Shown: piece after piece, positions 1-64,000 of the stretch
Numbering within the stretch: the first letter of the stretch is position 1
Layout of the letters: every line of letters starts with the position of its first letter
Source of the DNA: Escherichia coli
Lineage (GTDB): Bacteria; Pseudomonadota; Gammaproteobacteria; Enterobacterales; Enterobacteriaceae
Assembly: GCF_003790525.1 (NCBI RefSeq)
Contig: NZ_CP033635.1
Length of the DNA stretch: 64,000 nucleotides
Direction: 5' to 3' (one strand)
Translations under genes and position numbers: made by a program
The notes under the pieces: model-generated
The model's input: only the letters and a program-made list of their open reading frames with translations
What the model was told of the DNA's origin: nothing
Databases searched by the model: none

Positions 1-1
1 C

Positions 2-174
2 GCACTGGATATTCTGATTGCGTGGCTACAGGACAATATCGACTGCGAATCGGGAATTATCTTTGACAACGATGAGGATAGAACGGATTCGGCAGCACTG
101 TTGCCCTGTATCGAACAGGCCAGGGAGGATATCCGTATCCTGCGCCAGTTGCAGCTTCTGCAACAGAACCGGTG
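2..174 (+). CDS. 3' end of an island gene (start lies outside the window); acidic C-terminal tail, function unknown
   Basis: Frame 2 is open from the window edge to TGA at 172..174 (…ALDILIAWLQDNIDCESGIIFDNDEDRTDSAALLPCIEQAREDIRILRQLQLLQQNR*); a hairpin terminator follows. Confidence 0.45.
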
Positions 175-203
175 AGTCTTACTCACCAGACTTCATTCCA
201 CTG

Positions 204-236
204 ACGCCAGCCTGAACAGGGCTGGCGTTTTCATTT
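204..236 (+). terminator. Rho-independent terminator-like hairpin after the upstream island gene
   Basis: 9-bp perfect stem acgccagcc / ggctggcgt with 7-nt loop, followed by a T-rich tail (ttttcattt). Confidence 0.55.
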
Positions 237-259
237 ATCTGCAAAAAGGAATATCGATT

Positions 260-1126
260 ATGTCTGAAATCACAGCCCCCCGTCCGGAAGTGGTCAACGG
301 GCATACGGACGTTATCGGCTCAACCAGCATCCGCCACATTCTGGCTGTACGAAAGAGTGCGCTGCTGCAAATCGACACACTTATCCGGCAACTGGCAGAA
401 ATCTCGGTGCTGACGGAAAGCATCGGAGGTAAAACTGCACTGGACTGGGCCATGAAACAGGATTTTCGCTGCGGTTGCTGGCTGATGGAAAAACCGGAAA
501 CCGCAATGAAAGCCATCACCCGCAACCTTGACCGCGAAATCTGGCGTGATCTGATGCAACGTTCAGGGATGCTGTCATTAATGGATGCACAAGCCCGTGA
601 TACATGGTACCGGTCACTGGAGTACGATAATTTTCCGGAAATCAGCGAAGCAAATATCCTGAGCACGTTTGAACAACTGCACCAGAACAAAGATGAAGTG
701 TTTGAGCGAGGGGTGCTCAACGTTTTCAGAGGACTGAGCTGGAATTACAAAACCAATTCACCCTGCAAATTTGGCAGTAAAATTATCGTCAACAATCTGG
801 TGAGGTGGGACCGGTGGGGGTTTCATCTTATCACCGGACAACAGGCCGATCGACTTGCCGATCTGGAAAGAATGCTGCACCTGTTCAGCGGCAAACCGAT
901 CCCCGACAACCGGGAAAACATCACCATTCATCTGGATGATCACATCCAGTCTGTTCAGGGTAAAGAGGACTATGAAGATGAGATGTTCAGCATCAGATAC
1001 TTTAAGAAGGGCTCCGCGCACATCACGTTCAGGAAACCAGAGCTGGTTGACAGGCTTAATGATATTATTGCCAGACACTACCCGGAAGCCCTGGCAAGCA
1101 CAGTGAACAAAAGCCGCAAGGCATAA
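260..1126 (+). CDS. Hypothetical 288-aa island protein, function unknown (possibly DUF4942-like; unverified)
   Basis: Uninterrupted 867-nt ORF with AAGGAA ribosome-binding site 7 nt upstream of ATG; soluble-looking protein with no transmembrane segment or recognisable catalytic motif; sits between the upstream terminator and the ParDE module. Confidence 0.75.
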   Translation: MSEITAPRPEVVNGHTDVIGSTSIRHILAVRKSALLQIDTLIRQLAEISVLTESIGGKTALDWAMKQDFRCGCWLMEKPETAMKAITRNLDREIWRDLMQRSGMLSLMDAQARDTWYRSLEYDNFPEISEANILSTFEQLHQNKDEVFERGVLNVFRGLSWNYKTNSPCKFGSKIIVNNLVRWDRWGFHLITGQQADRLADLERMLHLFSGKPIPDNRENITIHLDDHIQSVQGKEDYEDEMFSIRYFKKGSAHITFRKPELVDRLNDIIARHYPEALASTVNKSRKA

Positions 1127-1165
1127 AAGAGGTATTTTACAATTCGCGAATATTAACTATTATTA

Positions 1166-1181
1166 ATTGATAGTAATCAAT
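1166..1181. promoter_or_regulatory. Palindromic putative operator in the parDE promoter region
   Basis: ATTGAT-agta-ATCAAT inverted repeat about 17 bp upstream of the parD start, next to a TATTAAT -10-like hexamer (1161..1167). Confidence 0.35.
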
Positions 1182-1197
1182 CGGCGAGAAAATAACC

Positions 1198-1461
1198 ATG
1201 CCTACCAGTGTATCCCTCAGTCCTTACTTTGAAACGTTTATCCGCGAACAAATAGAAAGTGGTCGGTACAACAATACAAGTGAAGTCATTCGTGCCGGAC
1301 TTCGTGCTCTGGAAGAACGGGAACAGCAGATAAAGCTTGAATCACTCCAGAGCGCCGTGGCCGCAGGCATCAACAGCGGTGAAAGTAAAAGTGCTGAAGA
1401 GGTATTCGGGCGACTGACGCACAAATACAAAAAGATGGCAGAAGGTGAACAGCCAATATGA
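1198..1461 (+). CDS. parD: Type II antitoxin, ParD family (ribbon-helix-helix)
   Basis: 87-aa protein MPTSVSLSPYFETFIREQIESGRYNNTSEVIRAGLRALEEREQQI… typical of ParD antitoxins; stop overlaps the next start (ATGA). Confidence 0.85.
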   Translation: MPTSVSLSPYFETFIREQIESGRYNNTSEVIRAGLRALEEREQQIKLESLQSAVAAGINSGESKSAEEVFGRLTHKYKKMAEGEQPI

Positions 1462-1784
1462 AACTGACTGTTTCACCATTAGCAGAACACGATCTTGAAG
1501 CTATAGGTGACTGGATCGCTCAGGATAATCCTGTCCGTGCAATCAGTTTTACCGAAGAGCTTTACCAACAATGTCTGTTGATAGCCGAATCGCCAGTACT
1601 CTACAGAGAAAGACCCGAGTTAGGGGCTGGGATCAGAGGTTGTTCGTATGGTCGTTACCTTCTGCTGTTCAGGGTACTGGATACTGAAGTTCGTATCGAA
1701 CGTATCGTTCATGGTTCCCGGGATATCAACAGGGTACTTGCAGAGCCAGACGACAAACCATCAGATCATTTCTGGCAGCCATAA
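1458..1784 (+). CDS. parE: Type II toxin, ParE/RelE superfamily
   Basis: 108-aa protein; 4-bp overlap with parD; size, basic C-terminal half and gene order fit a ParE toxin. Confidence 0.8.
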   Translation: MKLTVSPLAEHDLEAIGDWIAQDNPVRAISFTEELYQQCLLIAESPVLYRERPELGAGIRGCSYGRYLLLFRVLDTEVRIERIVHGSRDINRVLAEPDDKPSDHFWQP

Positions 1785-2031
1785 ACAAAATCTGTGCGTT
1801 AACGCTCCCTAACACAGGTAGCCAGGTATTTTATAAATCTCTGTATTTTGTTGTCACTTCGATTCCGCGATTCAGCATATCGAACCAGACAAAATGATTA
1901 CAACAAACCACAAGAAAGAGGGATTATAGCGTCAAAAGAATTCGAATTGCACATGGGGGCCTCATTGGTGGCCTCAAAAAGAACAAGGATAAAACAGTCG
2001 ATACAAAACAATTGGTTATATAACCAGTTTC

Positions 2032-2050
2032 ATTCCGAGTCCGGGCACCA
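2032..2050 (+). other. tRNA-Phe 3'-terminal 19-nt remnant (att core direct repeat, attR side); not a functional tRNA
   Basis: ATTCCGAGTCCGGGCACCA matches the acceptor/T-arm 3' end of E. coli tRNA-Phe including CCA; the 57 nt upstream (1975..2031) do not resemble the tRNA body. Confidence 0.8.
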
Positions 2051-2062
2051 AATTCATATAAA

Positions 2063-2088
2063 CGGACCTCCACGGAGGTCCGTTTTTC
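2063..2088 (+). terminator. Native pheU rho-independent terminator retained downstream of the tRNA remnant
   Basis: Stem cggacctc / gaggtccg with 4-nt loop followed by TTTTT, 12 nt after the CCA. Confidence 0.65.
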
Positions 2089-2666
2089 GTTTCAGGACGC
2101 CACAATTTAAGCGTTCTCCCTAAAAATCATTTCTACCGAACTCAACCAGATTCTCCCCACAACACCAGCATTTTGCGGGTATATCCCAATTCGGGGAAAT
2201 GTGTTCCTGAGCGATAGCACTGACTGACGTGAAATGTCGTGCGGCCCCGTGATGCTGTTGAACGTCAAATGACGTCATCAGGAGCGTAACGCATCCATAA
2301 AGCACAACATCGGTCTGAACGCCGACTGATAAGATTTTCTGAATGAGAACAAAGAGAAATGTATCGGTCCACTTGCTCATGCAAAGACTAACAATCCATT
2401 AAAATAGTAAGCGCTCCGGACAACTTTCCATGGATTATTTTCTGCACATTTTTCTTTGGCAAAGATGATGAATTTTGATGGTAAGGAAAATTACTTCTGG
2501 TTCTCAGTAAAATCCTTTCGTAATACTATGTAATCAAGAAGTTTATGGCGGGTAAAAATAACGTCTTGCATTCACCAATAATATGTAAATAAACCCATCT
2601 ATAGATGGAAAAAATAGATTATGGCAATTATCATTGCATCATTCCCTTTTCGAATGAGTTTCTATT

Positions 2667-4205
2667 ATGCAACAACCTGTAGTTCGCGTTGGCGAATGGC
2701 TTGTTACTCCGTCCATAAACCAAATTAGCCGCAATGGGCGTCAACTTACCCTTGAGCCGAGATTAATCGATCTTCTGGTTTTCTTTGCTCAACACAGTGG
2801 CGAAGTACTTAGCAGGGATGAACTTATCGATAATGTCTGGAAGAGAAGTATTGTCACCAATCACGTTGTGACGCAGAGTATCTCAGAACTACGTAAGTCA
2901 TTAAAAGATAATGATGAAGATAGTCCTGTCTATATCGCTACTGTACCAAAGCGCGGCTATAAATTAATGGTGCCGGTTATCTGGTACAGCGAAGAAGAGG
3001 GAGAGGAAATAATGCTATCTTCGCCTCCCCCTATACCAGAGGCGGTTCCTGCCACAGATTCTCCCTCCCACAGTCTTAACATTCAAAACACCACAGCGCC
3101 ACCTGAACAATCCCCAGTTAAAAGCAAACGATTCACTACCTTTTGGGTATGGTTTTTTTTCCTGTTGTCGTTAGGTATCTGTGTCGCACTGGTAGCGTTT
3201 TCAAGTCTTGAAACACGTCTTCCTATGAGCAAATCGCGTATTTTGCTCAATCCACGCGATATTGACATTAATATGGTTAATAAGAGTTGTAACAGCTGGA
3301 GTTCCCCGTATCAGCTCTCTTACGCGATAGGCGTGGGTGATTTGGTGGCGACATCACTTAACACCTTCTCCACCTTTATGGTGCATGACAAAATCAACTA
3401 CAACATTGATGAACCGAGCAGTTCCGGTAAAACATTATCTATTGCGTTTGTTAATCAGCGCCAATACCGTGCTCAACAATGCTTTATGTCGGTAAAATTG
3501 GTAGACAATGCAGATGGTTCAACCATGCTGGATAAACGTTATGTCATCACTAACGGTAATCAGCTGGCGATTCAAAATGATTTACTCCAGAGTTTATCAA
3601 AAGCGTTAAACCAACCGTGGCCACAACGAATGCAGGAGACGCTCCAGCAAATTTTGCCGCATCGTGGTGCGTTATTAACTAATTTTTATCAGGCTCATGA
3701 TTATTTACTGCATGGCGATGATAAATCATTGAATCGTGCCAGTGAATTATTAGGTGAGATTGTTCAATCATCCCCAGAATTTACCTACGCGAGAGCAGAA
3801 AAAGCATTAGTTGATATCGTGCGCCATTCTCAACATCCTTTAGATGAAAAACAATTAGCAGCACTGAATACAGAAATAGATAACATTGTTACACTGCCGG
3901 AATTGAATAACCTGTCCATTATATATCAAATAAAAGCGGTCAGTGCTCTGGTAAAAGGTAAAACAGATGAGTCTTACCAGGCGATAAATACTGGCATTGA
4001 TCTTGAAATGTCCTGGCTAAATTATGTGTTGCTTGGCAAGGTTTATGAAATGAAGGGGATGAACCGGGAAGCAGCTGATGCATATCTCACCGCCTTTAAT
4101 TTACGCCCAGGGGCAAACACCCTTTACTGGATTGAAAATGGTATATTCCAGACTTCTGTTCCTTATGTTGTACCTTATCTCGACAAATTTCTCGCTTCAG
4201 AATAA
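2667..4205 (+). CDS. cadC: CadC, membrane-integrated ToxR-like transcriptional activator of cadBA
   Basis: 512-aa ORF with N-terminal winged-helix DNA-binding domain, one transmembrane segment and periplasmic sensor domain; upstream of cadBA. Confidence 0.93.
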   Translation: MQQPVVRVGEWLVTPSINQISRNGRQLTLEPRLIDLLVFFAQHSGEVLSRDELIDNVWKRSIVTNHVVTQSISELRKSLKDNDEDSPVYIATVPKRGYKLMVPVIWYSEEEGEEIMLSSPPPIPEAVPATDSPSHSLNIQNTTAPPEQSPVKSKRFTTFWVWFFFLLSLGICVALVAFSSLETRLPMSKSRILLNPRDIDINMVNKSCNSWSSPYQLSYAIGVGDLVATSLNTFSTFMVHDKINYNIDEPSSSGKTLSIAFVNQRQYRAQQCFMSVKLVDNADGSTMLDKRYVITNGNQLAIQNDLLQSLSKALNQPWPQRMQETLQQILPHRGALLTNFYQAHDYLLHGDDKSLNRASELLGEIVQSSPEFTYARAEKALVDIVRHSQHPLDEKQLAALNTEIDNIVTLPELNNLSIIYQIKAVSALVKGKTDESYQAINTGIDLEMSWLNYVLLGKVYEMKGMNREAADAYLTAFNLRPGANTLYWIENGIFQTSVPYVVPYLDKFLASE

Positions 4206-4570
4206 GTAACTCCCGGGTTGATTTATGCTCGGGAATATTTGTTGTTGAGTTTTTGTATGTTCCTGTTGGTATAATATGTTGCGGCAATTTATTTGCCGCA
4301 TAATTTTTATTACATAAATTTAACCAGAAAATATTCCGTAATCCATTGTAAACATTGAATGTTTATCTTTTCATGATATCAACTTGCGATCCTGATGTGT
4401 TAATAAAAAACCTCAAGTTCTCACTTACAGAAACTTTTGTGTTATTTCACCTAATCTTTAGGATTAATCCTTTTTTCGTGAGTATTCTTAGCGCCAGTTT
4501 GGTCTGGTCAGGAAATAGTTATACATCATGACCCGGACTCCAAATTCAAAAATGAAATTAGGAGAAGAGC
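4206..4570 (+). promoter_or_regulatory. cadBA promoter region (Pcad) with CadC-binding sites expected
   Basis: 365-bp AT-rich spacer between cadC and cadB; individual binding sites not mapped from sequence. Confidence 0.4.
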
Positions 4571-5905
4571 ATGAGTTCTGCCAAGAAGATCGGGCTATTT
4601 GCCTGTACCGGTGTGGTTGCCGGTAATATGATGGGGAGCGGTATTGCATTATTACCTGCGAACCTAGCAAGTATCGGTGGTATTGCTATCTGGGGTTGGA
4701 TTATCTCTATTATTGGTGCAATGTCGCTGGCGTATGTATATGCCCGACTGGCAACAAAAAACCCGCAACAAGGTGGCCCAATTGCTTATGCCGGAGAAAT
4801 TTCCCCTGCATTTGGTTTTCAGACAGGTGTTCTTTATTACCATGCTAACTGGATTGGTAACCTGGCGATTGGTATTACCGCTGTATCTTATCTTTCCACC
4901 TTCTTCCCAGTATTAAATGATCCTGTTCCGGCGGGTATCGCCTGTATTGCTATCGTCTGGGTATTTACCTTTGTAAATATGCTCGGCGGTACCTGGGTAA
5001 GCCGTTTAACCACTATTGGTCTGGTGCTGGTTCTTATTCCTGTGGTAATGACAGCTATTGTTGGCTGGCATTGGTTTGATGCTGCGACTTATGCTGCTAA
5101 CTGGAATACTGCGGATACCACCGATGGTCATGCGATCATTAAAAGTATTCTGCTCTGCCTGTGGGCCTTCGTGGGTGTTGAATCCGCAGCTGTAAGTACT
5201 GGTATGGTTAAAAACCCGAAACGTACCGTTCCGCTGGCAACCATGCTGGGTACTGGTTTAGCAGGTATTGTTTACATCGCTGCGACTCAGGTGCTTTCCG
5301 GTATGTATCCGTCTTCTGTAATGGCAGCTTCCGGTGCTCCGTTTGCAATCAGTGCTTCAACTATCCTCGGTAACTGGGCTGCGCCGCTGGTTTCTGCATT
5401 CACCGCCTTTGCGTGCCTGACTTCTCTGGGCTCCTGGATGATGTTGGTAGGCCAGGCAGGTGTACGTGCCGCTAACGACGGTAACTTCCCGAAAGTTTAT
5501 GGTGAAGTCGACAGCAACGGTATTCCGAAAAAAGGTCTGCTGCTGGCTGCAGTGAAAATGACTGCCCTGATGATCCTCATCACTCTGATGAACTCTGCCG
5601 GTGGTAAAGCATCTGACCTGTTCGGTGAACTGACCGGTATCGCAGTACTGCTGACTATGCTGCCGTACTTCTACTCTTGCGTTGACCTGATTCGTTTTGA
5701 AGGCGTTAACATCCGCAACTTTGTCAGCCTGATCTGTTCTGTACTGGGTTGCGTGTTCTGCTTCATCGCGCTGATGGGCGCAAGCTCCTTCGAGCTGGCA
5801 GGTACCTTCATCGTCAGCCTGATTATCCTGATGTTCTACGCTCGCAAAATGCACGAGCGCCAGAGCCACTCAATGGATAACCACACAGCGTCTAACGCAC
5901 ATTAA
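4571..5905 (+). CDS. cadB: Lysine:cadaverine antiporter
   Basis: 444-aa polytopic APC-family transporter; conserved position between cadC and cadA. Confidence 0.95.
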   Translation: MSSAKKIGLFACTGVVAGNMMGSGIALLPANLASIGGIAIWGWIISIIGAMSLAYVYARLATKNPQQGGPIAYAGEISPAFGFQTGVLYYHANWIGNLAIGITAVSYLSTFFPVLNDPVPAGIACIAIVWVFTFVNMLGGTWVSRLTTIGLVLVLIPVVMTAIVGWHWFDAATYAANWNTADTTDGHAIIKSILLCLWAFVGVESAAVSTGMVKNPKRTVPLATMLGTGLAGIVYIAATQVLSGMYPSSVMAASGAPFAISASTILGNWAAPLVSAFTAFACLTSLGSWMMLVGQAGVRAANDGNFPKVYGEVDSNGIPKKGLLLAAVKMTALMILITLMNSAGGKASDLFGELTGIAVLLTMLPYFYSCVDLIRFEGVNIRNFVSLICSVLGCVFCFIALMGASSFELAGTFIVSLIILMFYARKMHERQSHSMDNHTASNAH

Positions 5906-5984
5906 TTAAAAGTATTTTCCGAGGCTCCTCCTTTCATTTTGTCCCATGTGTTGGGAGGGGCCTTTTTTACCTGGAGATATGACT

Positions 5985-8132
5985 ATGAACGTTATTGCAA
6001 TATTGAATCACATGGGGGTTTATTTTAAAGAAGAACCCATCCGTGAACTTCATCGCGCGCTTGAACGTCTGAACTTCCAGATTGTTTACCCGAACGACCG
6101 TGACGACTTATTAAAACTGATCGAAAACAATGCGCGTCTGTGCGGCGTTATTTTTGACTGGGATAAATATAATCTCGAGCTGTGCGAAGAAATTAGCAAA
6201 ATGAACGAGAACCTGCCGTTGTACGCGTTCGCTAATACGTATTCCACTCTCGATGTAAGCCTGAATGACCTGCGTTTACAGATTAGCTTCTTTGAATATG
6301 CGCTGGGTGCTGCTGAAGATATTGCTAATAAGATCAAGCAGACCACTGACGAATATATCAACACTATTCTGCCTCCGCTGACTAAAGCACTGTTTAAATA
6401 TGTTCGTGAAGGTAAATATACTTTCTGTACTCCTGGTCACATGGGCGGTACTGCATTCCAGAAAAGCCCGGTAGGTAGCCTGTTCTATGATTTCTTTGGT
6501 CCGAATACCATGAAATCTGATATTTCCATTTCAGTATCTGAACTGGGTTCTCTGCTGGATCACAGTGGTCCACACAAAGAAGCAGAACAGTATATCGCTC
6601 GCGTCTTTAACGCAGACCGCAGCTACATGGTGACCAACGGTACTTCCACTGCGAACAAAATTGTTGGCATGTACTCTGCTCCGGCAGGCAGCACCATTCT
6701 GATTGACCGTAACTGCCACAAATCGCTGACCCACCTGATGATGATGAGCGATGTTACGCCAATCTATTTCCGCCCGACCCGTAACGCTTACGGTATTCTT
6801 GGTGGTATCCCACAGAGTGAATTCCAGCACGCTACCATTGCTAAGCGCGTGAAAGAAACACCAAACGCAACCTGGCCGGTACATGCTGTAATTACCAACT
6901 CTACCTATGATGGTCTGCTGTACAACACCGACTTCATCAAGAAAACACTGGATGTGAAATCCATCCACTTTGACTCCGCGTGGGTGCCTTACACCAACTT
7001 CTCACCGATTTACGAAGGTAAATGCGGTATGAGCGGTGGCCGTGTAGAAGGGAAAGTGATTTACGAAACCCAGTCCACTCACAAACTGCTGGCGGCGTTC
7101 TCTCAGGCTTCCATGATCCACGTTAAAGGTGACGTAAACGAAGAAACCTTTAACGAAGCCTACATGATGCACACCACCACTTCTCCGCACTACGGTATCG
7201 TGGCGTCCACTGAAACCGCTGCGGCGATGATGAAAGGCAATGCAGGTAAACGTCTGATCAACGGTTCCATTGAACGTGCGATCAAATTCCGTAAAGAGAT
7301 CAAACGTCTGAGAACGGAATCTGATGGCTGGTTCTTTGATGTATGGCAGCCGGATCATATCGATACGACTGAATGCTGGCCGCTGCGTTCTGACAGCACC
7401 TGGCACGGCTTCAAAAACATCGATAACGAGCACATGTATCTTGACCCGATCAAAGTCACCCTGCTGACTCCGGGGATGGAAAAAGACGGCACCATGAGCG
7501 ACTTTGGTATTCCGGCCAGCATCGTGGCGAAATACCTCGACGAACATGGCATCGTTGTTGAGAAAACCGGTCCGTATAACCTGCTGTTCCTGTTCAGCAT
7601 CGGTATCGATAAGACCAAAGCACTGAGCCTGCTGCGTGCTCTGACTGACTTCAAACGTGCGTTCGACCTGAACCTGCGTGTGAAAAACATGCTGCCGTCT
7701 CTGTATCGTGAAGATCCTGAATTCTATGAAAACATGCGTATTCAGGAACTGGCTCAGAATATCCACAAACTGATTGTTCACCACAATCTGCCGGATCTGA
7801 TGTACCGCGCATTTGAAGTGCTGCCGACGATGGTAATGACTCCGTATGCTGCATTCCAGAAAGAGCTGCACGGTATGACCGAAGAAGTTTACCTCGACGA
7901 AATGGTAGGTCGTATTAACGCCAATATGATCCTTCCGTATCCGCCGGGAGTTCCTCTGGTAATGCCGGGTGAAATGATCACCGAAGAAAGCCGTCCGGTT
8001 CTGGAGTTCCTGCAGATGCTGTGTGAAATCGGCGCTCACTATCCGGGCTTTGAAACCGATATTCACGGTGCATACCGTCAGGCTGATGGCCGCTATACCG
8101 TTAAGGTATTGAAAGAAGAAAGCAAAAAATAA
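5985..8132 (+). CDS. cadA: Inducible lysine decarboxylase
   Basis: 715 aa from MNVIAILNHMGVYF…; PLP-dependent fold-type I decarboxylase with wing, core and C-terminal domains; ORF-track ORF trimmed to the recognised start. Confidence 0.95.
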   Translation: MNVIAILNHMGVYFKEEPIRELHRALERLNFQIVYPNDRDDLLKLIENNARLCGVIFDWDKYNLELCEEISKMNENLPLYAFANTYSTLDVSLNDLRLQISFFEYALGAAEDIANKIKQTTDEYINTILPPLTKALFKYVREGKYTFCTPGHMGGTAFQKSPVGSLFYDFFGPNTMKSDISISVSELGSLLDHSGPHKEAEQYIARVFNADRSYMVTNGTSTANKIVGMYSAPAGSTILIDRNCHKSLTHLMMMSDVTPIYFRPTRNAYGILGGIPQSEFQHATIAKRVKETPNATWPVHAVITNSTYDGLLYNTDFIKKTLDVKSIHFDSAWVPYTNFSPIYEGKCGMSGGRVEGKVIYETQSTHKLLAAFSQASMIHVKGDVNEETFNEAYMMHTTTSPHYGIVASTETAAAMMKGNAGKRLINGSIERAIKFRKEIKRLRTESDGWFFDVWQPDHIDTTECWPLRSDSTWHGFKNIDNEHMYLDPIKVTLLTPGMEKDGTMSDFGIPASIVAKYLDEHGIVVEKTGPYNLLFLFSIGIDKTKALSLLRALTDFKRAFDLNLRVKNMLPSLYREDPEFYENMRIQELAQNIHKLIVHHNLPDLMYRAFEVLPTMVMTPYAAFQKELHGMTEEVYLDEMVGRINANMILPYPPGVPLVMPGEMITEESRPVLEFLQMLCEIGAHYPGFETDIHGAYRQADGRYTVKVLKEESKK

Positions 8133-8145
8133 TTAGCTCGTACAA

Positions 8146-8173
8146 GGGAAGTGGCTTGCCACTTCCCTTTTTT
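8146..8173 (+). terminator. cadBA operon rho-independent terminator
   Basis: Stem gggaagtggc / ccacttccc with loop ttg, followed by TTTTTT. Confidence 0.7.
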
Positions 8174-8190
8174 GCTCATAAGGAGAACAC

Positions 8191-9648
8191 ATGAAAACAC
8201 CCTCACAGCCGCGCGCGATATACTATATCGTGGCGATCCAAATCTGGGAGTACTTCAGTTTTTACGGCATGCGTGCCTTACTCATTCTCTATCTCACCCA
8301 TCAGCTTGGTTTTGATGATAACCATGCCATCAGCCTGTTCAGCGCATATGCTTCTCTGGTTTACGTTACCCCTATTCTCGGCGGCTGGCTTGCCGACCGC
8401 CTGCTCGGCAACCGCACTGCAGTGATTGCCGGCGCGCTGTTAATGACCCTTGGCCATGTGGTGCTGGGCATTGATACAAATTCAACCTTTAGCCTGTATC
8501 TGGCGCTGGCAATCATTATTTGTGGCTACGGTTTATTCAAATCAAACATCAGCTGTTTGCTTGGCGAGCTCTACGACGAGAACGATCATCGACGTGATGG
8601 CGGTTTTTCGCTGCTGTATGCTGCGGGCAATATCGGTTCTATCGCAGCCCCCATCGCCTGCGGCCTGGCTGCTCAGTGGTATGGATGGCATGTTGGCTTT
8701 GCCCTTGCGGGAGGCGGCATGTTTATCGGTTTGTTGATTTTCTTAAGTGGTCATCGTCATTTCCAGTCCACGCGTAGTATGGATAAAAAAGCGCTCACTA
8801 GCGTCAAATTTGCCTTACCAGTATGGACCTGGTTAGTGGTGATGCTCTGTTTAGCCCCAGTATTTTTTACCCTGCTGCTGGAGAACGACTGGTCCGGATA
8901 TTTGCTGGCGATCGTTTGCCTCATTGCCGCACAAATCATTGCCCGCATGATGATCAAATTCCCCGAACACCGCCGTGCTCTTTGGCAAATTGTATTGTTG
9001 ATGTTTGTCGGGACGTTGTTCTGGGTACTGGCACAACAGGGCGGCAGTACCATCAGCTTGTTTATCGATCGCTTTGTGAATCGTCAGGCATTCAATATTG
9101 AAGTACCTACAGCACTATTCCAGTCGGTGAATGCTATTGCGGTGATGCTCGCTGGGGTTGTTCTGGCCTGGCTGGCGTCGCCAGAAAGCCGCGGCAATTC
9201 AGCATTGCGCGTCTGGCTGAAGTTTGCCTTTGGCTTACTGCTGATGGCTTGTGGCTTTATGTTGCTGGCATTTGATGCCCGACATGCAGCGGCTGGCGGT
9301 CAAGCGTCAATGGGCGTGATGATATCCGGGCTGGCGCTAATGGGCTTTGCTGAACTCTTTATTGACCCAGTGGCGATTGCGCAAATCACGCGTCTGAAAA
9401 TGTCTGGCGTATTAACCGGTATTTATATGCTGGCAACAGGCGCGGTCGCCAACTGGCTGGCAGGCGTCGTGGCACAGCAGACGACAGAGTCGCAAATTAG
9501 CGGTATGGCAATTGCCGCTTACCAGCGATTCTTTTCTCAGATGGGAGAGTGGACGTTGGCTTGTGTCGCGATCATCGTGGTATTGGCCTTTGCTACCCGT
9601 TTTCTGTTTAGCACGCCGACGAATATGATACAGGAGAGCAACGATTAA
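8191..9648 (+). CDS. dtpC: Proton-dependent dipeptide/tripeptide permease (POT family)
   Basis: 485-aa MFS/POT transporter; matches E. coli DtpC (YjdL) in sequence and position. Confidence 0.92.
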
Positions 9649-9884
9649 CTGTCGTAAAAACAATTGGTTATGAATAAATTAACTTTCAGTTTATCACACT
9701 AGTAAATCGAGATTAATAAGTCATTTAAACCATTTTTATGGTTATTTATTAGTGATATCAACTTGAGGTAAGCGTTAGTTTCGATAAGATAAACTGAGTT
9801 ATTAATAGTCGAGGCAGATAATACAGTGTACCGATCTGTCTCTTTATCTACGCTAAATTGAAAGCTGGATTTAGAGGAACCAAA

Positions 9885-11402
9885 ATGTCTGAACGAGAAA
9901 CACGGGGAGCCAATGAGGCTATTGATTTTAACGATGAACTGAGAAATCGCCGCGAAAAACTGGCGGCACTACGTCAGCAAGGTGTGGCGTTTCCCAATGA
10001 TTTTCGCCGCGACCATACCTCTGACCAGTTGCACGACGAGTTTGATGCGAAGGATAACCAGGAACTGGAATCCTTAAACATTGAAGTCTCGGTTGCTGGC
10101 CGAATGATGACCCGTCGTATTATGGGGAAAGCCTCCTTTGTAACGTTGCAGGATGTCGGTGGCCGTATTCAACTGTACGTTGCAAGAGATAGCCTGCCAG
10201 AAGGTGTTTATAACGATCAGTTTAAAAAATGGGATCTGGGTGACATTATCGGTGCCCGCGGTACGCTGTTTAAGACGCAAACGGGTGAGCTTTCCATTCA
10301 CTGTACTGAGCTGCGCCTGCTGACTAAAGCACTACGTCCTTTACCAGATAAATTCCATGGTCTGCAGGATCAGGAAGTCCGTTATCGTCAACGTTATCTG
10401 GACCTCATCGCTAACGATAAATCCCGTCAAACGTTTGTTGTCCGTTCAAAAATTCTGGCCGCTATCCGTCAGTTCATGGTCGCGCGCGGCTTTATGGAAG
10501 TAGAAACCCCGATGATGCAGGTAATTCCAGGTGGGGCATCTGCTCGCCCGTTTATTACCCATCATAACGCTCTGGATTTAGATATGTACCTGCGTATCGC
10601 GCCGGAGCTGTATCTGAAACGTCTGGTTGTAGGCGGTTTTGAACGGGTATTCGAAATCAACCGTAACTTCCGTAATGAAGGTATTTCTGTTCGCCATAAT
10701 CCTGAGTTCACAATGATGGAACTCTACATGGCATATGCGGATTACCATGATTTGATTGAACTGACGGAGTCACTGTTCCGCACCCTGGCACAAGAGGTAC
10801 TGGGTACCACTAAAGTCACTTATGGCGAGCATGTGTTTGATTTCGGCAAACCGTTTGAAAAACTCACCATGCGCGAAGCAATCAAAAAATATCGTCCAGA
10901 AACCGATATGGCGGATCTGGATAATTTTGATGCTGCTAAAGCATTAGCTGAATCTATCGGAATTACGGTAGAGAAAAGCTGGGGGCTGGGACGTATTGTC
11001 ACAGAGATCTTTGATGAAGTGGCAGAAGCACATCTGATTCAGCCAACCTTTATTACGGAATATCCGGCAGAAGTGTCCCCGCTGGCGCGCCGTAATGATG
11101 TTAACCCGGAAATCACCGACCGTTTTGAATTCTTCATCGGTGGTCGTGAAATTGGTAATGGTTTTAGCGAATTAAACGACGCAGAAGATCAGGCTGAACG
11201 TTTCCAGGAACAGGTTAACGCTAAAGCTGCAGGTGACGACGAAGCCATGTTCTATGACGAAGATTACGTGACTGCGCTGGAATATGGTCTGCCGCCAACC
11301 GCTGGTCTGGGTATTGGTATCGACCGAATGATTATGCTGTTTACTAACAGCCATACTATTCGCGACGTTATTCTCTTCCCGGCGATGCGCCCACAGAAAT
11401 AA
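9885..11402 (+). CDS. lysU: Lysyl-tRNA synthetase, inducible isoform
   Basis: 505 aa from MSERETRG…; class II aaRS motifs; located next to the cad locus as for lysU. Confidence 0.93.
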
Positions 11403-11415
11403 ATTTCACTTAAAT

Positions 11416-11445
11416 GAACGAAGCAGTCAGGCGACTGCTTCGTTC
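11416..11445. terminator. Hairpin between convergent lysU and ghoT (possible bidirectional terminator)
   Basis: 13-bp stem gaacgaagcagtc / gactgcttcgttc with 4-nt loop; no clear U-tract on the plus strand. Confidence 0.4.
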
Positions 11446-11520
11446 GTCGTTCCGCAAATCCAGTTTTGAGGAGAGACGCTTCGTTTCAAGATAACCAGCG
11501 GGTCCACTCAACTACAACTC

Positions 11521-11694
11521 CTAAAAGAGAGAAAAAAGTAATGCCACAGGTAAACTCATTGGCCAGGTTATTCCGACCAGGAATGCGCTAAGTAAACGAA
11601 TATGTGTTTTCTCATGTGAGATAAACCAGATAATGACAAAGGATATGTTCACACCAATCACATAAAAAATTAATATTTTAGAGAATAGTGCCAT
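11521..11694 (-). CDS. ghoT: Type V toxin GhoT, small membrane-lytic peptide (57 aa)
   Basis: Below the ORF-track size cut-off; the reverse complement reads MALFSKILIFYVIGVNISFVIIWFISHEKTHIRLLSAFLVGITWPMSLPVALLFSLF*, matching GhoT as I recall it. Confidence 0.85.
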   Translation of the reverse strand: MALFSKILIFYVIGVNISFVIIWFISHEKTHIRLLSAFLVGITWPMSLPVALLFSLF

Positions 11695-11721
11695 TTTTTA
11701 TGTTCTTCTTATCCTTCCTGG

Positions 11722-12018
11722 CTACTTGTAAAACTGACGGAAATAGTCATCAACGGTCATAATGTTGAGGTCAAAATCAATATCCGGTAAGTCTAAGCAT
11801 TTAAGCCTGATTAAATCTTCGATTTCACTTGCGGCTAACGATGTCGTTATTGCGAAGGAATTTTCATTCAATTGTCGTGGTATCCCATATTCATCAGCCA
11901 CGATAGAGGAGAAATTCATATCATACATCAATGATCTTAACCTTAAGAACACTGAGGAATAAGATGATGGATAATCAAAAGAAACAACATAAGTATTGAA
12001 CTTGTTTTTACCTTCCAT
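11722..12018 (-). CDS. ghoS: Type V antitoxin GhoS (sequence-specific endoribonuclease)
   Basis: 98 aa from MEGKNKFNTYVVSFDYPSSY…; immediately upstream of ghoT on the same strand. Confidence 0.85.
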   Translation of the reverse strand: MEGKNKFNTYVVSFDYPSSYSSVFLRLRSLMYDMNFSSIVADEYGIPRQLNENSFAITTSLAASEIEDLIRLKCLDLPDIDFDLNIMTVDDYFRQFYK

Positions 12019-12245
12019 AATATGACTCCTATCAATATTGAACACTCTGGGGACGCAAAACTTATTAACCCCGATCGATGATTCTCATATAGGAGATATT
12101 CTTTTTTTTTGCTCAGTAAAGGGGATGACTTGGGACAAAAAAACGCTCTCTCTGACCATTCTTTGTGCATCCCCCTACCCTTCAGATACTCTCCTGCATC
12201 CCCCCGCGGAGAGCATGAAAAATATTGTGACTCTGTACTCTCCCA

Positions 12246-12518
12246 TCAACTGCGAATATCATCATACTCCCGCGTTTTATCAAATTCGTGTTTCGCAAAT
12301 GGGCATAGTGGGATAATTTTTCGTTTTTCCCGACGCATTTTTTCCACGACTTTCGCAACCAGCTGTTTACCAATCCCTTGCCCTTTCAGGCTTTCATCGA
12401 CATCGGTATGTTCGATAATCGCTAAATTCTCTCCGGTCGGCACAAAGACAATTTCAGCGATTTGCTTGCCCTGTTCGTCATTAATGTAAAATTTATTGTG
12501 GCCTTCGCGTATTTCCAT
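12246..12518 (-). CDS. yjdJ: Small GNAT-like acetyltransferase-fold protein
   Basis: 90-aa ORF matching E. coli YjdJ by sequence and position. Confidence 0.8.
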
Positions 12519-12529
12519 TTTACCCTCGC

Positions 12530-12760
12530 TTATTTATGACGGTATTTCAGCGCGCCGCTCGGGCACGTATCAATCACTTTAACCACAGTGGCGACGTCGA
12601 CTTCATCCGGCATGATCCACGGCTTTCGTTTGAGATTAAATAACTTGCCGTTGCCACGTACGCAATTGCCAGAATGCTGACATATCGCAGTGTTAAAATA
12701 GACATCGATATTTTCGCCGGTATAACAGCGATAACCCCCGTCCAGTAGCGCCTGATCCAT
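12530..12760 (-). CDS. yjdI: Small cysteine-rich protein (putative Fe-S/zinc cluster binding)
   Basis: 76-aa ORF with CxxC…C…C pattern; matches E. coli YjdI. Confidence 0.8.
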
Positions 12761-12940
12761 GACCTTCCCTCTCTCATCAGTATGGTTTTCACTATAAGCA
12801 TAGCCCCGGAATCTTCATACAGCACTGGCAGTTTCCGTTGCCAGAGTCTCTTCCCCTATATAGCCAATCATTCTTACTCCCTTTGAATTACCCGCCTCAT
12901 CAGAGATAATGCTTAAGAAATTTGTCACACAAGGAAGCTG

Positions 12941-14572
12941 ATGAGACATTCATTGCCCTACCGTATGTTACGCAAACGTCCGATGAAATTGAGTACCACT
13001 GTGATCTTAATGGTCAGCGCGGTACTGTTCTCGGTGCTATTGGTGGTGCATCTGATTTACTTCTCGCAAATCAGTGATATGACGCGAGACGGGCTAGCTA
13101 ACAAGGCACTGGCAGTAGCGCGTACCCTCGCCGACTCGCCGGAAATCCGGCAGGGCTTGCAGAAAAAACCGCAGGAGAGCGGCATCCAGGCCATCGCGGA
13201 AGCCGTGCGCAAACGCAACGATCTGCTATTTATTGTCGTTACCGATATGCAAAGTCTTCGCTACTCGCATCCTGAAGCCCAGCGTATTGGTCAGCCATTT
13301 AAAGGTGATGACATCCTTAAAGCGCTGAATGGCGAAGAAAATGTCGCTATCAATCGCGGTTTTCTGGCGCAGGCTTTACGCGTATTTACCCCCATCTACG
13401 ATGAAAATCATAAACAAATTGGCGTGGTGGCGATCGGCCTTGAGTTAAGTCGCGTGACCCAACAGATCAATGACAGTCGCTGGAGCATCATCTGGTCGGT
13501 ATTATTTGGCATGCTGGTCGGGCTGATTGGCACCTGCATTCTGGTTAAGGTACTGAAAAAAATCCTTTTCGGCCTGGAACCCTACGAAATCTCCACGCTG
13601 TTTGAGCAACGCCAGGCCATGTTGCAGTCTATCAAAGAAGGCGTCGTTGCCGTGGACGATCGCGGCGAAGTCACGCTGATCAACGATGCCGCACAAGAAT
13701 TGCTGAATTACCGTAAGTCGCAGGACGATGAGAAGCTGTCGACGCTAAGCCACGCGTGGTCACAGGTAGTAGATGTCTCGGAAGTGTTACGCGACGGTAC
13801 CCCGCGCCGCGACGAAGAGATTACGATTAAAGACCGGCTATTACTGATCAACACCGTTCCGGTGCGCAGTAATGGCGTTATCATCGGTGCCATTTCAACC
13901 TTCAGGGACAAAACTGAAGTACGTAAACTGATGCAGCGACTCGATGGTCTGGTCAACTATGCTGACGCACTTCGTGAACGATCCCACGAATTTATGAATA
14001 AATTGCACGTGATTCTCGGATTATTGCATCTGAAGAGTTATAAGCAGTTGGAAGATTACATTCTCAAAACAGCCAATAACTATCAGGAAGAGATTGGCTC
14101 TCTGCTGGGTAAGATCAAATCTCCGGTTATCGCTGGTTTTTTAATCAGCAAGATTAACCGCGCGACCGATTTAGGCCATACGCTGATTTTAAACAGTGAA
14201 AGCCAGCTGCCAGACAGCGGTAGTGAGGATCAGGTCGCGACGCTGATTACCACGTTGGGAAATCTGATAGAAAACGCGCTGGAGGCATTAGGGCCGGAAC
14301 CCGGAGGCGAAATTAGCGTAACATTGCACTACCGTCACGGCTGGCTGCACTGTGAAGTTAACGATGATGGACCGGGGATCGCACCCGACAAAATCGATCA
14401 CATTTTTGACAAAGGTGTCTCGACAAAAGGAAGCGAGCGAGGCGTCGGTTTAGCACTTGTCAAACAACAGGTAGAAAATCTCGGCGGCAGCATCGCCGTG
14501 GAATCGGAACCCGGGATTTTCACACAATTTTTTGTCCAGATACCCTGGGACGGGGAGAGGTCGAACAGATGA
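12941..14572 (+). CDS. dcuS: C4-dicarboxylate sensor histidine kinase
   Basis: 543 aa; two transmembrane segments flanking a periplasmic PAS-type sensor domain, cytoplasmic PAS and HisKA/HATPase domains. Confidence 0.95.
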   Translation: MRHSLPYRMLRKRPMKLSTTVILMVSAVLFSVLLVVHLIYFSQISDMTRDGLANKALAVARTLADSPEIRQGLQKKPQESGIQAIAEAVRKRNDLLFIVVTDMQSLRYSHPEAQRIGQPFKGDDILKALNGEENVAINRGFLAQALRVFTPIYDENHKQIGVVAIGLELSRVTQQINDSRWSIIWSVLFGMLVGLIGTCILVKVLKKILFGLEPYEISTLFEQRQAMLQSIKEGVVAVDDRGEVTLINDAAQELLNYRKSQDDEKLSTLSHAWSQVVDVSEVLRDGTPRRDEEITIKDRLLLINTVPVRSNGVIIGAISTFRDKTEVRKLMQRLDGLVNYADALRERSHEFMNKLHVILGLLHLKSYKQLEDYILKTANNYQEEIGSLLGKIKSPVIAGFLISKINRATDLGHTLILNSESQLPDSGSEDQVATLITTLGNLIENALEALGPEPGGEISVTLHYRHGWLHCEVNDDGPGIAPDKIDHIFDKGVSTKGSERGVGLALVKQQVENLGGSIAVESEPGIFTQFFVQIPWDGERSNR

Positions 14573-15288
14573 TCAATGTATTAATTATCGATGACGACGC
14601 AATGGTCGCGGAGCTGAATCGCCGATACGTGGCACAAATCCCGGGCTTTCAATGCTGTGGAACGGCTTCGACGCTGGAGAAAGCCAAAGAGATTATTTTC
14701 AACAGCGACACGCCTATCGACCTGATATTGCTAGATATCTATATGCAAAAAGAGAACGGGCTCGATTTACTGCCTGTCCTGCATAACGCGCGTTGCAAAA
14801 GTGATGTGATTGTCATCTCCTCCGCTGCCGATGCAGCAACCATTAAAGATTCGCTGCATTACGGTGTTGTGGATTACCTGATCAAACCCTTCCAGGCTTC
14901 CCGCTTTGAAGAGGCGCTCACCGGCTGGCGGCAAAAGAAAATGGCGCTGGAAAAACATCAGTATTATGACCAGGCCGAGCTTGATCAGCTAATCCACGGC
15001 AGCAGCTCCAACGAGCAGGATCCTCGTCGCTTGCCAAAAGGCTTAACGCCGCAGACGTTACGCACGCTGTGCCAGTGGATTGACGCGCATCAGGACTATG
15101 AGTTTTCAACCGACGAGCTGGCTAACGAGGTTAACATCTCGCGTGTTTCATGCCGTAAATACCTCATCTGGCTGGTCAACTGCCACATCTTGTTCACCAG
15201 TATCCATTATGGCGTCACGGGGCGTCCGGTTTACCGTTACCGTATTCAGGCAGAACACTACTCACTGCTGAAACAATATTGCCAATAA
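14569..15288 (+). CDS. dcuR: Response regulator of DcuS (CitB family)
   Basis: 239 aa; receiver domain plus C-terminal HTH domain; 4-bp overlap with dcuS. Confidence 0.95.
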   Translation: MINVLIIDDDAMVAELNRRYVAQIPGFQCCGTASTLEKAKEIIFNSDTPIDLILLDIYMQKENGLDLLPVLHNARCKSDVIVISSAADAATIKDSLHYGVVDYLIKPFQASRFEEALTGWRQKKMALEKHQYYDQAELDQLIHGSSSNEQDPRRLPKGLTPQTLRTLCQWIDAHQDYEFSTDELANEVNISRVSCRKYLIWLVNCHILFTSIHYGVTGRPVYRYRIQAEHYSLLKQYCQ

Positions 15289-15858
15289 CGGATCGCTGGT
15301 TATCTGTAAGTAATAATTATTACCGTAATGCAAAATATCCCTGGCACAAGTTACATCGTTCATCAGTAAAACTTGTGCCAGATCAAATATAATTATCCCT
15401 CCATCATCGTTAAAAATTAATATCTCTTCAGATGAACGGTGTTTTTAATTTCAAAACGCTAACAAAAGTTAATTAACTATTATGTCACCCACATTATGTG
15501 TATTTTTACCCACAAATGGGTAGATCAGATTAATCTATAAACCTAATGATATCTGCCCTGAGAACAAAAAACAGACCGATAAATATCAATAAGATAACAG
15601 CAAACAAAACATTAACATCTGCGCTGTACAAACTATAAACCCATCGCCAGAGAGTCTTTCTCTCTGAAAAAGCCGCTTATCACAGTGCATAAATTTGCCG
15701 CTGCTTTAATCAGCCAATATTCACTGTGAGGTATTTGCTCAAGCCGGTAACGACCAAACGGATATTTAGTCAGGCTCTGAAAACAGTTCATACAAAACAG
15801 AACGTGACTGTGATCTATTCAGCAAAAATTTAAATAGGATTATCGCGAGGGTTCACAC

Positions 15859-17199
15859 ATGTTATTTACTATCCAACTTATCATAATACTGATATGTCTG
15901 TTTTATGGTGCCAGAAAGGGGGGTATCGCGCTGGGTTTATTAGGCGGTATCGGTCTGGTCATTCTGGTCTTCGTCTTCCACCTTCAGCCAGGTAAACCAC
16001 CGGTTGATGTCATGCTGGTTATCATTGCGGTGGTGGCAGCATCGGCGACCTTGCAAGCTTCGGGCGGTCTTGATGTCATGCTGCAAATTGCCGAGAAGCT
16101 GCTGCGCCGCAACCCGAAATATGTCTCAATTGTCGCGCCGTTTGTGACCTGTACGCTGACCATTCTTTGCGGTACGGGTCATGTGGTTTACACCATTCTG
16201 CCGATCATCTACGACGTTGCTATTAAGAACAACATCCGTCCGGAACGTCCGATGGCGGCAAGTTCTATCGGTGCACAGATGGGGATTATCGCCAGTCCGG
16301 TGTCGGTTGCGGTCGTATCTTTGGTTGCGATGCTGGGTAATGTCACCTTTGATGGTCGCCATCTTGAGTTCCTCGACCTGCTGGCAATCACCATTCCATC
16401 GACGTTAATCGGTATCCTGGCGATCGGTATCTTCAGTTGGTTCCGCGGTAAAGATCTGGATAAAGACGAAGAGTTCCAGAAATTCATCTCCGTACCGGAA
16501 AACCGTGAGTATGTTTACGGTGATACCGCGACGCTGCTCGATAAAAAACTGCCGAAAAGCAACTGGCTGGCAATGTGGATCTTCCTCGGGGCAATCGCTG
16601 TAGTCGCCCTTCTTGGTGCTGATTCGGACCTGCGTCCATCCTTCGGCGGCAAACCGCTGTCGATGGTACTGGTTATTCAGATGTTTATGCTGCTGACCGG
16701 GGCGCTGATTATTATCCTGACCAAAACCAATCCCGCGTCTATCTCAAAAAACGAAGTCTTCCGTTCCGGTATGATCGCCATCGTGGCGGTGTACGGTATC
16801 GCATGGATGGCTGAAACCATGTTCGGTGCGCATATGTCTGAAATTCAGGGCGTACTGGGTGAAATGGTGAAAGAGTATCCGTGGGCCTATGCCATTGTTC
16901 TGCTGCTGGTTTCCAAGTTTGTAAACTCTCAGGCTGCGGCGCTGGCGGCGATTGTTCCGGTCGCGCTGGCGATCGGCGTTGATCCGGCATACATCGTGGC
17001 TTCAGCACCGGCTTGCTACGGTTATTACATCCTGCCGACTTATCCGAGCGATCTGGCAGCGATTCAGTTTGACCGTTCCGGCACCACCCACATCGGTCGC
17101 TTCGTCATCAACCACAGCTTTATTCTGCCGGGGTTGATTGGTGTGAGCGTATCGTGCGTCTTCGGCTGGATCTTCGCCGCGATGTACGGGTTCTTATAA
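15859..17199 (+). CDS. dcuB: Anaerobic C4-dicarboxylate antiporter
   Basis: 446-aa polytopic Dcu-family transporter. Confidence 0.95.
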
Positions 17200-17276
17200 A
17201 TGCACTTTGCGTGCCGCCCGTGACTACGCGGCACGCCATTTTCGAATAACAAATACAGAGTTACAGGCTGGAAGCT

Positions 17277-18923
17277 ATGTCAAACAAACCCTTTATCTAC
17301 CAGGCACCTTTCCCGATGGGGAAAGACAATACCGAATACTATCTACTCACTTCCGATTACGTTAGCGTTGCCGACTTCGACGGTGAAACCATCCTGAAAG
17401 TGGAACCAGAAGCCCTGACTCTGCTGGCGCAGCAAGCCTTTCACGATGCTTCTTTCATGCTCCGCCCGGCACACCAGAAACAGGTTGCGGCTATTCTTCA
17501 CGATCCAGAAGCCAGCGAAAACGACAAGTACGTGGCGCTGCAATTCTTAAGAAACTCCGAAATCGCCGCCAAAGGCGTGCTGCCGACCTGCCAGGATACC
17601 GGCACCGCGATCATCGTCGGTAAAAAAGGTCAGCGCGTGTGGACCGGTGGCGGTGATGAAGAAGCGCTGTCGAAAGGCGTCTATAACACCTATATCGAAG
17701 ATAACCTGCGCTATTCACAGAACGCACCGCTGGACATGTATAAAGAGGTCAACACCGGCACGAACCTGCCTGCGCAAATCGACCTGTACGCGGTAGATGG
17801 CGATGAGTACAAATTCCTCTGTGTCTCTAAAGGCGGCGGCTCTGCCAACAAAACGTATCTCTACCAGGAAACCAAAGCCCTGCTGACGCCCGGCAAACTG
17901 AAAAACTTCCTCGTCGAGAAAATGCGTACCCTCGGTACTGCAGCCTGCCCGCCGTACCATATCGCGTTTGTGATTGGCGGTACGTCTGCGGAAACCAACC
18001 TGAAAACCGTCAAGTTAGCAAGCGCTCACTATTACGATGAACTGCCGACGGAAGGGAACGAACATGGTCAGGCGTTCCGCGATATCCAGCTGGAACAGGA
18101 ACTGCTGGAAGAGGCCCAGAAACTCGGTCTTGGCGCGCAGTTTGGCGGTAAATACTTCGCGCACGACATCCGCGTTATCCGTCTGCCACGTCACGGCGCA
18201 TCCTGCCCGGTAGGCATGGGCGTCTCCTGCTCCGCTGACCGTAACATTAAAGCGAAAATCAACCGCGAAGGTATCTGGATCGAAAAACTGGAACACAATC
18301 CAGGCCAGTACATTCCGGAAGAACTGCGCAAGGCCGGTGAAGGCGAAGCGGTGAAAGTTGACCTTAACCGCCCGATGAAAGAGATCCTCGCCCAGCTTTC
18401 GCAATACCCGGTATCCACCCGCTTGTCGCTCACCGGCACCATTATCGTGGGTCGCGATATTGCACACGCCAAGCTGAAAGAGCTGATTGACGCCGGTAAA
18501 GAACTGCCGCAGTACATCAAAGATCACCCGATCTACTACGCGGGTCCGGCGAAAACCCCTGCCGGTTATCCATCAGGTTCACTTGGCCCAACCACCGCAG
18601 GTCGTATGGACTCCTACGTGGATCTGCTGCAATCCCACGGCGGCAGCATGATCATGCTGGCGAAAGGTAACCGCAGTCAGCAGGTTACTGACGCGTGCCA
18701 TAAACACGGCGGCTTCTACCTCGGTAGCATCGGCGGTCCGGCGGCGGTACTGGCGCAGCAGAGCATCAAGCATTTGGAATGCGTCGCTTATCCGGAGCTG
18801 GGTATGGAAGCTATCTGGAAAATCGAAGTAGAAGATTTCCCGGCGTTTATCCTGGTCGATGACAAAGGTAACGACTTCTTCCAGCAAATCGTCAACAAAC
18901 AGTGCGCGAACTGCACTAAGTAA
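17277..18923 (+). CDS. fumB: Class I fumarate hydratase (anaerobic, Fe-S dependent)
   Basis: 548 aa; located downstream of dcuB as in the dcuB-fumB operon. Confidence 0.95.
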
Positions 18924-18939
18924 CCTCTTCGGCCCAGCG

Positions 18940-18959
18940 CCTGGCAGCATGCTGCCAGG
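18940..18959. terminator. Perfect 20-bp palindrome downstream of fumB (putative terminator hairpin)
   Basis: cctggcagcatgctgccagg is its own reverse complement; a weak T-run follows further downstream. Confidence 0.35.
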
Positions 18960-19045
18960 TGATCCCCCTGGGCCACCTCTTTTGCGATTGTAATTTCACG
19001 CTTACTGGTCAATAGTCAGTATTTTCCCTGACTTGCGAACTCACC

Positions 19046-19675
19046 ATGACCCGCACACTCAAGCCGTTAATTCTTAACACCGGCGCACTGGCGCTAACGT
19101 TAATCCTGATTTATACCGGCATTTCGGCCCATGACAAACTCACCTGGCTGATGGAAGTGACACCGGTGATTATTGTCGTGCCGCTACTGCTTGCCACCGC
19201 TAAACGTTATCCGTTAACGCCGCTGCTCTATACGCTCATTTTCTTTCACGCCATCATCCTGATGGTCGGCGGGCAATACACCTACGCGAAAGTCCCCGTT
19301 GGTTTTGAGGTGCAGGAATGGCTGGGGTTGAGCCGTAATCCGTATGACAAGCTGGGGCATTTTTTCCAGGGGCTGGTGCCTGCACTGGTGGCGCGAGAAA
19401 TTCTCGTTCGCGGGATGTACGTTCGCGGACGTAAGATGGTGGCGTTTCTGGTCTGCTGCGTGGCGCTGGCGATAAGCGCGATGTATGAGTTAATCGAGTG
19501 GTGGGCAGCGCTGGCAATGGGCCAGGGAGCGGATGATTTTCTCGGCACCCAGGGCGACCAATGGGACACGCAATCCGATATGTTCTGCGCGCTGCTTGGC
19601 GCATTAACGACGGTGACACTCCTCGCCGGAACACACTGTCGCCAACTACGGCGCTATGGTTTGATAACCGGATAA
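19046..19675 (+). CDS. yjdF: Inner-membrane protein YjdF (DUF2238)
   Basis: 209-aa hydrophobic ORF matching E. coli YjdF. Confidence 0.88.
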   Translation: MTRTLKPLILNTGALALTLILIYTGISAHDKLTWLMEVTPVIIVVPLLLATAKRYPLTPLLYTLIFFHAIILMVGGQYTYAKVPVGFEVQEWLGLSRNPYDKLGHFFQGLVPALVAREILVRGMYVRGRKMVAFLVCCVALAISAMYELIEWWAALAMGQGADDFLGTQGDQWDTQSDMFCALLGALTTVTLLAGTHCRQLRRYGLITG

Positions 19676-19691
19676 CAACGTGCGCTTTGTT

Positions 19692-19729
19692 GATGCCGGA
19701 TGCGGCGTGAATTCCTTATCCGGTCTACA
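19692..19729. repeat. REP (repetitive extragenic palindromic) element
   Basis: gatgccggatgcggcgtgaattccttatccggtctaca shows the canonical REP palindrome. Confidence 0.75.
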
Positions 19730-19763
19730 AAATTTGCAAATCCAAAGCATTGTATTAAGAAGT

Positions 19764-19796
19764 GGCCTGATAAACATAACACATCAGGCCATTTTC
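19764..19796. terminator. Hairpin between convergent yjdF and melB
   Basis: Stem ggcctgat / atcaggcc with 11-nt loop, then attttc. Confidence 0.5.
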
Positions 19797-19813
19797 GTTA
19801 GCTATTGTCCACG

Positions 19814-21235
19814 TCAGGCTTTCACATCACTCACTGCACCGACCGGAATATCAGCATGAACAGGCTCGGGCGGTACTTTGCGATATTTATCCAGCAGATG
19901 GATCTGGATCCTGCGCAGCGTGTCACCATTGAGGCGATAGAAACGGAAGTAGAGAATCAGCGTTACCATGAAAAACAGAGTGGGTAGAGCAATCATAATA
20001 AACTGCATACCTAATAGGGCTTGCGTAGACTGTTCAACATTCGGTACATAGCCAATCATCCCTAACACAACCGCAATGAAAAAAGCCGCAAAGGCTGAAC
20101 CGCCCTTCACCACCATAGTCTGCACGGAGTAAGCGATGCTTTCACAGCGTACGTGCAGTTTATATTCACCGTAATCAACGGTATCTGCCACCATGATGAC
20201 CTGTAATACCCAGAAAAGCGCCGTTCCCACATTCAGCAAAATACCCGCAATCACAATGAGGACGACGTTGTGATAGCTCATTAATGCCATTAACAGGAGA
20301 ACACCACAGCTTAACACCGGAAGAATAGATGCTCCGGCCCATAAAATGCGTCGGGATAATGATTTAACTAAGCGTGGGAAGAATACTAACGTCACCAGGT
20401 TAGCAGCTCCCGCATACGACAGATAATAGGGGAACAAATCCGCATCACCGATAACATATGAGAAATAATAGATAGCAAAGCCGGTAATAATATTGCTGGC
20501 TACATTATAAGCAAGAGCCATACCCAAGAGGCATGAAAGCTGATCGTTTTTATAAATAAGCGCAACGATGGCTTTAAGTGTCAGATGGCTTCCTTCAGCA
20601 GACGGCTGATTGTCTGACGAAAAGACTTCATGCACATTGCGCAGAGTGATGATGGTTGAAACAATAAAAAAGGCGATCAGTACCAGAGTGAACATCTGAA
20701 AGCCAAATCCCCGATCGCCACCGCCGACATAATTAACAAATGGTAGCGTCACACCTGCCGTAACAAAGCCCGCCAGACTGGCAAAAAAACGCGGATAAGG
20801 AACCAGTTGTTCGCGCTCACGTTTATCGAGCGTTATGGTTGGAACCAGCGACCAGAAGGGAATATCCATAATGGTGTAAGTCATGCCCCAGAGGATGTAG
20901 GTCACGCAAACAAAGACAATCTGAGTAGTACCTTCAAACAGATGCGCACTAAAGAGGAGAAATAAGATTACAGAGTTTGCCAACGTACCGATCAGGATCC
21001 AGGGTTTGAACTTACCCCATCGCGATCGCGTAGCATTTACAATCCATCCCATAATCGGATCGTTAATAGCATCCCAGATCCTCGCCACCAGAAACAAAGT
21101 ACCGACCAAACCCACAGACAGTCCGACGACATCGGTGTAGTAATACATGAGATACATATACACAATGCCGATCGCAAAATCCTTCCCGAACGCTCCAAAT
21201 CCATAACTGAGTTTTGTAGTCATTGAAATGCTCAT
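19814..21235 (-). CDS. melB: Melibiose:cation symporter
   Basis: 473 aa from [20 protein letters not shown]…; GPH-family transporter. Confidence 0.95.
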
Positions 21236-21337
21236 AGGGTATCGGGTCGCTGTTACCAACGCCCGCCTTCTGTTATTGGTATCGTCAGAGGTGTGCGCCG
21301 GAATAAATCCCCCGGCGCAGTAGCGTTTAGTCGCGTT

Positions 21338-22693
21338 TTAACGGTGCAACCAGCCTGGCAGCCAGTCGCCGTGGGCGGCAATCAGGTCGTCAACAAGAGC
21401 ATATATTTCGTCAATGCCCAGCACGGCGGCAGTATGCGGGTCCATCATCGCGGCGTGGTAAACACGGTCGCGATTTTCCGTAAGAATAGCTTCGGTCAGC
21501 AGCGTCTGTACGTTGATGTTGGTTTGCATCAGGGCGGCCAGATGCGAAGGTAGCGTACCGACTTTGGTCGGCTGAATGCCATTAGCATCAACCAGACAGG
21601 CTACTTCCACGCAACATCCTTGTGGCAGGTTATCAATCAATCCATCGTTACGGACGTTGCCGTAAATCACACTCGGCTCGCCAGTCCAGATAGCGTTCAT
21701 GATTGTGCTGGCATATTCCCGTGACGGTTTAATATCAATCCGGGAGGCGTTCTTATACTCCTCCAGCTCTTTATGCCAGTTTGCCAATTGTTCGACGCAG
21801 CGTTTCGGGTACTCATCCAGCGGTACTTTATAACGCTCAATCAAATCCTCACGACCAGGCTTAATAAACCACGGTGTGTATTCAGCAAAATGTTCTGACG
21901 ATTCCGTGACGAAGTAGCCCAGCTTTTTGAACATTTCATAACGCACAATATTCTGGCAGCGAGTATTGCCATGAATATTCGGCTTCGGTGCCTGCCCTGC
22001 GTCATACGCTGCCAGCAGTTCCGGGTAGAGATTCACGTAACTGCCGTCGGCGGTTTTGCGCTCCAGTTCCAGGTAAAACGCCATATGGTTGATACCTGCG
22101 CAACGGTAACGCAGCGTAGCCGGGTCGATATTGAGGTCACGCGCCAGCTCTTCCGCCGTTCCCTGCACCGAATGGCACAGCCCTACCTGTTTGATATGCG
22201 GATAGCGGGCATACATCGCCCAGGTATTCATCGCCATTGGGTTAACGTAGTTGAGCATGGTGGCATCGGGGCAGACTTCCGTCATGTCCTCGCAAATTTG
22301 CCACAGATGCGGAATGGTACGTAGCGCGCGCATAATACCGCCCGGCCCCAACGTATCGGCAATGGTTTGTTCCAGACCATGCCGCTTACAGACCTCGAAA
22401 TCAGTCACCGTGCAAGGTTCATAACCGCCAATCTGAAATGCCACCACCACAAAATCGGCATCCTGTAAGGCTTCTTTCTGTTGGGTGTGGCAGGTGATTT
22501 TGCCGCTGGCCCCTGCTGAATCCATCAGCTTACGCACCACAATGTGCGACTCTTCCAGGCGGGTGGGATCGATATCCATCAGGGCAATATGCGCCGTTTT
22601 CAGCGCCTCACGATGGAACACATCACCAAGAATATTTTTAACGAAAATCGTCGAACCAGCGCCGATAAATGTAATTTTAGGTGCAGACATCAT
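21338..22693 (-). CDS. melA: Alpha-galactosidase (NAD/Mn-dependent, GH4)
   Basis: 451 aa; N-terminal Rossmann GxGS motif (IGAGSTIF). Confidence 0.95.
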   Translation of the reverse strand: MMSAPKITFIGAGSTIFVKNILGDVFHREALKTAHIALMDIDPTRLEESHIVVRKLMDSAGASGKITCHTQQKEALQDADFVVVAFQIGGYEPCTVTDFEVCKRHGLEQTIADTLGPGGIMRALRTIPHLWQICEDMTEVCPDATMLNYVNPMAMNTWAMYARYPHIKQVGLCHSVQGTAEELARDLNIDPATLRYRCAGINHMAFYLELERKTADGSYVNLYPELLAAYDAGQAPKPNIHGNTRCQNIVRYEMFKKLGYFVTESSEHFAEYTPWFIKPGREDLIERYKVPLDEYPKRCVEQLANWHKELEEYKNASRIDIKPSREYASTIMNAIWTGEPSVIYGNVRNDGLIDNLPQGCCVEVACLVDANGIQPTKVGTLPSHLAALMQTNINVQTLLTEAILTENRDRVYHAAMMDPHTAAVLGIDEIYALVDDLIAAHGDWLPGWLHR

Positions 22694-22771
22694 GCAGATC
22701 TCCTGGCTTGCTTGAATGACTTCATCATGGCAGGCGAATCTGCAGAAAACCTCCGGCTTCCAGGTTGAGCA

Positions 22772-22827
22772 TTCCCATAAACTCAGATCCTGCGTGAAGT
22801 ATCAGTAAATCTGAGTTTATGGGAATA
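22772..22827. promoter_or_regulatory. Inverted repeat in the melR/melAB divergent control region (probable MelR operator pair)
   Basis: attcccataaactcag (22772..22787) and its reverse complement ctgagtttatgggaat (22812..22827), separated by 24 bp. Confidence 0.5.
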
Positions 22828-22975
22828 AATTAGCTAAAAAGCAGAGTTTTCGGCCTCAGAATGCTCGGACGGTCCCCTCGCCCCTCTGGGAAGAGAGTGA
22901 AAACCGTGCTCCCACTCGCAGTCAACCTCCCTCACTCCTGCCATAATTCTGATATTCCAGGAAAGAGAGTCATCC

Positions 22976-23884
22976 ATGAATACAGATACGTTTATGTGCA
23001 GCAGCGACGAAAAGCAGACCCGTAGCCCACTGTCGCTGTATTCAGAATACCAGCGGATGGAAATTGAGTTTCGCGCACCACATATCATGCCCACCAGCCA
23101 CTGGCATGGTCAGGTCGAAGTGAATGTGCCTTTCGATGGCGATGTGGAATACCTGATCAACAATGAAAAAGTGAATATCAATCAGGGTCATATCACGCTG
23201 TTCTGGGCCTGCACACCGCACCAACTAACAGATACCGGAACCTGTCAGAGCATGGCGATTTTTAATCTGCCGATGCATCTGTTTCTCTCCTGGCCGCTGG
23301 ATAAAGACCTGATTAACCACGTTACTCACGGCATGGTGATCAAATCACTGGCGACACAGCAACTTAGCCCGTTTGAAGTGCGCCGCTGGCAGCAGGAATT
23401 GAACAGTCCGAACGAGCAAATTCGCCAGCTCGCCATTGATGAAATTGGCCTGATGCTCAAGCGATTTAGCCTCTCTGGCTGGGAACCGATTCTGGTCAAT
23501 AAAACCTCGCGCACACACAAAAACAGCGTCTCGCGCCATGCGCAATTTTATGTCAGCCAGATGCTGGGCTTTATTGCCGAAAACTATGATCAGGCGCTGA
23601 CCATCAACGATGTGGCTGAGCACGTCAAACTTAACGCCAACTATGCAATGGGGATATTCCAGCGGGTCATGCAATTGACAATGAAACAGTACATTACCGC
23701 GATGCGCATCAACCACGTTCGCGCGTTACTGAGCGATACCGATAAAAGTATTCTCGATATTGCCCTGACGGCAGGCTTTCGTTCGAGTAGCCGTTTTTAC
23801 AGCACGTTCGGCAAATATGTCGGCATGTCGCCGCAACAATACCGCAAACTTAGCCAACAACGCCGCCAGGTGTTTCCCGGCTAA
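22976..23884 (+). CDS. melR: AraC-family melibiose operon activator
   Basis: 302 aa; C-terminal AraC-type HTH; divergent from melAB. Confidence 0.95.
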   Translation: MNTDTFMCSSDEKQTRSPLSLYSEYQRMEIEFRAPHIMPTSHWHGQVEVNVPFDGDVEYLINNEKVNINQGHITLFWACTPHQLTDTGTCQSMAIFNLPMHLFLSWPLDKDLINHVTHGMVIKSLATQQLSPFEVRRWQQELNSPNEQIRQLAIDEIGLMLKRFSLSGWEPILVNKTSRTHKNSVSRHAQFYVSQMLGFIAENYDQALTINDVAEHVKLNANYAMGIFQRVMQLTMKQYITAMRINHVRALLSDTDKSILDIALTAGFRSSSRFYSTFGKYVGMSPQQYRKLSQQRRQVFPG

Positions 23885-24082
23885 AGACGATATCAGTATC
23901 AGCCAAAAAAATAGTTTAGCCGTCGATAATAAGCAGTGAAAATAATTTAAAATAATCACATAACGTATTGTTTATAAAAATAAATATTTCAAAAATGTTT
24001 GTTTTTCACGCGCTTTACAGCCCGAAAAGGCCGGAAGATACTTGCCCGCAACGAAGATTCCTTCATAACCGGGTAAGCAATG

Positions 24083-26350
24083 ATGAAAGTATTAATTGTT
24101 GAAAGCGAGTTTCTCCATCAAGACACCTGGGTCGGTAACGCCGTTGAGCGTCTGGCAGATGCTTTAAGCCAGCAAAATGTTATCGTGATTAAATCCACCT
24201 CCTTTGATGATGGTTTTGCCATTCTCTCTTCAAACGAAGCCATTGACTGCCTGATGTTCAGCTACCAAATGGAACATCCGGACGAACATCAAAACGTCAG
24301 ACAATTGATCGGTAAGCTTCATGAGCGCCAACAAAACGTGCCGGTCTTCCTGTTGGGTGATCGGGAAAAAGCCCTCGCCGCAATGGACCGGGATCTGCTG
24401 GAGCTTGTCGATGAATTCGCCTGGATACTGGAAGATACCGCCGACTTTATCGCCGGACGCGCCGTTGCCGCGATGACCCGCTACCGCCAGCAGCTGTTGC
24501 CGCCACTGTTCAGCGCGCTGATGAAATATAGCGACATCCATGAATATTCCTGGGCAGCGCCAGGCCACCAGGGCGGCGTTGGTTTTACTAAAACACCCGC
24601 CGGACGTTTCTACCATGACTACTATGGTGAAAACCTGTTCCGCACCGACATGGGCATCGAACGCACTTCCCTCGGTTCTTTGCTTGACCATACTGGCGCA
24701 TTTGGCGAAAGCGAAAAATATGCCGCACGCGTATTTGGTGCCGATCGCTCCTGGTCGGTAGTCGTCGGTACTTCCGGCTCTAACCGCACCATCATGCAGG
24801 CTTGCATGACCGATAACGATGTCGTGGTCGTTGACCGTAACTGCCATAAATCCATCGAACAAGGCTTGATGCTGACAGGCGCGAAACCGGTCTACATGGT
24901 GCCAAGCCGCAACCGCTACGGCATTATCGGGCCAATCTATCCGCAGGAAATGCAACCTGAAACCTTGCAGAAGAAAATCAATGAAAGCCCGCTGACTAAA
25001 GACAAAGCCGGGCAAAAACCGTCTTACTGCGTGGTGACCAACTGCACCTATGACGGCGTGTGTTATAACGCTAAAGAAGCACAGGATCTGCTGGAAAAAA
25101 CCTCCGATCGTCTGCACTTTGACGAAGCCTGGTACGGCTATGCACGTTTCAACCCGATCTATGCCGATCACTATGCCATGCGCGGCGAACCTGGCGATCA
25201 CAACGGTCCTACCGTTTTCGCCACCCACTCCACCCACAAACTGCTGAATGCGCTGTCACAGGCCTCTTATATTCATGTACGTGAAGGTCGTGGGGCGATT
25301 AACTTCTCCCGCTTCAACCAGGCCTACATGATGCATGCCACCACCTCCCCGCTGTATGCCATCTGCGCATCCAACGACGTGGCGGTGTCGATGATGGACG
25401 GCAACAGCGGCCTGTCACTGACCCAGGAAGTGATCGACGAAGCGGTTGATTTCCGTCAGGCGATGGCGCGGCTATATAAAGAGTTCACCGCTGACGGTAG
25501 CTGGTTCTTCAAACCGTGGAACAAAGAAGTCGTCACCGACCCACAAACCGGCAAAACCTATGACTTTGCTGACGCACCAACCAAACTGCTGACCACCGTT
25601 CAGGACTGCTGGGTCATGCATCCGGGCGAAAGCTGGCACGGCTTCAAAGATATTCCGGATAACTGGAGTATGCTCGACCCGATTAAAGTCAGCATCCTTG
25701 CTCCGGGAATGGGTGAAGATGGTGAACTGGAAGAAACCGGTGTTCCGGCGGCGCTGGTCACAGCCTGGCTTGGTCGCCACGGCATTGTGCCTACCCGTAC
25801 CACTGACTTCCAGATTATGTTCCTGTTCTCTATGGGCGTGACCCGTGGGAAATGGGGAACTCTGGTTAACACCCTTTGCTCCTTCAAACGCCACTATGAT
25901 GCCAACACACCGCTGGCGCAGGTGATGCCGGAACTTGTTGAACAATATCCTGACACTTACGCGAACATGGGGATTCACGATCTGGGTGACACCATGTTTG
26001 CCTGGCTGAAAGAAAACAACCCTGGCGCACGGTTGAATGAAGCCTATTCCGGCCTACCGGTGGCGGAAATCACCCCGCGTGAAGCGTACAACGCGATTGT
26101 CGACAACAATGTCGAACTGGTATCCATTGAAAATCTGCCAGGACGTATCGCGGCAAACTCAGTTATCCCGTATCCGCCAGGAATCCCGATGCTGCTGTCT
26201 GGTGAAAACTTCGGCGATAAAAACAGTCCGCAAGTAAGTTATTTACGCTCGCTGCAATCCTGGGACCATCATTTCCCTGGATTTGAACACGAAACAGAAG
26301 GGACAGAAATTATTGACGGTATTTACCACGTTATGTGTGTGAAAGCGTAA
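24083..26350 (+). CDS. adiA: Acid-inducible (biodegradative) arginine decarboxylase
   Basis: 755 aa from MKVLIVESEF…; paralogous architecture to CadA. Confidence 0.95.
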   Translation: MKVLIVESEFLHQDTWVGNAVERLADALSQQNVIVIKSTSFDDGFAILSSNEAIDCLMFSYQMEHPDEHQNVRQLIGKLHERQQNVPVFLLGDREKALAAMDRDLLELVDEFAWILEDTADFIAGRAVAAMTRYRQQLLPPLFSALMKYSDIHEYSWAAPGHQGGVGFTKTPAGRFYHDYYGENLFRTDMGIERTSLGSLLDHTGAFGESEKYAARVFGADRSWSVVVGTSGSNRTIMQACMTDNDVVVVDRNCHKSIEQGLMLTGAKPVYMVPSRNRYGIIGPIYPQEMQPETLQKKINESPLTKDKAGQKPSYCVVTNCTYDGVCYNAKEAQDLLEKTSDRLHFDEAWYGYARFNPIYADHYAMRGEPGDHNGPTVFATHSTHKLLNALSQASYIHVREGRGAINFSRFNQAYMMHATTSPLYAICASNDVAVSMMDGNSGLSLTQEVIDEAVDFRQAMARLYKEFTADGSWFFKPWNKEVVTDPQTGKTYDFADAPTKLLTTVQDCWVMHPGESWHGFKDIPDNWSMLDPIKVSILAPGMGEDGELEETGVPAALVTAWLGRHGIVPTRTTDFQIMFLFSMGVTRGKWGTLVNTLCSFKRHYDANTPLAQVMPELVEQYPDTYANMGIHDLGDTMFAWLKENNPGARLNEAYSGLPVAEITPREAYNAIVDNNVELVSIENLPGRIAANSVIPYPPGIPMLLSGENFGDKNSPQVSYLRSLQSWDHHFPGFEHETEGTEIIDGIYHVMCVKA

Positions 26351-26467
26351 CCACTATTCCGCTGAAGGCGTAATTGTTAAATAACATTACGCCGCCTAGC
26401 TTGAGGCCTTTTAAGTATGGCAACGTTTTCATAAAAATTGCTGCAAACAAAAAATGTCATACTTTTT

Positions 26468-26494
26468 GCGCGGTCCCACCCCGCGCTTTTTTTT
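26468..26494 (+). terminator. Rho-independent terminator downstream of adiA
   Basis: Stem gcgcgg / ccgcgc with 7-nt loop followed by TTTTTTTT. Confidence 0.6.
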
Positions 26495-26685
26495 GCCTGT
26501 TATTTATCCTTTTTTTAGCCTGTAAAAAAATATGTACATGAGAAATTACTATAAAAATTTGTAATATTAGTAAAACTCGTTATTTTTATGCATGTTTATA
26601 TTCATCATACAATTATATAACCATTTCCCGGTATCGCTTCGCTTTAGCGAGAACTGGTCTTTTATTCGCACTCAGGAGTACATGT

Positions 26686-27447
26686 ATGAGGATTTGCAGC
26701 GACCAACCTTGTATTGTTTTATTGACTGAAAAAGATGTCTGGATAAGGGTGAATGGGAAAGAACCTATTAGCCTTAAAGCTAACCACATGGCGTTATTAA
26801 ATTGTGAAAATAATATTATCGACGTCTCCTCTCTTAATAACACTTTGGTTGCTCATATTAGTCACGACATCATCAAAGATTACCTCCGGTTTCTGAATAA
26901 AGATCTCTCGCAAATACCAGTATGGCAACGTAGCGCTACGCCCATCCTCACCCTGCCATGCCTGACGCCAGACGTCTTTCGCGTTGCCGCGCAACATAGC
27001 ATGATGCCCGCTGAAACTGAGTCAGAAAAGGAACGAACACGTGCATTATTATTCACTGTGCTATCCCGTTTTCTCGACAGTAAAAAATTCCTTTCATTAA
27101 TGATGTATATGTTACGTAATTGTGTAAGTGACAGCGTTTATCAAATTATTGAAAGCGATATCCACAAAGACTGGAATCTTAGTATGGTAGCCAGTTGTTT
27201 ATGTCTTAGCCCAAGTCTGTTAAAGAAAAAGCTGAAAAGCGAAAACACCAGTTATAGCCAAATAATCACCACCTGCCGCATGCGTTATGCCGTAAATGAA
27301 TTAATGATGGACGGTAAAAATATCTCTCAGGTATCACAGTCCTGCGGCTACAACAGTACGTCGTACTTTATTTCTGTCTTTAAAGACTTCTACGGTATGA
27401 CGCCGCTGCATTATGTTAGTCAGCACAGAGAACGCACTGTCGCCTGA
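26686..27447 (+). CDS. adiY: AraC-family regulator of the arginine-dependent acid resistance genes
   Basis: 253 aa; C-terminal AraC HTH; between adiA and adiC. Confidence 0.93.
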   Translation: MRICSDQPCIVLLTEKDVWIRVNGKEPISLKANHMALLNCENNIIDVSSLNNTLVAHISHDIIKDYLRFLNKDLSQIPVWQRSATPILTLPCLTPDVFRVAAQHSMMPAETESEKERTRALLFTVLSRFLDSKKFLSLMMYMLRNCVSDSVYQIIESDIHKDWNLSMVASCLCLSPSLLKKKLKSENTSYSQIITTCRMRYAVNELMMDGKNISQVSQSCGYNSTSYFISVFKDFYGMTPLHYVSQHRERTVA

Positions 27448-27583
27448 TTTTTAACCTTAACGAAGAGCTATATTAATAACGGCATCAGCGATAACCCGGC
27501 CGATAATAATTCAACTATCGAATGCAGGCGTATGATATGACGTAATTTATTGTCACGAAGCTCGCCTTCGCAGGAGTTTAATT

Positions 27584-28921
27584 ATGTCTTCGGATGCTGA
27601 TGCTCACAAAGTGGGCTTAATCCCCGTCACCCTGATGGTGTCGGGGAATATTATGGGGTCAGGTGTTTTTCTGTTACCTGCAAACCTGGCCTCCACTGGC
27701 GGGATTGCCATTTATGGATGGTTGGTGACGATTATCGGTGCGCTGGGGCTCTCGATGGTATACGCCAAAATGTCGTTCCTCGACCCAAGTCCTGGTGGTT
27801 CTTACGCTTACGCCCGCCGCTGCTTTGGCCCGTTTCTCGGTTATCAAACCAACGTCCTCTACTGGCTGGCCTGCTGGATCGGCAATATCGCCATGGTGGT
27901 CATTGGCGTAGGATATTTAAGTTACTTCTTCCCGATTCTGAAAGATCCACTGGTATTAACCATCACCTGCGTCGTGGTGCTGTGGATCTTCGTCCTGCTG
28001 AACATTGTCGGTCCGAAAATGATCACCCGCGTGCAGGCCGTTGCCACCGTGCTGGCGCTGATCCCCATCGTCGGGATTGCCGTATTTGGCTGGTTCTGGT
28101 TCCGTGGTGAAACCTATATGGCGGCATGGAACGTCAGCGGCCTGGGCACCTTCGGCGCGATTCAAAGTACCCTTAACGTTACGCTGTGGTCGTTCATCGG
28201 TGTGGAAAGTGCCTCCGTTGCCGCAGGTGTGGTGAAAAACCCGAAACGCAACGTCCCTATCGCCACCATTGGTGGGGTATTGATTGCCGCCGTTTGCTAT
28301 GTGCTCTCCACCACCGCGATTATGGGGATGATCCCTAATGCCGCACTGCGCGTTTCTGCCTCGCCATTCGGTGATGCCGCACGGATGGCGTTGGGTGACA
28401 CCGCCGGGGCCATTGTTTCCTTCTGCGCAGCTGCGGGTTGCTTAGGTTCACTGGGCGGCTGGACGTTGCTGGCGGGTCAAACGGCGAAAGCCGCTGCCGA
28501 TGACGGACTGTTCCCACCGATTTTTGCCCGTGTAAATAAAGCGGGCACGCCAGTGGCGGGGCTGATTATCGTCGGTATTTTGATGACCATCTTCCAGCTC
28601 AGTAGCATTTCGCCAAACGCGACTAAAGAGTTCGGTCTGGTGTCTTCCGTGTCGGTCATCTTTACACTGGTGCCATATCTTTACACCTGTGCGGCGTTAC
28701 TGCTGCTCGGCCACGGTCACTTTGGTAAAGCACGCCCGGCATATCTGGCAGTGACTACCATTGCCTTCCTCTACTGCATCTGGGCCGTGGTGGGGTCCGG
28801 GGCGAAAGAGGTTATGTGGTCATTTGTCACCCTAATGGTCATCACCGCCATGTATGCGCTGAATTACAACCGGCTGCATAAAAACCCGTATCCCTTAGAT
28901 GCACCAATAAGCAAAGATTAA
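27584..28921 (+). CDS. adiC: Arginine:agmatine antiporter
   Basis: 445-aa APC-family transporter, paralogous to CadB. Confidence 0.95.
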
Positions 28922-28946
28922 TTCCCCTTAATCAAGCACACATAAA

Positions 28947-28981
28947 AGCCAACCTTAAGAACTTAAGGTTGGCTTAATTTT
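28947..28981 (+). terminator. adiC rho-independent terminator
   Basis: 13-bp stem agccaaccttaag / cttaaggttggct with 2-nt loop, followed by taatttt. Confidence 0.6.
28962..28978 (+). promoter_or_regulatory. PmrA (BasR) box in the eptA promoter
   Basis: CTTAAG-gttgg-CTTAAT: two hexamer half-sites with 5-bp spacing, about 45 bp upstream of the eptA start; overlaps the right arm of the adiC terminator. Confidence 0.55.
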
Positions 28982-29024
28982 GCTTTGCGAGCATATGCGC
29001 ACTTTGTTCGATGGAAACACCGTG

Positions 29025-30668
29025 ATGTTGAAGCGCCTACTAAAAAGACCCTCTTTGAATTTACTCGCCTGGCTATTGTTAGCCGCTTTTTATATCTCTA
29101 TCTGCCTGAATATTGCCTTTTTTAAACAGGTGTTGCAGGCGCTGCCGCTGGACTCGCTGCATAACGTACTGGTTTTCTTGTCGATGCCGGTCGTCGCCTT
29201 CAGCGTGATTAATATTGTCCTGACACTAAGCTCTTTCTTGTGGCTTAATCGACCGCTGGCCTGCCTGTTTATTCTGGTCGGCGCAGCTGCACAATATTTC
29301 ATAATGACTTACGGCATCGTCATCGACCGCTCGATGATTGCCAATATTATTGATACCACTCCGGCAGAAAGTTATGCGTTGATGACACCGCAAATGTTAT
29401 TAACGCTGGGATTCAGCGGCGTGCTTGCTGCGCTGATTGCCTGCTGGATTAAAATCAAACCAGCCACCTCGCGCCTGCGCAGTGTTCTTTTCCGTGGAGC
29501 CAATATTCTGGTTTCTGTACTGCTGATTTTGCTGGTCGCCGCACTGTTTTATAAAGACTACGCCTCGTTGTTTCGCAATAACAAAGAGCTGGTGAAATCC
29601 TTAAGCCCCTCTAACAGCATTGTTGCCAGCTGGTCATGGTACTCCCATCAGCGACTGGCAAATCTGCCGCTGGTGCGAATTGGTGAAGACGCGCACCGCA
29701 ACCCGTTAATGCAGAACGAGACACGTAAAAATTTGACCATCCTGATTGTCGGCGAAACCTCGCGGGCGGAGAACTTCTCCCTCAACGGCTACCCGCGTGA
29801 AACTAACCCGCGGCTGGCAAAAGATAACGTGGTCTATTTTCCTAATACCGCATCTTGCGGCACGGCAACGGCAGTTTCAGTACCGTGCATGTTCTCGGAT
29901 ATGCCGCGTGAGCACTACAAAGAAGAGCTGGCACAGCACCAGGAAGGCGTGCTGGATATCATTCAGCGAGCGGGCATCAACGTGCTGTGGAATGACAACG
30001 ATGGCGGCTGTAAAGGCGTTTGCGATCGCGTACCTCACCAGAACGTCACCGCGCTGAACCTGCCTGGTCAGTGCATCAACGGCGAGTGCTATGATGAAGT
30101 ACTGTTCCACGGGCTGGAAGATTACATCAATAACCTGCAGGGTGATGGCGTGATTGTCTTACACACCATCGGCAGCCACGGCCCGACCTATTACAACCGC
30201 TATCCGCCGCAGTTCAGGAAATTTACCCCAACCTGCGACACTAACGAGATCCAGACCTGTACCCAAGAGCAACTGGTGAACACTTACGACAACACGCTGG
30301 TTTACGTCGACTATATTGTTGATAAAGCGATTAATCTGCTGAAAGAACATCAGGATAAATTTACCACCAGCCTGGTTTATCTTTCTGACCACGGTGAATC
30401 GTTAGGTGAAAATGGCATCTATCTGCACGGTCTGCCTTATGCCATCGCCCCGGATAGCCAAAAACAGGTGCCGATGCTGCTGTGGCTGTCGGAGGATTAT
30501 CAAAAACGGTATCAGGTTGACCAGAACTGCCTGCAAAAACAGGCGCAAACGCAACACTATTCACAAGACAATTTATTCTCAACCTTATTGGGCCTGACTG
30601 GCGTTGAGACGAAGTATTACCAGGCTGCGGATGATATTCTGCAAACTTGCAGGAGAGTGAGTGAATGA
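29025..30668 (+). CDS. eptA: Lipid A phosphoethanolamine transferase
   Basis: 547 aa from [12 protein letters not shown]…; N-terminal transmembrane domain plus periplasmic sulfatase-like domain. Confidence 0.93.
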
Positions 30669-31333
30669 AAATTCTGATTGTTGAAGACGATACGCTGTTA
30701 TTGCAGGGATTGATTCTGGCGGCGCAAACCGAAGGCTACGCGTGCGATGGCGTGACAACCGCGCGGATGGCGGAACAAAGCCTTGAGGCCGGTCATTACA
30801 GCCTGGTGGTACTGGATTTAGGGTTACCCGACGAAGATGGACTGCATTTTCTCGCCCGTATCCGGCAGAAAAAATACACCCTGCCGGTACTGATCCTCAC
30901 CGCTCGCGATACGCTGACCGACAAAATCGCCGGGCTGGATGTCGGTGCCGATGACTATCTGGTGAAGCCTTTTGCGCTGGAAGAGTTACACGCCCGTATC
31001 CGCGCCCTGCTACGACGCCATAATAATCAGGGCGAAAGTGAGCTGATTGTTGGCAATCTGACGCTGAATATGGGTCGCCGTCAGGTATGGATGGGCGGTG
31101 AAGAGTTGATTCTGACGCCCAAAGAATATGCTCTGCTGTCACGGTTAATGCTCAAAGCAGGCAGTCCGGTGCATCGGGAAATTCTCTACAACGACATCTA
31201 TAACTGGGACAATGAACCCTCGACCAACACCCTGGAAGTGCATATCCACAATCTGCGCGACAAAGTGGGCAAAGCCCGTATCCGCACCGTGCGCGGATTT
31301 GGCTATATGCTGGTCGCAAATGAGGAAAACTAA
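30665..31333 (+). CDS. basR: Response regulator BasR (PmrA), OmpR family
   Basis: 222 aa; receiver plus winged-helix domains; 4-bp overlap with eptA. Confidence 0.95.
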
Positions 31334-31342
31334 TTGAATCTG

Positions 31343-32434
31343 ATGCGTTTTCTGCGCCGACCAATATCGCTGCGCCAACGGCTGATATTGACCATCGGGG
31401 CCATTTTGTTGGTGTTTGAGCTGATCAGCGTCTTCTGGCTATGGCATGAAAGTACCGAGCAGATTCAGCTGTTTGAGCAGGCGCTACGCGACAATCGCAA
31501 CAACGATCGCCACATCATGCGTGAGATCCGCGAGGCGGTCGCCAGCCTGATTGTCCCCGGCGTCTTTATGGTCAGCCTGACGCTATTTATCTGCTATCAG
31601 GCGGTACGCCGCATCACCCGCCCGCTGGCGGAGCTGCAAAAAGAGCTGGAAGCGCGCACCGCCGACAACTTAACGCCCATTGCCATTCACAGCGCCACCC
31701 TCGAAATCGAAGCGGTGGTTTCAGCGTTAAACGATCTGGTCAGTCGCCTGACCAGCACGCTGGATAACGAAAGGTTGTTTACCGCTGACGTCGCGCACGA
31801 ACTGCGAACGCCACTGGCGGGGGTGCGTTTGCATCTGGAACTGCTGGCGAAAACGCATCACATTGATGTAGCACCGTTAGTGGCTCGACTTGATCAGATG
31901 ATGGAGAGTGTCTCCCAGCTGCTGCAACTGGCGCGTGCCGGACAGTCATTTTCTTCCGGGAATTATCAACATGTAAAACTGCTGGAAGATGTCATTCTCC
32001 CCTCGTATGACGAACTCAGTACCATGCTCGACCAGCGACAGCAAACCCTGCTATTGCCAGAGAGCGCCGCCGACATCACCGTTCAGGGTGATGCAACCCT
32101 GCTGCGGATGTTATTGCGAAACCTGGTAGAAAACGCCCATCGTTACAGCCCGCAAGGCAGCAACATTATGATTAAGCTGCAAGAAGATGGCGGAGCAGTC
32201 ATGGCCGTTGAAGATGAAGGACCGGGTATTGATGAGAGTAAATGCGGGGAGTTGAGTAAAGCGTTTGTACGTATGGACAGCCGTTATGGCGGGATTGGTC
32301 TGGGGTTAAGTATTGTCAGCCGCATTACACAGTTGCATCACGGGCAGTTTTTCCTGCAAAACCGGCAAGAGACTTCCGGCACGCGGGCCTGGGTACGGCT
32401 GAAGAAAGATCAGTACGTGGTAAACCAGATATAA
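31343..32434 (+). CDS. basS: Sensor histidine kinase BasS (PmrB)
   Basis: 363 aa from MRFLRRPISLRQRL…; transmembrane, HAMP, HisKA and HATPase domains. Confidence 0.93.
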   Translation: MRFLRRPISLRQRLILTIGAILLVFELISVFWLWHESTEQIQLFEQALRDNRNNDRHIMREIREAVASLIVPGVFMVSLTLFICYQAVRRITRPLAELQKELEARTADNLTPIAIHSATLEIEAVVSALNDLVSRLTSTLDNERLFTADVAHELRTPLAGVRLHLELLAKTHHIDVAPLVARLDQMMESVSQLLQLARAGQSFSSGNYQHVKLLEDVILPSYDELSTMLDQRQQTLLLPESAADITVQGDATLLRMLLRNLVENAHRYSPQGSNIMIKLQEDGGAVMAVEDEGPGIDESKCGELSKAFVRMDSRYGGIGLGLSIVSRITQLHHGQFFLQNRQETSGTRAWVRLKKDQYVVNQI

Positions 32435-32499
32435 AGAAAGCTGCTGACCACCAGCACGCTGAACACGGTAGTTAAACTTTCATAAACACGGTTTTTCAT
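32410..32499 (-). CDS. pmrR: 29-aa membrane peptide PmrR, convergent with and overlapping the basS 3' end
   Basis: Below the ORF-track cut-off; the reverse complement reads MKNRVYESLTTVFSVLVVSSFLYIWFTTY*; its last 25 nt overlap the basS coding end. Confidence 0.7.
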   Translation of the reverse strand: MKNRVYESLTTVFSVLVVSSFLYIWFTTY

Positions 32500-32569
32500 T
32501 GCACTCTCCTCCGTTAACCTGGAGGAGAGTATGCGCGTCAGAGATTAAGTGAACCTTAAGAGTTCAATT

Positions 32570-32598
32570 GGCCTGATAAGACAGCGTCACATCAGGCC
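32570..32598. repeat. REP-like palindrome downstream of proP (probable terminator hairpin)
   Basis: ggcctgataag…cacatcaggcc palindrome. Confidence 0.55.
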
Positions 32599-32610
32599 AT
32601 CCGTTTCAGC

Positions 32611-34113
32611 TTATTCATCAATTCGCGGATGTTGCTGCACCAGGCGGGTACGTTTCGCCTGCAAATCGGCAATCTCGTGGTCAATATCATCGATTTTCTG
32701 CTCGATATTATCGTAATGCTCGACGAGAATTTCCTTCGCTTCCTGTATATCTGACGCCGCCGGTGTCGCACCTTTCAACGGACGATTTGCCGTCTCTTTC
32801 ATGGTTACGCCGGTGATTAAACCAACCACCGCCACTACCATCAGGTAATAGGCAGGCATCATCAGATTCTGCGAGCTTTCGACCAGCCAGGCCGCCAGTG
32901 TTGGCGTCAGACCGGCAACCAGCACCGAAATATTAAATGCCGCCGCCAGCGCGCTGTAACGGATATGCGTCGGGAACATCGCTGGCAAGGTAGAAGCCAT
33001 AACGCCCGTAAAGCAGTTAAGGATCACCGCCAGCATCAGTAACCCGGCAAAAATCAGGCCGATGACGTTACTGTTAATCAGAATAAACGCCGGGATCGCC
33101 AACACAAACAGTGCAACACTACCAAGTAGCACAAACGGACGACGGCCAAAACGGTCACTCAGCAAGCCCATCACCGGCTGGACAAACAGCATACCGATCA
33201 TAATGGCGATAATAATCAGCACCCCGTGGTCTTCGGAGTAATGCAGGTTATGCGACAAATAACTCGGCATATAGGTCAGCAACATGTAGTAAGTCACGTT
33301 GGTGGCAATTACCAGACCAATACATGTCAACAGGCTGCGCCAGTATTTAGTGGCAATCTCTTTAAACGAGACTTTCGGGCCATCCTGCAAACCTTCGCGG
33401 TCGCCCTGTTCCAGTTTATCAACATGCTGCTGGAACGCCGGAGTCTCTTCCAGCGCATGGCGCAGGTAAAGCCCGATAATCCCTAACGGCAGAGCGATAA
33501 AGAACGGAATACGCCAGCCCCAGTCGAGGAAGTTCTCTTCGCCGACAATGGTCGAAATTAACACCACCACGCCAGCACCCAGCACAAACCCGGCAATAGA
33601 ACCGAAGTCCAGCCAGCTGCCCATAAATCCACGTTTACGGTCAGGGGAGTATTCCGCAACAAATATCGACGCCCCGGTATATTCACCGCCGACCGAGAAA
33701 CCTTGTGCCATCTTACAGATCAACAGCAGAATCGGTGCCCAAATACCAATCGTGTCGTAGGACGGTATTAAGCCAATACAGAACGTACTGATCGACATAA
33801 TCACAATAGTGATAGCGAGGATCTTCTGGCGACCATATTTATCGCCCAACATACCAAAGAAGAGCCCGCCAAGCGGTCGAATCAGAAAGGGAACGGAGAA
33901 AGTGGCAAGTGCAGCAACCATCTGCACGCTGGGGTCAGCCCCCGGGAAAAAAACTTTACCTAATGCGTAAGCAACAAAACCATAAACACCAAAATCGAAC
34001 CATTCCATTGCATTACCCAGTGATGCTGCGGTAATGGCTTTACGCAGTTTACCGTCATCAATAATAGTGACATCACGAAGGGTAATCGGTTTTACTTTTT
34101 TCCTTTTCAGCAT
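32611..34113 (-). CDS. proP: Proline/glycine betaine:H+ symporter (osmosensing MFS)
   Basis: 500 aa from MLKRKKVKPITLRD…; 12 transmembrane segments plus C-terminal coiled-coil tail. Confidence 0.95.
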   Translation of the reverse strand: MLKRKKVKPITLRDVTIIDDGKLRKAITAASLGNAMEWFDFGVYGFVAYALGKVFFPGADPSVQMVAALATFSVPFLIRPLGGLFFGMLGDKYGRQKILAITIVIMSISTFCIGLIPSYDTIGIWAPILLLICKMAQGFSVGGEYTGASIFVAEYSPDRKRGFMGSWLDFGSIAGFVLGAGVVVLISTIVGEENFLDWGWRIPFFIALPLGIIGLYLRHALEETPAFQQHVDKLEQGDREGLQDGPKVSFKEIATKYWRSLLTCIGLVIATNVTYYMLLTYMPSYLSHNLHYSEDHGVLIIIAIMIGMLFVQPVMGLLSDRFGRRPFVLLGSVALFVLAIPAFILINSNVIGLIFAGLLMLAVILNCFTGVMASTLPAMFPTHIRYSALAAAFNISVLVAGLTPTLAAWLVESSQNLMMPAYYLMVVAVVGLITGVTMKETANRPLKGATPAASDIQEAKEILVEHYDNIEQKIDDIDHEIADLQAKRTRLVQQHPRIDE

Positions 34114-34376
34114 AGCTTTCCTCGCAGAGTTGGCCCATTTCCGCAAACGCCAGAAAAATCAGCGCGACGGCCGCAAAAGGGGAGCGGGAATTGCAGGATG
34201 CAATCTCTGTAACAAGCGTAGCGGGTTTGCTTACACCCTCCGGTTAAGGAATGTACAATCAAACCAGTTGACGCCTGAATTGGGCAGTTAATGACCTTTT
34301 TACCCTACCAGTGTTTAAATTTGTGATCAACTTCACACATGTATTTCGTTTAGGACTCATTGGTGTAACTGATTAT

Positions 34377-35255
34377 TTACACCAAATTTACAGAGAAGAT
34401 TTCCTCGACCATTGCCCCCGCCAGACGCTGCGCTGAACAGAGTCGTGGCATCCCCAGCGCGACAGTTTGCCAGCGTTGGGTCACTGACCAGCAAACGGGT
34501 TGTTTATCTGCCGTGGTCCACTTTCCCAGCCAACTTAAAAAATCAGCATGATCCCCGCCCGTCGAAACGGTCGAAGAGGCAAACCACTGATGGTAATAGT
34601 GACGCGTGGTCGGGGCCGCATTGATACTCTCTGCCAGATGTTGTGTCGCTTTCACGCGCAAATCACCCAGCAACAACGCCACCGCTTGCGGGCTTCCCAG
34701 ACGGCAGGCATCGCCAAATGCCCCCCAGCGCAACTCCTCCAGAACGATAAAACAGCGCCCAGGCAACGACCAGGCGTTATACGCCCCAGCACGCCAGCGG
34801 GTAAAAATTTGCTCGCTCTGTTCACCCGCCTGCACCAGTAGGCCTCGTTGCGTTAACGCCTTTTCCTTCCAGCGACAACGGGCTGAAAACCACTCATACA
34901 AGGCGGCAATTTGCTGGGGGAGCTCAGGGAAAGCAGAGTGCTGGCGGTGATCCATTTTTTGCAGCAGCGCCAGATGTTGCGCGATCTGCGTCAGCGCCAG
35001 ATGACCGGGATCCAGCATCGACGCCAGTTTTTCCACCAATGTCAGACGCAGGCTAAGCGGCGCATTTAACATCCCGCTGTTCGTCCATGCCTGAAGCTGC
35101 ACACGCGCAAGAAGTTCCTGCATCAGTCGTTCACGAAACTGCTGCTGATGGGCTTGTGGATGGCGGGCATCATCGCCCTGCGCCAGATCCACTAAAAAGC
35201 GCGGATGAACCGACTCCAGCACGCGACCGGGGCCGTCCAGTAACGTCTTGGTCAA
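34377..35255 (-). CDS. yjcZ: YjcZ, partner protein of dynamin-like CrfC
   Basis: 292-aa ORF; 4-bp overlap with upstream crfC. Confidence 0.85.
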   Translation of the reverse strand: MTKTLLDGPGRVLESVHPRFLVDLAQGDDARHPQAHQQQFRERLMQELLARVQLQAWTNSGMLNAPLSLRLTLVEKLASMLDPGHLALTQIAQHLALLQKMDHRQHSAFPELPQQIAALYEWFSARCRWKEKALTQRGLLVQAGEQSEQIFTRWRAGAYNAWSLPGRCFIVLEELRWGAFGDACRLGSPQAVALLLGDLRVKATQHLAESINAAPTTRHYYHQWFASSTVSTGGDHADFLSWLGKWTTADKQPVCWSVTQRWQTVALGMPRLCSAQRLAGAMVEEIFSVNLV

Positions 35256-37480
35256 TATCGTTCTGCCGTGAAAAGTGTTTGAATATCATCGCGTAACAGC
35301 TGAGCGTCGGTGTAAATCCAGCTGTGAGTCATCACAGCCTGCTGCAATTGCTGCTGCATCAGCCTGACCACCGATTCATTTTGTTGACGCAGAGCCAGGC
35401 TTTCGCGTAAACGCGTCTGTAATTCCGTCAAACATGAAGCGAACTCAGCGAAAAAAGTATTCATGCCTGCCGTAACAGATTCATCGACCTGCTCTGCCAG
35501 AACTTTAGCCATTTGTTGGCAATAAAGATCGACTTCTGCGCTTAATGCTCGTTGCAACACACTGTAATCAACCGTCTCTGTCGGGGATTTCTCATTTCCC
35601 CGTCCCCAGTCGGGCTGATTCAACCAGCGCGAAAAAGTCTCACGCACAACGCCTAAACGCGTGCTCTGCTCGTCCATTGCGTCCTGGCGCGAAATGACTT
35701 CACTGAACAGCTGGCGAGTGTTGAAGTGGGGAACTGCGCTGTGAAAAACAGGAAAATGAAACCCAGGACGAAACCCTGACTCGCTCAATTCCATTTTGAC
35801 TTGTTGCTCAATGGGCCGAATAACATCGGTTAACACCCGGCAAAGGGTGGATTCAAGCTCGGCAAAACGCAGCGTAAAGTCGCGACTGATGGTGTTCTGC
35901 GCCGTCTGTAACAGTGTCTCACAGCAGGTACGAATCTCGCTTAATGACCCCGAATCATCCTGAAACAACGCGGCTAACTGGGCATTCACCGCATCTTGCT
36001 GTTGACGCAGAAAGAGGTTGGCGGAGGTCAGGGCCAGCTCGATTTCATGTTTAATCTCGCCGCTCACCTGAGCCTGATTGAGTTGAAATAGCTGCAAACT
36101 TTCTTCGATCTGGTGGATATTTTGCCGCAATTGTTCACAAGCGACGTTTAACCCGTGCGCACGAAAATCCAGGTATTCCCGCGCCTGCTGCGCGTAATTC
36201 AACAGTTTATGCGCGGCAGATCGCAGAGCATACAACGAGGCGTTAGCGTAAGCGGCATGAAGCAACGCCTGAATTGGCTTGGCGAACAGCGAATCTTCCC
36301 ACAACTGATCGGCAGCATGACGAATATGTTCGAGGTTCGCCAGGTCGGCATGACGCCAGCGCCTGCCGAGCGCGGCATGGGCAAAATCTTCCACCCAGCG
36401 TTGTTGCTCTGGCGCGGGTAACTTACCGCTGTTGGCTAACTCATTACGCGCCCGATTCGCCAGGTAGCCCCACATCGACGACACTGGAAATATCTGCTGT
36501 GGCGTAATACAGCCTTTCATCAGCGTCCCGGAAATCAGTGCCCGCACCTGGTCGGCGTCGTCACTGTTACGATCCTGTTGATCGAACTTATTGACCAGCA
36601 CATACAACGGCACCGATTGCCCCACCGCCAAAATCGCCTCACGGACCTCTTCATCGGAGATCGATTTCAGTTGCGTATAATCCAGCACCGCCAGTACCGC
36701 CGAGGCGCGTGCCAGCTGCTGGTTAAGCATTTTTTGCAGATGCGGTTGCCCGGCTTCATTTGGCCCGGGGGTATCCAGTAACGTCAATTGGCCGGGATAA
36801 CTCTCCAGCCCCGCCAGATGGACAAACTCCACTTCAATCACGGGAATATGCTCAATGGCGGCGTAAGCAGAAAAAGGAAAATCGACGTCCAGCGCCTTCG
36901 CCAGTCGCACCAAATCATTCAAACTTTTCAGACAATGAAAAATAGGCTGGGCACCCAGATAATATTTTTCGAAAGCGACGCCATTTTCGATCCGCTGCAT
37001 AAGCGCACGCATATCTTTATCTATTTCCAGCACATCGGTCAGATGCTTAATATCGCAATCACGCAGGCGCTGTTGTAATTTTTGAATTAAACAATCGATT
37101 GGCGCGACATGTGAAAAATGCAGTACCGGTTCTTTTTGCCCGGGCGTATGGCGAATAAGCGTCGGCAGCGCAGTCATTGGGCGATTGCGATTAGGCAGAA
37201 CCTCCGTACCAACAATGGCATTAATGGTGGTTGATTTCCCTGCTTTCATGGTACCGACAATCGCCAGCACCATTTCCAGTCGGGAAATTTTACGCAACTC
37301 ATTATTCAGCATCGCGTGACGTTCGGCGATATTAGGCTGACTCCAGGGTAAAGCCAGTTGTGGCGCATCGTCTCCGGGTACAGAGAGAGGCATTTTTTCC
37401 AGTAACTGCAACTGTTGGCGAGAAAGCTGTAACAGGCGTTCAGCCTCCTGACTTAACTCATACAGGGTCTGTGTGTACAT
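35252..37480 (-). CDS. crfC: Dynamin-like large GTPase (clamp-binding sister replication fork colocalization protein)
   Basis: 742 aa; P-loop GTIKAGKST and dynamin-type G domain near the N-terminus. Confidence 0.88.
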   Translation of the reverse strand: MYTQTLYELSQEAERLLQLSRQQLQLLEKMPLSVPGDDAPQLALPWSQPNIAERHAMLNNELRKISRLEMVLAIVGTMKAGKSTTINAIVGTEVLPNRNRPMTALPTLIRHTPGQKEPVLHFSHVAPIDCLIQKLQQRLRDCDIKHLTDVLEIDKDMRALMQRIENGVAFEKYYLGAQPIFHCLKSLNDLVRLAKALDVDFPFSAYAAIEHIPVIEVEFVHLAGLESYPGQLTLLDTPGPNEAGQPHLQKMLNQQLARASAVLAVLDYTQLKSISDEEVREAILAVGQSVPLYVLVNKFDQQDRNSDDADQVRALISGTLMKGCITPQQIFPVSSMWGYLANRARNELANSGKLPAPEQQRWVEDFAHAALGRRWRHADLANLEHIRHAADQLWEDSLFAKPIQALLHAAYANASLYALRSAAHKLLNYAQQAREYLDFRAHGLNVACEQLRQNIHQIEESLQLFQLNQAQVSGEIKHEIELALTSANLFLRQQQDAVNAQLAALFQDDSGSLSEIRTCCETLLQTAQNTISRDFTLRFAELESTLCRVLTDVIRPIEQQVKMELSESGFRPGFHFPVFHSAVPHFNTRQLFSEVISRQDAMDEQSTRLGVVRETFSRWLNQPDWGRGNEKSPTETVDYSVLQRALSAEVDLYCQQMAKVLAEQVDESVTAGMNTFFAEFASCLTELQTRLRESLALRQQNESVVRLMQQQLQQAVMTHSWIYTDAQLLRDDIQTLFTAERY

Positions 37481-37882
37481 AGAAAATTCTTCCTTAAAGC
37501 AAATTTTATTACTTTTATTTAGCCAGATTGCTTTTGAGTTCTGTTTTCGGCTTTTATAATTACTGCAAGAAATAATTTTATATTTAGAGTGTTATTTTTT
37601 ATTAGAATAAATAACGTCTTCCGATACGTTTAAAACGTCAGAAAGATAAAAAATATCATTTGAATTAAAAAAAGAACAAGTAGAGCATTAACCTTATCTT
37701 AAATAATAAATGGAGGCAAAAAGATTATTTTCTTTTTGCGTTTCCTTTCAAATGAAAACGATCGTCGTCTAAAATCAGCAGTACCCCCGACAAACTCAGG
37801 GATTTTGTGTATAATTGCGGCCTTTTTCGGCAATCTGCCGTTTTTTGGCGCTTTTGCCCTGCTGACTTTTGAGGAAATCCAC

Positions 37883-38218
37883 ATGTCATTACCACACTGC
37901 CCAAAATGCAACTCCGAATACACCTACGAAGATAACGGCATGTACATCTGCCCGGAATGTGCCTACGAATGGAACGACGCAGAACCTGCACAGGAAAGCG
38001 ACGAGCTGATCGTTAAAGATGCTAACGGCAATCTGCTGGCTGACGGCGACAGCGTTACCATCATTAAAGATCTGAAGGTGAAAGGTAGCTCTTCGATGCT
38101 GAAAATTGGCACCAAAGTGAAAAACATCCGCCTGGTTGAAGGCGACCATAACATCGATTGCAAAATCGACGGTTTTGGTCCGATGAAACTGAAATCTGAG
38201 TTTGTGAAAAAGAACTGA
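37883..38218 (+). CDS. phnA: Zinc-ribbon protein PhnA (YjdM)
   Basis: 111 aa from [30 protein letters not shown]…; two CxxC pairs. Confidence 0.92.
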
Positions 38219-38237
38219 TTGTATTGTGATCGGTAAG

Positions 38238-38312
38238 CCGGATAAGGCGCTCGCGCCGCATCCGGCAACGATGCCGACTGCCTGATGCGACGCTGACCGC
38301 GTCTTATCAGGC
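38238..38312. repeat. BIME: two REP elements in inverted orientation
   Basis: gccggataaggcgctcgcgccgcatccggca and gcctgatgcgacgctgaccgcgtcttatcaggc. Confidence 0.8.
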
Positions 38313-38377
38313 TTCCCTCTCATCTGTATAAATTTCGAACTACACTTAACTGGCTTCTCTTAACTGAGGTCACCATC

Positions 38378-38821
38378 ATGCCGTTAAGTCCCTACCTCTC
38401 TTTTGCCGGTAACTGTGCCGACGCAATTGCTTATTATCAACGTACGTTGGGCGCTGAACTGCTCTATAAAATCAGCTTCGGCGAAATGCCAAAATCAGCG
38501 CAGGATAGCGCCGAGAACTGCCCTTCCGGAATGCAATTTCCCGATACCGCCATCGCTCATGCCAACGTGCGCATTGCAGGAAGCGACATCATGATGAGCG
38601 ATGCTATACCGTCAGGAAAAGCCAGCTACTCCGGCTTTACGCTGGTGCTCGATTCGCAACAGGTCGAAGAAGGAAAACGCTGGTTTGACAACCTTGCCGC
38701 TAACGGAAAAATCGAAATGGCCTGGCAGGAAACTTTCTGGGCGCATGGCTTCGGCAAAGTCACCGATAAATTTGGCGTACCGTGGATGATTAATGTCGTC
38801 AAACAACAACCAACGCACTAA
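38378..38821 (+). CDS. yjdN: Glyoxalase/bleomycin-resistance-fold protein YjdN (PhnB)
   Basis: 147-aa ORF matching E. coli YjdN/PhnB. Confidence 0.9.
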   Translation: MPLSPYLSFAGNCADAIAYYQRTLGAELLYKISFGEMPKSAQDSAENCPSGMQFPDTAIAHANVRIAGSDIMMSDAIPSGKASYSGFTLVLDSQQVEEGKRWFDNLAANGKIEMAWQETFWAHGFGKVTDKFGVPWMINVVKQQPTH

Positions 38822-38849
38822 CCCGCCGGGAGGGCCGCCCTCCCGCACT

Positions 38850-38925
38850 GTCATCGAAATCTCGTTAACTCTTCATCCGTTAGTCACTTTTAGTTAACAA
38901 AATCGTCACAATAATCCGCCACGAT
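38850..38925 (+). promoter_or_regulatory. phnC promoter region with probable PhoB boxes
   Basis: Repeated TTAGTCAC / TCGTCAC heptamers with about 11-bp periodicity upstream of phnC; exact box limits not resolved. Confidence 0.35.
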
Positions 38926-38953
38926 GGAGCCACTTTTTTAGGGAGGCTGCATC

Positions 38954-39742
38954 ATGCAAACGATTATCCGTGTCGAGAAGCTCGCCAAAACCTTCAATCA
39001 GCATCAGGCGCTGCATGCGGTTGATCTGAACATTCATCACGGTGAAATGGTGGCTCTGCTTGGGCCGTCGGGTTCCGGCAAATCCACCCTTTTACGTCAC
39101 TTAAGCGGTTTGATTACCGGCGATAAATCTGCCGGTAGCCATATCGAGCTGCTGGGCCGCACAGTCCAGCGCGAAGGCCGCCTGGCCCGCGATATCCGCA
39201 AAAGCCGCGCCAACACCGGCTACATCTTCCAACAATTCAACCTGGTGAATCGCCTGAGCGTACTGGAGAACGTGCTGATTGGCGCGCTCGGCAGCACGCC
39301 GTTCTGGCGCACCTGTTTTAGCTGGTTCACCCGCGAGCAGAAACAGCGCGCGTTACAGGCGCTGACCCGCGTTGGCATGGTGCATTTTGCCCATCAGCGC
39401 GTTTCCACCCTCTCCGGCGGCCAGCAGCAGCGTGTGGCGATTGCCCGCGCGCTGATGCAGCAGGCGAAGGTGATTCTGGCCGATGAACCCATCGCCTCGC
39501 TGGACCCGGAATCGGCGCGCATCGTGATGGACACCCTGCGCGACATTAACCAGAACGACGGCATTACCGTGGTCGTCACGCTGCATCAGGTGGATTACGC
39601 CCTGCGCTACTGCGAACGCATCGTCGCCCTGCGCCAGGGGCACGTCTTCTACGACGGCAGCAGCCAACAGTTTGATAACGAACGTTTTGACCATCTCTAC
39701 CGCAGCATTAACCGCGTCGAAGAGAACGCGAAAGCTGCCTGA
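38954..39742 (+). CDS. phnC: Phosphonate ABC transporter ATP-binding protein
   Basis: 262 aa; Walker [10 protein letters not shown] and ABC signature LSGGQQQR. Confidence 0.95.
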
Positions 39743-39766
39743 CATCCCCATCATTGAGGAAAACGA

Positions 39767-40783
39767 ATGAACGCTAAGATAATTGCCTCGCTGGCCTTCA
39801 CCAGCATGTTCAGCCTCAGCACCCTGTTAAGCCCGGCGCACGCCGAAGAGCAGGAAAAGGCGCTGAATTTCGGCATTATTTCAACGGAATCACAGCAAAA
39901 CCTGAAACCGCAATGGACGCCGTTCTTACAGGATATGGAGAAGAAGCTGGGCGTAAAGGTCAACGCCTTCTTTGCCCCGGACTACGCGGGCATTATCCAG
40001 GGGATGCGCTTCAATAAAGTGGATATCGCCTGGTACGGCAACCTGTCGGCGATGGAAGCGGTGGATCGCGCCAACGGTCAGGTCTTCGCCCAGACAGTCG
40101 CGGCGGATGGATCGCCAGGTTACTGGAGCGTGTTGATCGTCAACAAAGACAGCCCGATCAACAACCTGAACGATCTGCTGGCGAAGCGTAAAGATCTCAC
40201 CTTTGGCAATGGCGATCCTAACTCCACCTCTGGCTTCCTCGTCCCCGGTTACTACGTCTTTGCCAAAAACAATATCTCCGCCAGCGACTTCAAGCGCACC
40301 GTCAACGCCGGGCATGAAACCAATGCGCTGGCCGTCGCCAACAAGCAAGTGGATGTGGCGACCAACAATACCGAAAACCTCGACAAGCTGAAAACCTCCG
40401 CACCAGAGAAGCTCAAAGAACTGAAGGTGATCTGGAAATCGCCGCTGATCCCAGGCGATCCGATCGTCTGGCGCAAAAATCTTTCCGAAACTACCAAAGA
40501 CAAGATCTACGACTTCTTTATGAATTACGGCAAGACGCCGGAAGAGAAAGCGGTGCTGGAACGCCTGGGCTGGGCCCCGTTCCGCGCCTCCAGCGACCTG
40601 CAACTGGTGCCGATTCGCCAGCTCGCACTGTTTAAAGAGATGCAGGGCGTGAAAAGCAATAAAGGGCTGAATGAGCAGGACAAGCTGGCGAAAACCACCG
40701 CGATTCAGGCGCAGCTGGATGACCTGGACCGCCTGAACAACGCGTTAAGCGCGATGAGTTCGGTAAGTAAAGCGGTGCAGTAA
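39767..40783 (+). CDS. phnD: Phosphonate ABC transporter periplasmic binding protein
   Basis: 338 aa with N-terminal signal peptide. Confidence 0.95.
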
Positions 40784-40847
40784 TGGTTTTCTCCCTCTCC
40801 CCGAAGGGGCGAGGGAACCGATCGAGCACACAATCACGGAGCCAAAC

Positions 40848-41627
40848 ATGCAAACCATCACCATCGCCCCACCCAAGCGCAGCTGGTTCTCGCTTCTGAG
40901 CTGGGCCATTGTTCTCGCCGTGTTGGTCGTCTCGTGGCAGGGCGCGGAAATGGCCCCGCTTACGCTGATCAAAGACGGCGGCAACATGGCGACGTTCGCT
41001 GCCGACTTCTTCCCGCCCGATTTCAGCCAGTGGCAGGATTACCTCACCGAAATGGCCGTCACGCTGCAAATCGCCGTCTGGGGCACCGCGCTGGCGGTGG
41101 TTCTCTCCATCCCCTTCGGTCTGATGAGCGCCGAAAACCTGGTGCCGTGGTGGGTTTACCAGCCCGTACGCCGCCTGATGGACGCCTGCCGCGCCATTAA
41201 CGAAATGGTCTTCGCCATGCTGTTCGTGGTCGCCGTCGGCCTTGGCCCGTTCGCTGGCGTGCTGGCGCTGTTTATCCACACCACCGGCGTGCTCTCCAAG
41301 CTGCTTTCCGAAGCGGTAGAAGCGATCGAACCCGGCCCGGTGGAGGGCATTCGCGCCACCGGTGCCAACAAGCTGGAAGAGATCCTCTACGGCGTGCTGC
41401 CACAGGTGATGCCGCTGCTGATCTCCTACTCCCTCTATCGTTTCGAATCCAACGTCCGCTCGGCGACCGTCGTCGGCATGGTCGGTGCAGGCGGGATCGG
41501 CGTCACCCTGTGGGAAGCGATTCGCGGTTTCCAGTTCCAGCAAACCTGCGCCCTGATGGTGCTGATTATCGTCACGGTCAGCCTGCTGGATTTCCTCTCT
41601 CAACGGTTGCGTAAGCACTTTATCTGA
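40848..41627 (+). CDS. phnE: Phosphonate ABC transporter permease (intact)
   Basis: 259-aa uninterrupted ORF; the K-12 allele carries a frameshifting 8-bp duplication. Confidence 0.92.
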
Positions 41628-41647
41628 TAAGCGAGGCATTGATATCT

Positions 41648-42373
41648 ATGCACTTGTCTACACATCCGACCAGCTACCCAACACGCTATCAGGAGATAGC
41701 CGCAAAACTTGAGCAGGAGCTTCGTCAACACTACCGCTGCGGCGACTATCTTCCCGCCGAGCAGCAACTGGCGGCGCGCTTTGAGGTGAACCGCCACACC
41801 CTGCGCCGCGCCATCGACCAACTGGTGGAAAAAGGTTGGGTACAGCGCCGTCAGGGCGTCGGCGTGCTGGTGCTGATGCGCCCGTTCGATTACCCGCTCA
41901 ACGCCCAGGCGCGTTTTAGCCAGAACCTGCTGGACCAAGGCAGCCATCCCACCAGCGAAAAATTGCTATCGGTGCTGCGCCCCGCCTCCGGTCACGTCGC
42001 TGACGCATTGGGGATTACCGAGGGCGAGAACGTTATCCACCTGCGCACCCTGCGTCGGGTCAACGGCGTCGCGCTCTGTTTAATCGACCACTACTTTGCG
42101 GACCTCGCCCTCTGGCCGACGCTGCAACGCTTCGACAGCGGCTCGCTGCACGATTTTCTGCGCGAGCAAACCGGAATTGCGCTGCGCCGCAGCCAGACGC
42201 GGATCAGCGCCCGCCGCGCCCAGGCCAAAGAGTGCCAGCGTCTTGAAATCCCGAATATGTCGCCGCTGCTGTGCGTGCGCACCCTTAACCACCGTGACGG
42301 TGAAAGCAGCCCGGCGGAGTACTCCGTCAGCCTGACGCGCGCCGACATGATTGAATTCACTATGGAGCACTGA
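41648..42373 (+). CDS. phnF: GntR-family repressor of the phn operon
   Basis: 241 aa from MHLSTHPTSY…; N-terminal GntR HTH, UTRA-type C-terminal domain. Confidence 0.93.
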   Translation: MHLSTHPTSYPTRYQEIAAKLEQELRQHYRCGDYLPAEQQLAARFEVNRHTLRRAIDQLVEKGWVQRRQGVGVLVLMRPFDYPLNAQARFSQNLLDQGSHPTSEKLLSVLRPASGHVADALGITEGENVIHLRTLRRVNGVALCLIDHYFADLALWPTLQRFDSGSLHDFLREQTGIALRRSQTRISARRAQAKECQRLEIPNMSPLLCVRTLNHRDGESSPAEYSVSLTRADMIEFTMEH

Positions 42374-42826
42374 ATGCACGCAGATACCGCGACCCGCCAG
42401 CACTGGATGTCCGTACTGGCGCACAGCCAACCGACTGAGCTGGCAGCCCGCCTGAACGCGCTGAACATCACCGCCGACTATGAAGTAATCCGCGCCGCTG
42501 AAACCGGCCTGGTGCAGATTCAGGCGCGGATGGGTGGCACCGGCGAACGCTTTTTTGCTGGCGACGCCACGCTCACCCGCGCCGCCGTACGCCTGACTGA
42601 CGGCACGCTCGGCTACAGCTGGGTGCTGGGGCGCGACAAACAGCACGCCGAACGCTGCGCGCTGATCGACGCGCTGATGCAGCAAACCCGCCATTTTCAA
42701 AACTTATCAGAAACTCTTATTGCCCCGCTGAACGCTGACCGTATGGCACGCATTGCCGCACGCCAGGCCGAAGTAAACGCCAGCCGGGTCGACTTCTTTA
42801 CGATGGTTCGCGGAGATAACGCATGA
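42374..42826 (+). CDS. phnG: C-P lyase core complex subunit
   Basis: 150 aa; conserved operon position. Confidence 0.93.
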
Positions 42827-43407
42827 CCCTGGAAACCGCTTTTATGCTTCCCGTGCAGGATGCCCAGCACAGTTTTCGTCGCCTGTTAAAGGCCATGAGC
42901 GAGCCGGGCGTGATTGTCGCCCTGCATCAGCTCAAACGCGGCTGGCAGCCGCTGAATATCGCCACCACCAGCGTGCTGCTGACGCTGGCCGATAACGACA
43001 CGCCGGTGTGGCTTTCTGCGCCATTAAGTAACGATATCGTCAGCCAGAGCCTGCGTTTTCATACCAACGCGCCGCTGGTCAATCAGCCGGAACTGGCGAC
43101 CTTCGCGGTAACGGATGAGGCGATTTCCAGCGAACAGCTTAACGCCCTTTCCAGCGGCACCGCTGTTGCGCCAGAAGCGGGCGCGACGCTGATTTTACAG
43201 GTCGTCAGCCTGAGCGGCGGGCGCATGCTGCGCCTTACTGGCGCGGGTATTGCCGAAGAACGAATGATCGCCCCGCAGCTGCCGGAGTGCATTCTGCACG
43301 AACTTACCGAGCGCCCGCACCCGTTCCCGCTCGGCATCGACCTGATCCTGACCTGCGGCGAGCGCCTGCTGGCTATCCCGCGAACCACTCATGTGGAGGT
43401 GTGCTGA
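42823..43407 (+). CDS. phnH: C-P lyase core complex subunit
   Basis: 194 aa; 4-bp overlap with phnG. Confidence 0.93.
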
Positions 43408-44471
43408 TGTACGTTGCCGTGAAAGGGGGCGAGAAGGCGATCGACGCCGCCCACGCCCTGCAAGAGAGCCGACGCCGGGGCAATACCGATTTGCCTGAAC
43501 TGAGCGTCGCCCAGATTGAACAGCAGCTTAATCTTGCAGTAGATCGCGTGATGACCGAAGGCGGCATTGCCGACCGCGAACTGGCGGCGCTGGCGCTGAA
43601 ACAGGCCAGCGGCGATAACGTCGAAGCGATTTTCCTGCTACGCGCCTACCGCACCACGCTGGCGAAGCTTGCGGTGAGCGAGCCGCTCGACACCACGGAG
43701 ATGCGTCTCGAACGGCGTATTTCAGCGGTTTATAAAGATATTCCCGGCGGCCAGCTGCTTGGCCCAACCTACGACTACACCCATCGCCTGCTCGATTTCA
43801 CCCTGCTGGCAAACGGCGAAGCGCCGACGCTGACCACAGCCGACAGCGAACAACAGCCGTCGCCGCACGTTTTCAGCCTGCTGGCGCGTCAGGGGCTGGC
43901 GAAGTTTGAAGAAGATAGCGGCGCACAGCCGGACGACATCACCCGCACGCCGCCGGTTTACCCCTGCTCACGCTCCTCCCGCCTGCAACAATTAATGCGC
44001 GGCGACGAAGGCTATTTGCTGGCGCTGGCCTACTCCACCCAGCGTGGTTACGGACGCAATCATCCGTTCGCAGGCGAAATCCGCAGCGGCTATATCGACG
44101 TGTCGATTGTGCCGGAAGAGCTGGGATTTGCGGTGAACGTCGGCGAACTGCTGATGACCGAATGTGAAATGGTCAACGGTTTTATCGACCCGCCGGATGA
44201 GCCGCCGCACTTCACGCGCGGCTACGGGCTGGTGTTCGGCATGAGCGAGCGCAAAGCGATGGCGATGGCGCTGGTTGACCGCGCTCTACAAGCCCCGGAG
44301 TACGGCGAGCACGCGACAGGCCCGGCGCAGGATGAAGAGTTCGTGCTGGCGCATGCCGACAACGTCGAAGCCGCAGGCTTTGTCTCGCACCTTAAACTCC
44401 CGCACTACGTCGATTTCCAGGCCGAACTGGAGCTACTCAAACGTCTGCAACAGGAGCGGAACCATGGCTAA
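43407..44471 (+). CDS. phnI: C-P lyase subunit PhnI (ribose 1-methylphosphonate 5-triphosphate synthase component)
   Basis: 354 aa from [13 protein letters not shown]…; start overlaps the phnH stop (TGATG). Confidence 0.93.
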   Translation: MYVAVKGGEKAIDAAHALQESRRRGNTDLPELSVAQIEQQLNLAVDRVMTEGGIADRELAALALKQASGDNVEAIFLLRAYRTTLAKLAVSEPLDTTEMRLERRISAVYKDIPGGQLLGPTYDYTHRLLDFTLLANGEAPTLTTADSEQQPSPHVFSLLARQGLAKFEEDSGAQPDDITRTPPVYPCSRSSRLQQLMRGDEGYLLALAYSTQRGYGRNHPFAGEIRSGYIDVSIVPEELGFAVNVGELLMTECEMVNGFIDPPDEPPHFTRGYGLVFGMSERKAMAMALVDRALQAPEYGEHATGPAQDEEFVLAHADNVEAAGFVSHLKLPHYVDFQAELELLKRLQQERNHG

Positions 44472-45309
44472 TCTGAGCGGCTACAACTTTGCCTACCTCG
44501 ACGAGCAGACCAAACGCATGATCCGCCGCGCCATCTTAAAAGCGGTGGCGATCCCCGGTTATCAGGTGCCGTTTGGCGGGCGCGAGATGCCGATGCCGTA
44601 CGGCTGGGGAACTGGTGGTATCCAGCTTACCGCCAGCGTGATTGGCGAAAGCGACGTGTTGAAGGTGATTGACCAGGGTGCGGATGACACCACCAACGCG
44701 GTGTCGATCCGTAACTTCTTTAAGCGCGTGACCGGGGTAAACACCACTGAACGTACGGACGATGCGACGCTTATCCAGACGCGCCACCGCATCCCCGAAA
44801 CGCCGCTGACCGAAGATCAGATCATTATTTTCCAGGTGCCGATCCCCGAACCGCTGCGCTTTATCGAGCCGCGCGAAACGGAGACCCGCACCATGCACGC
44901 GCTGGAGGAGTACGGCGTGATGCAGGTGAAACTGTATGAAGATATCGCCCGCTTCGGTCATATCGCCACCACCTACGCCTATCCGGTGAAGGTAAACGGG
45001 CGCTACGTAATGGACCCGTCGCCGATCCCGAAATTCGATAACCCAAAAATGGACATGATGCCCGCCCTGCAACTGTTCGGCGCGGGGCGCGAGAAGCGCA
45101 TCTATGCGGTGCCGCCGTTTACCCGCGTGGAAAGCCTCGATTTCGACGATCACCCGTTCACCGTTCAGCAGTGGAATGAGCCATGCGCCATCTGCGGATC
45201 GACCCACAGCTATCTCGACGAAGTGGTACTGGATGACGCCGGAAACCGCATGTTTGTCTGCTCCGATACCAATTATTGCCGCCAACAGAGCGAGGCAAAA
45301 AACCAATGA
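44464..45309 (+). CDS. phnJ: C-P lyase catalytic subunit PhnJ (radical SAM-like, Cys cluster)
   Basis: 281 aa from MANLSGYNFAYLDEQTKRMIRRAILKAVAIPGYQ…; C-terminal CxxCGS…C…C motif. Confidence 0.93.
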   Translation: MANLSGYNFAYLDEQTKRMIRRAILKAVAIPGYQVPFGGREMPMPYGWGTGGIQLTASVIGESDVLKVIDQGADDTTNAVSIRNFFKRVTGVNTTERTDDATLIQTRHRIPETPLTEDQIIIFQVPIPEPLRFIEPRETETRTMHALEEYGVMQVKLYEDIARFGHIATTYAYPVKVNGRYVMDPSPIPKFDNPKMDMMPALQLFGAGREKRIYAVPPFTRVESLDFDDHPFTVQQWNEPCAICGSTHSYLDEVVLDDAGNRMFVCSDTNYCRQQSEAKNQ

Positions 45310-46064
45310 ATCAACCGTTACTTTCGGTCAATAACCTGACCCACCTTTACGCGCCGGGCAAAGGCTTTAGCGATGTCTCTTTTGATTTATGGCCGGGGGA
45401 AGTGCTGGGCATCGTCGGGGAATCCGGCTCCGGGAAGACCACGCTGCTGAAGTCGATCTCCGCGCGCCTGACGCCGCAGCAGGGGGAGATTCGCTATGAA
45501 AACCGCTCCCTCTATGGCATGAGCGAAGCCGACCGCCGCCGTTTACTGCGCACCGAATGGGGCGTGGTACATCAGCATCCGCTCGACGGCCTGCGCCGCC
45601 AGGTATCGGCAGGCGGCAATATCGGCGAGCGGCTGATGGCGACCGGGGCGCGTCATTACGGCGACATCCGCGCCACCGCGCAGAAGTGGCTGGAAGAGGT
45701 GGAGATTCCCGCTAACCGGATCGACGACCTGCCGACCACCTTTTCCGGCGGCATGCAGCAGCGTTTGCAGATTGCCCGCAACCTGGTGACGCATCCGAAG
45801 CTGGTGTTTATGGACGAGCCAACCGGCGGGCTGGATGTGTCGGTGCAGGCGCGCCTGCTCGACCTGCTGCGCGGCCTGGTGGTGGAGCTGAACCTGGCGG
45901 TGGTGATTGTCACCCACGATTTAGGCGTCGCCCGCCTGCTGGCGGACCGTTTGCTGGTGATGAAGCAGGGGCAGGTGGTGGAGAGTGGGTTAACCGACCG
46001 CGTGCTCGACGACCCGCATCATCCGTATACCCAGCTGCTGGTGTCATCGGTTTTGCAGAATTGA
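45306..46064 (+). CDS. phnK: C-P lyase-associated ABC-type ATPase
   Basis: 252 aa; Walker [10 protein letters not shown]. Confidence 0.93.
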
Positions 46065-46070
46065 GCCGGT

Positions 46071-46154
46071 GCCGGATGCGGCGTAAACGCCTTATCTGGC
46101 CTACAAATGCGCTCCCCGTAGGTCGGATAAGACGCGTCAGCGTCGCATCCGACA
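46071..46154. repeat. BIME (two REP elements) inside the phn operon, between phnK and phnL
   Basis: gccggatgcggcgtaaacgccttatctggcctaca and gtaggtcggataagacgcgtcagcgtcgcatccgac. Confidence 0.8.
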
Positions 46155-46174
46155 CCCGAACCACGAGGCGAAAA

Positions 46175-46855
46175 ATGATTAACGTACAAAACGTCAGTAA
46201 AACCTTCATCCTGCATCAGCAAAACGGCGTACGCCTGCCCGTCTTACAACGTGCCTCGCTCACCGTCAACGCAGGCGAATGCGTGGTGCTCCACGGTCAC
46301 TCCGGCAGCGGCAAATCAACCCTGCTGCGCTCGCTGTACGCCAACTATCTACCCGACGAAGGTCAAATCCAGATCAAACACGGTGACGAGTGGGTAGACC
46401 TGGTCACCGCGCCAGCGCGCAAAGTGGTGGAAATCCGCAAAACCACCGTCGGCTGGGTGAGCCAGTTTCTGCGCGTCATCCCGCGTATCTCAGCACTGGA
46501 AGTGGTGATGCAGCCGCTGCTCGATACCGGCGTTCCGCGTGAAGCCTGCGCCGCTAAAGCCGCGCGTCTTCTCACCCGCCTGAACGTGCCGGAACGCCTG
46601 TGGCACCTGGCACCATCGACATTTTCCGGTGGCGAACAGCAGCGCGTCAACATCGCCCGCGGCTTTATCGTCGACTACCCCATTCTGCTGCTTGACGAAC
46701 CTACCGCCTCGCTGGACGCCAAAAACAGCGCCGCGGTGGTGGAACTGATTCGCGAAGCCAAAACCCGTGGCGCAGCCATCGTAGGCATCTTCCATGACGA
46801 AGCTGTACGTAATGACGTCGCCGACCGCCTGCACCCAATGGGAGCCTCTTCATGA
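46175..46855 (+). CDS. phnL: C-P lyase-associated ABC-type ATPase
   Basis: 226 aa from [11 protein letters not shown]…; Walker [10 protein letters not shown]. Confidence 0.93.
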
Positions 46856-47988
46856 TTATCAATAACGTTAAGCTGGTGCTGGAAAACGAGGTGGTGCACG
46901 GTTCGCTGGAGGTGCAGGATGGCGAAATCCGCGCCTTTGCCGAAAGCCAGAGCCGCCTGCCAGAAGCGATGGATGGCGAAGGCGGCTGGCTGCTGCCGGG
47001 GCTGATTGAGCTGCATACCGATAATCTGGATAAATTCTTCACCCCGCGCCCGAAGGTTGACTGGCCCGCCCACTCGGCGATGAGTAGCCACGACGCGCTG
47101 ATGGTGGCGAGCGGCATCACCACCGTGCTGGACGCGGTGGCGATTGGCGACGTGCGCGACGGCGGCGATCGGCTGGAGAATCTGGAGAAGATGATCAACG
47201 CCATCGAAGAGACGCAGAAACGCGGCGTCAACCGCGCCGAGCACCGTCTGCATCTGCGCTGCGAACTGCCGCATCACACCACGCTGCCGCTGTTTGAAAA
47301 ACTGGTGCAGCGCGAACCGGTGACGCTGGTGTCGCTGATGGATCACTCGCCGGGCCAGCGCCAGTTCGCCAATCGCGAGAAGTATCGCGAATATTATCAG
47401 GGCAAATATTCCCTCACCGATGCGCAGATGCAGCAGTACGAAGAGGAACAGCTGGCGCTTGCCGCACGCTGGTCACAGCCTAATCGCGAAACTATCGCCG
47501 CAATGTGCCGCGCGCGACACATTGCCCTCGCCAGCCACGATGACGCCACGCACGCCCACGTTGCCGAATCCCACCAGCTTGGCAGCGTGATCGCCGAATT
47601 TCCCACCACGTTCGAAGCGGCAGAAGCCTCGCGCAAGCATGGCATGAACGTGCTGATGGGCGCGCCGAATATCGTGCGCGGCGGTTCGCACTCCGGCAAC
47701 GTGGCGGCCAGTGAACTGGCGCAGCTTGGCCTGCTGGATATCCTCTCTTCCGACTACTACCCCGCCAGCCTGCTCGATGCGGCATTTCGCGTCGCCGATG
47801 ACGAGAGCAACCGCTTTACGCTGCCGCAGGCGGTGAAGCTGGTGACTAAAAATCCGGCGCAGGCGCTTAATCTTCAGGATCGCGGGGTGATTGGCGAGGG
47901 CAAACGCGCCGACCTGGTGCTGGCGCATCGCAAGGGCAACCACATTCATATCGACCACGTCTGGCGTCAGGGTAAAAGGGTGTTCTGA
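46852..47988 (+). CDS. phnM: Amidohydrolase-family RPnTP diphosphatase
   Basis: 378 aa; metal-dependent hydrolase fold (HTD motif). Confidence 0.93.
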
Positions 47989-48545
47989 TGACGGGAAAAC
48001 TGATTTGGTTAATGGGGGCCTCTGGCTCCGGAAAAGACAGTCTGTTGACGGAACTCCGCCAGCGGGAACAAACTCAGCTACTGGTAGCGCATCGCTACAT
48101 CACGCGCGCCGCCAGCGCCGGAAGTGAAAACCATATCGCCCTGAGCGAGCAGGAGTTTTTTACCCGCGCGGGGCAGAACCTTCTGGCCTTAAGCTGGCAC
48201 GCTAACGGTCTGTATTATGGCGTCGGCGTCGAGATTGACCTCTGGCTGCACGCTGGATTTGACGTGGTGGTCAACGGCTCACGCGCCCATCTGCCGCAGG
48301 CGCGGGCGCGCTATCAATCGGCGCTGCTGCCCGTTTGTTTACAGGTTTCGCCAGAGATCCTGCGCCAGCGCCTGGAAAACCGTGGTCGTGAAAATGCCAG
48401 TGAAATTAACGCCCGGCTGGCGCGCGCTGCCCGCTATACTCCTCAGGATTGTCTTACGCTCAATAATGACGGCAGCCTGCGCCAGTCGGTCGACAAGCTG
48501 CTGACGCTGATTCATCAGAAGGAGAAACACCATGCCTGCTTGTGA
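47988..48545 (+). CDS. phnN: Ribose 1,5-bisphosphate phosphokinase
   Basis: 185 aa; P-loop GASGSGKDS. Confidence 0.93.
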
Positions 48546-48966
48546 GCTTCGCCCGGCTACGCAGTACGACACCGACGCAGTTTACGCGCTGATTTGTGAG
48601 CTAAAACAGGCGGAGTTTGACCACCACGCGTTTCGCGTGGGGTTTAACGCCAATCTGCGCGATCCGAACATGCGCTACCATCTGGCGCTGCTGGATGGCG
48701 AAGTTGTCGGCATGATCGGCCTGCATTTGCAGTTTCATCTGCATCATGTCAACTGGATCGGCGAAATTCAGGAACTGGTGGTGATGCCGCAGGCGCGCGG
48801 TCTGAATGTCGGCAGCAAATTACTGGCATGGGCAGAAGAAGAAGCCCGCCAGGCCGGGGCCGAAATGACTGAGCTTTCCACCAACGTGAAGCGCCACGAC
48901 GCGCACCGTTTCTATCTGCGCGAAGGCTACGAGCAGAGCCACTTCCGCTTCACCAAGGCGCTGTAA
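48532..48966 (+). CDS. phnO: Aminoalkylphosphonate N-acetyltransferase (GNAT)
   Basis: 144 aa; 14-bp overlap with phnN. Confidence 0.93.
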
Positions 48967-48967
48967 C

Positions 48968-49726
48968 ATGAGCCTGACCCTCACGCTCACCGGCACCGGC
49001 GGCGCACAGGGCGTTCCGGCATGGGGCTGCGAGTGCGCGGCCTGCGCCAGAGCACGACGCTCGCCGCAGTATCGCCGCCAGCCATGCAGCGGCGTAGTAA
49101 AGTTTAACGACGCAATCACCCTGATCGACGCCGGGCTGCACGATCTCGCCGATCGCTGGTCGCCAGGATCGTTCCAGCAGTTTTTGCTGACGCATTATCA
49201 TATGGATCACGTCCAGGGGCTGTTTCCGCTGCGCTGGGGCGTGGGCGATCAGATCCCGGTCTACGGCCCGCCGGATGAACAGGGCTGCGACGATCTGTTT
49301 AAACATCCGGGCCTGCTTGATTTCAGCCACACGATGGAACCGTTTGTGGTGTTTGATTTACAAGGGTTACAGGTCACGCCCCTGCCGCTCAACCACTCAA
49401 AACTGACCTTCGGTTATCTGCTGGAAACGGCACACAGCCGGGTGGCGTGGCTGTCTGACACCGCTGGCTTGCCGGAAAAAACGCTGAAATTTTTACGCAA
49501 TAATCAGCCGCAGGTAATGGTGATTGATTGCAGCCACCCGCCGCGCGAGGATGCACCGCGTAATCACTGTGATTTAAATACCGTGCTTGCGCTGAATCAG
49601 GTTATCCGCTCGCCACGGGTGATTCTGACCCATATCAACCACCAGTTTGATGCGTGGCTGATGGAAAACGCACTGCCGTCGGGGTTTGAGGCGGGGTTTG
49701 ATGGGATGGAGATTGGGGTGGCGTGA
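48968..49726 (+). CDS. phnP: Metallo-beta-lactamase-fold phosphodiesterase
   Basis: 252 aa; HxHxDH motif ([10 protein letters not shown]). Confidence 0.93.
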
Positions 49727-49760
49727 TGGGTGAGGGGCGATGCCTGCTCTAAACTCAACA

Positions 49761-50090
49761 TCAACGCCCATACTCATCTTCCATTCTCCGCTCTTCATCT
49801 TCTAGCTGCCGACGCTCCTGATCCAGCTGGCGCTGGCGATCGTCCAGCTGCCTGCGGCGATCTTCAAACTGGCGGCGGCGATCGTCATATTGTCTGCGCC
49901 GATCGTCGTTCACTTCACGCTGCCAGCCGTCGTCGCGCGAATCTTCATAGTCTCGCCCACGGTCAGGGTTATAAGCGGCGTTAATCGCCTGCTGAATATT
50001 GCCAATGGTGTCATCGATAATATCGGCCTGGGCCGGAACGGTGGACAGCGTGAACAGGGTGAATAAAAGAAATAGCGGAAAGCGTTTCAT
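49761..50090 (-). CDS. yjdP: Secreted low-complexity protein with RRRQ-type repeats
   Basis: 109 aa; N-terminal signal peptide (MKRFPLFLLFTLFTLSTVPAQA) followed by repeated DDRRRQ(Y/F/L)(D/E) units. Confidence 0.85.
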   Translation of the reverse strand: MKRFPLFLLFTLFTLSTVPAQADIIDDTIGNIQQAINAAYNPDRGRDYEDSRDDGWQREVNDDRRRQYDDRRRQFEDRRRQLDDRQRQLDQERRQLEDEERRMEDEYGR

Positions 50091-50158
50091 TAGCCAACCT
50101 CAAAAAGAAACTCTATCCACATTAGTCATTACTCATCCATGCAAGTAGTGGATGAATC

Positions 50159-50608
50159 TCAATTTCTCCGCTGCTCTATTGCCGTAATCGCCTCCACGCG
50201 TTGTTGATGACGACCGCCTTCGTACTGTGCGCCCAGCCACGCATCGACAATCATTTTTGCCAGTTCGAGGCCAACCACTCGTGAACCAAAAGCCAGCACG
50301 TTGGTATCGTTATGCTGCCGCGAAAGTTGCGCGGAATAAGGTTCGCTACAAACGACGGCGCGAATTCCGGCAAACTTGTTCGCCGCTATCGAAATACCGA
50401 CGCCAGTGCCACAAATCAAAATCCCGCCATCAGCCTCTCCGCCAGCAACGACCAGTGCGACTTGACTGGCGTAATGCGGATAATCAGTACGCTCTGACGA
50501 CCAGGTTCCTTTATCAATCACTTCAACGCCACGCTCAACTAAATGTGCCACTATTTCATGTTTTAAAATGAAACCGACATGATCACAGCCAAATGCAATC
50601 TTTTTCAT
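50159..50608 (-). CDS. rpiB: Ribose-5-phosphate / allose-6-phosphate isomerase B
   Basis: 149 aa; RpiB/LacAB fold (GCDHVG…CGTGVG). Confidence 0.95.
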   Translation of the reverse strand: MKKIAFGCDHVGFILKHEIVAHLVERGVEVIDKGTWSSERTDYPHYASQVALVVAGGEADGGILICGTGVGISIAANKFAGIRAVVCSEPYSAQLSRQHNDTNVLAFGSRVVGLELAKMIVDAWLGAQYEGGRHQQRVEAITAIEQRRN

Positions 50609-50966
50609 TCATCTTCCCCGCCCGCGCAAAACTTCACAATCAAAAAACATTTGTGATGTAAATGAATTAAAAACACCCAAAATCGATGAAACCCGCCTTC
50701 CCTATCTGTTTTACAGAGTTACATCTGGCAGCGCAATAGCGTTAAAGACACTCACTATCCAGCAACATCTATCATCCAATAAACCAGAAAAACAAATAAC
50801 ATCATGTTTTTAAAGTGATTAAATGAAATGAAATTTTAAGCCACTCTCCATTATTCACAACAAAACAAACTTTATAAATTTTATTTTTTTGTGAAGTTGC
50901 CAGCATCTTTTCTGTTCTTGCTGTGGTGATATAGTGGCGTCTTCAATTCAAGGACAAGAGAACGTG

Positions 50967-51857
50967 ATGAGCCAGTCAGAGTTTGATTCAGCGCTTCCGA
51001 ACGGTATCGGGTTAGCGCCTTACCTGCGAATGAAGCAGGAAGGAATGACAGAAAACGAAAGCCGCATCGTGGAGTGGTTACTCAAACCCGGTAACCTGAG
51101 TTGTGCACCCGCAATTAAAGATGTCGCAGAAGCTCTGGCGGTATCTGAAGCGATGATCGTTAAGGTATCAAAGCTGCTGGGGTTTAGCGGCTTTCGTAAC
51201 TTACGCAGTGCGCTGGAAGATTATTTTTCTCAGTCAGAACAAGTATTGCCTTCCGAGTTGGCTTTTGATGAAGCGCCGCAGGATGTGGTGAATAAGGTAT
51301 TTAACATCACTTTACGCACCATTATGGAAGGTCAGTCGATCGTCAACGTTGATGAGATCCACCGTGCCGCCCGCTTTTTCTATCAGGCCAGACAGCGGGA
51401 TTTGTACGGTGCCGGAGGATCAAATGCTATCTGTGCTGATGTACAGCACAAGTTTTTACGCATTGGCGTACGCTGCCAGGCCTATCCGGACGCTCACATC
51501 ATGATGATGTCTGCTTCGTTGTTACAGGAAGGAGATGTGGTGCTGGTGGTGACCCATTCCGGGCGAACCAGTGATGTAAAAGCGGCTGTAGAACTGGCAA
51601 AAAAGAACGGGGCAAAGATTATTTGTATAACGCATAGCTACCATTCACCGATAGCGAAGCTGGCCGATTATATTATTTGCTCACCGGCCCCGGAAACACC
51701 GTTATTAGGTCGTAATGCCTCGGCAAGAATATTACAACTAACTTTGCTGGACGCGTTTTTTGTCTCTGTCGCCCAGCTCAACATTGAACAAGCTAATATT
51801 AATATGCAAAAAACCGGCGCAATTGTTGATTTCTTCTCACCAGGCGCGCTGAAATAA
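50967..51857 (+). CDS. rpiR: RpiR/AlsR transcriptional repressor (HTH plus SIS domain)
   Basis: 296 aa from MSQSEFDSALPNGIG…; divergent from rpiB, upstream of the als genes. Confidence 0.92.
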   Translation: MSQSEFDSALPNGIGLAPYLRMKQEGMTENESRIVEWLLKPGNLSCAPAIKDVAEALAVSEAMIVKVSKLLGFSGFRNLRSALEDYFSQSEQVLPSELAFDEAPQDVVNKVFNITLRTIMEGQSIVNVDEIHRAARFFYQARQRDLYGAGGSNAICADVQHKFLRIGVRCQAYPDAHIMMMSASLLQEGDVVLVVTHSGRTSDVKAAVELAKKNGAKIICITHSYHSPIAKLADYIICSPAPETPLLGRNASARILQLTLLDAFFVSVAQLNIEQANINMQKTGAIVDFFSPGALK

Positions 51858-51915
51858 GAAAAAGGTAATTCCGCCATCGCGGAGTTACCTCTCCCCTTAC
51901 CGTGAGAACATGATT

Positions 51916-52851
51916 ATGAATAAATATCTGAAATATTTCAGTGGCACACTCGTGGGCTTAATGTTGTCAACCAGCGCTTTTGCTGCCGCCGAATATGCTG
52001 TCGTATTGAAAACACTCTCCAACCCATTTTGGGTAGATATGAAAAAAGGCATTGAAGATGAAGCAAAAACGCTGGGCGTCAGCGTTGATATTTTTGCCTC
52101 TCCTTCAGAAGGCGATTTTCAATCTCAATTGCAGTTATTTGAAGATCTCAGTAATAAAAATTACAAAGGTATCGCCTTCGCGCCATTATCCTCAGTAAAT
52201 CTGGTCATGCCTGTCGCCCGCGCATGGAAAAAAGGCATTTATCTGGTCAATCTCGATGAAAAAATCGACATGGATAATCTGAAAAAAGCTGGCGGTAATG
52301 TGGAAGGTTTTGTCACCACCGATAATGTTGCCGTCGGGGCGAAAGGCGCGTCATTCATTATTGACAAGCTGGGTGCCGAAGGGGGTGAAGTCGCAATCAT
52401 TGAGGGTAAAGCCGGTAACGCCTCCGGTGAAGCGCGTCGTAATGGTGCCACCGAAGCCTTCAAAAAAGCAAGCCAGATCAAGCTTGTCGCCAGCCAGCCT
52501 GCCGACTGGGACCGTATTAAAGCACTGGATGTCGCCACTAACGTGTTGCAACGTAATCCGAATATTAAAGCGATCTATTGCGCGAATGACACGATGGCAA
52601 TGGGTGTTGCTCAGGCAGTCGCAAACGCCGGAAAAACGGGCAAAGTGTTGGTCGTCGGTACTGACGGCATTCCGGAAGCCCGCAAAATGGTGGAAACCGG
52701 ACAAATGACCGCGACGGTTGCCCAGAACCCGGCGGATATCGGTGCAACGGGTCTGAAGCTGATGGTTGACGCTGAGAAATCCGGCAAGGTTATCCCGCTG
52801 GATAAAGCACCGGAATTTAAACTGGTCGATTCAATCCTGGTCACTCAATAA
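51916..52851 (+). CDS. alsB: D-allose ABC transporter periplasmic binding protein
   Basis: 311 aa from MNKYLKYFSG… with signal peptide. Confidence 0.95.
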   Translation: MNKYLKYFSGTLVGLMLSTSAFAAAEYAVVLKTLSNPFWVDMKKGIEDEAKTLGVSVDIFASPSEGDFQSQLQLFEDLSNKNYKGIAFAPLSSVNLVMPVARAWKKGIYLVNLDEKIDMDNLKKAGGNVEGFVTTDNVAVGAKGASFIIDKLGAEGGEVAIIEGKAGNASGEARRNGATEAFKKASQIKLVASQPADWDRIKALDVATNVLQRNPNIKAIYCANDTMAMGVAQAVANAGKTGKVLVVGTDGIPEARKMVETGQMTATVAQNPADIGATGLKLMVDAEKSGKVIPLDKAPEFKLVDSILVTQ

Positions 52852-52860
52852 AACTGAATG

Positions 52861-52945
52861 ATGCCGGATGGTGATGCTAATGAAGTGTCTTATCCGGCCA
52901 ACAAAATAACCTGAACGTAGACCTGATAAACGTAGCCCATCAGGC
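52861..52945. repeat. BIME (two REP-like palindromes) between alsB and alsA
   Basis: atgccggatggtgatg…cttatccggcc and gacctgataaacgtagcccatcaggc. Confidence 0.7.
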
Positions 52946-52978
52946 AATAATACGATATTTCGTGCAGAGAGGTTATTT

Positions 52979-54511
52979 ATGGCCACGCCATATATATCGA
53001 TGGCGGGGATCGGCAAGTCCTTTGGTCCGGTTCACGCATTAAAGTCGGTTAATTTAACGGTTTATCCTGGTGAAATACATGCATTACTAGGAGAAAATGG
53101 TGCAGGTAAATCTACGCTAATGAAAGTGTTATCCGGAATACATGAGCCGACCAAAGGCACCATTACCATTAATAACATCAACTATAACAAACTGGATCAT
53201 AAATTAGCGGCACAACTCGGTATCGGGATTATTTATCAGGAACTCAGCGTTATTGATGAATTAACCGTACTGGAAAATTTATATATTGGTCGTCATCTGA
53301 CGAAAAAAATCTGCGGTGTCAATATTATCGACTGGCGAGAAATGCGTGTCCGCGCCGCCATGATGTTATTACGCGTGGGCTTGAAAGTTGATTTAGATGA
53401 GAAAGTGGCGAACTTATCTATCAGCCACAAGCAGATGCTGGAAATTGCCAAAACGCTGATGCTCGACGCCAAAGTCATCATCATGGATGAACCCACCTCC
53501 TCACTCACCAATAAAGAGGTGGACTATCTGTTTCTGATCATGAATCAGTTGCGTAAGGAGGGTACGGCTATCGTCTATATCTCGCATAAATTGGCGGAAA
53601 TTCGCCGTATTTGCGACCGCTATACGGTGATGAAAGACGGCAGCAGCGTTTGCAGCGGCATGGTGAGCGATGTGTCAAATGACGATATCGTCCGTCTGAT
53701 GGTAGGCCGCGAACTGCAAAACCGTTTTAACGCGATGAAGGAGAATGTCAGCAACCTTGCGCACGAAACGGTTTTTGAGGTGCGGAACGTCACCAGCCGT
53801 GACAGAAAAAAGGTCCGGGATATCTCATTTAGCGTCTGCCGGGGAGAAATATTAGGCTTTGCCGGACTGGTCGGTTCCGGACGTACTGAACTGATGAACT
53901 GCCTGTTTGGCGTTGATAAACGCGCTGGCGGAGAAATCCGTCTTAATGACAAAGATATCTCTCCACGCTCACCCCTGGATGCCGTGAAAAAAGGGATGGC
54001 TTACATCACTGAAAGCCGCCGGGATAACGGTTTTTTCCCCAACTTTTCCATCGCTCAGAACATGGCGATCAGCCGCAGTCTGAAAGACGGCGGCTATAAA
54101 GGCGCGATGGGCTTGTTTCATGAAGTTGACGAGCAACGTACCGCTGAAAATCAACGCGAACTGCTGGCGCTGAAATGTCATTCGATAAACCAGAATATCA
54201 CCGAACTCTCCGGGGGGAATCAGCAGAAAGTCCTGATCTCCAAATGGCTGTGCTGTTGCCCGGAAGTGATCATTTTCGATGAACCTACCCGCGGCATCGA
54301 CGTTGGCGCGAAAGCCGAAATTTACAAAGTGATGCGCCAACTGGCGGACGACGGAAAAGTCATCCTGATGGTGTCATCTGAACTACCTGAAATTATCACC
54401 GTCTGCGACCGCATCGCCGTGTTCTGCGAAGGACGACTGACGCAAATCCTGACGAATCGCGATGACATGAGCGAAGAGGAGATTATGGCATGGGCTTTAC
54501 CACAAGAGTAA
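52979..54511 (+). CDS. alsA: D-allose ABC transporter ATP-binding protein (duplicated ABC domains)
   Basis: 510 aa; two Walker A motifs (GENGAGKST, GLVGSGRTE). Confidence 0.95.
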   Translation: MATPYISMAGIGKSFGPVHALKSVNLTVYPGEIHALLGENGAGKSTLMKVLSGIHEPTKGTITINNINYNKLDHKLAAQLGIGIIYQELSVIDELTVLENLYIGRHLTKKICGVNIIDWREMRVRAAMMLLRVGLKVDLDEKVANLSISHKQMLEIAKTLMLDAKVIIMDEPTSSLTNKEVDYLFLIMNQLRKEGTAIVYISHKLAEIRRICDRYTVMKDGSSVCSGMVSDVSNDDIVRLMVGRELQNRFNAMKENVSNLAHETVFEVRNVTSRDRKKVRDISFSVCRGEILGFAGLVGSGRTELMNCLFGVDKRAGGEIRLNDKDISPRSPLDAVKKGMAYITESRRDNGFFPNFSIAQNMAISRSLKDGGYKGAMGLFHEVDEQRTAENQRELLALKCHSINQNITELSGGNQQKVLISKWLCCCPEVIIFDEPTRGIDVGAKAEIYKVMRQLADDGKVILMVSSELPEIITVCDRIAVFCEGRLTQILTNRDDMSEEEIMAWALPQE

Positions 54512-55470
54512 AAAGCGAAGCGAGCGAGAAGAAACCGTTCAACTTTGCGCTGTTCTGGGATAAATACGGCACCTTTTTTATCCTGGCGATCATCGTCGCC
54601 ATCTTTGGTTCGCTGTCACCAGAATATTTTCTGACCACCAATAATATTACCCAGATTTTTGTGCAAAGCTCCGTGACGGTATTGATCGGCATGGGCGAGT
54701 TTTTCGCTATCCTGGTCGCTGGTATCGACCTCTCGGTTGGCGCGATTCTGGCGCTTTCCGGTATGGTGACCGCCAAACTGATGTTGGCAGGTGTTGACCC
54801 GTTTCTCGCGGCGCTGATTGGCGGTGTACTGGTTGGCGGCGCACTGGGGGCGATCAACGGCTGCCTGGTCAACTGGACGGGGCTACACCCATTTATTATC
54901 ACCCTTGGTACCAACGCCATTTTCCGTGGGATCACGCTGGTGATCTCCGATGCCAACTCGGTATACGGCTTCTCATTTGACTTCGTGAACTTCTTTGCCG
55001 CCAGCGTAATTGGGATACCTGTTCCCGTTATCTTCTCGCTAATTGTCGCGCTCATCCTTTGGTTTCTGACAACGCGTATGCGGCTCGGACTCAACATCTA
55101 CGCACTGGGCGGCAACAAAAACTCGGCGTTCTATTCCGGGATTGACGTGAAATTCCACATCCTGGTGGTGTTTATCATCTCCGGTGTTTGTGCAGGTCTG
55201 GCAGGCGTCGTCTCAACTGCACGACTCGGTGCCGCAGAACCGCTTGCCGGTATGGGTTTTGAAACCTATGCCATTGCCAGCGCCATCATTGGCGGCACCA
55301 GTTTCTTCGGCGGCAAGGGGCGCATTTTCTCTGTGGTGATTGGCGGGTTGATCATCGGCACCATCAACAACGGTCTGAATATTTTGCAGGTACAAACCTA
55401 TTACCAACTGGTGGTGATGGGCGGATTAATTATCGCGGCTGTCGCCCTTGACCGTCTTATCAGTAAGTAA
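54490..55470 (+). CDS. alsC: D-allose ABC transporter permease
   Basis: 326-aa polytopic membrane protein; 22-bp overlap with alsA. Confidence 0.95.
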   Translation: MGFTTRVKSEASEKKPFNFALFWDKYGTFFILAIIVAIFGSLSPEYFLTTNNITQIFVQSSVTVLIGMGEFFAILVAGIDLSVGAILALSGMVTAKLMLAGVDPFLAALIGGVLVGGALGAINGCLVNWTGLHPFIITLGTNAIFRGITLVISDANSVYGFSFDFVNFFAASVIGIPVPVIFSLIVALILWFLTTRMRLGLNIYALGGNKNSAFYSGIDVKFHILVVFIISGVCAGLAGVVSTARLGAAEPLAGMGFETYAIASAIIGGTSFFGGKGRIFSVVIGGLIIGTINNGLNILQVQTYYQLVVMGGLIIAAVALDRLISK

Positions 55471-55480
55471 GGAATTGAAC

Positions 55481-57089
<1,609 letters not shown>

Positions 57090-57361
57090 GTAAAGCGTTG
57101 GCACCGTAACGCAATGTCCCGCTGTGCCAACGACAAGTACAATATATATAATAAACACATAAAACAGCTCATATTATTTTCAGCAATGATAGTTCTACTG
57201 TAATTTCCCCTCTTCAGCACAAATGCCTAATAAAATGGCGCGTTCCGCTCACACTTCCACTTATTAAAATCGCAAATTCCCAATTATGATAACGCCAGCT
57301 TCAAATGACGTATTTTGCATGGATTACATATTTACGACATAAATGATAAATGGAGATTTAT

Positions 57362-59347
57362 ATGAATAACTCTCGGTTATTCCGTTTGAGCAGGATTGTT
57401 ATTGCGTTAACTGCCGCCAGCGGCATGATGGTAAATACCGCTAACGCAACAGATGAAGCGAAAGCCGCCACTCAATATACCCAACAGGTTAATCAGAATT
57501 ACGCCAAATCATTACCGTTTAGCGATCGTCAGGATTTTGACGATGCTCAGCGTGGATTTATCGCTCCGCTGCTGGATGAAGGTATTCTGCGCGATGCTAA
57601 TGGCAAACCATATTATCGCGGAGAAGATTATAAATTTGATATCAATGCGCCCGCGCCCGAAACCGTTAACCCAAGCCTGTGGCGTCAGTCGCAGATCAAC
57701 GGCATTTCTGGCCTGTTTAAAGTCACCGACCGCATGTATCAGGTGCGCAGCCAGGATATCTCGAACATCACCTTCATTGAAGGCGATACGGGCATCATCG
57801 TCATTGACCCGCTGGTGACGCCAAATGCAGCAAAAGCCAGCCTTGATCTCTATTTCAAACACCGCCCACAAAAACCGATTGTGGCCGTTATCTACACCCA
57901 CAGCCACACTGACCACTATGGCGGCGTAAAAGGTATTGTCTCAGAAGCCGATGTAAAAGCAGGCAAAGTGCAGATCATCGCCCCGGCAGGCTTTATGGAC
58001 GAAGCCATCAGTGAAAACGTGCTGGCGGGTAATATCATGAGTCGCCGTGCATTTTACTCTTACGGCCTGCTACTCCCGCATAATGCACAGGGAGATATCG
58101 GCAACGGGCTGGGTGTTACGCTTACTACCGGCGGCCCGACAATTATCGCGCCGACGCGATCTATCACCAAGACAGGAGAGAAACTCAATATCGACGGGCT
58201 GGATTTCGAATTCCTGATGGCTCCAGGCAGCGAAGCGCCGTCTGAAATGCACCTCTATATTCCGGCGTTGAAAGCCCTGTGCACAGCGGAAAACAGCACC
58301 CATACCCTGCATAACTTCTACACCCTGCGTGGCGCGAAAACCCGTGATACCGCGAAGTGGACCGATTACCTGAATGAAACGCTGGATAAGTGGGGATCAC
58401 AAGCAGAAGTGCTGTTTATGCCACATACCTGGCCAGTATGGGGTAATCAACATATCAATGATTATATTGGAAAATATCGCGACACCATTAAGTATATTCA
58501 CGACCAGACCCTGCACCTGGCGAACCAGGGTTACACCATGAATGAAATCGGCAACATGATTCATCTGCCGGAAACGCTGGATAAAAACTGGGCCAGCCGT
58601 GGCTATTATGGCTCCGTCAGTCATAACGCTCGCGCGGTATATAACTTTTACCTCGGCTACTACGACGGTAACCCAGCAAACCTGAATCCGTATGGCCAGG
58701 TCGATATGGGTAAACGTTATGTCAAAGCGCTGGGAGGTTCCGCACATGCTATCAATCTGGCGCGTGAAGCCTATAACCAGGGCGACTACCGCTGGGCCTC
58801 TGAACTGCTGAAACAGGTGATTGCTGCCAATCCGGGAGACCAGGTGGCGAAAAACCTACAGGCCGATACCTTCGAACAATTGGGTTATCAGGCCGAATCA
58901 GCCACCTGGCGCGGCTTCTACCTGACGGGAGCGAAAGAACTGCGTGAGGGCGCGAAGAAAATCGAACACGCCAGCACCGCCTCTCCTGACACCATCAAGG
59001 GTATGACCGTCGAGATGCTGCTTGATTACATGGCTGTTCGTCTGAACAGTGAGAAAGCCGCGGGCAAATCCATCAGCCTGAACTTCAATCTCTCTGACAA
59101 CGATAACCTGAACCTCTCACTCAACAATAGCGTATTGAACTACCGTAAAGTACTGCAACCGAAGGTAGACGCATCGTTTTACATGAGCCGCAGCGATCTG
59201 CACGACGTGCTGGTCGGACAAGCCAAAATGGCGGATCTGGTAAAGGCGAAGAAAGCCAAAATTATTGGCAATGGCGCAAAACTGGAAGAAATTATTGCCT
59301 GTCTGGATAATTTCGATTTGTGGGTGAATATCGTAACCCCAAATTAA
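57362..59347 (+). CDS. yjcS: Metallo-beta-lactamase-type alkyl/aryl sulfatase homologue
   Basis: 661 aa from MNNSRLFRL…; signal peptide, HSHTDH motif and C-terminal SCP2-like region. Confidence 0.9.
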
Positions 59348-59355
59348 TGCCACTC

Positions 59356-59394
59356 GCTTTTGGGGGCGCTGAAGCCCCCAAAAGCATTTATTTT
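59356..59394 (+). terminator. yjcS rho-independent terminator
   Basis: 11-bp stem gcttttggggg / cccccaaaagc with 8-nt loop, followed by a T-rich tail. Confidence 0.7.
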
Positions 59395-59555
59395 AAAAAT
59401 ATATACAGACAATTAATAAATAAAATATATAAGTTATGAATGCGGTGGCTGAATAAAGCTATTTTTATTCATCGAGAAAATAGCCATACTGACGCCTTCA
59501 ATGGATATTGATATTCACTACAGATATTGTTCGCAGCAGACAGGATGTATTTAAT

Positions 59556-59831
59556 ATGCCAACAGTTCTCTCTCGCATGGCGATGCAACTCAAAAAAACA
59601 GCCTGGATAATTCCCGTCTTCATGGTTTCGGGATGCTCATTATCTCCGGCAATCCCGGTGATCGGCGCTTATTATCCCAGCTGGTTTTTCTGCGCCATTG
59701 CCAGCCTTATTTTGACGCTCATCACGAGGCGAATTATTCAGAGGGCAAATATCAATCTGGCATTTGTCGGAATTATTTATACCGCCCTTTTTGCTCTCTA
59801 CGCCATGCTGTTCTGGCTGGCATTTTTCTAA
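59556..59831 (+). CDS. ytcA: Small lipoprotein/membrane protein upstream of mdtN
   Basis: 91 aa from MPTVLSRMAMQLKK…; lipobox-like VSGCS and a C-terminal hydrophobic helix. Confidence 0.8.
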   Translation: MPTVLSRMAMQLKKTAWIIPVFMVSGCSLSPAIPVIGAYYPSWFFCAIASLILTLITRRIIQRANINLAFVGIIYTALFALYAMLFWLAFF

Positions 59832-59849
59832 TCTATTTGAGACGCGCTC

Positions 59850-60881
59850 ATGGAAAGTACGCCGAAAAAAGCTCCTCGCAGTAAATTCCCTGCTCTGTTA
59901 GTGGTTGCGTTGGCGCTGGTTGCCCTTGTTTTCGTTATCTGGCGCGTAGACAGTGCGCCATCAACTAATGACGCCTACGCGTCAGCAGATACCATTGATG
60001 TGGTGCCGGAAGTCAGCGGTCGCATTGTAGAACTGGCGGTCACCGACAACCAGGCGGTGAAACAGGGCGATTTGCTGTTCCGCATCGACCCGCGCCCGTA
60101 CGAAGCCAATCTGGCGAAAGCCGAAGCCTCCCTCGCGGCGCTGGATAAGCAAATTATGCTCACCCAACGTAGCGTTGACGCGCAACAGTTTGGTGCCGAC
60201 TCGGTTAATGCCACGGTAGAAAAAGCCCGTGCCGCCGCGAAACAGGCCACAGATACATTACGCCGCACCGAGCCATTACTGAAAGAAGGTTTTGTCTCAG
60301 CGGAAGACGTTGACCGTGCAAGAACTGCGCAGCGCGCCGCAGAAGCCGATCTTAATGCCGTATTGTTGCAGGCGCAGTCAGCCGCCAGTGCCGTCAGCGG
60401 CGTCGATGCGCTGGTCGCCCAACGTGCGGCGGTCGAAGCGGATATTGCCCTGACCAAACTGCATCTGGAAATGGCGACCGTTCGCGCGCCGTTTGATGGC
60501 CGGGTCATTTCCCTCAAAACCTCCGTCGGACAATTTGCTTCTGCCATGCGCCCTATTTTTACCCTAATCGACACTCGTCACTGGTACGTGATCGCCAACT
60601 TCCGCGAAACCGATCTGAAAAATATTCGCTCAGGTACACCCGCAACGATTCGCCTGATGAGCGACAGCGGCAAAACCTTCGAGGGTAAAGTGGATTCGAT
60701 TGGCTACGGCGTGCTACCGGATGACGGCGGCCTGGTGCTGGGCGGCCTGCCGAAAGTGTCTCGTTCTATTAACTGGGTCCGCGTTGCCCAGCGTTTTCCG
60801 GTCAAAATCATGGTTGAAAAACCTGACCCGGAAATGTTCCGCATCGGCGCTTCGGCAGTCGCTAATCTTGAGCCACAATAA
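59850..60881 (+). CDS. mdtN: Multidrug efflux membrane fusion protein (EmrA-like)
   Basis: 343 aa; N-terminal membrane anchor and coiled-coil/HlyD-like domains. Confidence 0.92.
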   Translation: MESTPKKAPRSKFPALLVVALALVALVFVIWRVDSAPSTNDAYASADTIDVVPEVSGRIVELAVTDNQAVKQGDLLFRIDPRPYEANLAKAEASLAALDKQIMLTQRSVDAQQFGADSVNATVEKARAAAKQATDTLRRTEPLLKEGFVSAEDVDRARTAQRAAEADLNAVLLQAQSAASAVSGVDALVAQRAAVEADIALTKLHLEMATVRAPFDGRVISLKTSVGQFASAMRPIFTLIDTRHWYVIANFRETDLKNIRSGTPATIRLMSDSGKTFEGKVDSIGYGVLPDDGGLVLGGLPKVSRSINWVRVAQRFPVKIMVEKPDPEMFRIGASAVANLEPQ

Positions 60882-62932
60882 TGAGCGCGCTCAACTCCCT
60901 GCCATTACCGGTGGTCAGGCTGCTGGCGTTCTTTCATGAAGAGTTAAGCGAGCGGCGGCCAGGTCGTGTGCCGCAGACCGTGCAACTCTGGGTAGGCTGC
61001 CTGCTGGTGATTCTGATCTCGATGACCTTCGAGATCCCCTTTGTGGCGTTATCGCTGGCGGTGCTGTTTTACGGTATTCAGTCCAACGCGTTTTACACCA
61101 AATTTGTCGCGATCTTGTTTGTGGTTGCCACGGTGCTGGAGATCGGCAGCCTGTTTTTGATCTACAAATGGTCATACGGCGAACCGTTGATCCGATTGAT
61201 CATCGCAGGGCCGATCCTGATGGGATGTATGTTTTTGATGCGCACCCATCGGCTGGGACTGGTCTTTTTCGCTGTCGCCATTGTCGCCATTTACGGGCAA
61301 ACCTTCCCCGCCATGCTCGACTATCCGGAAGTGGTCGTGCGCTTAACGCTGTGGTGTATCGTTGTTGGCCTCTATCCAACCTTGCTGATGACGTTAATCG
61401 GCGTGCTGTGGTTTCCCAGCCGCGCTATCACGCAGATGCATCAGGCGCTTAATGATCGGCTTGATGATGCCATTAGCCACCTGACGAACAGCCTCACACC
61501 GCTACCCGAAACGCGGATTGAAAGAGAGGCGCTGGCGCTGCAAAAACTCAATGTCTTTTGCCTCGCGGACGATGCCGACTGGCGTACTCAGAGCGCATGG
61601 TGGCAAAGCTGTGTGGCAACGGTAACCTACATTTACTCGACGCTGAATCGCTACGATCCCACCTCTTTTGCTGATTCTCAGGCAATTATTGAATTCCGGC
61701 AAAAATTAGCCTCAGAAATCAACAAGCTGCAGCATGCCATTGCCGAAGGTCAGTGCTGGCAAAGCGACTGGCGGATCACTGAAAGTCAAGCGATGGCGGC
61801 ACGGGAATGTAACCTGGAGAATATCTGCCAGACATTGTTGCAACTGGGTCAGATGGACCCGAATACGCCGCCAACGCCCGCCACCAAACCGCCATCAATG
61901 GTCGCCGACGCTTTTACCAATCCAGACTATATGCGCTACGCGGTAAAAACGCTGCTCGCCTGTTTGATCTGTTACACCTTCTACAGCGGCGTGGACTGGG
62001 AAGGCATTCACACCTGTATGCTGACCTGCGTGATCGTCGCTAATCCAAATGTCGGTTCGTCGTACCAGAAGATGGTGCTGCGTTTTGGCGGGGCCTTTTG
62101 CGGTGCGATTCTGGCGCTGTTATTCACGCTACTGGTCATGCCCTGGCTGGACAATATTGTCGAATTGCTGTTTGTGCTGGCACCGATTTTCCTGTTGGGC
62201 GCATGGATTGCCACCAGCTCTGAACGCTCTTCTTATATCGGCACACAGATGGTGGTCACCTTCGCGCTCGCCACGCTCGAAAATGTTTTTGGCCCGGTGT
62301 ACGACCTGGTGGAAATTCGCGATCGCGCCCTGGGTATCATCATTGGTACCGTGGTGTCCGCGGTGATTTACACCTTTGTCTGGCCTGAAAGTGAAGCGCG
62401 CACCCTGCCGCAAAAACTGGCTGGCGCGCTGGGTATGTTAAGTAAAGTAATGCGGATCCCACGCCAGCAGGAAGTCACGGCTCTGCGCACTTATCTGCAA
62501 ATTCGCATAGGTCTGCATGCGGCGTTTAATGCCTGTGAAGAGATGTGCCAACGCGTGGCGCTGGAGCGTCAACTGGACAGCGAAGAACGCGCCTTACTGA
62601 TTGAACGTTCGCAAACGGTTATTCGTCAGGGTCGCGATATTCTTCACGCCTGGGATGCAACCTGGAACTCGGCGCAGGCGCTGGATAACGCACTACAGCC
62701 GGACAGAGCTGGTCAGTTTGCCGACGCCCTGGAGAAATACGCTGCCGGTCTGGCAACCGCACTCAGTCGTTCTCCTCAAATAACGCTTGAAGAAACACCC
62801 GCCTCGCAGGCCATCCTGCCGACCTTATTAAAACAGGAGCAACACGTCTGCCAGCTTTTCGCCCGCTTGCCAGACTGGACAGCCCCGGCATTAACGCCCG
62901 CCACGGAACAGGCACAAGGAGCCACGCAATGA
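60881..62932 (+). CDS. mdtO: Multidrug efflux inner-membrane component (aromatic acid exporter family)
   Basis: 683 aa; two hydrophobic domains; start overlaps the mdtN stop. Confidence 0.92.
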   Translation: MSALNSLPLPVVRLLAFFHEELSERRPGRVPQTVQLWVGCLLVILISMTFEIPFVALSLAVLFYGIQSNAFYTKFVAILFVVATVLEIGSLFLIYKWSYGEPLIRLIIAGPILMGCMFLMRTHRLGLVFFAVAIVAIYGQTFPAMLDYPEVVVRLTLWCIVVGLYPTLLMTLIGVLWFPSRAITQMHQALNDRLDDAISHLTNSLTPLPETRIEREALALQKLNVFCLADDADWRTQSAWWQSCVATVTYIYSTLNRYDPTSFADSQAIIEFRQKLASEINKLQHAIAEGQCWQSDWRITESQAMAARECNLENICQTLLQLGQMDPNTPPTPATKPPSMVADAFTNPDYMRYAVKTLLACLICYTFYSGVDWEGIHTCMLTCVIVANPNVGSSYQKMVLRFGGAFCGAILALLFTLLVMPWLDNIVELLFVLAPIFLLGAWIATSSERSSYIGTQMVVTFALATLENVFGPVYDLVEIRDRALGIIIGTVVSAVIYTFVWPESEARTLPQKLAGALGMLSKVMRIPRQQEVTALRTYLQIRIGLHAAFNACEEMCQRVALERQLDSEERALLIERSQTVIRQGRDILHAWDATWNSAQALDNALQPDRAGQFADALEKYAAGLATALSRSPQITLEETPASQAILPTLLKQEQHVCQLFARLPDWTAPALTPATEQAQGATQ

Positions 62933-64000
62933 TCAATCGTCAACTTTCACGCCTGCTGTTGTGCAGCATTCTCGGCAGCACGACGCTGATTTCCGGCTGT
63001 GCCCTGGTACGTAAGGATTCTGCGCCTCATCAACAGCTCAAACCGGAACAAATCAAACTGGCCGATGATATTCATCTTGCCAGCTCCGGCTGGCCGCAGG
63101 CGCAGTGGTGGAAACAACTCAATGACCCGCAGTTGGATGCTTTGATCCAACGGACGCTAAGTGGTTCACACACCCTCGCCGAAGCGAAACTGCGGGAAGA
63201 AAAAGCGCAATCGCAGGCCGATTTGTTAGATGCCGGTTCACAGTTGCAGGTGGCAGCGTTAGGGATGCTTAACCGCCAACGCGTCTCGGCGAACGGCTTT
63301 TTAAGCCCTTATGCGATGGATGCGCCCGCACTGGGGATGGACGGGCCGTACTATACGGAAGCCACAGTAGGTTTGTTTGCCGGACTGGATCTCGATTTGT
63401 GGGGTGTGCATCGCTCAGCGGTTGCCGCCGCCATTGGCGCGCATAATGCAGCGCTGGCAGAAACCGCAGCAGTAGAGCTATCGCTGACCACGGGCGTAGC
63501 GCAGCTTTATTACAGTATGCAGGCCAGCTATCAGATGCTCGATCTGTTAGAACAAACACGCGATGTGATTGATTACGCGGTGAAAGCGCACCAAAGTAAA
63601 GTGGCGCACGGTCTGGAAGCGCAAGTGCCTTTCCACGGCGCGCGGGCGCAAATTCTGGCCGTCGATAAACAAATTGCCGCCGTCAAAGGGCAAATCACTG
63701 AAACGCGGGAATCTCTGCGCGCATTGATTGGCGCGGGCGCCAGCGATATGCCGGAGATCAAACCGGTGGCATTACCGCGAGTCCAGACCGGCATTCCGGC
63801 AACACTCTCTTATGAGTTGCTCGCCAGACGCCCGGATCTGCAAGCCATGCGCTGGTATGTTCAGGCGTCATTAGATCAGGTGGATTCCGCGCGGGCGCTG
63901 TTCTATCCGAGCTTTGATATCAAAGCGTTTTTCGGCCTGGATTCTATCCACCTGGATACCTTATTCAAAAAAACCAGTCGCCAGTTCAACTTTATCCCAG
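62929..64000 (+). CDS. mdtP: Outer-membrane efflux lipoprotein (TolC/OprM family); 5' partial, runs off the window end
   Basis: ATG overlaps the mdtO stop (ATGA); lipoprotein signal with LISGC lipobox; frame open to the window end. Confidence 0.88.
   Translation, partial: MINRQLSRLLLCSILGSTTLISGCALVRKDSAPHQQLKPEQIKLADDIHLASSGWPQAQWWKQLNDPQLDALIQRTLSGSHTLAEAKLREEKAQSQADLLDAGSQLQVAALGMLNRQRVSANGFLSPYAMDAPALGMDGPYYTEATVGLFAGLDLDLWGVHRSAVAAAIGAHNAALAETAAVELSLTTGVAQLYYSMQASYQMLDLLEQTRDVIDYAVKAHQSKVAHGLEAQVPFHGARAQILAVDKQIAAVKGQITETRESLRALIGAGASDMPEIKPVALPRVQTGIPATLSYELLARRPDLQAMRWYVQASLDQVDSARALFYPSFDIKAFFGLDSIHLDTLFKKTSRQFNFIP

Follow-up and report, generated by a model that had tools for sequence, protein, structure and literature searches.

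The window, meaning the whole 64,000-nt stretch of Escherichia coli DNA that was analyzed, opens with a few small genes, a noncoding block and a fragment of tRNA-Phe, which are followed by a terminator-like hairpin, an integrase remnant and cadC:

1..175, plus strand: 3′ end (C-terminal 57 codons) of a DUF957 gene; a complete 198-bp CDS (WP_000839265.1) spans this position in the genome of XDL.
260..1126, plus strand: DUF4942 protein, 288 aa (Pfam PF13708, E = 2.6e-69).
1198..1461, plus strand: ParD antitoxin, 87 aa (TIGR02606, 96.8 bits versus a cutoff of 46.2).
1458..1784, plus strand: ParE toxin, 108 aa, the last gene of the putative island (Pfam PF05016, E = 9.1e-18).
1858..2031, plus strand: noncoding right-end block, 174 bp, 87–100% identical in 1113 of 5426 genomes.
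2032..2050, plus strand: putative attR core, a 19-bp direct repeat corresponding to tRNA-Phe nt 58–76 (T-loop to CCA).
2060..2085, plus strand: intrinsic-terminator hairpin and T-run (11 pairs, −18.4 kcal/mol, z = −5.8).
2214..2407, plus strand: integrase remnant (K-12 yjdQ, b4654), identified by tblastn against the 421-aa integrase of TUM13754 and by alignment with intact loci.
2667..4205, plus strand: cadC, the first intact chromosomal gene right of the junction.

Positions 2032..2050 read ATTCCGAGTCCGGGCACCA, the final 19 nt of the 76-nt tRNA-Phe gene that is intact in K-12 and XDL. The original prediction had described an exact copy of the tRNA 3′ end preceded by 57 nt unrelated to the tRNA body, and both points hold: the suffix identity is exact over 19 nt, while upstream agreement with the tRNA body (12 of 57 positions) is at chance level. 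ARAGORN called no tRNA gene in the entire window, and Rfam at E<=1 returned no tRNA-like or partial tRNA match within 1..6000. That the 19-mer resembles the tRNA-Phe 3′ end by chance is close to inconceivable: it occurs once in 64 kb even when three mismatches are allowed, against a chance mean of 0.04, and it is located exactly at the K-12 breakpoint. We regard this reading as ruled out by the 19-mer statistics.

Alignment with K-12 MG1655 begins at window position 2029 (98.6% identity), and K-12 is collinear with the window to 63998 at 95.5–98.3% identity with three small gaps only. The breakpoint thus falls at 2031/2032, give or take 3 nt, where it had been predicted, and K-12 has no counterpart of window 1..2028 at this locus. 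The GC content of the island (47.1–47.4%) is lower than that of the rest of the window (51.2%), but no sharp step marks the junction because the adjoining cadC region is itself only 38–44% GC.

The genes left of the breakpoint are typical of genomic islands, in agreement with the earlier view that everything left of 2032 is accessory cargo. What had appeared to be a gene fragment is the DUF957 gene, incomplete through the window edge and neither a pseudogene nor truncated in the genome (it had no match in NCBIfam), and the 288-aa protein previously left unassigned is the DUF4942 protein, a name given by PGAP in every matching genome. A CP4-44-like "yee" module has been described at the right end of tRNA-Phe islands (PMC11537424), and the DUF4942 gene is a conserved member of that module. 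In the last gene pair, parD lies upstream of parE with a 4-bp overlap (1458..1461), the gene order of ParDE type II toxin–antitoxin systems, and the pair could serve to stabilize the island; the TIGR02385 score of ParE was under its cutoff.

The 174-bp block between ParE and the repeat is presumably the P arm of attP. It is common to pheU and pheV islands whose last cargo genes differ, and homology with islands ending in AbiE-type genes begins at about 1858. The block opens with TTCGATTCCG, a 10-nt copy of tRNA-Phe positions 54–63, a match that was equalled or bettered in 5 of 2000 shuffles. As a candidate for an old attR this 10-mer was rejected, since no genomes have ParDE directly before the chromosomal flank; ParDE is linked to the 174-bp block in 471 of 472 genomes. 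No convincing arm-type motifs were common to the P arm (1785..2031) and the P′ arm (the pheU-to-integrase spacer of XDL); the only repeats were GAACTC-type ones on the P′ side and, on the P side, a TGGGGGCCTCA/TGGTGGCCTCA pair.

Since the window covers only the last 2 kb of the island, its far end is known from other genomes. Two complete public genomes, XDL and CM2, match the first 25 kb of the window apart from one indel; in XDL the first difference in 22.7 kb is one T in a homopolymer run. Intact pheU lies 69,258 bp (XDL) and 82,408 bp (CM2) left of the junction, giving an island size of 69–82 kb. In both genomes the order at this end is dsbD-dicD-pheU(intact)-integrase (WP_001218742.1), with pheU directly preceding a complete P4-type tyrosine integrase and holding the only other copy of the 19-mer. 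That second copy also sits within intact pheU in CE20 and GTEN_23, and the direct repeat is exactly 19 bp. A search for degenerate copies (up to 4 mismatches) through the window and the XDL and CM2 islands found none besides attL and attR. The expectation that pheU and an integrase lie at the far left end is therefore borne out 69 and 82 kb away, and the intact pheU, integrase and second 19-mer support the attR interpretation. They also contradict the view that pheU was truncated by deletion or rearrangement, with the 19 nt left as the remnant of a destroyed tRNA gene and no site-specific integration. Taken alone the window shows just a tRNA 3′ fragment, as such a truncation would leave; however, the matching genomes hold intact pheU in its dsbD-dicD context with an integrase beside it and a repeat ending exactly at CCA, and the junction string recurs at pheV, which makes truncation extremely unlikely.

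The integrase beside pheU matches arm-binding, central and catalytic domain models (PF13356, PF22022 and PF00589), and the motifs LRTIELR, HGFRH and RGTY are legible in its translation; against NCBIfam NF007246 it scored 309 bits, under the cutoff of 434. An AlpA-family protein encoded in the island is a candidate excision factor. The XDL and CM2 islands differ in internal cargo (69 kb versus 82 kb), which comprises metabolic genes (raffinose/sucrose), restriction-modification, toxin–antitoxin pairs and resistance genes (floR, tet(A), strAB and sul2 in XDL; blaCTX-M-14 in CM2), together with CP4-like leftovers (YfjI, an inovirus Gp2 family protein and the yee module). No relevant paper on a raffinose island at pheU turned up in a literature search.

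To the right of the repeat, the original prediction placed the K-12 core from 2051 onward, beginning with the tRNA's own terminator at 2063..2088. Collinearity with K-12 stands, but 2051..2407 (hairpin, spacer and yjdQ) is not ancestral core: it is what remains, in decayed form, of the left end of an older island that had a second integrase type. The hairpin, placed here at 2060..2085 and essentially the feature predicted, acts as the pheU terminator in K-12; it is the word "own" that probably does not hold. The same hairpin follows intact pheV, ahead of the 421-aa integrase, in ATCC 25922. Because this hairpin follows pheV wherever the 421-aa integrase type has inserted, and the native pheV flank has a different one, it was probably brought in by an older island of that type as its leftmost part. 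The yjdQ remnant, annotated by PGAP as a pseudogene at 2248..2407, retains the first ~11 codons of the integrase (the start codon is now ATA) and, after an internal deletion, its last ~60 codons. In 96% of the complete E. coli genomes covered by the search this relic adjoins cadC, and between yjdQ and cadC (2405..2670) a search for a tRNA-like or end-block-like relic of the old island's right end found nothing above shuffles. The K-12 pheU-cadC interval, including its terminator hairpin, thus appears to derive from the left end of an old island, now decayed and near-universal in E. coli, and provides an incidental example of tRNA loci accumulating and fossilizing islands.

The position of the 10-mer suggests a further, speculative role for the end block. 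Since TTCGATTCCG sits exactly where ParDE- and AbiE-ended islands start sharing sequence, the island integrases could use it as a secondary recombination site for exchanging the cargo cassettes at the island ends. Taken with the replacement of the tRNA's terminator by an island-borne hairpin, this would make these islands elements with a portable "tRNA 3′ flank kit" and a cassette-exchange site, a proposal that we consider improbable.

The junction recurs widely. In a survey set of 5,426 complete E. coli genomes, the junction string (TTTC plus the 19-mer) together with the 174-bp block is present in about 1,100, at pheU and pheV; 365 genomes have the junction exactly as here, beside cadC, and 3740 of the 5426 carry an uninterrupted, K-12-like dicD-pheU-hairpin-yjdQ segment. 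The end block and 19-mer are also found at pheV in ATCC 25922, and in tandem arrays before an intact 421-aa integrase at pheV of GTEN_23 and also in W2-5 and TUM13754. In ATCC 25922, an end block at about 90% identity pairs with a different integrase (~41% amino-acid identity). Furthermore, the XDL island contains genes that elsewhere directly follow the 421-aa integrase, as well as two internal integrase fragments. The island is a mosaic and its end block pairs with another integrase elsewhere, so the integrase now beside pheU may not be the one that made the junction.

One version of this idea is that the junction was made by the 421-aa integrase (int-B) instead of the 394-aa integrase beside pheU (int-A), the present island being two fused tandem islands from which the internal junction and int-B were deleted, possibly via IS1. 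Consistent with such a fusion, the stretch 1858..2050 shares 90.6% identity with the right end of the pheV island in ATCC 25922, an island whose left end is pheV and then int-B. TPR and phosphoethanolamine-transferase genes lie inside the XDL and CE20 islands just past IS1 remnants, and directly after int-B in ATCC 25922 and TUM13754, with a same-size gene in GTEN_23; the two fragments within the XDL island are int-B-like, and the published 19-bp attR class is tied to a single integrase allele, intP4.1 (PMC11537424). However, the int-A island of GTEN_23, which has no internal TPR/transferase module, ends in a ParDE end block with 97.6% identity, followed by a perfect 19-bp repeat, showing that int-A islands also own this type of end. 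Intact int-B comes only after that island's repeat in GTEN_23, and the near-constant linkage of ParDE to the end block argues in the same direction. We therefore find a role for int-B in making this junction rather doubtful.

Alternatively, this lineage may have gained the island by homologous recombination of a large segment with flanking core genes and not by a new integrase event, in which case the att structure would go back to an earlier integration in a different strain. Immediately right of the repeat, 710 bp agree completely with SMS-3-5 but only at ~96% with most genomes, island ends are near-identical in distant backgrounds, and the yee and flu modules have been reported as recombination hot regions (PMC11537424), all of which fit this route; the repeat structure, however, is equal under both routes. 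Acquisition by homologous recombination is a possibility that we rate as unlikely, and it would alter the history of the locus and not the identity of the feature.

The repeat, the breakpoint, the far-end pheU and integrase and the conserved end block together favor the reading originally proposed, site-specific integration with attR at the distal junction, and we put at about 90% the probability that 2032..2050 forms the attR core of an island that entered pheU through site-specific recombination. Under this model, a P4-family tyrosine integrase, the putative catalyst of the event, would have exchanged strands inside the 19 bp common to attP and tRNA-Phe nt 58–76. The near end (attL) would then consist of intact pheU followed by the integrase gene, and the far end (attR) of the second 19-bp copy, lying after the last cargo (DUF957 and DUF4942, both of the yee module, and ParDE) and the 174-bp end block. 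In the target chromosome, pheU would already have been trailed by the decayed left end of the earlier island (hairpin, spacer and yjdQ). Because insertion would postdate the relic beside pheU, the locus can be read as elements accreted in tandem, in the order pheU, island, 19-bp repeat, old island relic and cadC.

The junction marks the end of accessory DNA in the window and matters little beyond annotation: whatever genes lie to the left of 2032 are best regarded as cargo of the island. The island may still be able to excise, and continued mobility appears plausible from its sequence, given that the 19-bp repeats are perfect, the integrase is complete and an AlpA-family gene is present. With the resistance cargo of XDL and CM2, such mobility is of some epidemiological interest.

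As a feature, the junction is already known, an ordinary and well-described attR of a large mobile pheU island beside a decayed older one. The closest counterpart to its right flank is K-12 yjdQ, an integrase pseudogene between pheU and cadC; the same remnant lies in the same position here (2248..2407). In K-12 it follows intact pheU, whereas here it follows only the 19-bp repeat, because the newer island separates it from pheU.

Satellite phage P4, which integrates at leuX, and the CP4-type cryptic prophages of K-12 use a core that reaches from the T-loop of a tRNA gene to its 3′ terminus, and place the integrase gene directly downstream of the restored tRNA. The island shares this T-loop-to-end core and integrase placement, along with a tyrosine integrase bearing an Arm-DNA-bind_3 N-terminal domain and an AlpA-family regulator. 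Unlike P4, the XDL and CM2 islands have no annotated phage structural, P4 replication or capsid-size control genes (judged by annotation only), and their cargo is of the metabolic, restriction-modification, resistance and toxin–antitoxin kinds. ICEEc2, an integrative conjugative element using pheV/pheU (mentioned in PMC11537424), resembles the island in its tRNA-Phe target and flanking-repeat logic but differs in that relaxase and type IV secretion genes are absent from the annotation of the XDL and CM2 islands, the only basis for this comparison.

The nearest relatives are the GI-pheV islands with a "19-bp direct repeat" attR class, which carry the intP4.1 integrase in the uropathogenic E. 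coli CFT073, EC958 and Nissle 1917 (PMC11537424). As in those islands, the target tRNA sequence is identical (pheV and pheU are identical genes), the attR string is TTTC and then the 19-mer, the right-end block is shared at 90% identity, and a CP4-44-like yee module lies ahead of the end. The site here is instead pheU, the repeat is perfect and lacks the G-to-T mismatch of CFT073-type islands, the final cargo genes are ParDE instead of AbiE, and the tRNA-side integrase in the matching genomes is 394 aa long and ~41% identical to the 421-aa type of ATCC 25922. Several hallmarks of a tRNA-Phe genomic island of the P4-like integrase type are present: a distal repeat, an intact tRNA with an adjoining integrase (observed in XDL and CM2), the integrase domains and an empty site in other strains.

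Positions 2032..2050 (ATTCCGAGTCCGGGCACCA) are identical to the final 19 nt of the 76-nt tRNA-Phe gene, which is intact in K-12 and in XDL (with CM2, one of two complete genomes that match the left part of the window), and in the standard tRNA layout they span T-loop position 58 to the CCA end. The match ends at 19 nt, with upstream agreement at chance level (12/57 positions), and a scan of the 64 kb that tolerates up to three mismatches gives this single occurrence of the 19-mer (chance expectation 0.04). Against the K-12 MG1655 region (cadA-cadB-cadC-yjdQ-pheU-dicD-dsbD, minus strand), alignment begins at 2029 with 98.6% identity, and 1..2028 has no counterpart at that locus. These results bear out the exact tRNA-Phe 3' end, the unrelated 57 nt before it and the 2031/2032 breakpoint described in the original prediction. 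Neither observation named there as contradicting it, an intact tRNA-Phe gene immediately upstream or a K-12 copy of 1..2031, was encountered, since ARAGORN found no tRNA gene in the whole window (nor did Rfam find a tRNA-like match in 1..6000 at E ≤ 1) and the left segment is absent from K-12. Collinearity with K-12 runs from 2029 to 63998 at 95.5–98.3% identity (70 kb of K-12 sequence used), broken only by three small gaps: near 38.2–38.3 kb (38230..38312), where the window lacks ~420 bp that K-12 has between yjdM and yjdN; near 40.8 kb (40783..40837), a short stretch at the phnD/phnE border without K-12 alignment; and near 49.7 kb (49728), where it lacks ~110 bp that K-12 has near phnP/yjdP.

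The predicted far end of the island, with intact pheU, an adjacent tyrosine integrase and a second 19-mer, was found leftward in the genomes of XDL (human blood, China) and CM2 (chicken, China), both of which match 1..25000 at 100.0% identity with one indel. The first difference from XDL in the 22.7 kb compared is a T-run at 12111, where the window has one T fewer, possibly because of sequencing or assembly. In XDL, an intact tRNA-Phe gene follows dsbD-dicD; next come a 394-aa tyrosine integrase (WP_001218742.1) with arm-binding, central and catalytic domains and then island DNA up to the 19-mer, so that 69,258 bp lie between the end of pheU and the end of the repeat. XDL carries only two copies of the 19-mer, one inside pheU and one at the window position, and the direct repeat is exactly 19 bp, with not one further base shared on either side. 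The CM2 island (82,408 bp) has the same pheU, integrase protein and first genes, and differs in internal cargo. The repeat, the breakpoint and, in these matching genomes, the intact tRNA with its integrase are all directly shown.

A raffinose/sucrose gene cluster comes straight after the integrase in both islands, and a CP4-44-like yee module (CbeA/CbtA and neighbours) lies directly left of the window position in XDL. One island frame holds different resistance cargo in the two strains: floR, tet(A), aph(6)-Id, aph(3'')-Ib and sul2 in XDL, and ISEcp1-blaCTX-M-14 in CM2. The islands have no annotated conjugation or phage genes and so, by annotation, are neither ICE nor prophage. The 3' 56% of the 394-aa integrase gene (2188..2947 of L002, the XDL island locus) recurs with 98% identity at 174 E. 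coli plasmid locations, indicating that a truncated integrase also travels on plasmids, possibly with the raffinose genes beside it.

Among 5426 complete E. coli genomes, 3740 have an uninterrupted K-12-like dicD-pheU-hairpin-yjdQ stretch, 365 have the window's junction beside cadC, and 1113 contain the island's last 266 bp including the repeat. In alignment, a conserved block at ~1858..2031, just before the 19-mer, is common to islands with different last genes (ParDE in the window, AbiE in ATCC 25922 and TUM13754). Islands with this end block occur at both pheU and pheV (in ATCC 25922, the pheV flank and then the kps capsule genes lie beyond the repeat), so the same end recurs at two identical tRNA genes. 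The left edge of the block, which is the exact start of the sequence shared by ParDE-type and AbiE-type islands, is marked at 1858..1867 by TTCGATTCCG, an exact 10-nt copy of tRNA-Phe positions 54–63 (equalled or beaten in 5 of 2000 shuffles). This motif could mark a former junction or a site of secondary recombination; neither reading was backed by a variant genome.

Rightward of the repeat, the K-12 collinearity in the original prediction holds, but this flank is not ancestral core. The relevant annotated feature is:

2248..2407: integrase pseudogene (yjdQ in K-12), PGAP annotation

Strains W2-5, TUM13754 and GTEN_23 have an intact 421-aa integrase directly after this 19-mer, hairpin and spacer. 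Relative to this protein, the window keeps ~11 N-terminal codons at 2214..2246 (a weak match, with ATG changed to ATA) and the final ~60 codons at 2248..2404 (55–62% identity), the portion between being deleted. The hairpin and T-run, predicted within two or three bases of their position at 2060..2085 (11 pairs, -18.4 kcal/mol, z = -5.8), had been taken for the tRNA's own terminator. In ATCC 25922, however, intact pheV is followed by the window-type hairpin and then the 421-aa integrase, whereas pheV in its native K-12 setting carries another hairpin, and it is this native one that lies past the far repeat in ATCC 25922. The window-type hairpin thus travels with 421-aa-integrase islands, and the pheU terminator hairpin is most likely of island origin. 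Judged by sequence comparison, 2051..2407 (hairpin, spacer and yjdQ) appears to be the degraded left terminus of an earlier 421-aa-integrase island, and since 2051..2760 is contiguous in 5206/5426 genomes, this fossil would lie beside cadC in almost every complete E. coli genome. No right-end relic was recognisable before cadC. A 49-bp segment of the yjdQ-cadC gap (2489..2537) is 79.6% identical to L002 13129..13177, the 3' end of a phosphoethanolamine transferase gene that other strains have a short way downstream of the 421-aa integrase, and may be a further scrap of the old island.

The two integrases are ~41% identical, and it is possible, if unlikely, that the 394-aa enzyme beside pheU is not cognate to the junction of this lineage. 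The window-type end block is paired with the 421-aa type in ATCC 25922, and genes linked to that type occur inside the XDL island: TPR and phosphoethanolamine-transferase genes, which directly follow the 421-aa integrase in ATCC 25922 and TUM13754 (a same-size gene does so in GTEN_23), come after the raffinose/sucrose genes and IS1 remnants in XDL. Two 421-aa-type integrase fragments (L002 20480..20664 and 30826..30891; 80% and 73% amino acid identity) also lie within the island, which indicates assembly by accretion of several elements, and together these features suggest fusion of tandem islands. However, the array in GTEN_23 is clean: pheV, a 394-aa-type integrase (97% identical), Dr adhesin cargo, the yee module and ParDE come first, then an end block with 97.6% identity and a perfect 19-mer, and the intact 421-aa integrase appears only after that repeat. 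Ends of this kind are therefore associated with both integrase types, and either enzyme could have made the junction in the window's lineage, the 394-aa integrase being the likelier.

Tyrosine-recombinase integration of the kind used by phage P4 and CP4 elements is classical, and is the most likely mechanism here: strand exchange inside the 19 bp common to attP and the tRNA gene would restore the tRNA at attL and leave the repeat at attR. Present-day mobility is plausible given the perfect repeats, the complete integrase and a candidate excision factor encoded in the island, an AlpA-family helix-turn-helix protein. The ParDE pair, whose assignment to that family is well supported, may stabilize the island. 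At attL in XDL, the stretch from pheU to the integrase start codon (L002 1587..1762) has no terminator-like hairpin, so pheU transcription may read through into the integrase gene after integration. Three direct repeats of the GAACTC type also occur in this spacer, with a TGGGGGC/GCCCCCA inverted pair directly ahead of the integrase ATG.

Our analysis confirms the observation and supports its attR interpretation, refined by a fossil-island right flank and a probably island-borne terminator. The feature belongs to a known, well-described class and occurs in hundreds of annotated public genomes; two papers describe features of this kind. In STEC, insertions at pheU and pheV are reported to have the tRNA 3' end as a direct repeat (PMC6174562). 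A 2024 study calls pheU an integration hotspot, describes the CP4-44-like yee module, and reports GI-pheV attR as a 23-bp or 19-bp direct repeat (PMC11537424). The attR given there for CFT073, Nissle 1917, UMN026 and others, TTTCATTCCGATTCCGGGCACCA, matches the window string with one mismatch (PMC11537424).

Follow-up and report, generated by a model that had tools for sequence, protein, structure and literature searches.

CbtA and CbeA (YeeV and YeeU) of the K-12 prophage CP4-44 form a working two-gene pair. In K-12 MG1655 (NC_000913 2078178–2078347; L036 6179–6348) this prophage carries a deletion that extends from inside yeeW to the middle of a DUF957 gene, and about 80 nt of the 3' end of the latter, followed by a hairpin, survive unannotated between yeeW and yoeF. 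The DUF957 gene was catalogued in the papers on the LEE and SRL islands as L0009 and orf55, while the literature found on DUF957 and DUF4942 mentions both in gene lists only. RefSeq keeps the name DUF957, whereas the former Pfam model of the family, PF06117, appears to have been withdrawn from Pfam.

A second line of description comes from a June 2026 preprint (10.64898/2026.06.09.728211). It deals with the AntiFam entry ANF00264, which is labelled spurious ('frameshifted phage proteins'), is located downstream of or fused to DUF5983 next to cbtA/cbeA, and has a Serratia sp. protein as its first seed. The preprint reports a predicted compact helical fold and a confident predicted homodimer and suggests a programmed frameshift. 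ANF00264 resembles DUF957 in its vicinity to DUF5983 and cbtA/cbeA and in its Serratia seed, given that Serratia sp. DD3 encodes fusions of the DUF5983 N-domain with DUF957, and we infer that both are the same family. However, the preprint names the C-terminal DUF5983 domain as partner, while the Serratia fusions found here carry the N-terminal domain.

The gene at the left edge of the window

The window, i.e. the whole stretch of 64,000 nucleotides of Escherichia coli DNA that was analysed, opens close to the right border of a CP4-type island with pheU as insertion site. The features of its first part are the following.

1–175, plus strand: 3' part of a DUF957-family gene in frame 2, comprising 57 codons and the stop codon TGA (173–175)
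18–215, plus strand: frame-3 open reading frame of the mechanical list, spurious, with internal stops in orthologous loci and no family match
203–229, plus strand: G+C-rich hairpin resembling an intrinsic terminator, arms 203–213 and 219–229, loop 214–218
230–240, plus strand: T-rich hairpin tail, TTCATTTATCT, which together with the last two stem bases reads TTTTCATTTAT
246–262, plus strand: Shine-Dalgarno motif AAGGA (246–250) and ATG (260–262) of the DUF4942 gene, within a conserved block TTTAT..AAGGAA..ATG
260–1126, plus strand: DUF4942 gene, 288 aa (PF13708, E 2e-69), invariable downstream neighbour by synteny; the DUF4942 region recurs within a phage PHROG profile of 548 positions named 'DNA methyltransferase'
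2028–2050, plus strand: remnant of the tRNA-Phe (pheU) 3' end, the right attachment repeat that marks the island end (21 of 23 bases; 0 expected by chance)

Frame 2 is free of stops from base 2 onward (2–172) and terminates at TGA 173–175, its translation within the window being ALDILIAWLQDNIDCESGIIFDNDEDRTDSAALLPCIEQAREDIRILRQLQLLQQNR*. The initial annotation had described an upstream island gene that is cut by the window edge and open in frame 2 to position 174; gene and open frame were correctly recognized, while the end was off by a base or two. The first 3000 bases of the window are 100% identical in the strains XDL (NZ_CP043033) and CM2, which share the same cadC junction, and from this identity the source genome can be expected to share the 23 bases left of the window with these relatives as well. 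In strain XDL, RefSeq annotates the full coding sequence at window positions -22 to 175 (198 nt, 65 aa, WP_000839265.1; product MKSLTTETALDILIAWLQDNIDCESGIIFDNDEDRTDSAALLPCIEQAREDIRILRQLQLLQQNR). Thus the 23 nt outside the window correspond to the ATG and seven further codons, and a truncation by eight codons is trivial. Instead of a stop codon just beyond the edge, the upstream sequence holds a plausible start: the ATG lies 23 nt upstream of the edge, is accompanied by an AGGA Shine-Dalgarno motif and opens the N-terminal peptide MKSLTTETALDILIAWLQDNIDCESGIIFDNDEDR. Identification of the full protein from upstream sequence, which had been proposed, hence succeeded with the help of annotated identical genomes and led to DUF957.

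Compared by megablast against complete E. coli genomes, window positions 1–1200 gave 150 records at ≥99% identity, and a 'DUF957 domain-containing protein' is annotated under the first window bases in all matches listed. The exact 65-aa sequence, also named Aec78, occurs on at least 996 contigs. Similarity over the domain of about 65 aa extends to 355 clusters with 75–98% identity among the matches listed, many of them named DUF957, and by this similarity the window gene is assigned to the DUF957 family. Since such a gene is already annotated in thousands of genomes, the finding as such is ordinary.

That frame 2 is coding is reflected in its pattern of variation. In a gap-free core of 51 codons from 25 loci, the pairwise mean differences at codon positions 1, 2 and 3 were 0.22, 0.17 and 0.48, the median pN/pS was 0.275 and not a single locus contained a stop. 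Judged from this alignment, the frame is under purifying selection. The listed open reading frame at 18–215, in contrast, is interrupted by internal stops in 18 of the 25 loci, and the suspicion that it is spurious proved justified. An ATG start with a preceding purine-rich motif is present in 24 of 25 non-fusion DUF957 loci, and across loci the ATG follows the DUF5983 stop codon at a distance of 11–32 nt.

In strain XDL, the gene order is GTPase, DUF905, DUF932, anti-restriction, radC, DUF987, cbeA, cbtA, DUF5983, DUF957, DUF4942, parD and parE, followed by the tRNA-Phe 3' remnant, an integrase fragment, cadC, cadB and cadA. DUF957 is tightly attached to the genes before it: a spacer of 11 nt separates it from the DUF5983 stop codon, and DUF5983 in turn shares 4 nt with cbtA. 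When one genome per species was scanned, 33 related loci were obtained at 60–94% protein identity. The order radC, DUF987, cbeA, cbtA, DUF5983, DUF957, DUF4942 is kept in every one of these 33 loci with enough flank; two loci have an insertion ahead of DUF4942. The initial annotation had expected the identity of the upstream gene to help in interpreting the 288-aa protein as part of a multi-gene unit. For gene order this holds, given the strict synteny, but for function it does not, as the family is uncharacterised, and the hairpin sits between both genes.

Further observations concern the surroundings of the gene. The right end of the island consists of the pheU remnant (23 nt, 2 mismatches), a native-looking terminator at 2060–2085 and an integrase pseudogene fragment at 2248–2407, after which cadC follows; ARAGORN found no intact tRNA within the window. 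Base for base, the window matches the XDL chromosome up to position 12110 and is out of register from about 12111 on, by an indel or an insertion relative to XDL. In other strains, an identical 1.2-kb copy is located at a second chromosomal site by yghD and the gsp operon. The copy of this yghD/gsp island in strain H9Ecoli (L001 8251–11478) harbours an ISEcp1-blaCTX-M-55 unit inside cbtA and is otherwise identical.

The hairpin and the proposed transcription unit

The stem begins 28 nt past the DUF957 stop codon. With the sequence GACGCCAGCCT-GAACA-GGGCTGGCGTT (203–229), it comprises nine Watson-Crick pairs (204–212 with 220–228) and a G-U pair at each end, 11 bp in all, and the hairpin alone folds at -20.3 kcal/mol. 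The fold of the region 175–260 has a z-score of -3.5 against shuffles, and the hairpin was the top site of a terminator scan in which positions 1–2700 gave 8 sites while 2.7 were expected. A 9-bp stem with a T-tail had been seen at 204–236, coordinates that turned out right to one or two bases. No known RNA family was detected by Rfam on window positions 1–2700 (E ≤ 1).

In nearly all of the 33 loci, the hairpin occupies the same place in the interval from DUF957 stop to DUF4942 start. Wherever it exists among the related loci, a T-rich tail accompanies it; the degenerate locus L028 lacks the hairpin. Alignment of 24 distinct hairpin sequences showed that 95% of the cells pair and that four of ten pairs changed on both sides, the compensatory changes being A-U to G-C, G-C to C-G or U-A, C-G to U-A and A-U to U-G. 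The covariation score was reached by none of 500 shuffles, and pairing dropped to 21–47% in a control with slid partner columns. One locus deviates in its arrangement: L039 carries a hairpin of the same kind at 1149–1178 (GCGCCAGCC..GCTGGCG) upstream of a fusion gene and none between DUF957 and DUF4942. Consequently, the hairpin is usual, but not obligatory, at the DUF957/DUF4942 junction.

A G+C-rich stem-loop after a stop codon, a T run adjacent to it and compensatory changes in the stem characterize this element as a probable intrinsic terminator. With Rho-independent terminators of E. coli it shares the G+C-rich stem of 9–11 pairs, the short loop and the adjacent T run. Unlike in standard terminators of this type, however, the T tract is interrupted (TTTTCATTTAT here, CTTTGCTTTAT in other genera), and the ribosome-binding site of the next gene follows within about 17 nt. 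The closeness of that site would make an attenuating or intercistronic terminator more likely than a full stop.

The idea that the hairpin limits, rather than ends, transcription is in line with the arrangement of the neighbouring genes. Only 30 nt, in which no consensus promoter was found, lie between hairpin and DUF4942 ATG, and the Shine-Dalgarno motif begins about 17 nt past the stem. The first promoter-like site downstream is located at 1136–1163 (TTTACA, 16 nt, TATTAT) ahead of parD/parE, which suggests that this pair may be expressed independently of DUF4942 from a promoter of its own. Upstream of the window, at a distance of about 3.6 kb, another strong hairpin (L002 16354–16383, -23.4 kcal/mol) with the same TTTCATTTAT tail was observed between DUF905 and DUF932, about 40 nt ahead of the next ATG. 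The two strong plus-strand hairpins bracket eight genes, from DUF932 to DUF957, and no other strong plus-strand terminator is predicted inside.

From the placement of the hairpins and the lack of a consensus promoter ahead of DUF4942, the following model can be drawn. DUF957 would be the last cistron of an eight-gene unit composed of DUF932, anti-restriction, radC, DUF987, cbeA, cbtA, DUF5983 and DUF957. The hairpin at 203–229 would act as a leaky Rho-independent terminator that ends or stabilises most upstream transcripts, while the fraction reading through would supply the DUF4942 gene. At the remnant hairpin of CP4-44, a prophage that is perhaps unexpressed, a published map of K-12 3' ends (PMC7815308) has no entry, as far as its possibly incomplete supplementary text goes.

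Alternatively, the hairpin might be an intercistronic RNA element, that is a barrier against 3'-5' exonucleases or a processing site, which creates a difference in stability along one mRNA and leaves transcription essentially unimpeded. The proximity of the DUF4942 Shine-Dalgarno motif and ATG, the lack of a consensus promoter in between and the interrupted U tract fit to this scenario, as does the second TTTCATTTAT-tailed hairpin between DUF905 and DUF932, which suggests a repeated 'punctuation' device shortly before a start codon. However, nine G+C-rich Watson-Crick pairs at -20.3 kcal/mol with a subsequent TTTT are the standard architecture of an intrinsic terminator. We consider the RNA element a possible, yet rather doubtful alternative, and both functions are not mutually exclusive, since transcripts that end at a leaky terminator keep its hairpin as a 3' protection.

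Some further structures were encountered in the same region. The E. coli fold had suggested a long-range helix between the stretch before the hairpin and the DUF4942 Shine-Dalgarno motif; across 24 loci the duplex energies were no better than those of shuffles (mean z +0.3), and the helix was dismissed. The same applies to the hairpin as a repeated island element: its core GCCAGC..GCTGGC occurs once in the 43 kb of L002 (20 kb upstream of the window and the first 23 kb of the window) and once more, unrelated, at window position 63079. An imperfect hairpin across the DUF957 stop (167–189, CCGGTGAGTCTTACTCACCAG) was scored as terminator-like on the minus strand. It is confined to copies of the E. 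coli clade, and L005 has a 12-nt duplication there.

The DUF957 domain, its distribution and its possible role

The DUF957 protein has a pI of 4.16. Its acidic charge is concentrated in the central loop, with eight D/E and one K/R among residues 18–38, while the C-terminal helix IEQAREDIRILRQLQLLQQNR is rich in Q, L and R and carries a net charge of +1. Of the acidic, helix-rich tail proposed by the initial annotation, the helix could thus be retained and the acidity could not. AlphaFold2, supplied with an alignment of 29 sequences, places helices at residues 6–21 and 37–63 and the loop 22–36 at lower confidence (mean pLDDT 82.7, pTM 0.67), so that a small acidic helix-loop-helix is the predicted fold. 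The invariant loop of the protein reads W-L-x-D-N ... F-D-N-D-E-x-x-T-D-S-x-x-L-L-P. A Foldseek comparison of the model with the PDB delivered nothing significant (best E 7.5). A marginal profile match to exocyst EXO84 among PDB sequences (E 0.004 over 31 residues) was treated as chance.

Among 5,426 complete E. coli genomes, 4,959 (about 91%) carry the DUF957 gene together with the hairpin, at a median of three copies. Genera with DUF957 loci include Escherichia, Citrobacter, Kluyvera, Superficieibacter, Tenebrionibacter, Trabulsiella, Edwardsiella, Mixta, Yersinia, Lelliottia and Serratia. The protein matched neither Pfam-A (2025) nor NCBIfam 20.0, even at E = 10, nor were matches obtained against PHROGs and PADLOC. 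In an exhaustive profile search of 1.84 billion representatives, just 134 proteins contained the domain at E ≤ 0.001. Besides the stand-alone form, these architectures comprise in-frame fusions of the DUF5983 N-domain with DUF957 (P0133, P0138, P0155), proteins with two DUF957 copies (P0179, P0229) and proteins of 118–223 aa in which the domain is N- or C-terminal.

The fusions deserve a closer description. Serratia sp. DD3 (L029–L034) encodes six copies of 118–121 aa, e.g. at 3821–4177 and 2534–2914 of L033, and similar fusions are found in two further lineages (P0138, P0155). The fusion gene of Serratia sp. DD3 overlaps the cbtA stop, and in the two loci whose upstream context is complete (L033 and L034), a separate gene of 106 aa between radC and cbeA encodes the DUF5983 C-domain. 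In L039 (1216–2518), a fusion gene is followed by DUF4942, with neither cbeA nor cbtA nearby. The recurrence of the fusion, in at least three lineages, points to a joint action of both domains. An AlphaFold model of a natural fusion was of low confidence (pLDDT 58.7, pTM 0.49) and lends no support to a packing of the two domains against each other.

Apart from islands, a DUF957-motif protein of 103 aa is present on more than 1,300 PLSDB plasmids. These are mostly conjugative IncHI2 plasmids, mostly of 180–370 kb, from Escherichia, Salmonella, Enterobacter and Klebsiella. This protein (WP_001165367.1) shares with the window protein the motif WLxDNIxxxSxIIFDNDEDNTxSxxLxP and 56% identity over residues 10–48, but differs from it by a C-terminal extension of 40 aa and by the lack of a hairpin after the gene. 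Its neighbour is DUF3085, in contrast to DUF5983 and DUF4942 at the island gene. Strain XDL itself harbours such a plasmid, pXDL-CTX-M-14 (IncHI2A; L040 5974–6781), where the DUF3085 gene follows the 103-aa gene after 4 nt. DUF3085 was considered as a relative of DUF5983 or DUF4942, and BLASTP found no such relation. A distant member was observed in L037 (6001–6672), a protein of 223 aa with an N-terminal DUF957-like domain, whose gene belongs to an array of about 28 small genes, all in one direction and without Pfam matches, that looks like a phage early region. The C-terminal part of this protein has matches among proteins of Klebsiella and Salmonella phages, hypothetical as well as Ea22-like ones. 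The purifying selection, the own start, the in-frame fusions and the presence on IncHI2 plasmids argue that DUF957 is a real protein domain.

Combining these lines of evidence, we favour the following reading, to which we assign a probability of roughly 0.7 on the basis of comparative sequence data. The window begins within a real, independently translated DUF957 gene of 65 codons, of which positions 1–175 represent the 3' 88%; this gene would be the last cistron of its unit, would be followed by a leaky terminator and would encode a partner module of the DUF5983 N-domain. The protein is thought of as a binding or oligomerisation module rather than an enzyme, which, together with the DUF5983 N-domain, may serve the establishment or anti-defence genes of mobile elements.

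What such a module might do can be envisioned in different ways. On its own, DUF957 could act against host defence as a small acidic protein, for instance by mimicking or inhibiting a host DNA-binding defence factor, and be carried by islands, conjugative plasmids and phages. A length of 65 aa, a pI of 4.16 and an invariant acidic loop fit to this hypothesis. So do the location in the same gene array as an anti-restriction gene (PF03230-type) and radC and the spread over more than 1,300 plasmids, most of them conjugative, and over small-gene arrays of phage-like character. Because of this distribution among mobile elements and the neighbouring anti-restriction genes, a role in establishment or anti-defence seems plausible in general. 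However, neither PADLOC nor known anti-defence families gave a match, nor did a structural comparison, and the invariant residues are mostly hydrophobic with one short D/N/T cluster instead of an extended acidic surface. A stand-alone anti-defence protein is thus a tentative proposal at best. A comparably speculative picture unites several of these elements: DUF957 might be a genuine modular domain of mobile elements that Pfam has given up and AntiFam probably lists among its spurious entries. It might form a small acidic dimer that docks on the DUF5983 N-domain, or on other partners on plasmids, and act in the establishment of islands, IncHI2 plasmids and phages, for instance by neutralising a host defence or nucleoid protein, while the hairpin sets its ratio to the DUF4942 and ParDE genes.

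A different role, as third component of the CbtA/CbeA type IV toxin-antitoxin system, i.e. as a regulator or accessory antitoxin, would be suggested by the fact that in every island locus DUF957 is the second gene after cbtA, apparently in the same operon. Yet no obligatory co-occurrence with cbtA and cbeA was found. The copies on IncHI2 plasmids and in the phage-like array of L037 have no cbtA or cbeA neighbours, L039 encodes the fusion and DUF4942 without either gene, and K-12 CP4-44 contains cbtA/cbeA with DUF957 merely as the remnant of 80 nt. Because the domain occurs without cbtA/cbeA and K-12 possesses cbtA/cbeA without the domain, a third toxin-antitoxin component is improbable.

An improbable frameshift origin, and consequences

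The weakest explanation, which we regard as very improbable, is that frame 2 is not an independent gene at all, but either spurious or an extension of the preceding gene, DUF5983 (YeeW-like), that arises by programmed frameshifting. It can draw on the fact that no current Pfam-A or NCBIfam model matches the protein, on the 80–208 aa 'fusions' contained in databases, on several loci in which the DUF957 frame continues upstream without a stop across the DUF5983 3' end, and on the proposal made for what is probably the same family (10.64898/2026.06.09.728211). However, the frame is free of stops and under purifying selection, ATG and Shine-Dalgarno motif are conserved in nearly all loci, and DUF5983 ends 11–32 nt before that ATG. 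The offset to DUF5983 is +1 at some loci and +2 at others, which a single frameshift mechanism cannot serve, and both IncHI2 plasmids and other architectures contain the domain unaccompanied by DUF5983. In the true fusions (Serratia sp. DD3, P0138, P0155), finally, DUF957 shares one frame with the DUF5983 N-domain, so that no shift is needed. Neither a constant frame relation nor the lack of an independent start, as expected for a frameshift product, was thus apparent in the sequences compared. If ANF00264 is DUF957, the present data would support the preprint's view of a real family and, because of the own start and the variable frame relation to DUF5983, oppose its frameshift idea.

Taken together, a confident annotation of the first part of the window comprises a DUF957 coding sequence from -22 to 175 and a terminator at 203–240, while the frame-3 open reading frame is dropped. 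The DUF4942 gene appears to depend on read-through of the hairpin, which matters for expression studies of that module. For the family as a whole, the evidence for DUF957 as a real protein bears on its place in a library of spurious proteins and counts against an origin by programmed frameshift.

Follow-up and report, generated by a model that had tools for sequence, protein, structure and literature searches.

A conserved island-module gene of Escherichia coli is a chromosomal homologue of the DUF4942 genes of plasmid leading regions

Plasmid relatives of the gene analysed here have already been catalogued. Samuel et al. (Nature 2024) described its family as enriched in leading regions and uncharacterised; in their Supplementary Table 1, family 24 comprises 2,171 members (FDR p = 0) with a median ORF index of 1 from oriT and T-strand orientation, and family 76 comprises 551 members. 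The corresponding entry ('2171 NA') records no Foldseek match of the family to known anti-restriction or anti-CRISPR structures. YdiA of F-like plasmids and YgfB of IncI plasmids, which fall into families 24 and 76, share the Pfam family of the chromosomal protein described below, are likewise standalone proteins of about 270-290 aa, and carry the same invariant residues. Their genes adjoin oriT, whereas ours is chromosomal and lies at the end of a tRNA-linked island; the IncI ygfB gene follows an ssi/Frpo-like single-stranded DNA (ssDNA)-promoter repeat, whereas ours follows a terminator-like hairpin instead. KlcA/ArdB and ArdA, small standalone proteins themselves, are encoded in the same orientation as DUF4942 in leading regions and also occur in the island module, but they share neither sequence nor fold similarity with the DUF4942 protein, and ArdA is a strongly acidic DNA mimic while the DUF4942 protein is near neutral. 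A further group of relatives consists of fusions between DUF4942 and a methyltransferase: phrog_6263, the 'DNA methyltransferase' of phage SSU5, Aeromonas phage vB_AsaM-56 and Pseudomonas phage phiPSA1, and the plasmid protein WP_075700131.1. Their N-terminal 270-300 residues are homologous to our protein throughout, with a common core, and are followed by an extra methyltransferase domain in gamma order (FxTP, EPxxGxG, NPPF, the last being NPSY in the SSU5-like form), to which some members add a middle domain of ~90 aa; our protein ends where the methyltransferase domain of the fusions would begin. Closest of all are the DUF4942 genes of paralogous E. coli islands, with 81-94% amino-acid identity, which share with our gene the upstream CbeA, CbtA, DUF5983 and DUF957 genes, the hairpin and the ribosome-binding site; our allele differs from them by a C-terminal tail that is 7-8 residues longer and allele-specific, and by the parDE genes that follow it. 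In the literature we found only passing mentions of DUF4942, YdiA and YgfB, no functional study, and no experiment on any member of the family.

The window, by which we mean the whole analysed stretch of 64,000 nucleotides from E. coli contig NZ_CP033635.1 (assembly GCF_003790525.1), is 100% identical over its first 2.4 kb to E. coli strain XDL, whose RefSeq annotation places a DUF957 domain-containing protein at 19978-20175 of the corresponding locus. The features of this part of the window are as follows.

2..175, + strand: 3' end of the DUF957 gene (57 codons plus stop), the penultimate gene of the conserved island module
203..239, + strand: terminator-like hairpin with an interrupted T-run, between the DUF957 and DUF4942 genes
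246..250, + strand: Shine-Dalgarno-like AAGGA, 9 nt before the ATG of the DUF4942 gene
260..1126, + strand: DUF4942 protein gene, ATG start, 288 aa plus stop, identical to WP_032153714.1
260..517, + strand: N-terminal extension (aa 1-86), outside the Pfam model and conserved in the family, including the methyltransferase-fused members
518..1087, + strand: Pfam DUF4942 domain (aa 87-276), from the Pfam match, the predicted model and the alignment
1088..1126, + strand: allele-specific C-terminal tail, at the junction with the parDE-containing end segment
1136..1163, + strand: sigma70-like promoter TTTACA-16-TATTAT before parD, a consensus match only
1198-1461, + strand: parD (TIGR02606, E 5.7e-28)
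1458-1784, + strand: relE/parE-family toxin gene, its start overlapping the parD stop
2030..2050, + strand: 3'-terminal tRNA-like remnant (ATTCCGAGTCCGGGCACCA) at the island end
2060-2085: terminator-like hairpin after the tRNA-like remnant
2248-2407: integrase pseudogene fragment upstream of cadC, annotated in strain XDL

A sequence-only reading of the window had described a clean 288-aa ORF with a ribosome-binding site, had recognised no catalytic or nucleotide-binding motif in it, and had suspected that the protein belongs to DUF4942. All of this stands. The ORF at 260..1126 is present as described, and no other long ORF shares its stretch. Pfam PF13708 (DUF4942) matches aa 87-276 over its full length (model positions 1-190 of 190; 233 bits, E 2.6e-69), which verifies the suspicion and makes family membership near certain. 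DUF4942 is the sole Pfam domain in the 288-aa protein, we likewise find no catalytic or nucleotide-binding motif, and the protein has no confident match to a well-characterised family. NCBIfam returned no match, and no family among the PADLOC-DB 2.0 defence-system models matched at E <= 0.01. In PHROGs, two families of unknown function were matched, as was phrog_6263 ('DNA methyltransferase'), the latter at profile positions 81-290 of 548, i.e., in its N-terminal half. None of the libraries that we searched assigns a function to the protein. A search of 1.84 billion representatives yielded 2,280 clusters at 50% identity (E <= 1e-3), and most family members are standalone proteins of 260-290 aa. 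The same reading had also called the gene undescribed, which it is not: RefSeq already holds the exact protein of strain XDL as WP_032153714.1 ('DUF4942 domain-containing protein'), and the family is among those listed by Samuel et al. (2024). Close relatives carry the older names 'restriction methylase', 'restriction endonuclease subunit M', Aec79, L0010 (in the EDL933 LEE flank) and SRL-PAI orf56. Protein and family are already catalogued (DUF4942, YdiA/YgfB/L0010), and the gene is not newly found.

Upstream of the start codon, the AAGGA ribosome-binding site is kept in the five paralogous islands, where its equivalents are AAAGGA or AAGGGA. The stem of the preceding hairpin (203-229) comprises 11 pairs, 7 of them G-C, and is followed by TTCATTTATC; from the end of the stem to the ATG we measure 30 nt, close to the roughly 25 bp that had been estimated. 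As RNA, 170-275 folds more stably than shuffled sequences do (z = -3.9). The stem GCCAGCC/GGCTGGC is kept in all six paralogous intergenic regions while the loop varies, and the only stem substitutions among the paralogues are compatible G-U or A-U changes that retain pairing. The element at 203-239 is a putative terminator or attenuator. Read-through from the upstream gene, as the sequence-only reading had proposed, is a plausible route of expression for the chromosomal DUF4942 gene, because no sigma70-like site was found upstream of it and the conserved hairpin lies so shortly before its start. Transcription would then pass through a conserved, weak terminator-like hairpin after DUF957, and an imperfect conserved terminator directly before a conserved ribosome-binding site would fit low-level read-through.

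The DUF4942 gene closes a conserved backbone module of 8-10 genes, in the order antirestriction, RadC/JAB, DUF987, CbeA, CbtA, DUF5983, DUF957, DUF4942. In strain XDL, the co-oriented run reads GTPase, hypothetical, DUF905, DUF932, antirestriction, RadC, DUF987, CbeA, CbtA, DUF5983, DUF957 and DUF4942, followed by ParD, ParE and then the island end. The gene had been taken for the only sizeable cargo gene at this end of the island. It is island-module backbone and not cargo: the real cargo of the XDL island, a type I restriction-modification (R-M) system, a dGTPase, floR, tetA, strAB and sul2, lies further upstream. The same upstream module recurs at several tRNA-linked insertion sites. At a threshold of at least 80% DNA identity, the DUF4942 gene is present in 3,933 of 5,426 complete E. 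coli genomes (72%), nearly always on the chromosome, with a median of 2 and a maximum of 7 copies per genome. Five diverged paralogues occupy other insertion sites, each behind the same set of upstream genes; downstream, one is followed by ParDE and a full integrase and the others by tRNA-Ser, an EAL protein, gsp genes or yicL. Between our gene and these five paralogues, dN/dS (Nei-Gojobori) is 0.09-0.16 at dS 0.33-0.65. Such low ratios point to purifying selection on the standalone DUF4942 gene and identify it, from codon comparison, as a maintained gene and not a decaying fragment; nor is it a pseudogene in relatives, a case that the sequence-only reading had singled out for checking. DNA similarity to the paralogues without ParDE ends at about ORF position 820-830, some 40 nt before the stop codon, and most E. 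coli matches cover ORF positions 1-820..831. Thus, the C-terminal tail and parDE form a variant end segment.

On the downstream side, a toxin-antitoxin module had been claimed directly after the ORF, and a ParD and a RelE/ParE-family toxin are indeed encoded there, with 71 bp between the DUF4942 stop and parD. The use of this adjacency as functional context does not hold up, since the neighbourhood is not conserved across islands and the upstream module is. ParDE follows DUF4942 in one island type, and the DUF4942-parDE arrangement is found in 468 genomes (holding at least 80% of window positions 1-2400), compared with 3,634 genomes that hold at least 80% of the DUF4942 ORF. Downstream of DUF4942, the four other paralogous islands carry something else, which makes ParDE an incidental neighbour outside the DUF4942 module. 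Beyond parDE, the remnant at 2030-2050, which we take to be the 3' end of a tRNA-Phe gene (pheU/pheV), the second hairpin and the integrase fragment precede cadC-cadB-cadA, which shows that the window opens inside a tRNA-linked island ending near 2050. No complete tRNA was found within the window. In strain DEC5E, the same junction is followed by a full-length integrase.

Homologues of the protein are widespread on plasmids. By tblastn, we detect them in 4,888 of 72,556 PLSDB plasmids (~7%), 4,002 of these being predicted conjugative, at 30-40% and typically 32-39% identity over 92-100% of the query and under the annotation DUF4942 or ygfB. In an IncI-type plasmid, the DUF4942 gene lies about 650 bp upstream of nikA and is co-oriented with ardA, psiA, psiB, a ParB-like gene, DUF905, ssb, klcA and a methylase gene. 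In pOXA-48, it belongs to a block of co-oriented genes that also holds klcA and ssb and lies upstream of mobA-traI, and in a third plasmid the order is PsiB, PsiA, MqsRA, ArdA and then DUF4942. The plasmid homologues thus lie by oriT, on the strand that allows the entering single strand to be transcribed, and conjugative plasmids bring them into a new host among the earliest genes. In the identical strain XDL, the ~60 kb upstream of our gene contain no annotated relaxase gene or oriT; the window gene is a homologue of leading-region genes and not itself one. Among phages, 55 of 50,697 records contain a homologue, mostly in the fused 'DNA methyltransferase' form, and metagenomic standalone members are located in phage early regions. 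An anti-defence or maintenance context for DUF4942 is plausible because the neighbours of the plasmid homologues in leading regions include ardA, klcA, psiB and ssb. Two other leading-region proteins are distinct from it: YfjB/HerB (2026 preprint), a ParB-like CTP-binding protein of a different family, and M.EcoGIX, the ssDNA methyltransferase of pESBL.

The IncI homologue is preceded by a strongly folding repeat. On the transferred strand, the 352 nt directly upstream of the IncI DUF4942 gene have a folding energy of -98.2 kcal/mol, compared with -62.1 +/- 4.7 for shuffles of the same region (z = -7.7). Two further copies of the repeat, 80-82% identical over ~300 nt, are present in the IncI leading region, one just upstream of ssb and one just after ardA, making three in total. 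PMC12672017 reports three class-1 ssi/Frpo ssDNA promoters in IncI1 plasmids and states that, in pESBL, such promoters drive the most strongly zygotically induced operons; our three repeats match them. This match suggests that the IncI DUF4942 homologue may be expressed from the incoming single strand. Neither the window nor the XDL island locus contains a copy of the repeat; just the 11-bp hairpin precedes the gene there.

To describe the protein itself, we used an AlphaFold2 model built on a 63-sequence alignment (mean pLDDT 88.5, pTM 0.80; Foldseek and sequence searches below). In the predicted model, residues 1-22 are of low confidence or disordered, a long helix spans residues 24-53, and a helical bundle (79-159) is followed by a beta/alpha sub-domain (174-273). 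W95, D201, H254 and N267 are invariant in the 63 sequences, which are 27-56% identical, S21 and R31 are near-invariant, and a motif LSWxYKTNxP occupies residues 159-168. Foldseek of the model against the PDB gave nothing below E 0.24, and neither phmmer nor a profile hmmsearch matched a PDB sequence; within the libraries searched, the model resembles neither an experimentally solved nor a predicted structure beyond its relatives, and the predicted fold is confined to the DUF4942 family. The protein has a pI of 6.8 (40 acidic and 39 basic residues; family median pI 7.2), and its C-terminal half is basic (pI 9.1). A near-neutral pI argues against a DNA mimic of the ArdA/Ocr type, to which there is no fold or sequence match either. 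An HxTF motif and weak Foldseek matches to CNPase raised the 2H-phosphoesterases as a candidate, which we rejected: the matches have E > 1 and a TM score of ~0.1, and the protein has a single HxT motif where that fold requires two.

Among the 150 best representatives, five are fused members, 460-560 aa long. Their C-terminal domain of ~180 aa carries FPTP, VLEPSAGxG and NPPF in gamma-class order and has Pfam MTS/Methyltransf matches; its best PDB sequence matches are weak (M.TaqI, E 0.045; HemK, E 0.2). The same methyltransferase module occurs in giant polyvalent phage proteins with 1,300-3,900 profile positions. In the fused members, the methyltransferase part lacks a recognition domain, and apart from it only DUF4942 is conserved. 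Standalone and fused members have in common an invariant core (W95, P126, T136/F137, LSWxYKTN, D201-L-x-R204, H254, N267 and P275) as well as the N-terminal helix. The window protein has no SAM-binding motif I (FxGxG-like), no motif IV (D/N)PP(Y/F) and no methyltransferase Pfam match, and tblastn with five fused methyltransferase domains finds no methyltransferase remnant in the window. The same five queries reveal no cognate methyltransferase near standalone DUF4942 genes (the window, the island, pOXA-48, IncI, and other plasmid and phage loci), and the sole methyltransferase motif match near such loci is of an unrelated type, ~2.3 kb away in one locus. A split two-subunit enzyme is unsupported because no separate cognate methyltransferase accompanies the standalone genes. 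We likewise rejected a Rosetta-stone pairing with the small 'DNA methylase' that the IncI leading region encodes, an enzyme of the beta class (DPPY N-terminal, FAGSGS C-terminal) and not of gamma order. A neighbour-joining tree, star-like and without support values, scatters the fused members over at least three positions among the standalone ones.

We tentatively propose, at somewhat short of an even chance, that DUF4942 is a non-catalytic establishment or counter-restriction factor. It would act early, after DNA entry or mobilisation, and would most likely operate as a nucleic-acid or substrate-targeting module. A targeting role is favoured because this module, invariant residues included, forms the N-terminal part of fusions with a minimal gamma-type N6-adenine methyltransferase that lacks a recognition domain; the basic C-terminal half (pI 9.1) and the phrog_6263 match also speak for the proposal. 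The 'early entry' logic is transferred from plasmid homologues of 30-40% identity, because the window copy is chromosomal and has neither a nearby relaxase or oriT nor an ssDNA-promoter repeat. Standalone members have no cognate methyltransferase nearby, which counts against the proposal. That DUF4942 instead binds and inhibits a host defence or repair factor, e.g., an R-M or other immunity complex, with the methyltransferase fusion reflecting a 'polyvalent protein' habit, seems rather unlikely to us. Its leading-region and early-phage-region context is the same as that of known inhibitors, the fused methyltransferase module also occurs within giant polyvalent phage proteins, fused forms are far rarer than standalone ones (5 of the best 150 representatives), the scatter of fused members over at least three places of the unsupported tree gives a weak hint in the same direction, and no structural likeness to any DNA-binding domain is seen. 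However, the protein is not acidic or DNA-mimic-like (pI 6.8, family median 7.2), the Foldseek comparison of Samuel et al. (2024) returned no anti-restriction or anti-CRISPR structure, and a methyltransferase of ~180 aa lacking a recognition domain argues that DUF4942 supplies one. The non-catalytic part of our proposal is challenged by about 15 conserved polar residues, which could equally mark an enzyme active site. A new-fold enzyme, e.g., a nucleic-acid-modifying or hydrolytic one with a putative active site of D91, S160, Y163, K164, T165, N166, D201, R204, H254 and N267, would account for invariant polar residues that are unusually many for a family of 36% identity and are common to standalone and fused members. 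Because the fold is confined to the family, no precedent excludes catalysis. Yet no catalytic motif of a known class is recognised, and the only motif-like lead, HxTF with its CNPase matches, fails; we regard an enzyme as improbable.

The two remaining readings take their cue from annotation and neighbourhood. Older database names ('restriction methylase', 'restriction endonuclease subunit M') and the existence of full-length fused methyltransferases would suit an ORF that is a decayed DUF4942-methyltransferase remnant or a plain 'restriction methylase' with no function of its own. This is hardly credible: the protein has neither a SAM-binding nor a (D/N)PP(Y/F) motif and matches Pfam DUF4942 alone, tblastn detects no methyltransferase remnant in the window, 71 bp alone separate the stop codon from parD, purifying selection is strong, and a standalone architecture is the norm across the 2,280 clusters at 50% identity. 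This reading is effectively refuted by the dN/dS values together with the missing motifs. We also consider it very improbable that the gene serves in phage defence, an option raised in the sequence-only reading, or that its product functions as a third partner of ParDE, even though ParDE adjoins DUF4942 at the island end and such islands carry defence genes (type I R-M and dGTPase upstream in XDL). PADLOC gave no match, and the ParDE adjacency is a feature of one island type (468 vs 3,634 genomes); elsewhere, DUF4942 is followed by tRNA-Ser, an EAL protein or core genes. In addition, parD is preceded by a promoter-like site of its own, and the plasmid homologues sit among counter-defence genes and not defence genes. 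Returning to the establishment or counter-restriction proposal, a stronger form of it can be stated, which we consider doubtful: DUF4942 may be an effector of counter-defence or establishment with a new fold, which on thousands of conjugative plasmids would be the second ORF to arrive in the recipient. The CP4-type island modules found in ~72% of E. coli genomes may then be 'leading regions' that have become fixed in the chromosome and whose DUF4942 still acts. It might, for example, protect or label DNA that enters the cell or has been excised, or redirect a methyltransferase in trans.

The gene was already annotated, its family catalogued and the leading-region enrichment published, and no new entity is described here. 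Beyond this, our analysis links a chromosomal island module to plasmid leading regions, provides evidence that the chromosomal copies evolve under purifying selection, and finds an orphan fold. It also rejects the methylase, ParDE-partner and DNA-mimic readings and places an ssDNA-promoter-like repeat immediately before the IncI homologue. Should our functional proposal prove correct, DUF4942 would be a plasmid-entry factor with a fold lacking a known relative and would rank among the most widespread uncharacterised factors of this kind. The plasmids that carry it are mostly conjugative resistance plasmids of Enterobacteriaceae, including pOXA-48 and IncI and IncF types, and such a role would bear on how resistance plasmids establish themselves in new hosts.

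In paralogues of the DUF4942 gene from other E. coli islands that lack ParDE, DNA similarity to the window stops ~40 nt short of the DUF4942 stop codon, which argues that the last ~13 DUF4942 codons (window 1088-1126), together with parDE and the island end (1127-2050), constitute a separate variant segment. This end segment is present in 468 genomes, versus 3,634 genomes for the DUF4942 gene. The spacer between DUF4942 and parD (window 1136-1197) is AT-rich. Besides a sigma70-like promoter (TTTACA-16-TATTAT), it contains ATTAACTAT .. ATAGTAAT, an imperfect inverted repeat; the arrangement looks like a typical operator for ParD autoregulation. On the other side of the DUF4942 gene, a small second hairpin (GGTGAGT-CTT-ACTCACC, window 171-187) overlaps the DUF957 stop codon, directly precedes the terminator-like hairpin and is kept in part among paralogues.

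At the island end, upstream of cadC, three features are found:

Window 2030-2050, 19-nt tRNA 3'-end remnant
Window 2060-2085, terminator-like hairpin
Window 2248-2407, integrase pseudogene fragment

In the O55:H7 strain DEC5E (locus L011, 4260-4330 and 4489-5754), a full-length tyrosine integrase follows the same junction, which points to islands arranged in tandem, with decay of the second one in the lineage of the window.

Some single-member database clusters (P0007, P0028-P0032, P0044, P0049 and P0077) combine DUF4942 with an Antirestrict, CbtA, DUF932, RadC, GTPase or integrase domain. Rather than real fusions, they are most likely chimeras of paralogous island modules that arose during gene calling or assembly. 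Among the members fused to a C-terminal methyltransferase (MTase) domain, the most divergent (21% identity) are WP_075700131.1 of plasmid pLR-46_1 (L004, 8746-10431) and those of SSU5-like phage-plasmids, in which NPSY replaces NPPF/Y in MTase motif IV and an extra middle domain of ~90 aa, also present in P0269, is found; the MTase of these NPSY-bearing members may be altered or inactive. In a metagenomic contig (L010, 432-1295 and 1445-3124), a second gene carrying a paralogous MTase module, which matches the C-terminal half of phrog_6263 (E 2.5e-15), lies directly 5' of a DUF4942-MTase fusion, and the pair adjoins H-NS-like and 2H-phosphoesterase (LigT) genes.

The leading region of the IncI plasmid pC59-112 carries a ~300-nt repeat in three copies (80-82% identity), and the same IncI-type repeats occur in a further locus:

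L003 (pC59-112) 4378-4675, 10723-11020 and 13614-13965
L023 5757-6054 and 8613-8965

Within the leading region, the repeats are located 5' of ssb, past ardA and immediately 5' of the DUF4942 gene, where the adjoining copy has a predicted ssDNA fold of -98 kcal/mol (z = -7.7). The three IncI repeats are probably the ssi1-3/Frpo class-1 ssDNA promoters.

In strain XDL (L016), the part of the same island that lies 20-60 kb upstream of the position corresponding to the window start encodes a type I R-M system together with an AAA ATPase, a dGTPase-family protein, a MazG-like protein and thymidylate synthase, and carries a resistance block (floR, tetA, strAB and sul2). The XDL island is a mosaic of defence and resistance genes.

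Follow-up and report, generated by a model that had tools for sequence, protein, structure and literature searches.

A ParD/ParE toxin-antitoxin operon at the distal end of a CP4-like island at pheU in Escherichia coli, with a candidate three-box operator

Two small genes at positions 1198–1784 of the 64,000-nucleotide stretch of Escherichia coli DNA analysed here (the window) probably constitute a standard type II ParD/ParE toxin-antitoxin (TA) operon, the final cassette in a CP4-like integrative island at the tRNA gene pheU, in which ParD would repress its own promoter through three short boxes and ParE would poison DNA gyrase and make the cell dependent on the island. The module is already known and annotated, and it is an ordinary ParD/ParE pair; RefSeq names its products 'ParD family antitoxin' and 'RelE/ParE family toxin'. 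We found no paper on this particular E. coli island pair, and PMC10591226 names parDE only as a plasmid BLAST target.

parD (1198–1461, plus strand; WP_025492088.1) begins with ATG and encodes an 87-aa antitoxin with an N-terminal ribbon-helix-helix (RHH) domain. parE (1458–1784, plus strand; WP_000779483.1), also with an ATG start, encodes a 108-aa ParE-type toxin. The stop of parD and the start of parE have ATGA (1458–1461) in common, which gives a 4-bp overlap, and the overlap was 4 or 1 bp across all orthologues. parD and parE are two overlapping, translationally coupled genes. As expected for a type II TA operon, they are small, adjacent, and co-directional, with the antitoxin gene ahead of the toxin gene and one promoter-like site 5′ of the pair. 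Two minus-strand ORFs within parD (1224–1430 and 1342–1479) were dismissed, since the family matches and the dN/dS signal sit in the plus frame.

ParD scored 96.8 bits against the NCBIfam model TIGR02606 (cutoff, 46.2; residues 3–70) and matched Pfam PF03693 (ParD_antitoxin) with E = 5.1e-17. Among solved structures, phmmer placed ParD2 of Vibrio cholerae, ParD1 of Caulobacter, and ParD1 of Mycobacterium tuberculosis closest to it (E = 5e-11 to 2e-9; residues 3–65). ParE matched PF05016 (ParE_toxin) with E = 9.1e-18 over residues 5–89. The sequence-only reading had proposed 87-aa and 108-aa ORFs with a 4-bp overlap that encode ParD and ParE, and both the ORF coordinates and the Pfam/HMM search agreed with it. 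PF05016 spans the RelE and ParE branches, and the branch was therefore tested separately. All solved-structure matches were ParD or ParE; the eight PDB sequence matches of ParE at E ≤ 1 were all ParE proteins, with Mesorhizobium ParE at the top (2.8e-13), and no RelE chain was among them. The AlphaFold model of ParE (pLDDT 83.7) consists of strand 1, a helix 1–helix 2 hairpin (7–21 and 25–44), three further strands (59–64, 67–73, and 77–85), and a short C-terminal helix. When this model was compared with the PDB using Foldseek, ranks 1–22 were all ParE, PrpT, or PfiT (target-normalised TM-score 0.72–0.90; rmsd 1.3–2.6 Å). The antitoxin encoded 5′ of parE is of the ParD type, not the RelB type. 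Based on the PDB sequence matches, the fold ranking of the model, and the partner antitoxin, we assign the 108-aa protein to the ParE branch.

parDE are the last genes of the island and lie about 250 bp from its distal repeat. 5′ of them, the island encodes, in order, an antirestriction protein, RadC, DUF987, CbeA/CbtA, DUF5983, DUF957, and DUF4942 proteins. Homology to K-12 restarts at 2029–2033, within the last ca. 20 nt of pheU (position 53 of the 76-nt tRNA), and the alignment from 2029 continues at 96% identity through the pheU terminator and an integrase remnant up to cadC. The 3′ fragment of the tRNA-Phe gene pheU at 2029–2052 (plus strand), defined by the K-12 alignment, is the direct repeat delimiting the island on its distal side; ARAGORN found no complete tRNA in the window. 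At the same locus K-12 has cadC–yjdQ–pheU–dicD and no TA module. These results support the earlier proposals that the module sits at an island edge and that K-12 has no TA module at this locus. The first terminator-like site 3′ of parE is the pheU terminator hairpin (2060–2085, plus strand), in which a run of T follows an 11-bp stem; none was detected from 1784 to 2060. Beyond this hairpin lies the frameshifted remnant of an integrase gene (ca. 2248–2407), the counterpart of K-12 yjdQ; at the position of the yjdQ remnant, other strains carry a full-length integrase and a second island, which gives tandem islands. A candidate minus-strand promoter-like site (1857–1828; GTGACA-18-TAAAAT, 10/12) is directed toward the 3′ end of parE. 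The gene just 5′ of parD (260–1126, plus strand) encodes the DUF4942 protein, which has no NCBIfam model; it matches PHROG families, including phrog_6263, annotated as 'DNA methyltransferase' (5.6e-20). All E. coli loci that were sampled, and Yokenella, have DUF4942 5′ of parDE.

The 674-bp parDE module was present in 472 of 5426 complete E. coli genomes, at 505 places, all of them chromosomal and none on plasmids. It was at least 99% identical in 460 of the 472 carrier genomes, and the same junction with cadC occurred in 160 genomes. The order DUF4942–parD–parE at the distal island end was seen in every sampled E. coli locus. When one genome per species was scanned, intact orthologous pairs with 69–89% identical ParE were found in Yokenella, Erwinia, Pantoea, Cedecea, Izhakiella, Photorhabdus, Prodigiosinella, and others; ParD and ParE co-occur and are co-conserved in 14 taxa. 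A conjugative IncF plasmid of Salmonella carries an 82%-identical copy of the lineage. The gene 5′ of parD encodes DUF4942 in E. coli and a DUF4942-like protein in Yokenella, and an xerC-like (tyrosine) recombinase in most of the other taxa, among them Erwinia, Pantoea, and Prodigiosinella, and on the Salmonella plasmid. The recombinase context suggests that, outside E. coli and Yokenella, another kind of element carries the cassette. Because the 5′ neighbours differ in this way across taxa and the plasmid, we conclude that a cassette consisting of the operator-like block described below, parD, and parE moves between mobile elements. In loci L007, L008, L010, and L013, the parDE cassette with the same three boxes lies 3′ of the xerC-like tyrosine recombinase gene, and on the IncF plasmid (L035, 1029–2174) parDE follow genes for the xerC-like recombinase and a toprim-domain protein.

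A bare consensus match (10/12) predicts a sigma-70 promoter of parDE at 1136–1163 (plus strand), with TTTACA (1136–1141), a 16-nt spacer, and TATTAT (1158–1163). It is the only plus-strand promoter-like site in the 71-bp spacer, and the number of such sites in the region was not above that in shuffles. Other Enterobacterales have a different promoter, TTGCCG-16-TATACT, which overlaps box 1 and is not orthologous to that of the window. The −35 (TTGCCG/TTGATA) and −10 (TATACT) common to these bacteria are absent in E. coli, in which similarity to the orthologues starts only at ca. 1149. E. coli appears to use a new promoter 9 bp farther downstream, a case of promoter turnover.

A block at 1150–1176 resembles an operator. 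In 14 Enterobacterales taxa, 19 of its 27 columns are invariant, and the invariant columns coincide exactly with three TAnTAA boxes spaced 10 bp apart: TATTAA (1151–1156), TATTAA (1161–1166), and TAGTAA (1171–1176). Each box holds a small palindrome, TAnTA, centred at 1153, 1163, or 1173. The block is kept although synonymous sites of the adjacent genes are saturated, and 5′ of 1149 the E. coli sequence is unrelated to the others. These boxes are also present in the Salmonella plasmid copy. Of the shuffles, 0.26% gave an equally good triple phased match, in a test that used the window alone and was chosen after the pattern had been seen. The block can alternatively be read as a 25-bp imperfect palindrome centred at 1163, with 11 of 12 pairs in ten orthologues but 9 of 12 in the E. 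coli sequence. Here the three boxes extend over the predicted −10 hexamer and the transcription start, which is predicted near 1170. Judged from this conservation, a control site appears to lie at 1150–1176.

Among characterised systems, ParD2/ParE2 of V. cholerae (PDB 7R5A and 7B22) includes the solved ParD closest in sequence (E = 5.4e-11), and it likewise has the antitoxin gene first; ParE2 matches the fold of our model with a target-normalised TM-score of 0.84. The operator of V. cholerae ParD2 (VcParD2) contains three short, imperfectly palindromic motifs, to which three dimers bind along one face of the helix, in successive major grooves, and V. cholerae ParE2 (VcParE2) tunes this binding according to the ParE2:ParD2 ratio (PMC10776004). 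This three-box layout resembles that of the conserved TAnTA boxes, whereas the boxes read GGTA or GTA[C/T] in V. cholerae and TAnTAA in our lineage. The two systems also differ in that ParE2 is only about 20% identical to our ParE, which does not conserve its gyrase contact Trp25, and in that the Vibrio module resides in the superintegron and the present one in a tRNA island. The 6:2 stoichiometry and the ratio sensing are features of the V. cholerae system. For the toxin, ParE3 of Mesorhizobium opportunistum (PDB 5CEG and 6X0A) was both the best sequence match (E = 2.8e-13; 39% identity) and the best fold match (target-normalised TM-score 0.90; rmsd 1.7 Å). In contrast, ParD3 of this species is only weakly similar to our antitoxin (E = 1e-3), and it comes from a host that differs at the phylum level and from a different context; relatives of the ParD3/ParE3 branch are common on alphaproteobacterial plasmids.

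As for the genetic setting, the closest functional precedent for island stabilisation is ParE_SO/CopA_SO of the Shewanella oneidensis prophage CP4So, described as a ParE-family toxin with an autoregulating antitoxin that maintains the excised element (PMC8706911). As far as that description goes, the two are alike in placing a ParE-family toxin on a CP4-type integrative element, and they differ in the antitoxin, which in Shewanella is CopA_SO and not a ParD-family protein. ParDE of RK2 and of other enterobacterial plasmids (PMC6191456, PMC6614396, and PMC10203498) belong to the same family and share the same addiction logic, and one copy of the present lineage, that of the Salmonella IncF plasmid, is likewise plasmid-borne. 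In complete E. coli genomes, by contrast, all 505 places at which our lineage occurs are chromosomal.

Taken with these precedents, the sequence suggests the following mechanism. ParD dimers would bind the three TAnTA(A) boxes, one helical turn apart, and by covering the −10 hexamer and the start site would repress the promoter of their own operon. By analogy with V. cholerae ParDE2, sub-stoichiometric ParE would strengthen the binding of ParD to DNA and excess ParE would release it. After loss of the island or degradation of ParD, free ParE would poison DNA gyrase, as ParE toxins do (PMC3001019 and PMC11925232), and this would penalise island loss, with an addiction or stabilisation effect. 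We infer the toxicity of ParE, its action on gyrase, the stabilisation of the island, and any part in phage defence by analogy with such systems. Trp25, a gyrase contact, is the single residue with a demonstrated role in VcParE2, and this position is poorly conserved across the family (preprint 10.1101/2025.07.24.666505). In our ParE the aligned residue is Asn24 (via the alignment with CcParE1); because of this and the poor conservation, gyrase remains a presumed target, and an argument on gyrase binding from this position was dropped as uninformative. For some ParE toxins, toxicity is weak or the target unclear. If functional, parDE would contribute to the retention of a pheU island that about 9% of complete E. 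coli genomes carry; the module matters little beyond annotation, being one of many ParDE modules on mobile elements. The concrete, testable operator prediction is a modestly useful by-product, and if confirmed, the three TAnTAA boxes (1151–1176) would bring an enterobacterial lineage within the regulatory model of V. cholerae ParDE2. We tentatively consider it possible, at somewhat less than an even chance, that the three TAnTA boxes, phased at 10 bp and unchanged between E. coli, Photorhabdus, and the IncF plasmid, make ParDE2-like control the general mode for this lineage, and that E. coli captured the cassette without the original −35 and −10 and gained a new promoter within the operator, 9 bp farther downstream.

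Comparison with 11 orthologues gave dN/dS values of 0.03–0.10 for parD and parE wherever dS was unsaturated. Purifying selection is thus strong on both genes. Four decayed loci (Pluralibacter, Pantoea agglomerans, Photorhabdus noenieputensis, and a gammaproteobacterial MAG) retain a full-length parD next to a parE that carries a stop or is interrupted or truncated. At the DNA level, 471 of the 472 E. coli copies were full length, and in the sole truncated one parE was deleted and parD kept. This copy, in E. coli STE15 (L033, 3572–4152), has an intact parD fused directly to a CbtA fragment; the surrounding genes contain many frameshifts, and the quality of the assembly is doubtful. Such earlier decay of the toxin gene would be expected if ParE does harm in the absence of its antitoxin. 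With four to five of five cases, the signal is marginal and barely beyond chance, since parE is also the longer gene.

Two readings at odds with the above concern the identity of the toxin and the site of control. A RelE-like, ribosome-dependent mRNA interferase in place of a gyrase poison might be considered, since PF05016 takes in both branches of the superfamily, the RefSeq name is 'RelE/ParE family', and the parE product gave a match to TIGR02385 (RelE/StbE) of 24.3 bits, below the cutoff of 27.9. A RelE-type assignment raised by this sub-threshold match was ruled out by the PDB sequence matches and the fold ranking: RelE, YoeB, and YafQ chains appeared only after rank 22 (query-normalised TM-score 0.41–0.57) and fitted less well (rmsd 2.8–6.3 Å) than the ParE-type chains, and the model has the long helix 1–helix 2 hairpin typical of ParE. 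Together with the uniformly ParE sequence matches and a partner that is ParD and not RelB, this makes an interferase extremely improbable. The control site had been placed by the sequence-only reading in a palindrome within the promoter, ATTGAT (1166–1171) and ATCAAT (1176–1181) separated by AGTA, and such a single 6-N4-6 element could in principle be the ParD operator. The repeat is indeed present and perfect; it lies directly 3′ of the predicted promoter at the predicted transcription start, overlaps boxes 2 and 3, and has its left arm and spacer within the conserved block. However, among 5000 dinucleotide-preserving shuffles of the 71-bp spacer (28% G+C), 34–37%, about one third, contained at least one inverted repeat of 6 bp that was perfect and had at most 10 nt in its loop. 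Moreover, all six pairs match in E. coli only; in 13 orthologous upstream regions, 1–4 of 6 matched despite nearly identical N-termini of ParD, and the right arm (1179–1181) is unconserved and gapped in the alignment. The RHH homologue VcParD2 also binds phased short boxes, not one long palindrome. The palindrome was rejected as the operator on the shuffle test and the orthologue comparison, and we regard it as an improbable candidate. Three evenly spaced boxes, which the repeat overlaps only in part, are more likely to be the control site, as far as the conserved sequence indicates.

The other two readings accept a ParD/ParE pair and concern what it does. parDE may be an attenuated passenger, in which the genes are intact and autoregulated and the toxin is too weak or too scarce at native expression to kill cells, stabilise the island, or stop phage, so that the pair persists by hitch-hiking or through an anti-addiction function of the antitoxin. 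In Serratia sp. ATCC 39006, the sole canonical parDE was called non-functional by Tn-seq, with insertions in the antitoxin gene tolerated, and its expression by RNA-seq was low (RPKM 18 and 26) (PMC7725324). Strain ATCC 39006 LacA is the same genome record as our locus L008, whose orthologue is 71–78% identical, and the pair scored by Tn-seq, CWC46_13000–13005 of NZ_CP025085.1, is probably this orthologue, as judged by genome position only. The retention of parD alone in several loci and the unconserved Trp25-equivalent residue also fit a passenger. On the other hand, purifying selection on parE is as strong as that on parD across Enterobacterales, a finding not easily reconciled with an inert protein, and nearly all E. 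coli copies are full length, as noted above. Furthermore, Tn5 insertions in parD may be polar on the overlapping parE, and in that case toxicity of ParE would be masked in Tn-seq. An attenuated passenger is rather unlikely. A main role in anti-phage abortive infection has a general precedent in some type II TA systems that defend against phage, and the mobile-island setting beside other accessory genes would suit it. Yet no PADLOC-DB v2 family matched ParD, ParE, or the neighbouring DUF4942 protein at E ≤ 0.01, only one of 50,697 phage records encodes a relative, a distant one, and the papers that we retrieved gave no link between this ParDE lineage and defence. We rejected filing the module as phage defence on the missing PADLOC match and the single distant phage-borne relative, and consider such a main role very unlikely. 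An autoregulated TA operon that stabilises its island is the reading that we prefer.

The window is 99.99% identical to E. coli strain XDL across at least 62.8 kb, with a single IS element as the exception: in XDL, alsB and alsA are separated by an ISKpn26-type IS5 element, which is absent from the window, where the corresponding site is 52877–52885. The target site of this element is marked by a 9-bp overlap of two alignment blocks. No Rfam RNA family was matched within 1–2700, and the sole Rfam matches in the window were the sRNA STnc630 (32403–32568, minus strand; 183 bits) and the nucleoid-associated RNA naRNA4 (38236–38313, plus strand; 87.5 bits). The core-genome part of the window contains a second TA module, the type V pair ghoS/ghoT (ca. 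11521–12018, minus strand), as annotated in XDL.

Follow-up and report, generated by a model that had tools for sequence, protein, structure and literature searches.

A conserved intrinsic terminator between cadA and dtpC points to read-through expression of a dipeptide permease gene in Escherichia coli

Introduction

How is a gene transcribed when its start codon lies almost directly behind the terminator of the gene before it? The question is raised by dtpC (yjdL) in the stretch of Escherichia coli DNA analysed here (the window; 64,000 nucleotides of contig NZ_CP033635.1), where it follows the lysine decarboxylase gene cadA in the same orientation. DtpC is known from the literature as a permease selective for dipeptides with a C-terminal Lys or Arg. 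A preliminary description of the locus proposed that dtpC either has a promoter inside cadA or depends on read-through from the acid-induced cadBA transcript. In the literature, we found no paper discussing a dtpC promoter or a cadBA-dtpC transcript.

Results

Sequences in annotated E. coli genomes match cadA and dtpC at 100%, confirming both identities, and the elements of the locus are listed in Table 1. Upstream of cadB, the cadC-cadB intergenic region is presumably the site of the CadC-dependent, acid- and lysine-induced cadBA promoter, as is established for the cad operon. Further upstream, beyond cadC, the window is not collinear with strain SMS-3-5, which has no bearing on the junction. 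Re-reading the coordinates confirmed that, as had been described, the cadA stop codon, a hairpin with its T-tract and the dtpC ATG are packed into 58 nt, and the intergenic gap measures 58 nt. The ATG lies 18 nt past the last T of the tract, that is, with 17 nt between them. Read directly, the core of the stem consists of GGGAAGTGG (8146-8154) and CCACTTCCC (8159-8167) around the loop CTTG (8155-8158), and it is extended by pairing of A8144-A8145 with T8168-T8169. GCTCAT separates the T-tract from the dtpC Shine-Dalgarno motif, and AACAC separates that motif from the ATG.

Table 1. Positions of the cad and dtpC elements in window coordinates
Feature	Position	Strand	Basis or remark
cadC-cadB intergenic region	4206..4570	+	position from annotation; presumed source of read-through transcripts
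cadB, lysine/cadaverine antiporter	4571..5905	+	annotation, ORF list
cadA, inducible lysine decarboxylase	5985..8132	+	TAA stop at 8130-8132
Spacer, 13 nt, from cadA stop to G-C stem core	8133..8145	+	sequence variable, length conserved
Terminator hairpin	8144..8169	+	fold, covariation, conservation
T6 tract, U-tract of the intrinsic terminator	8168..8173	+	abuts the stem; followed by GC
dtpC Shine-Dalgarno, AAGGAG	8180..8185	+	5 nt before the ATG
dtpC (yjdL), proton-coupled dipeptide permease	8191..9648	+	ATG at 8191

The hairpin has a 9 bp core with six G-C pairs, or 11 bp when extended, closed by a CUUG tetraloop. Its folding energy is -15.1 kcal/mol for the core and -17.6 to -20 kcal/mol for the extended form (z = -3.4), and one of 200 shuffled controls folded as well. 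It is the best terminator-like match within 8 kb (11 pairs), and the junction combines the features expected of an intrinsic terminator: a G+C-rich stem-loop, an adjoining U-tract and covariation. The minus strand carries no T-tract past the stem, which rules out a bidirectional terminator. A known RNA family was also discarded, as Rfam 15 gave no match at or above the gathering score over 7900-8400, where only sub-threshold chance matches were returned (E at least 0.24).

The junction is conserved well beyond this genome. In every one of the 54 loci from species-representative genomes, cadA stands immediately 5' of dtpC, as it does in all 81 cadA-type metagenome matches, none of which places another gene after cadA and the hairpin. 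The gap is at most 72 nt in 41 of the 54 loci. Within E. coli, the 106-bp junction is at least 99% identical in 5206 of the 5209 genomes that carry it, and its single copy per genome rules out a mobile or repeated element. The hairpin is kept in 50 of the 54 loci. Across 38 distinct orthologous junctions, stem pairing was retained in 99.1% of cells of the comparison, with compensatory changes at three stem positions and double-sided changes in 28 cells; slid controls paired at 48-74%, and none of 500 shuffles equalled the observed value. Pairs of sequences differ on average by 0.16-0.19 in the stem arms, by 0.36 at cadA synonymous sites and by 0.53 in the spacer. On this comparative evidence, the hairpin is more than a chance palindrome and is maintained by selection. 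The T run measures 3-7 nt among orthologs, mostly 5-6, and the base after it is always C or G, while an (A)AGGAG or GGGAG Shine-Dalgarno motif is present in all of them.

The 58-nt gap contains no TAnnnT motif resembling a -10 element and no sigma-70-like match, and the strong Shine-Dalgarno occupies 8180-8185, in agreement with the earlier statement that there is no room for a promoter. Given the position of the Shine-Dalgarno, a dtpC mRNA must begin upstream of it, which would place its 5' end within or ahead of the hairpin and T-tract. As the gap lacks a -10-like motif, any RNA carrying the dtpC ribosome-binding site would have to cross the terminator, even if it was started inside cadA. 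The interpretation in the preliminary description is upheld with one amendment: of its two alternatives, read-through fits the published acid co-induction, but the two are not mutually exclusive, because a promoter inside cadA also needs read-through of the terminator.

A promoter scan of the plus strand over 6422-9858 gave no sigma-70-like site, and a relaxed scan of 7400-8195 returned just two matches, both weak at 8/12 (7680-7709 and 7902-7930), and no extended -10. With two scans yielding no convincing match, a promoter in the gap or in the 3' end of cadA was rejected. Among 45 diverged orthologs, the final 200 nt of cadA have a synonymous diversity of 0.28-0.40, showing no dip against the gene-wide range of 0.21-0.50, and in the absence of synonymous-site constraint in the 3' end we likewise rejected a conserved promoter embedded in cadA.

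Published data show that dtpC is co-regulated with cadBA under acid, by microarray and, in K-12, by RNA-seq and Ribo-seq. On microarrays, log2 induction at 5 and 10 min after an acid shift was 3.1 and 4.7 for cadB, 1.2 and 3.2 for cadA, and 1.2 and 2.6 for yjdL (Kannan 2008, PMC2270276). By RNA-seq, cadA RNA stood at about 2322, 534 and 3.3 and dtpC RNA at about 79, 11 and 4.8 at pH 4.4, 5.8 and 7.6, respectively (Schumacher 2023, PMC10746267; supplementary files 3 and 5, with column order taken from the main-text fold changes and not from the header). From these values, induced dtpC RNA amounts to 3.4% of cadA at pH 4.4 and 2.1% at pH 5.8. The drop is consistent with termination at the hairpin; as a steady-state ratio it mixes termination efficiency with differences in mRNA stability. 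Ribosome footprints on dtpC were about 132, 9.3 and 5.9 over the same pH series, a rise of about 22-fold at pH 4.4, where its translation efficiency was 1.6-1.8 (PMC10746267). No source was found to report CadC-dependence of dtpC induction, and the literature search gave no direct evidence for a continuous cadBA-dtpC RNA or a 3' end at the T-tract; no usable start-site, 3'-end or module data on either gene came from Conway 2014, Yan 2018, Adams 2021, Sastry 2019 or Kim 2012.

We consider it probable that cadB, cadA and dtpC form a single operon that is induced by acid and attenuated from within by an intrinsic terminator. Polymerases from the CadC-dependent cadBA promoter would mostly halt at the hairpin and U-tract past cadA, giving plentiful cadBA mRNA whose 3' end the hairpin protects; a few percent of them would pass the terminator into dtpC. 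The read-through RNA would carry the hairpin and, 12 nt on, a strong unpaired Shine-Dalgarno, which should allow efficient dtpC translation, and DtpC would be induced along with CadB and CadA but kept some 30- to 50-fold below the cadA RNA level. The induced dtpC RNA would then be physically continuous with the cadBA RNA. We infer that the arrangement serves to express a Lys/Arg-dipeptide importer, at a limited dosage, together with the lysine decarboxylase system.

Read-through at a constant fraction is not an exact fit to the expression values, as the acid-induced part of dtpC RNA grows about 12-fold between pH 5.8 and pH 4.4, against 4.3-fold for cadA (calculated from PMC10746267). At pH 7.6, moreover, dtpC RNA exceeds cadA RNA (4.8 against 3.3), indicating that a small share of dtpC RNA comes from outside the cadBA promoter; this basal excess hints at an additional weak promoter inside cadA. 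Both observations, together with the two 8/12 matches, would also suit a dtpC transcribed mainly from its own promoter in the cadA coding sequence, possibly an acid- or stress-responsive one, with co-induction reflecting shared conditions. However, the last 730 nt of cadA hold no 9/12 sigma-70 match and no extended -10, the gene's 3' end shows no local drop in synonymous diversity, and genes that are silent in the same table have values like the basal dtpC level of about 5 normalised units. Lying upstream of a 30- to 50-fold terminator, a promoter inside cadA would, in addition, need to be strong, yet there is no excess cadA signal. We regard this explanation as decidedly unlikely.

The depth of the step invites a different reading, in which the hairpin is simply the end of cadBA, serving as terminator and 3' stabiliser, and the acid-induced dtpC signal is a non-functional leak, the real signals for dtpC lying among conditions that were not sampled. 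A strong terminator past which RNA falls to 2-3% is consistent with this, as is the poor expression of dtpC in the conditions covered by the retrieved data. Four species, furthermore, have a REP-like palindrome where the hairpin would be, and loss of the T-tract together with a longer gap was seen in two, suggesting that the exact element is replaceable. Against this, the adjacency of cadA and dtpC in 54/54 loci, mostly across 54-72 nt and with a strong Shine-Dalgarno kept, would have little explanation if the linkage had no bearing on dtpC expression. Nor is there another promoter in the gap, and the good translation of the read-through RNA at pH 4.4 does not suit a non-functional leak. A mere transcript end thus seems very unlikely to us.

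The spacing between the cadA stop codon and the stem raises the further idea that translation tunes read-through. A ribosome that ends cadA translation 13 nt short of the stem could transiently occlude the base of the hairpin, and the leak into dtpC would then scale with how closely transcription and translation are coupled on cadA. Of 38 short junctions, 37 keep the stop codon 11-14 nt from the stem, even though the spacer is the least conserved sequence of the junction. In a reporter system, termination at tR2 depends on the distance from stop codon to hairpin, with an efficiency of about 0.9 beyond 27-30 nt, intermediate and sequence-dependent values at 17-18 nt, and values near zero at 5-9 nt (Li 2016, PMC4824070). 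Constant spacing could, however, merely mean that indels are rare, one ortholog has a distance of 8 nt, and the RNA level in vivo still falls 30- to 50-fold past the terminator, so any occlusion must be weak. Tuning of this kind is rather unlikely in our judgement.

Discussion

An internal attenuating terminator is a known and ordinary element of operon design, and would be new for cadBA-dtpC in the literature that we found. The rplL-rpoB attenuator and the rpsU/dnaG terminator of rpsU-dnaG-rpoD are operon-internal partial intrinsic terminators of E. coli. As in those operons, the cadBA-dtpC junction has a hairpin and U-tract in a promoterless gap before a co-directional downstream gene, which is co-regulated at a fixed lower level. 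Unlike them, cadBA-dtpC shows a much steeper step-down, to about 2-3% of the upstream RNA, and an unusually close start, with the Shine-Dalgarno 7 nt and the ATG 18 nt past the U-tract; its read-through transcript, moreover, is a putative one.

SMRT-Cappable-seq, in work by Yan from 2018, reportedly revealed operon variants that arise from terminator read-through. Operon-internal partial terminators are cited as a general class by Li 2016 (PMC4824070), and the Vibrio parahaemolyticus vtrB circuit is an example in which terminator read-through drives the downstream gene (PMC10971746). In dtpC, as in vtrB and the SMRT-Cappable-seq operons, downstream expression needs polymerase to pass an intrinsic terminator. 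In contrast to vtrB, no regulatory feedback is implied at cadBA-dtpC, and in contrast to both, the case is known from comparative genomics and gene-level expression instead of transcript mapping.

Suppression of intrinsic terminators by nearby ribosomes has been described for the tR2 series, with the pyrBI attenuator cited alongside (Li 2016, PMC4824070). The cadA stop codon, 11-13 nt from the hairpin, is within the range in which trailing ribosomes reduce termination in that series. Unlike tR2, the cadA terminator is apparently about 97% effective at the RNA level, and neither a leader peptide nor a regulatory pause plays a part. A link between the cadA terminator and ribosome-proximity suppression may be drawn by analogy.

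If cadBA-dtpC is indeed an attenuated operon, dtpC would join the CadC regulon without a CadC site of its own, and the constant presence of a Lys/Arg-dipeptide permease behind lysine decarboxylase would be explained. In favour of such an operon, the preference of DtpC for C-terminal Lys or Arg is a functional match, and its specificity residues, Y21 and D392, are invariant in 49 of 49 cadA-linked orthologs. Possibly, though we hold this doubtful, Cad acid resistance has in DtpC a conserved third component of limited dosage, which imports Xaa-Lys dipeptides to supply CadA with lysine at low pH, the DtpC level being fixed at a few percent of cadBA by a leak set through the 13-nt stop-to-hairpin spacing (partial ribosome occlusion). 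An attenuated cadBA-dtpC operon would also suggest that peptide-bound lysine can fuel Cad acid resistance. The junction would represent a clean natural case of a strong terminator acting as a step-down of about 30- to 50-fold within an operon, a design that would avert overproduction of the transporter when the operon is induced several-hundred-fold. For annotation, dtpC should not be counted as a transcription unit in its own right whose promoter is missing.

A degenerate version of the hairpin pattern gave 108 matches in metagenomes, 27 of which were unrelated terminators from other taxa, simple palindromes that arose by convergence and do not form a family.

The cadA–dtpC junction contains a terminator-like hairpin

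The 100% identity of positions 7000-9800 to many annotated genomes identifies the two genes as cadA, encoding lysine decarboxylase, and dtpC (formerly yjdL), encoding a dipeptide/tripeptide permease. The preliminary description had packed the cadA stop, a terminator hairpin and the dtpC start into 58 bp, and direct reading of the 58-nt gap confirmed its layout and coordinates.

Layout of the cadA–dtpC junction (+ strand)
Feature	Sequence	Position
cadA stop	TAA	8130-8132
Spacer, 13 nt	TTAGCTCGTACAA	8133-8145
Stem 5' arm	GGGAAGTGG	8146-8154
Loop	CTTG	8155-8158
Stem 3' arm	CCACTTCCC	8159-8167
T-tract	TTTTTT	8168-8173
Linker, T-tract to Shine-Dalgarno	GCTCAT	8174-8179
dtpC Shine-Dalgarno (SD)	AAGGAG	8180-8185
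Linker, SD to start codon	AACAC	8186-8190
dtpC start	ATG	8191

The stem can be extended to 11 bp by two A-U pairs (8144-8145 with 8168-8169). It is the top terminator-like match in the 8 kb scanned, and its fold of -15 to -20 kcal/mol (z = -3.4) was equalled by only 1 of 200 shuffles. No T-tract follows the stem on the minus strand, so the element is unidirectional. The hairpin region matches no Rfam family and, as far as sequence can tell, has every feature of an intrinsic terminator. The 106-bp junction occurs once per genome; of the 5209 complete E. coli genomes carrying it, 5206 have it at 99% identity or more.

The hairpin is conserved with the synteny of cadA and dtpC

A scan for DtpC relatives, with one genome per species, yielded 54 loci from Escherichia, Klebsiella, Raoultella, Kluyvera, Buttiauxella, Trabulsiella, Pluralibacter, Yokenella, Salmonella subsp. 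arizonae and diarizonae, Phytobacter, Superficieibacter, Pseudescherichia, Shimwellia and Serratia. Upstream of dtpC and on the same strand, cadA is the adjoining gene in all 54; the gap is at most 72 nt in 41, and 50 keep the hairpin. The other four (orthologous loci L017, L028, L029 and L032) carry a REP-like palindrome in its place, and five (L009, L024, L033, L036 and L048) have a REP-like element inserted after it. These palindromes, found in several genera, are GC-rich (GCCGGGTGGCGC... / ...GTAGGCCGGGTAAGCG...), and gaps containing them are lengthened to 87-212 nt.

When 38 distinct short junctions were compared, pairing held in 99.1% of cells for the nine core pairs, a value reached by 0 of 500 shuffles; slid controls gave 48-74% pairing. 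Compensatory changes occur at three stem positions, examples being a switch of U-A to C-G in Kluyvera and the partly re-coded stem of Serratia. By mean pairwise difference, the stem arms (0.16-0.19) vary less than cadA synonymous sites (0.36), the stop-to-stem spacer (0.53) or the stretch from SD to ATG (0.54). The spacer is free in sequence but constrained in length, at 11-14 nt in 37 of the 38 junctions. T runs are short (mostly 5-6), and the next base is always C or G.

In some orthologs the spacer is also predicted to pair with the SD. A CTCC-GGAG helix around the hairpin (L006, L008, L010, L014, L015 and others) is the minimum-free-energy fold in Buttiauxella, Raoultella and a strain labelled Enterobacter sp., and in the K. 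oxytoca group (L018, L019, L021, L049) a TC.../...GGA outer helix takes the equivalent role. As modelled, such helices could sequester the SD of read-through transcripts. The E. coli junction has no outer pairing of this kind.

A degenerate hairpin pattern retrieved 108 metagenome loci, 81 with the order cadA-hairpin-dtpC and 27 representing unrelated terminators in other organisms; at none of the 108 were cadA and the hairpin followed by a gene other than dtpC. The 27 (L058, L061, L070, L073 and 23 others) have a near-identical palindrome with T-tract, GGGAAGCGG-NNNN-CCGCTTCCC-TTTT, an apparent terminator after unrelated genes on non-enterobacterial contigs. We rejected a mobile-element origin for the hairpin in favor of convergence on a simple terminator design.

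Transcripts reaching dtpC are predicted to cross the hairpin

The gap holds no TAnnnT hexamer, and a consensus scan of the + strand from 6422 to 9858 found no sigma-70-like site, which bears out the earlier claim that the gap leaves no room for a promoter. A relaxed scan of 7400-8195 gave only two 8/12 matches (7680-7709 and 7902-7930) and no extended -10. Since a strong SD lies 5 nt upstream of the ATG, the 5' end of dtpC mRNA must be upstream of 8180, and a start between T-tract and SD needs a -10 element within the 3' arm or T-tract, where none is present. On this sequence reading, any transcript expressing dtpC, including one that starts within cadA, would have to pass through the hairpin and T-tract. 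The preliminary description had posed a promoter within cadA and read-through from cadBA as alternatives; read-through stands, while the either/or falls away because both routes cross the terminator. The two routes would differ only in the promoter that supplies the polymerases entering dtpC.

Acid induction points to a probable operon with an internal attenuator

When K-12 was moved from neutral to acid pH, log2 inductions at 5 and 10 min were 3.1 and 4.7 for cadB, 1.2 and 3.2 for cadA, and 1.2 and 2.6 for yjdL (Kannan et al., 2008; PMC2270276), so that yjdL follows cadA in timing and magnitude. We also took per-gene RNA-seq and Ribo-seq values from supplementary files 3 and 5 of Schumacher et al., 2023 (PMC10746267). 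Column order was inferred as pH 4.4, 5.8, 7.6, footprints before RNA; recomputed cadA RNA log2 changes of 7.3 and 9.5 compare with 7.44 and 9.39 in the main text. In the same files, the K-12 stretch preceding dtpC, TCATAAGGAGAACAC, matches the window exactly.

RNA and footprint values, triplicate means (PMC10746267)
Gene and measure	pH 4.4	pH 5.8	pH 7.6
cadB RNA	1469	311	3.6
cadA RNA	2322	534	3.3
dtpC RNA	79	11	4.8
cadA footprints	2176	460	2.5
dtpC footprints	132	9.3	5.9

At pH 4.4, dtpC is induced ~16-fold in RNA and ~22-fold in footprints. Its RNA is 3.4% (pH 4.4) and 2.1% (pH 5.8) of cadA RNA, steady-state ratios that mix termination with mRNA stability, and its translation efficiency is 1.6-1.8 (well translated), against ~0.9 for cadA. 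These values are consistent with termination taking away ~97% of the RNA signal and with productive translation of what leaks through. That the leak past the operon end is non-functional seems very unlikely, being hard to reconcile with the 54/54 synteny, the retained SD and efficient translation of dtpC.

A pure constant leak misfits in two respects: dtpC RNA slightly exceeds cadA RNA at pH 7.6, which means that a trace of its transcription is cad-independent, and from pH 5.8 to 4.4 the dtpC increment rises ~12-fold, against 4.3-fold for cadA. Both the basal level and the non-proportional rise would suit an independent promoter within cadA. As the main driver of dtpC we nonetheless consider it improbable: its transcripts would face the same terminator, the cadA 3' end lacks promoter-like sequence, and synonymous diversity over its last 200 nt (0.28-0.40; gene-wide range 0.21-0.50) is ordinary and so gives no indication of a conserved embedded promoter.

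We therefore favor the reading that cadB, cadA and dtpC probably form a single acid-induced operon in which an intrinsic terminator acts as an internal attenuator. Of the polymerases leaving the CadC-dependent promoter, most would stop past cadA, leaving cadBA mRNA that ends in a stable 3' hairpin; a few percent would continue, and the read-through RNA would expose a strong SD 12 nt past the stem for DtpC synthesis. With cadBA induced several hundred-fold and a polytopic membrane protein encoded downstream, a steep step-down makes sense. Ribosome occlusion might set the size of the leak, a refinement of the operon reading that we think unlikely. The cadA stop lies 11-13 nt from the stem, and the conserved spacing is consistent with it; in a reporter series, tR2 termination was almost nil with the stop at 5-9 nt, variable at 17-18 nt and maximal only beyond ~27-30 nt (Li et al., 2016; PMC4824070). 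The 30- to 50-fold RNA drop makes any occlusion minor.

DtpC, the atypical POT of E. coli, favors dipeptides whose C-terminal residue is Lys or Arg, and Y21 and D392, implicated in that preference, are invariant in 49 cadA-linked orthologs. DtpC could therefore plausibly supply peptide-bound lysine to CadA, a link that the retrieved literature does not mention; the DtpC structure paper is silent on the cad operon. That DtpC forms a third component of the Cad acid-resistance module, hard-wired and limited in dosage, seems rather unlikely. The junction resembles two well-established designs, partial terminators within operons and operon-extending terminator read-through. Existing data already show both the terminator behind cadA and the acid induction of yjdL; our full-text literature search found no paper linking the two or addressing dtpC transcription.

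Neighboring regions

The cadB-cadA intergenic region (5906-5984) is a second stop-hairpin-T-run-SD-ATG junction of the same operon. Its 12-bp stem (about 5921-5932 with 5953-5963, 21-nt interior; -27.7 kcal/mol, z = -2.7) is followed in Escherichia by T6 (5963-5968) and then the cadA SD. From Escherichia to Serratia, orthologs share the outer arms (GGCTCCTYCC ... GGGAGGGGCC) and an inner GTCAC/GTGAC hairpin but not the T-run. Because RNA-seq values do not fall between cadB and cadA (PMC10746267), this hairpin does not terminate effectively; it may serve in processing or stability.

Downstream, the 236-nt, AT-rich dtpC-lysU region (9649-9884) has no convincing intrinsic terminator, and read-through transcripts might therefore run on towards lysU (annotated 'lysS' in the RefSeq record). 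The order cadC-cadB-cadA-dtpC-lysU also occurs in K. pneumoniae (KPN_00498-00502). Upstream of cadC, a genomic island end (1-2660) encoding a DUF4942 protein, a ParD/ParE toxin-antitoxin pair, a DUF957 protein and an integrase remnant replaces the dsbD-dicD-tRNA-Phe region of strain SMS-3-5. This arrangement is present in only 365 of 5426 genomes (at least 80% of the query), with 100% matches in strains XDL and CM2. ARAGORN found no tRNA genes in the window. Rfam gathering-score matches were obtained for the enterobacterial sRNA STnc630 (32403-32568, - strand, 183 bits) and the nucleoid-associated RNA naRNA4 (38236-38313, + strand, 87.5 bits).
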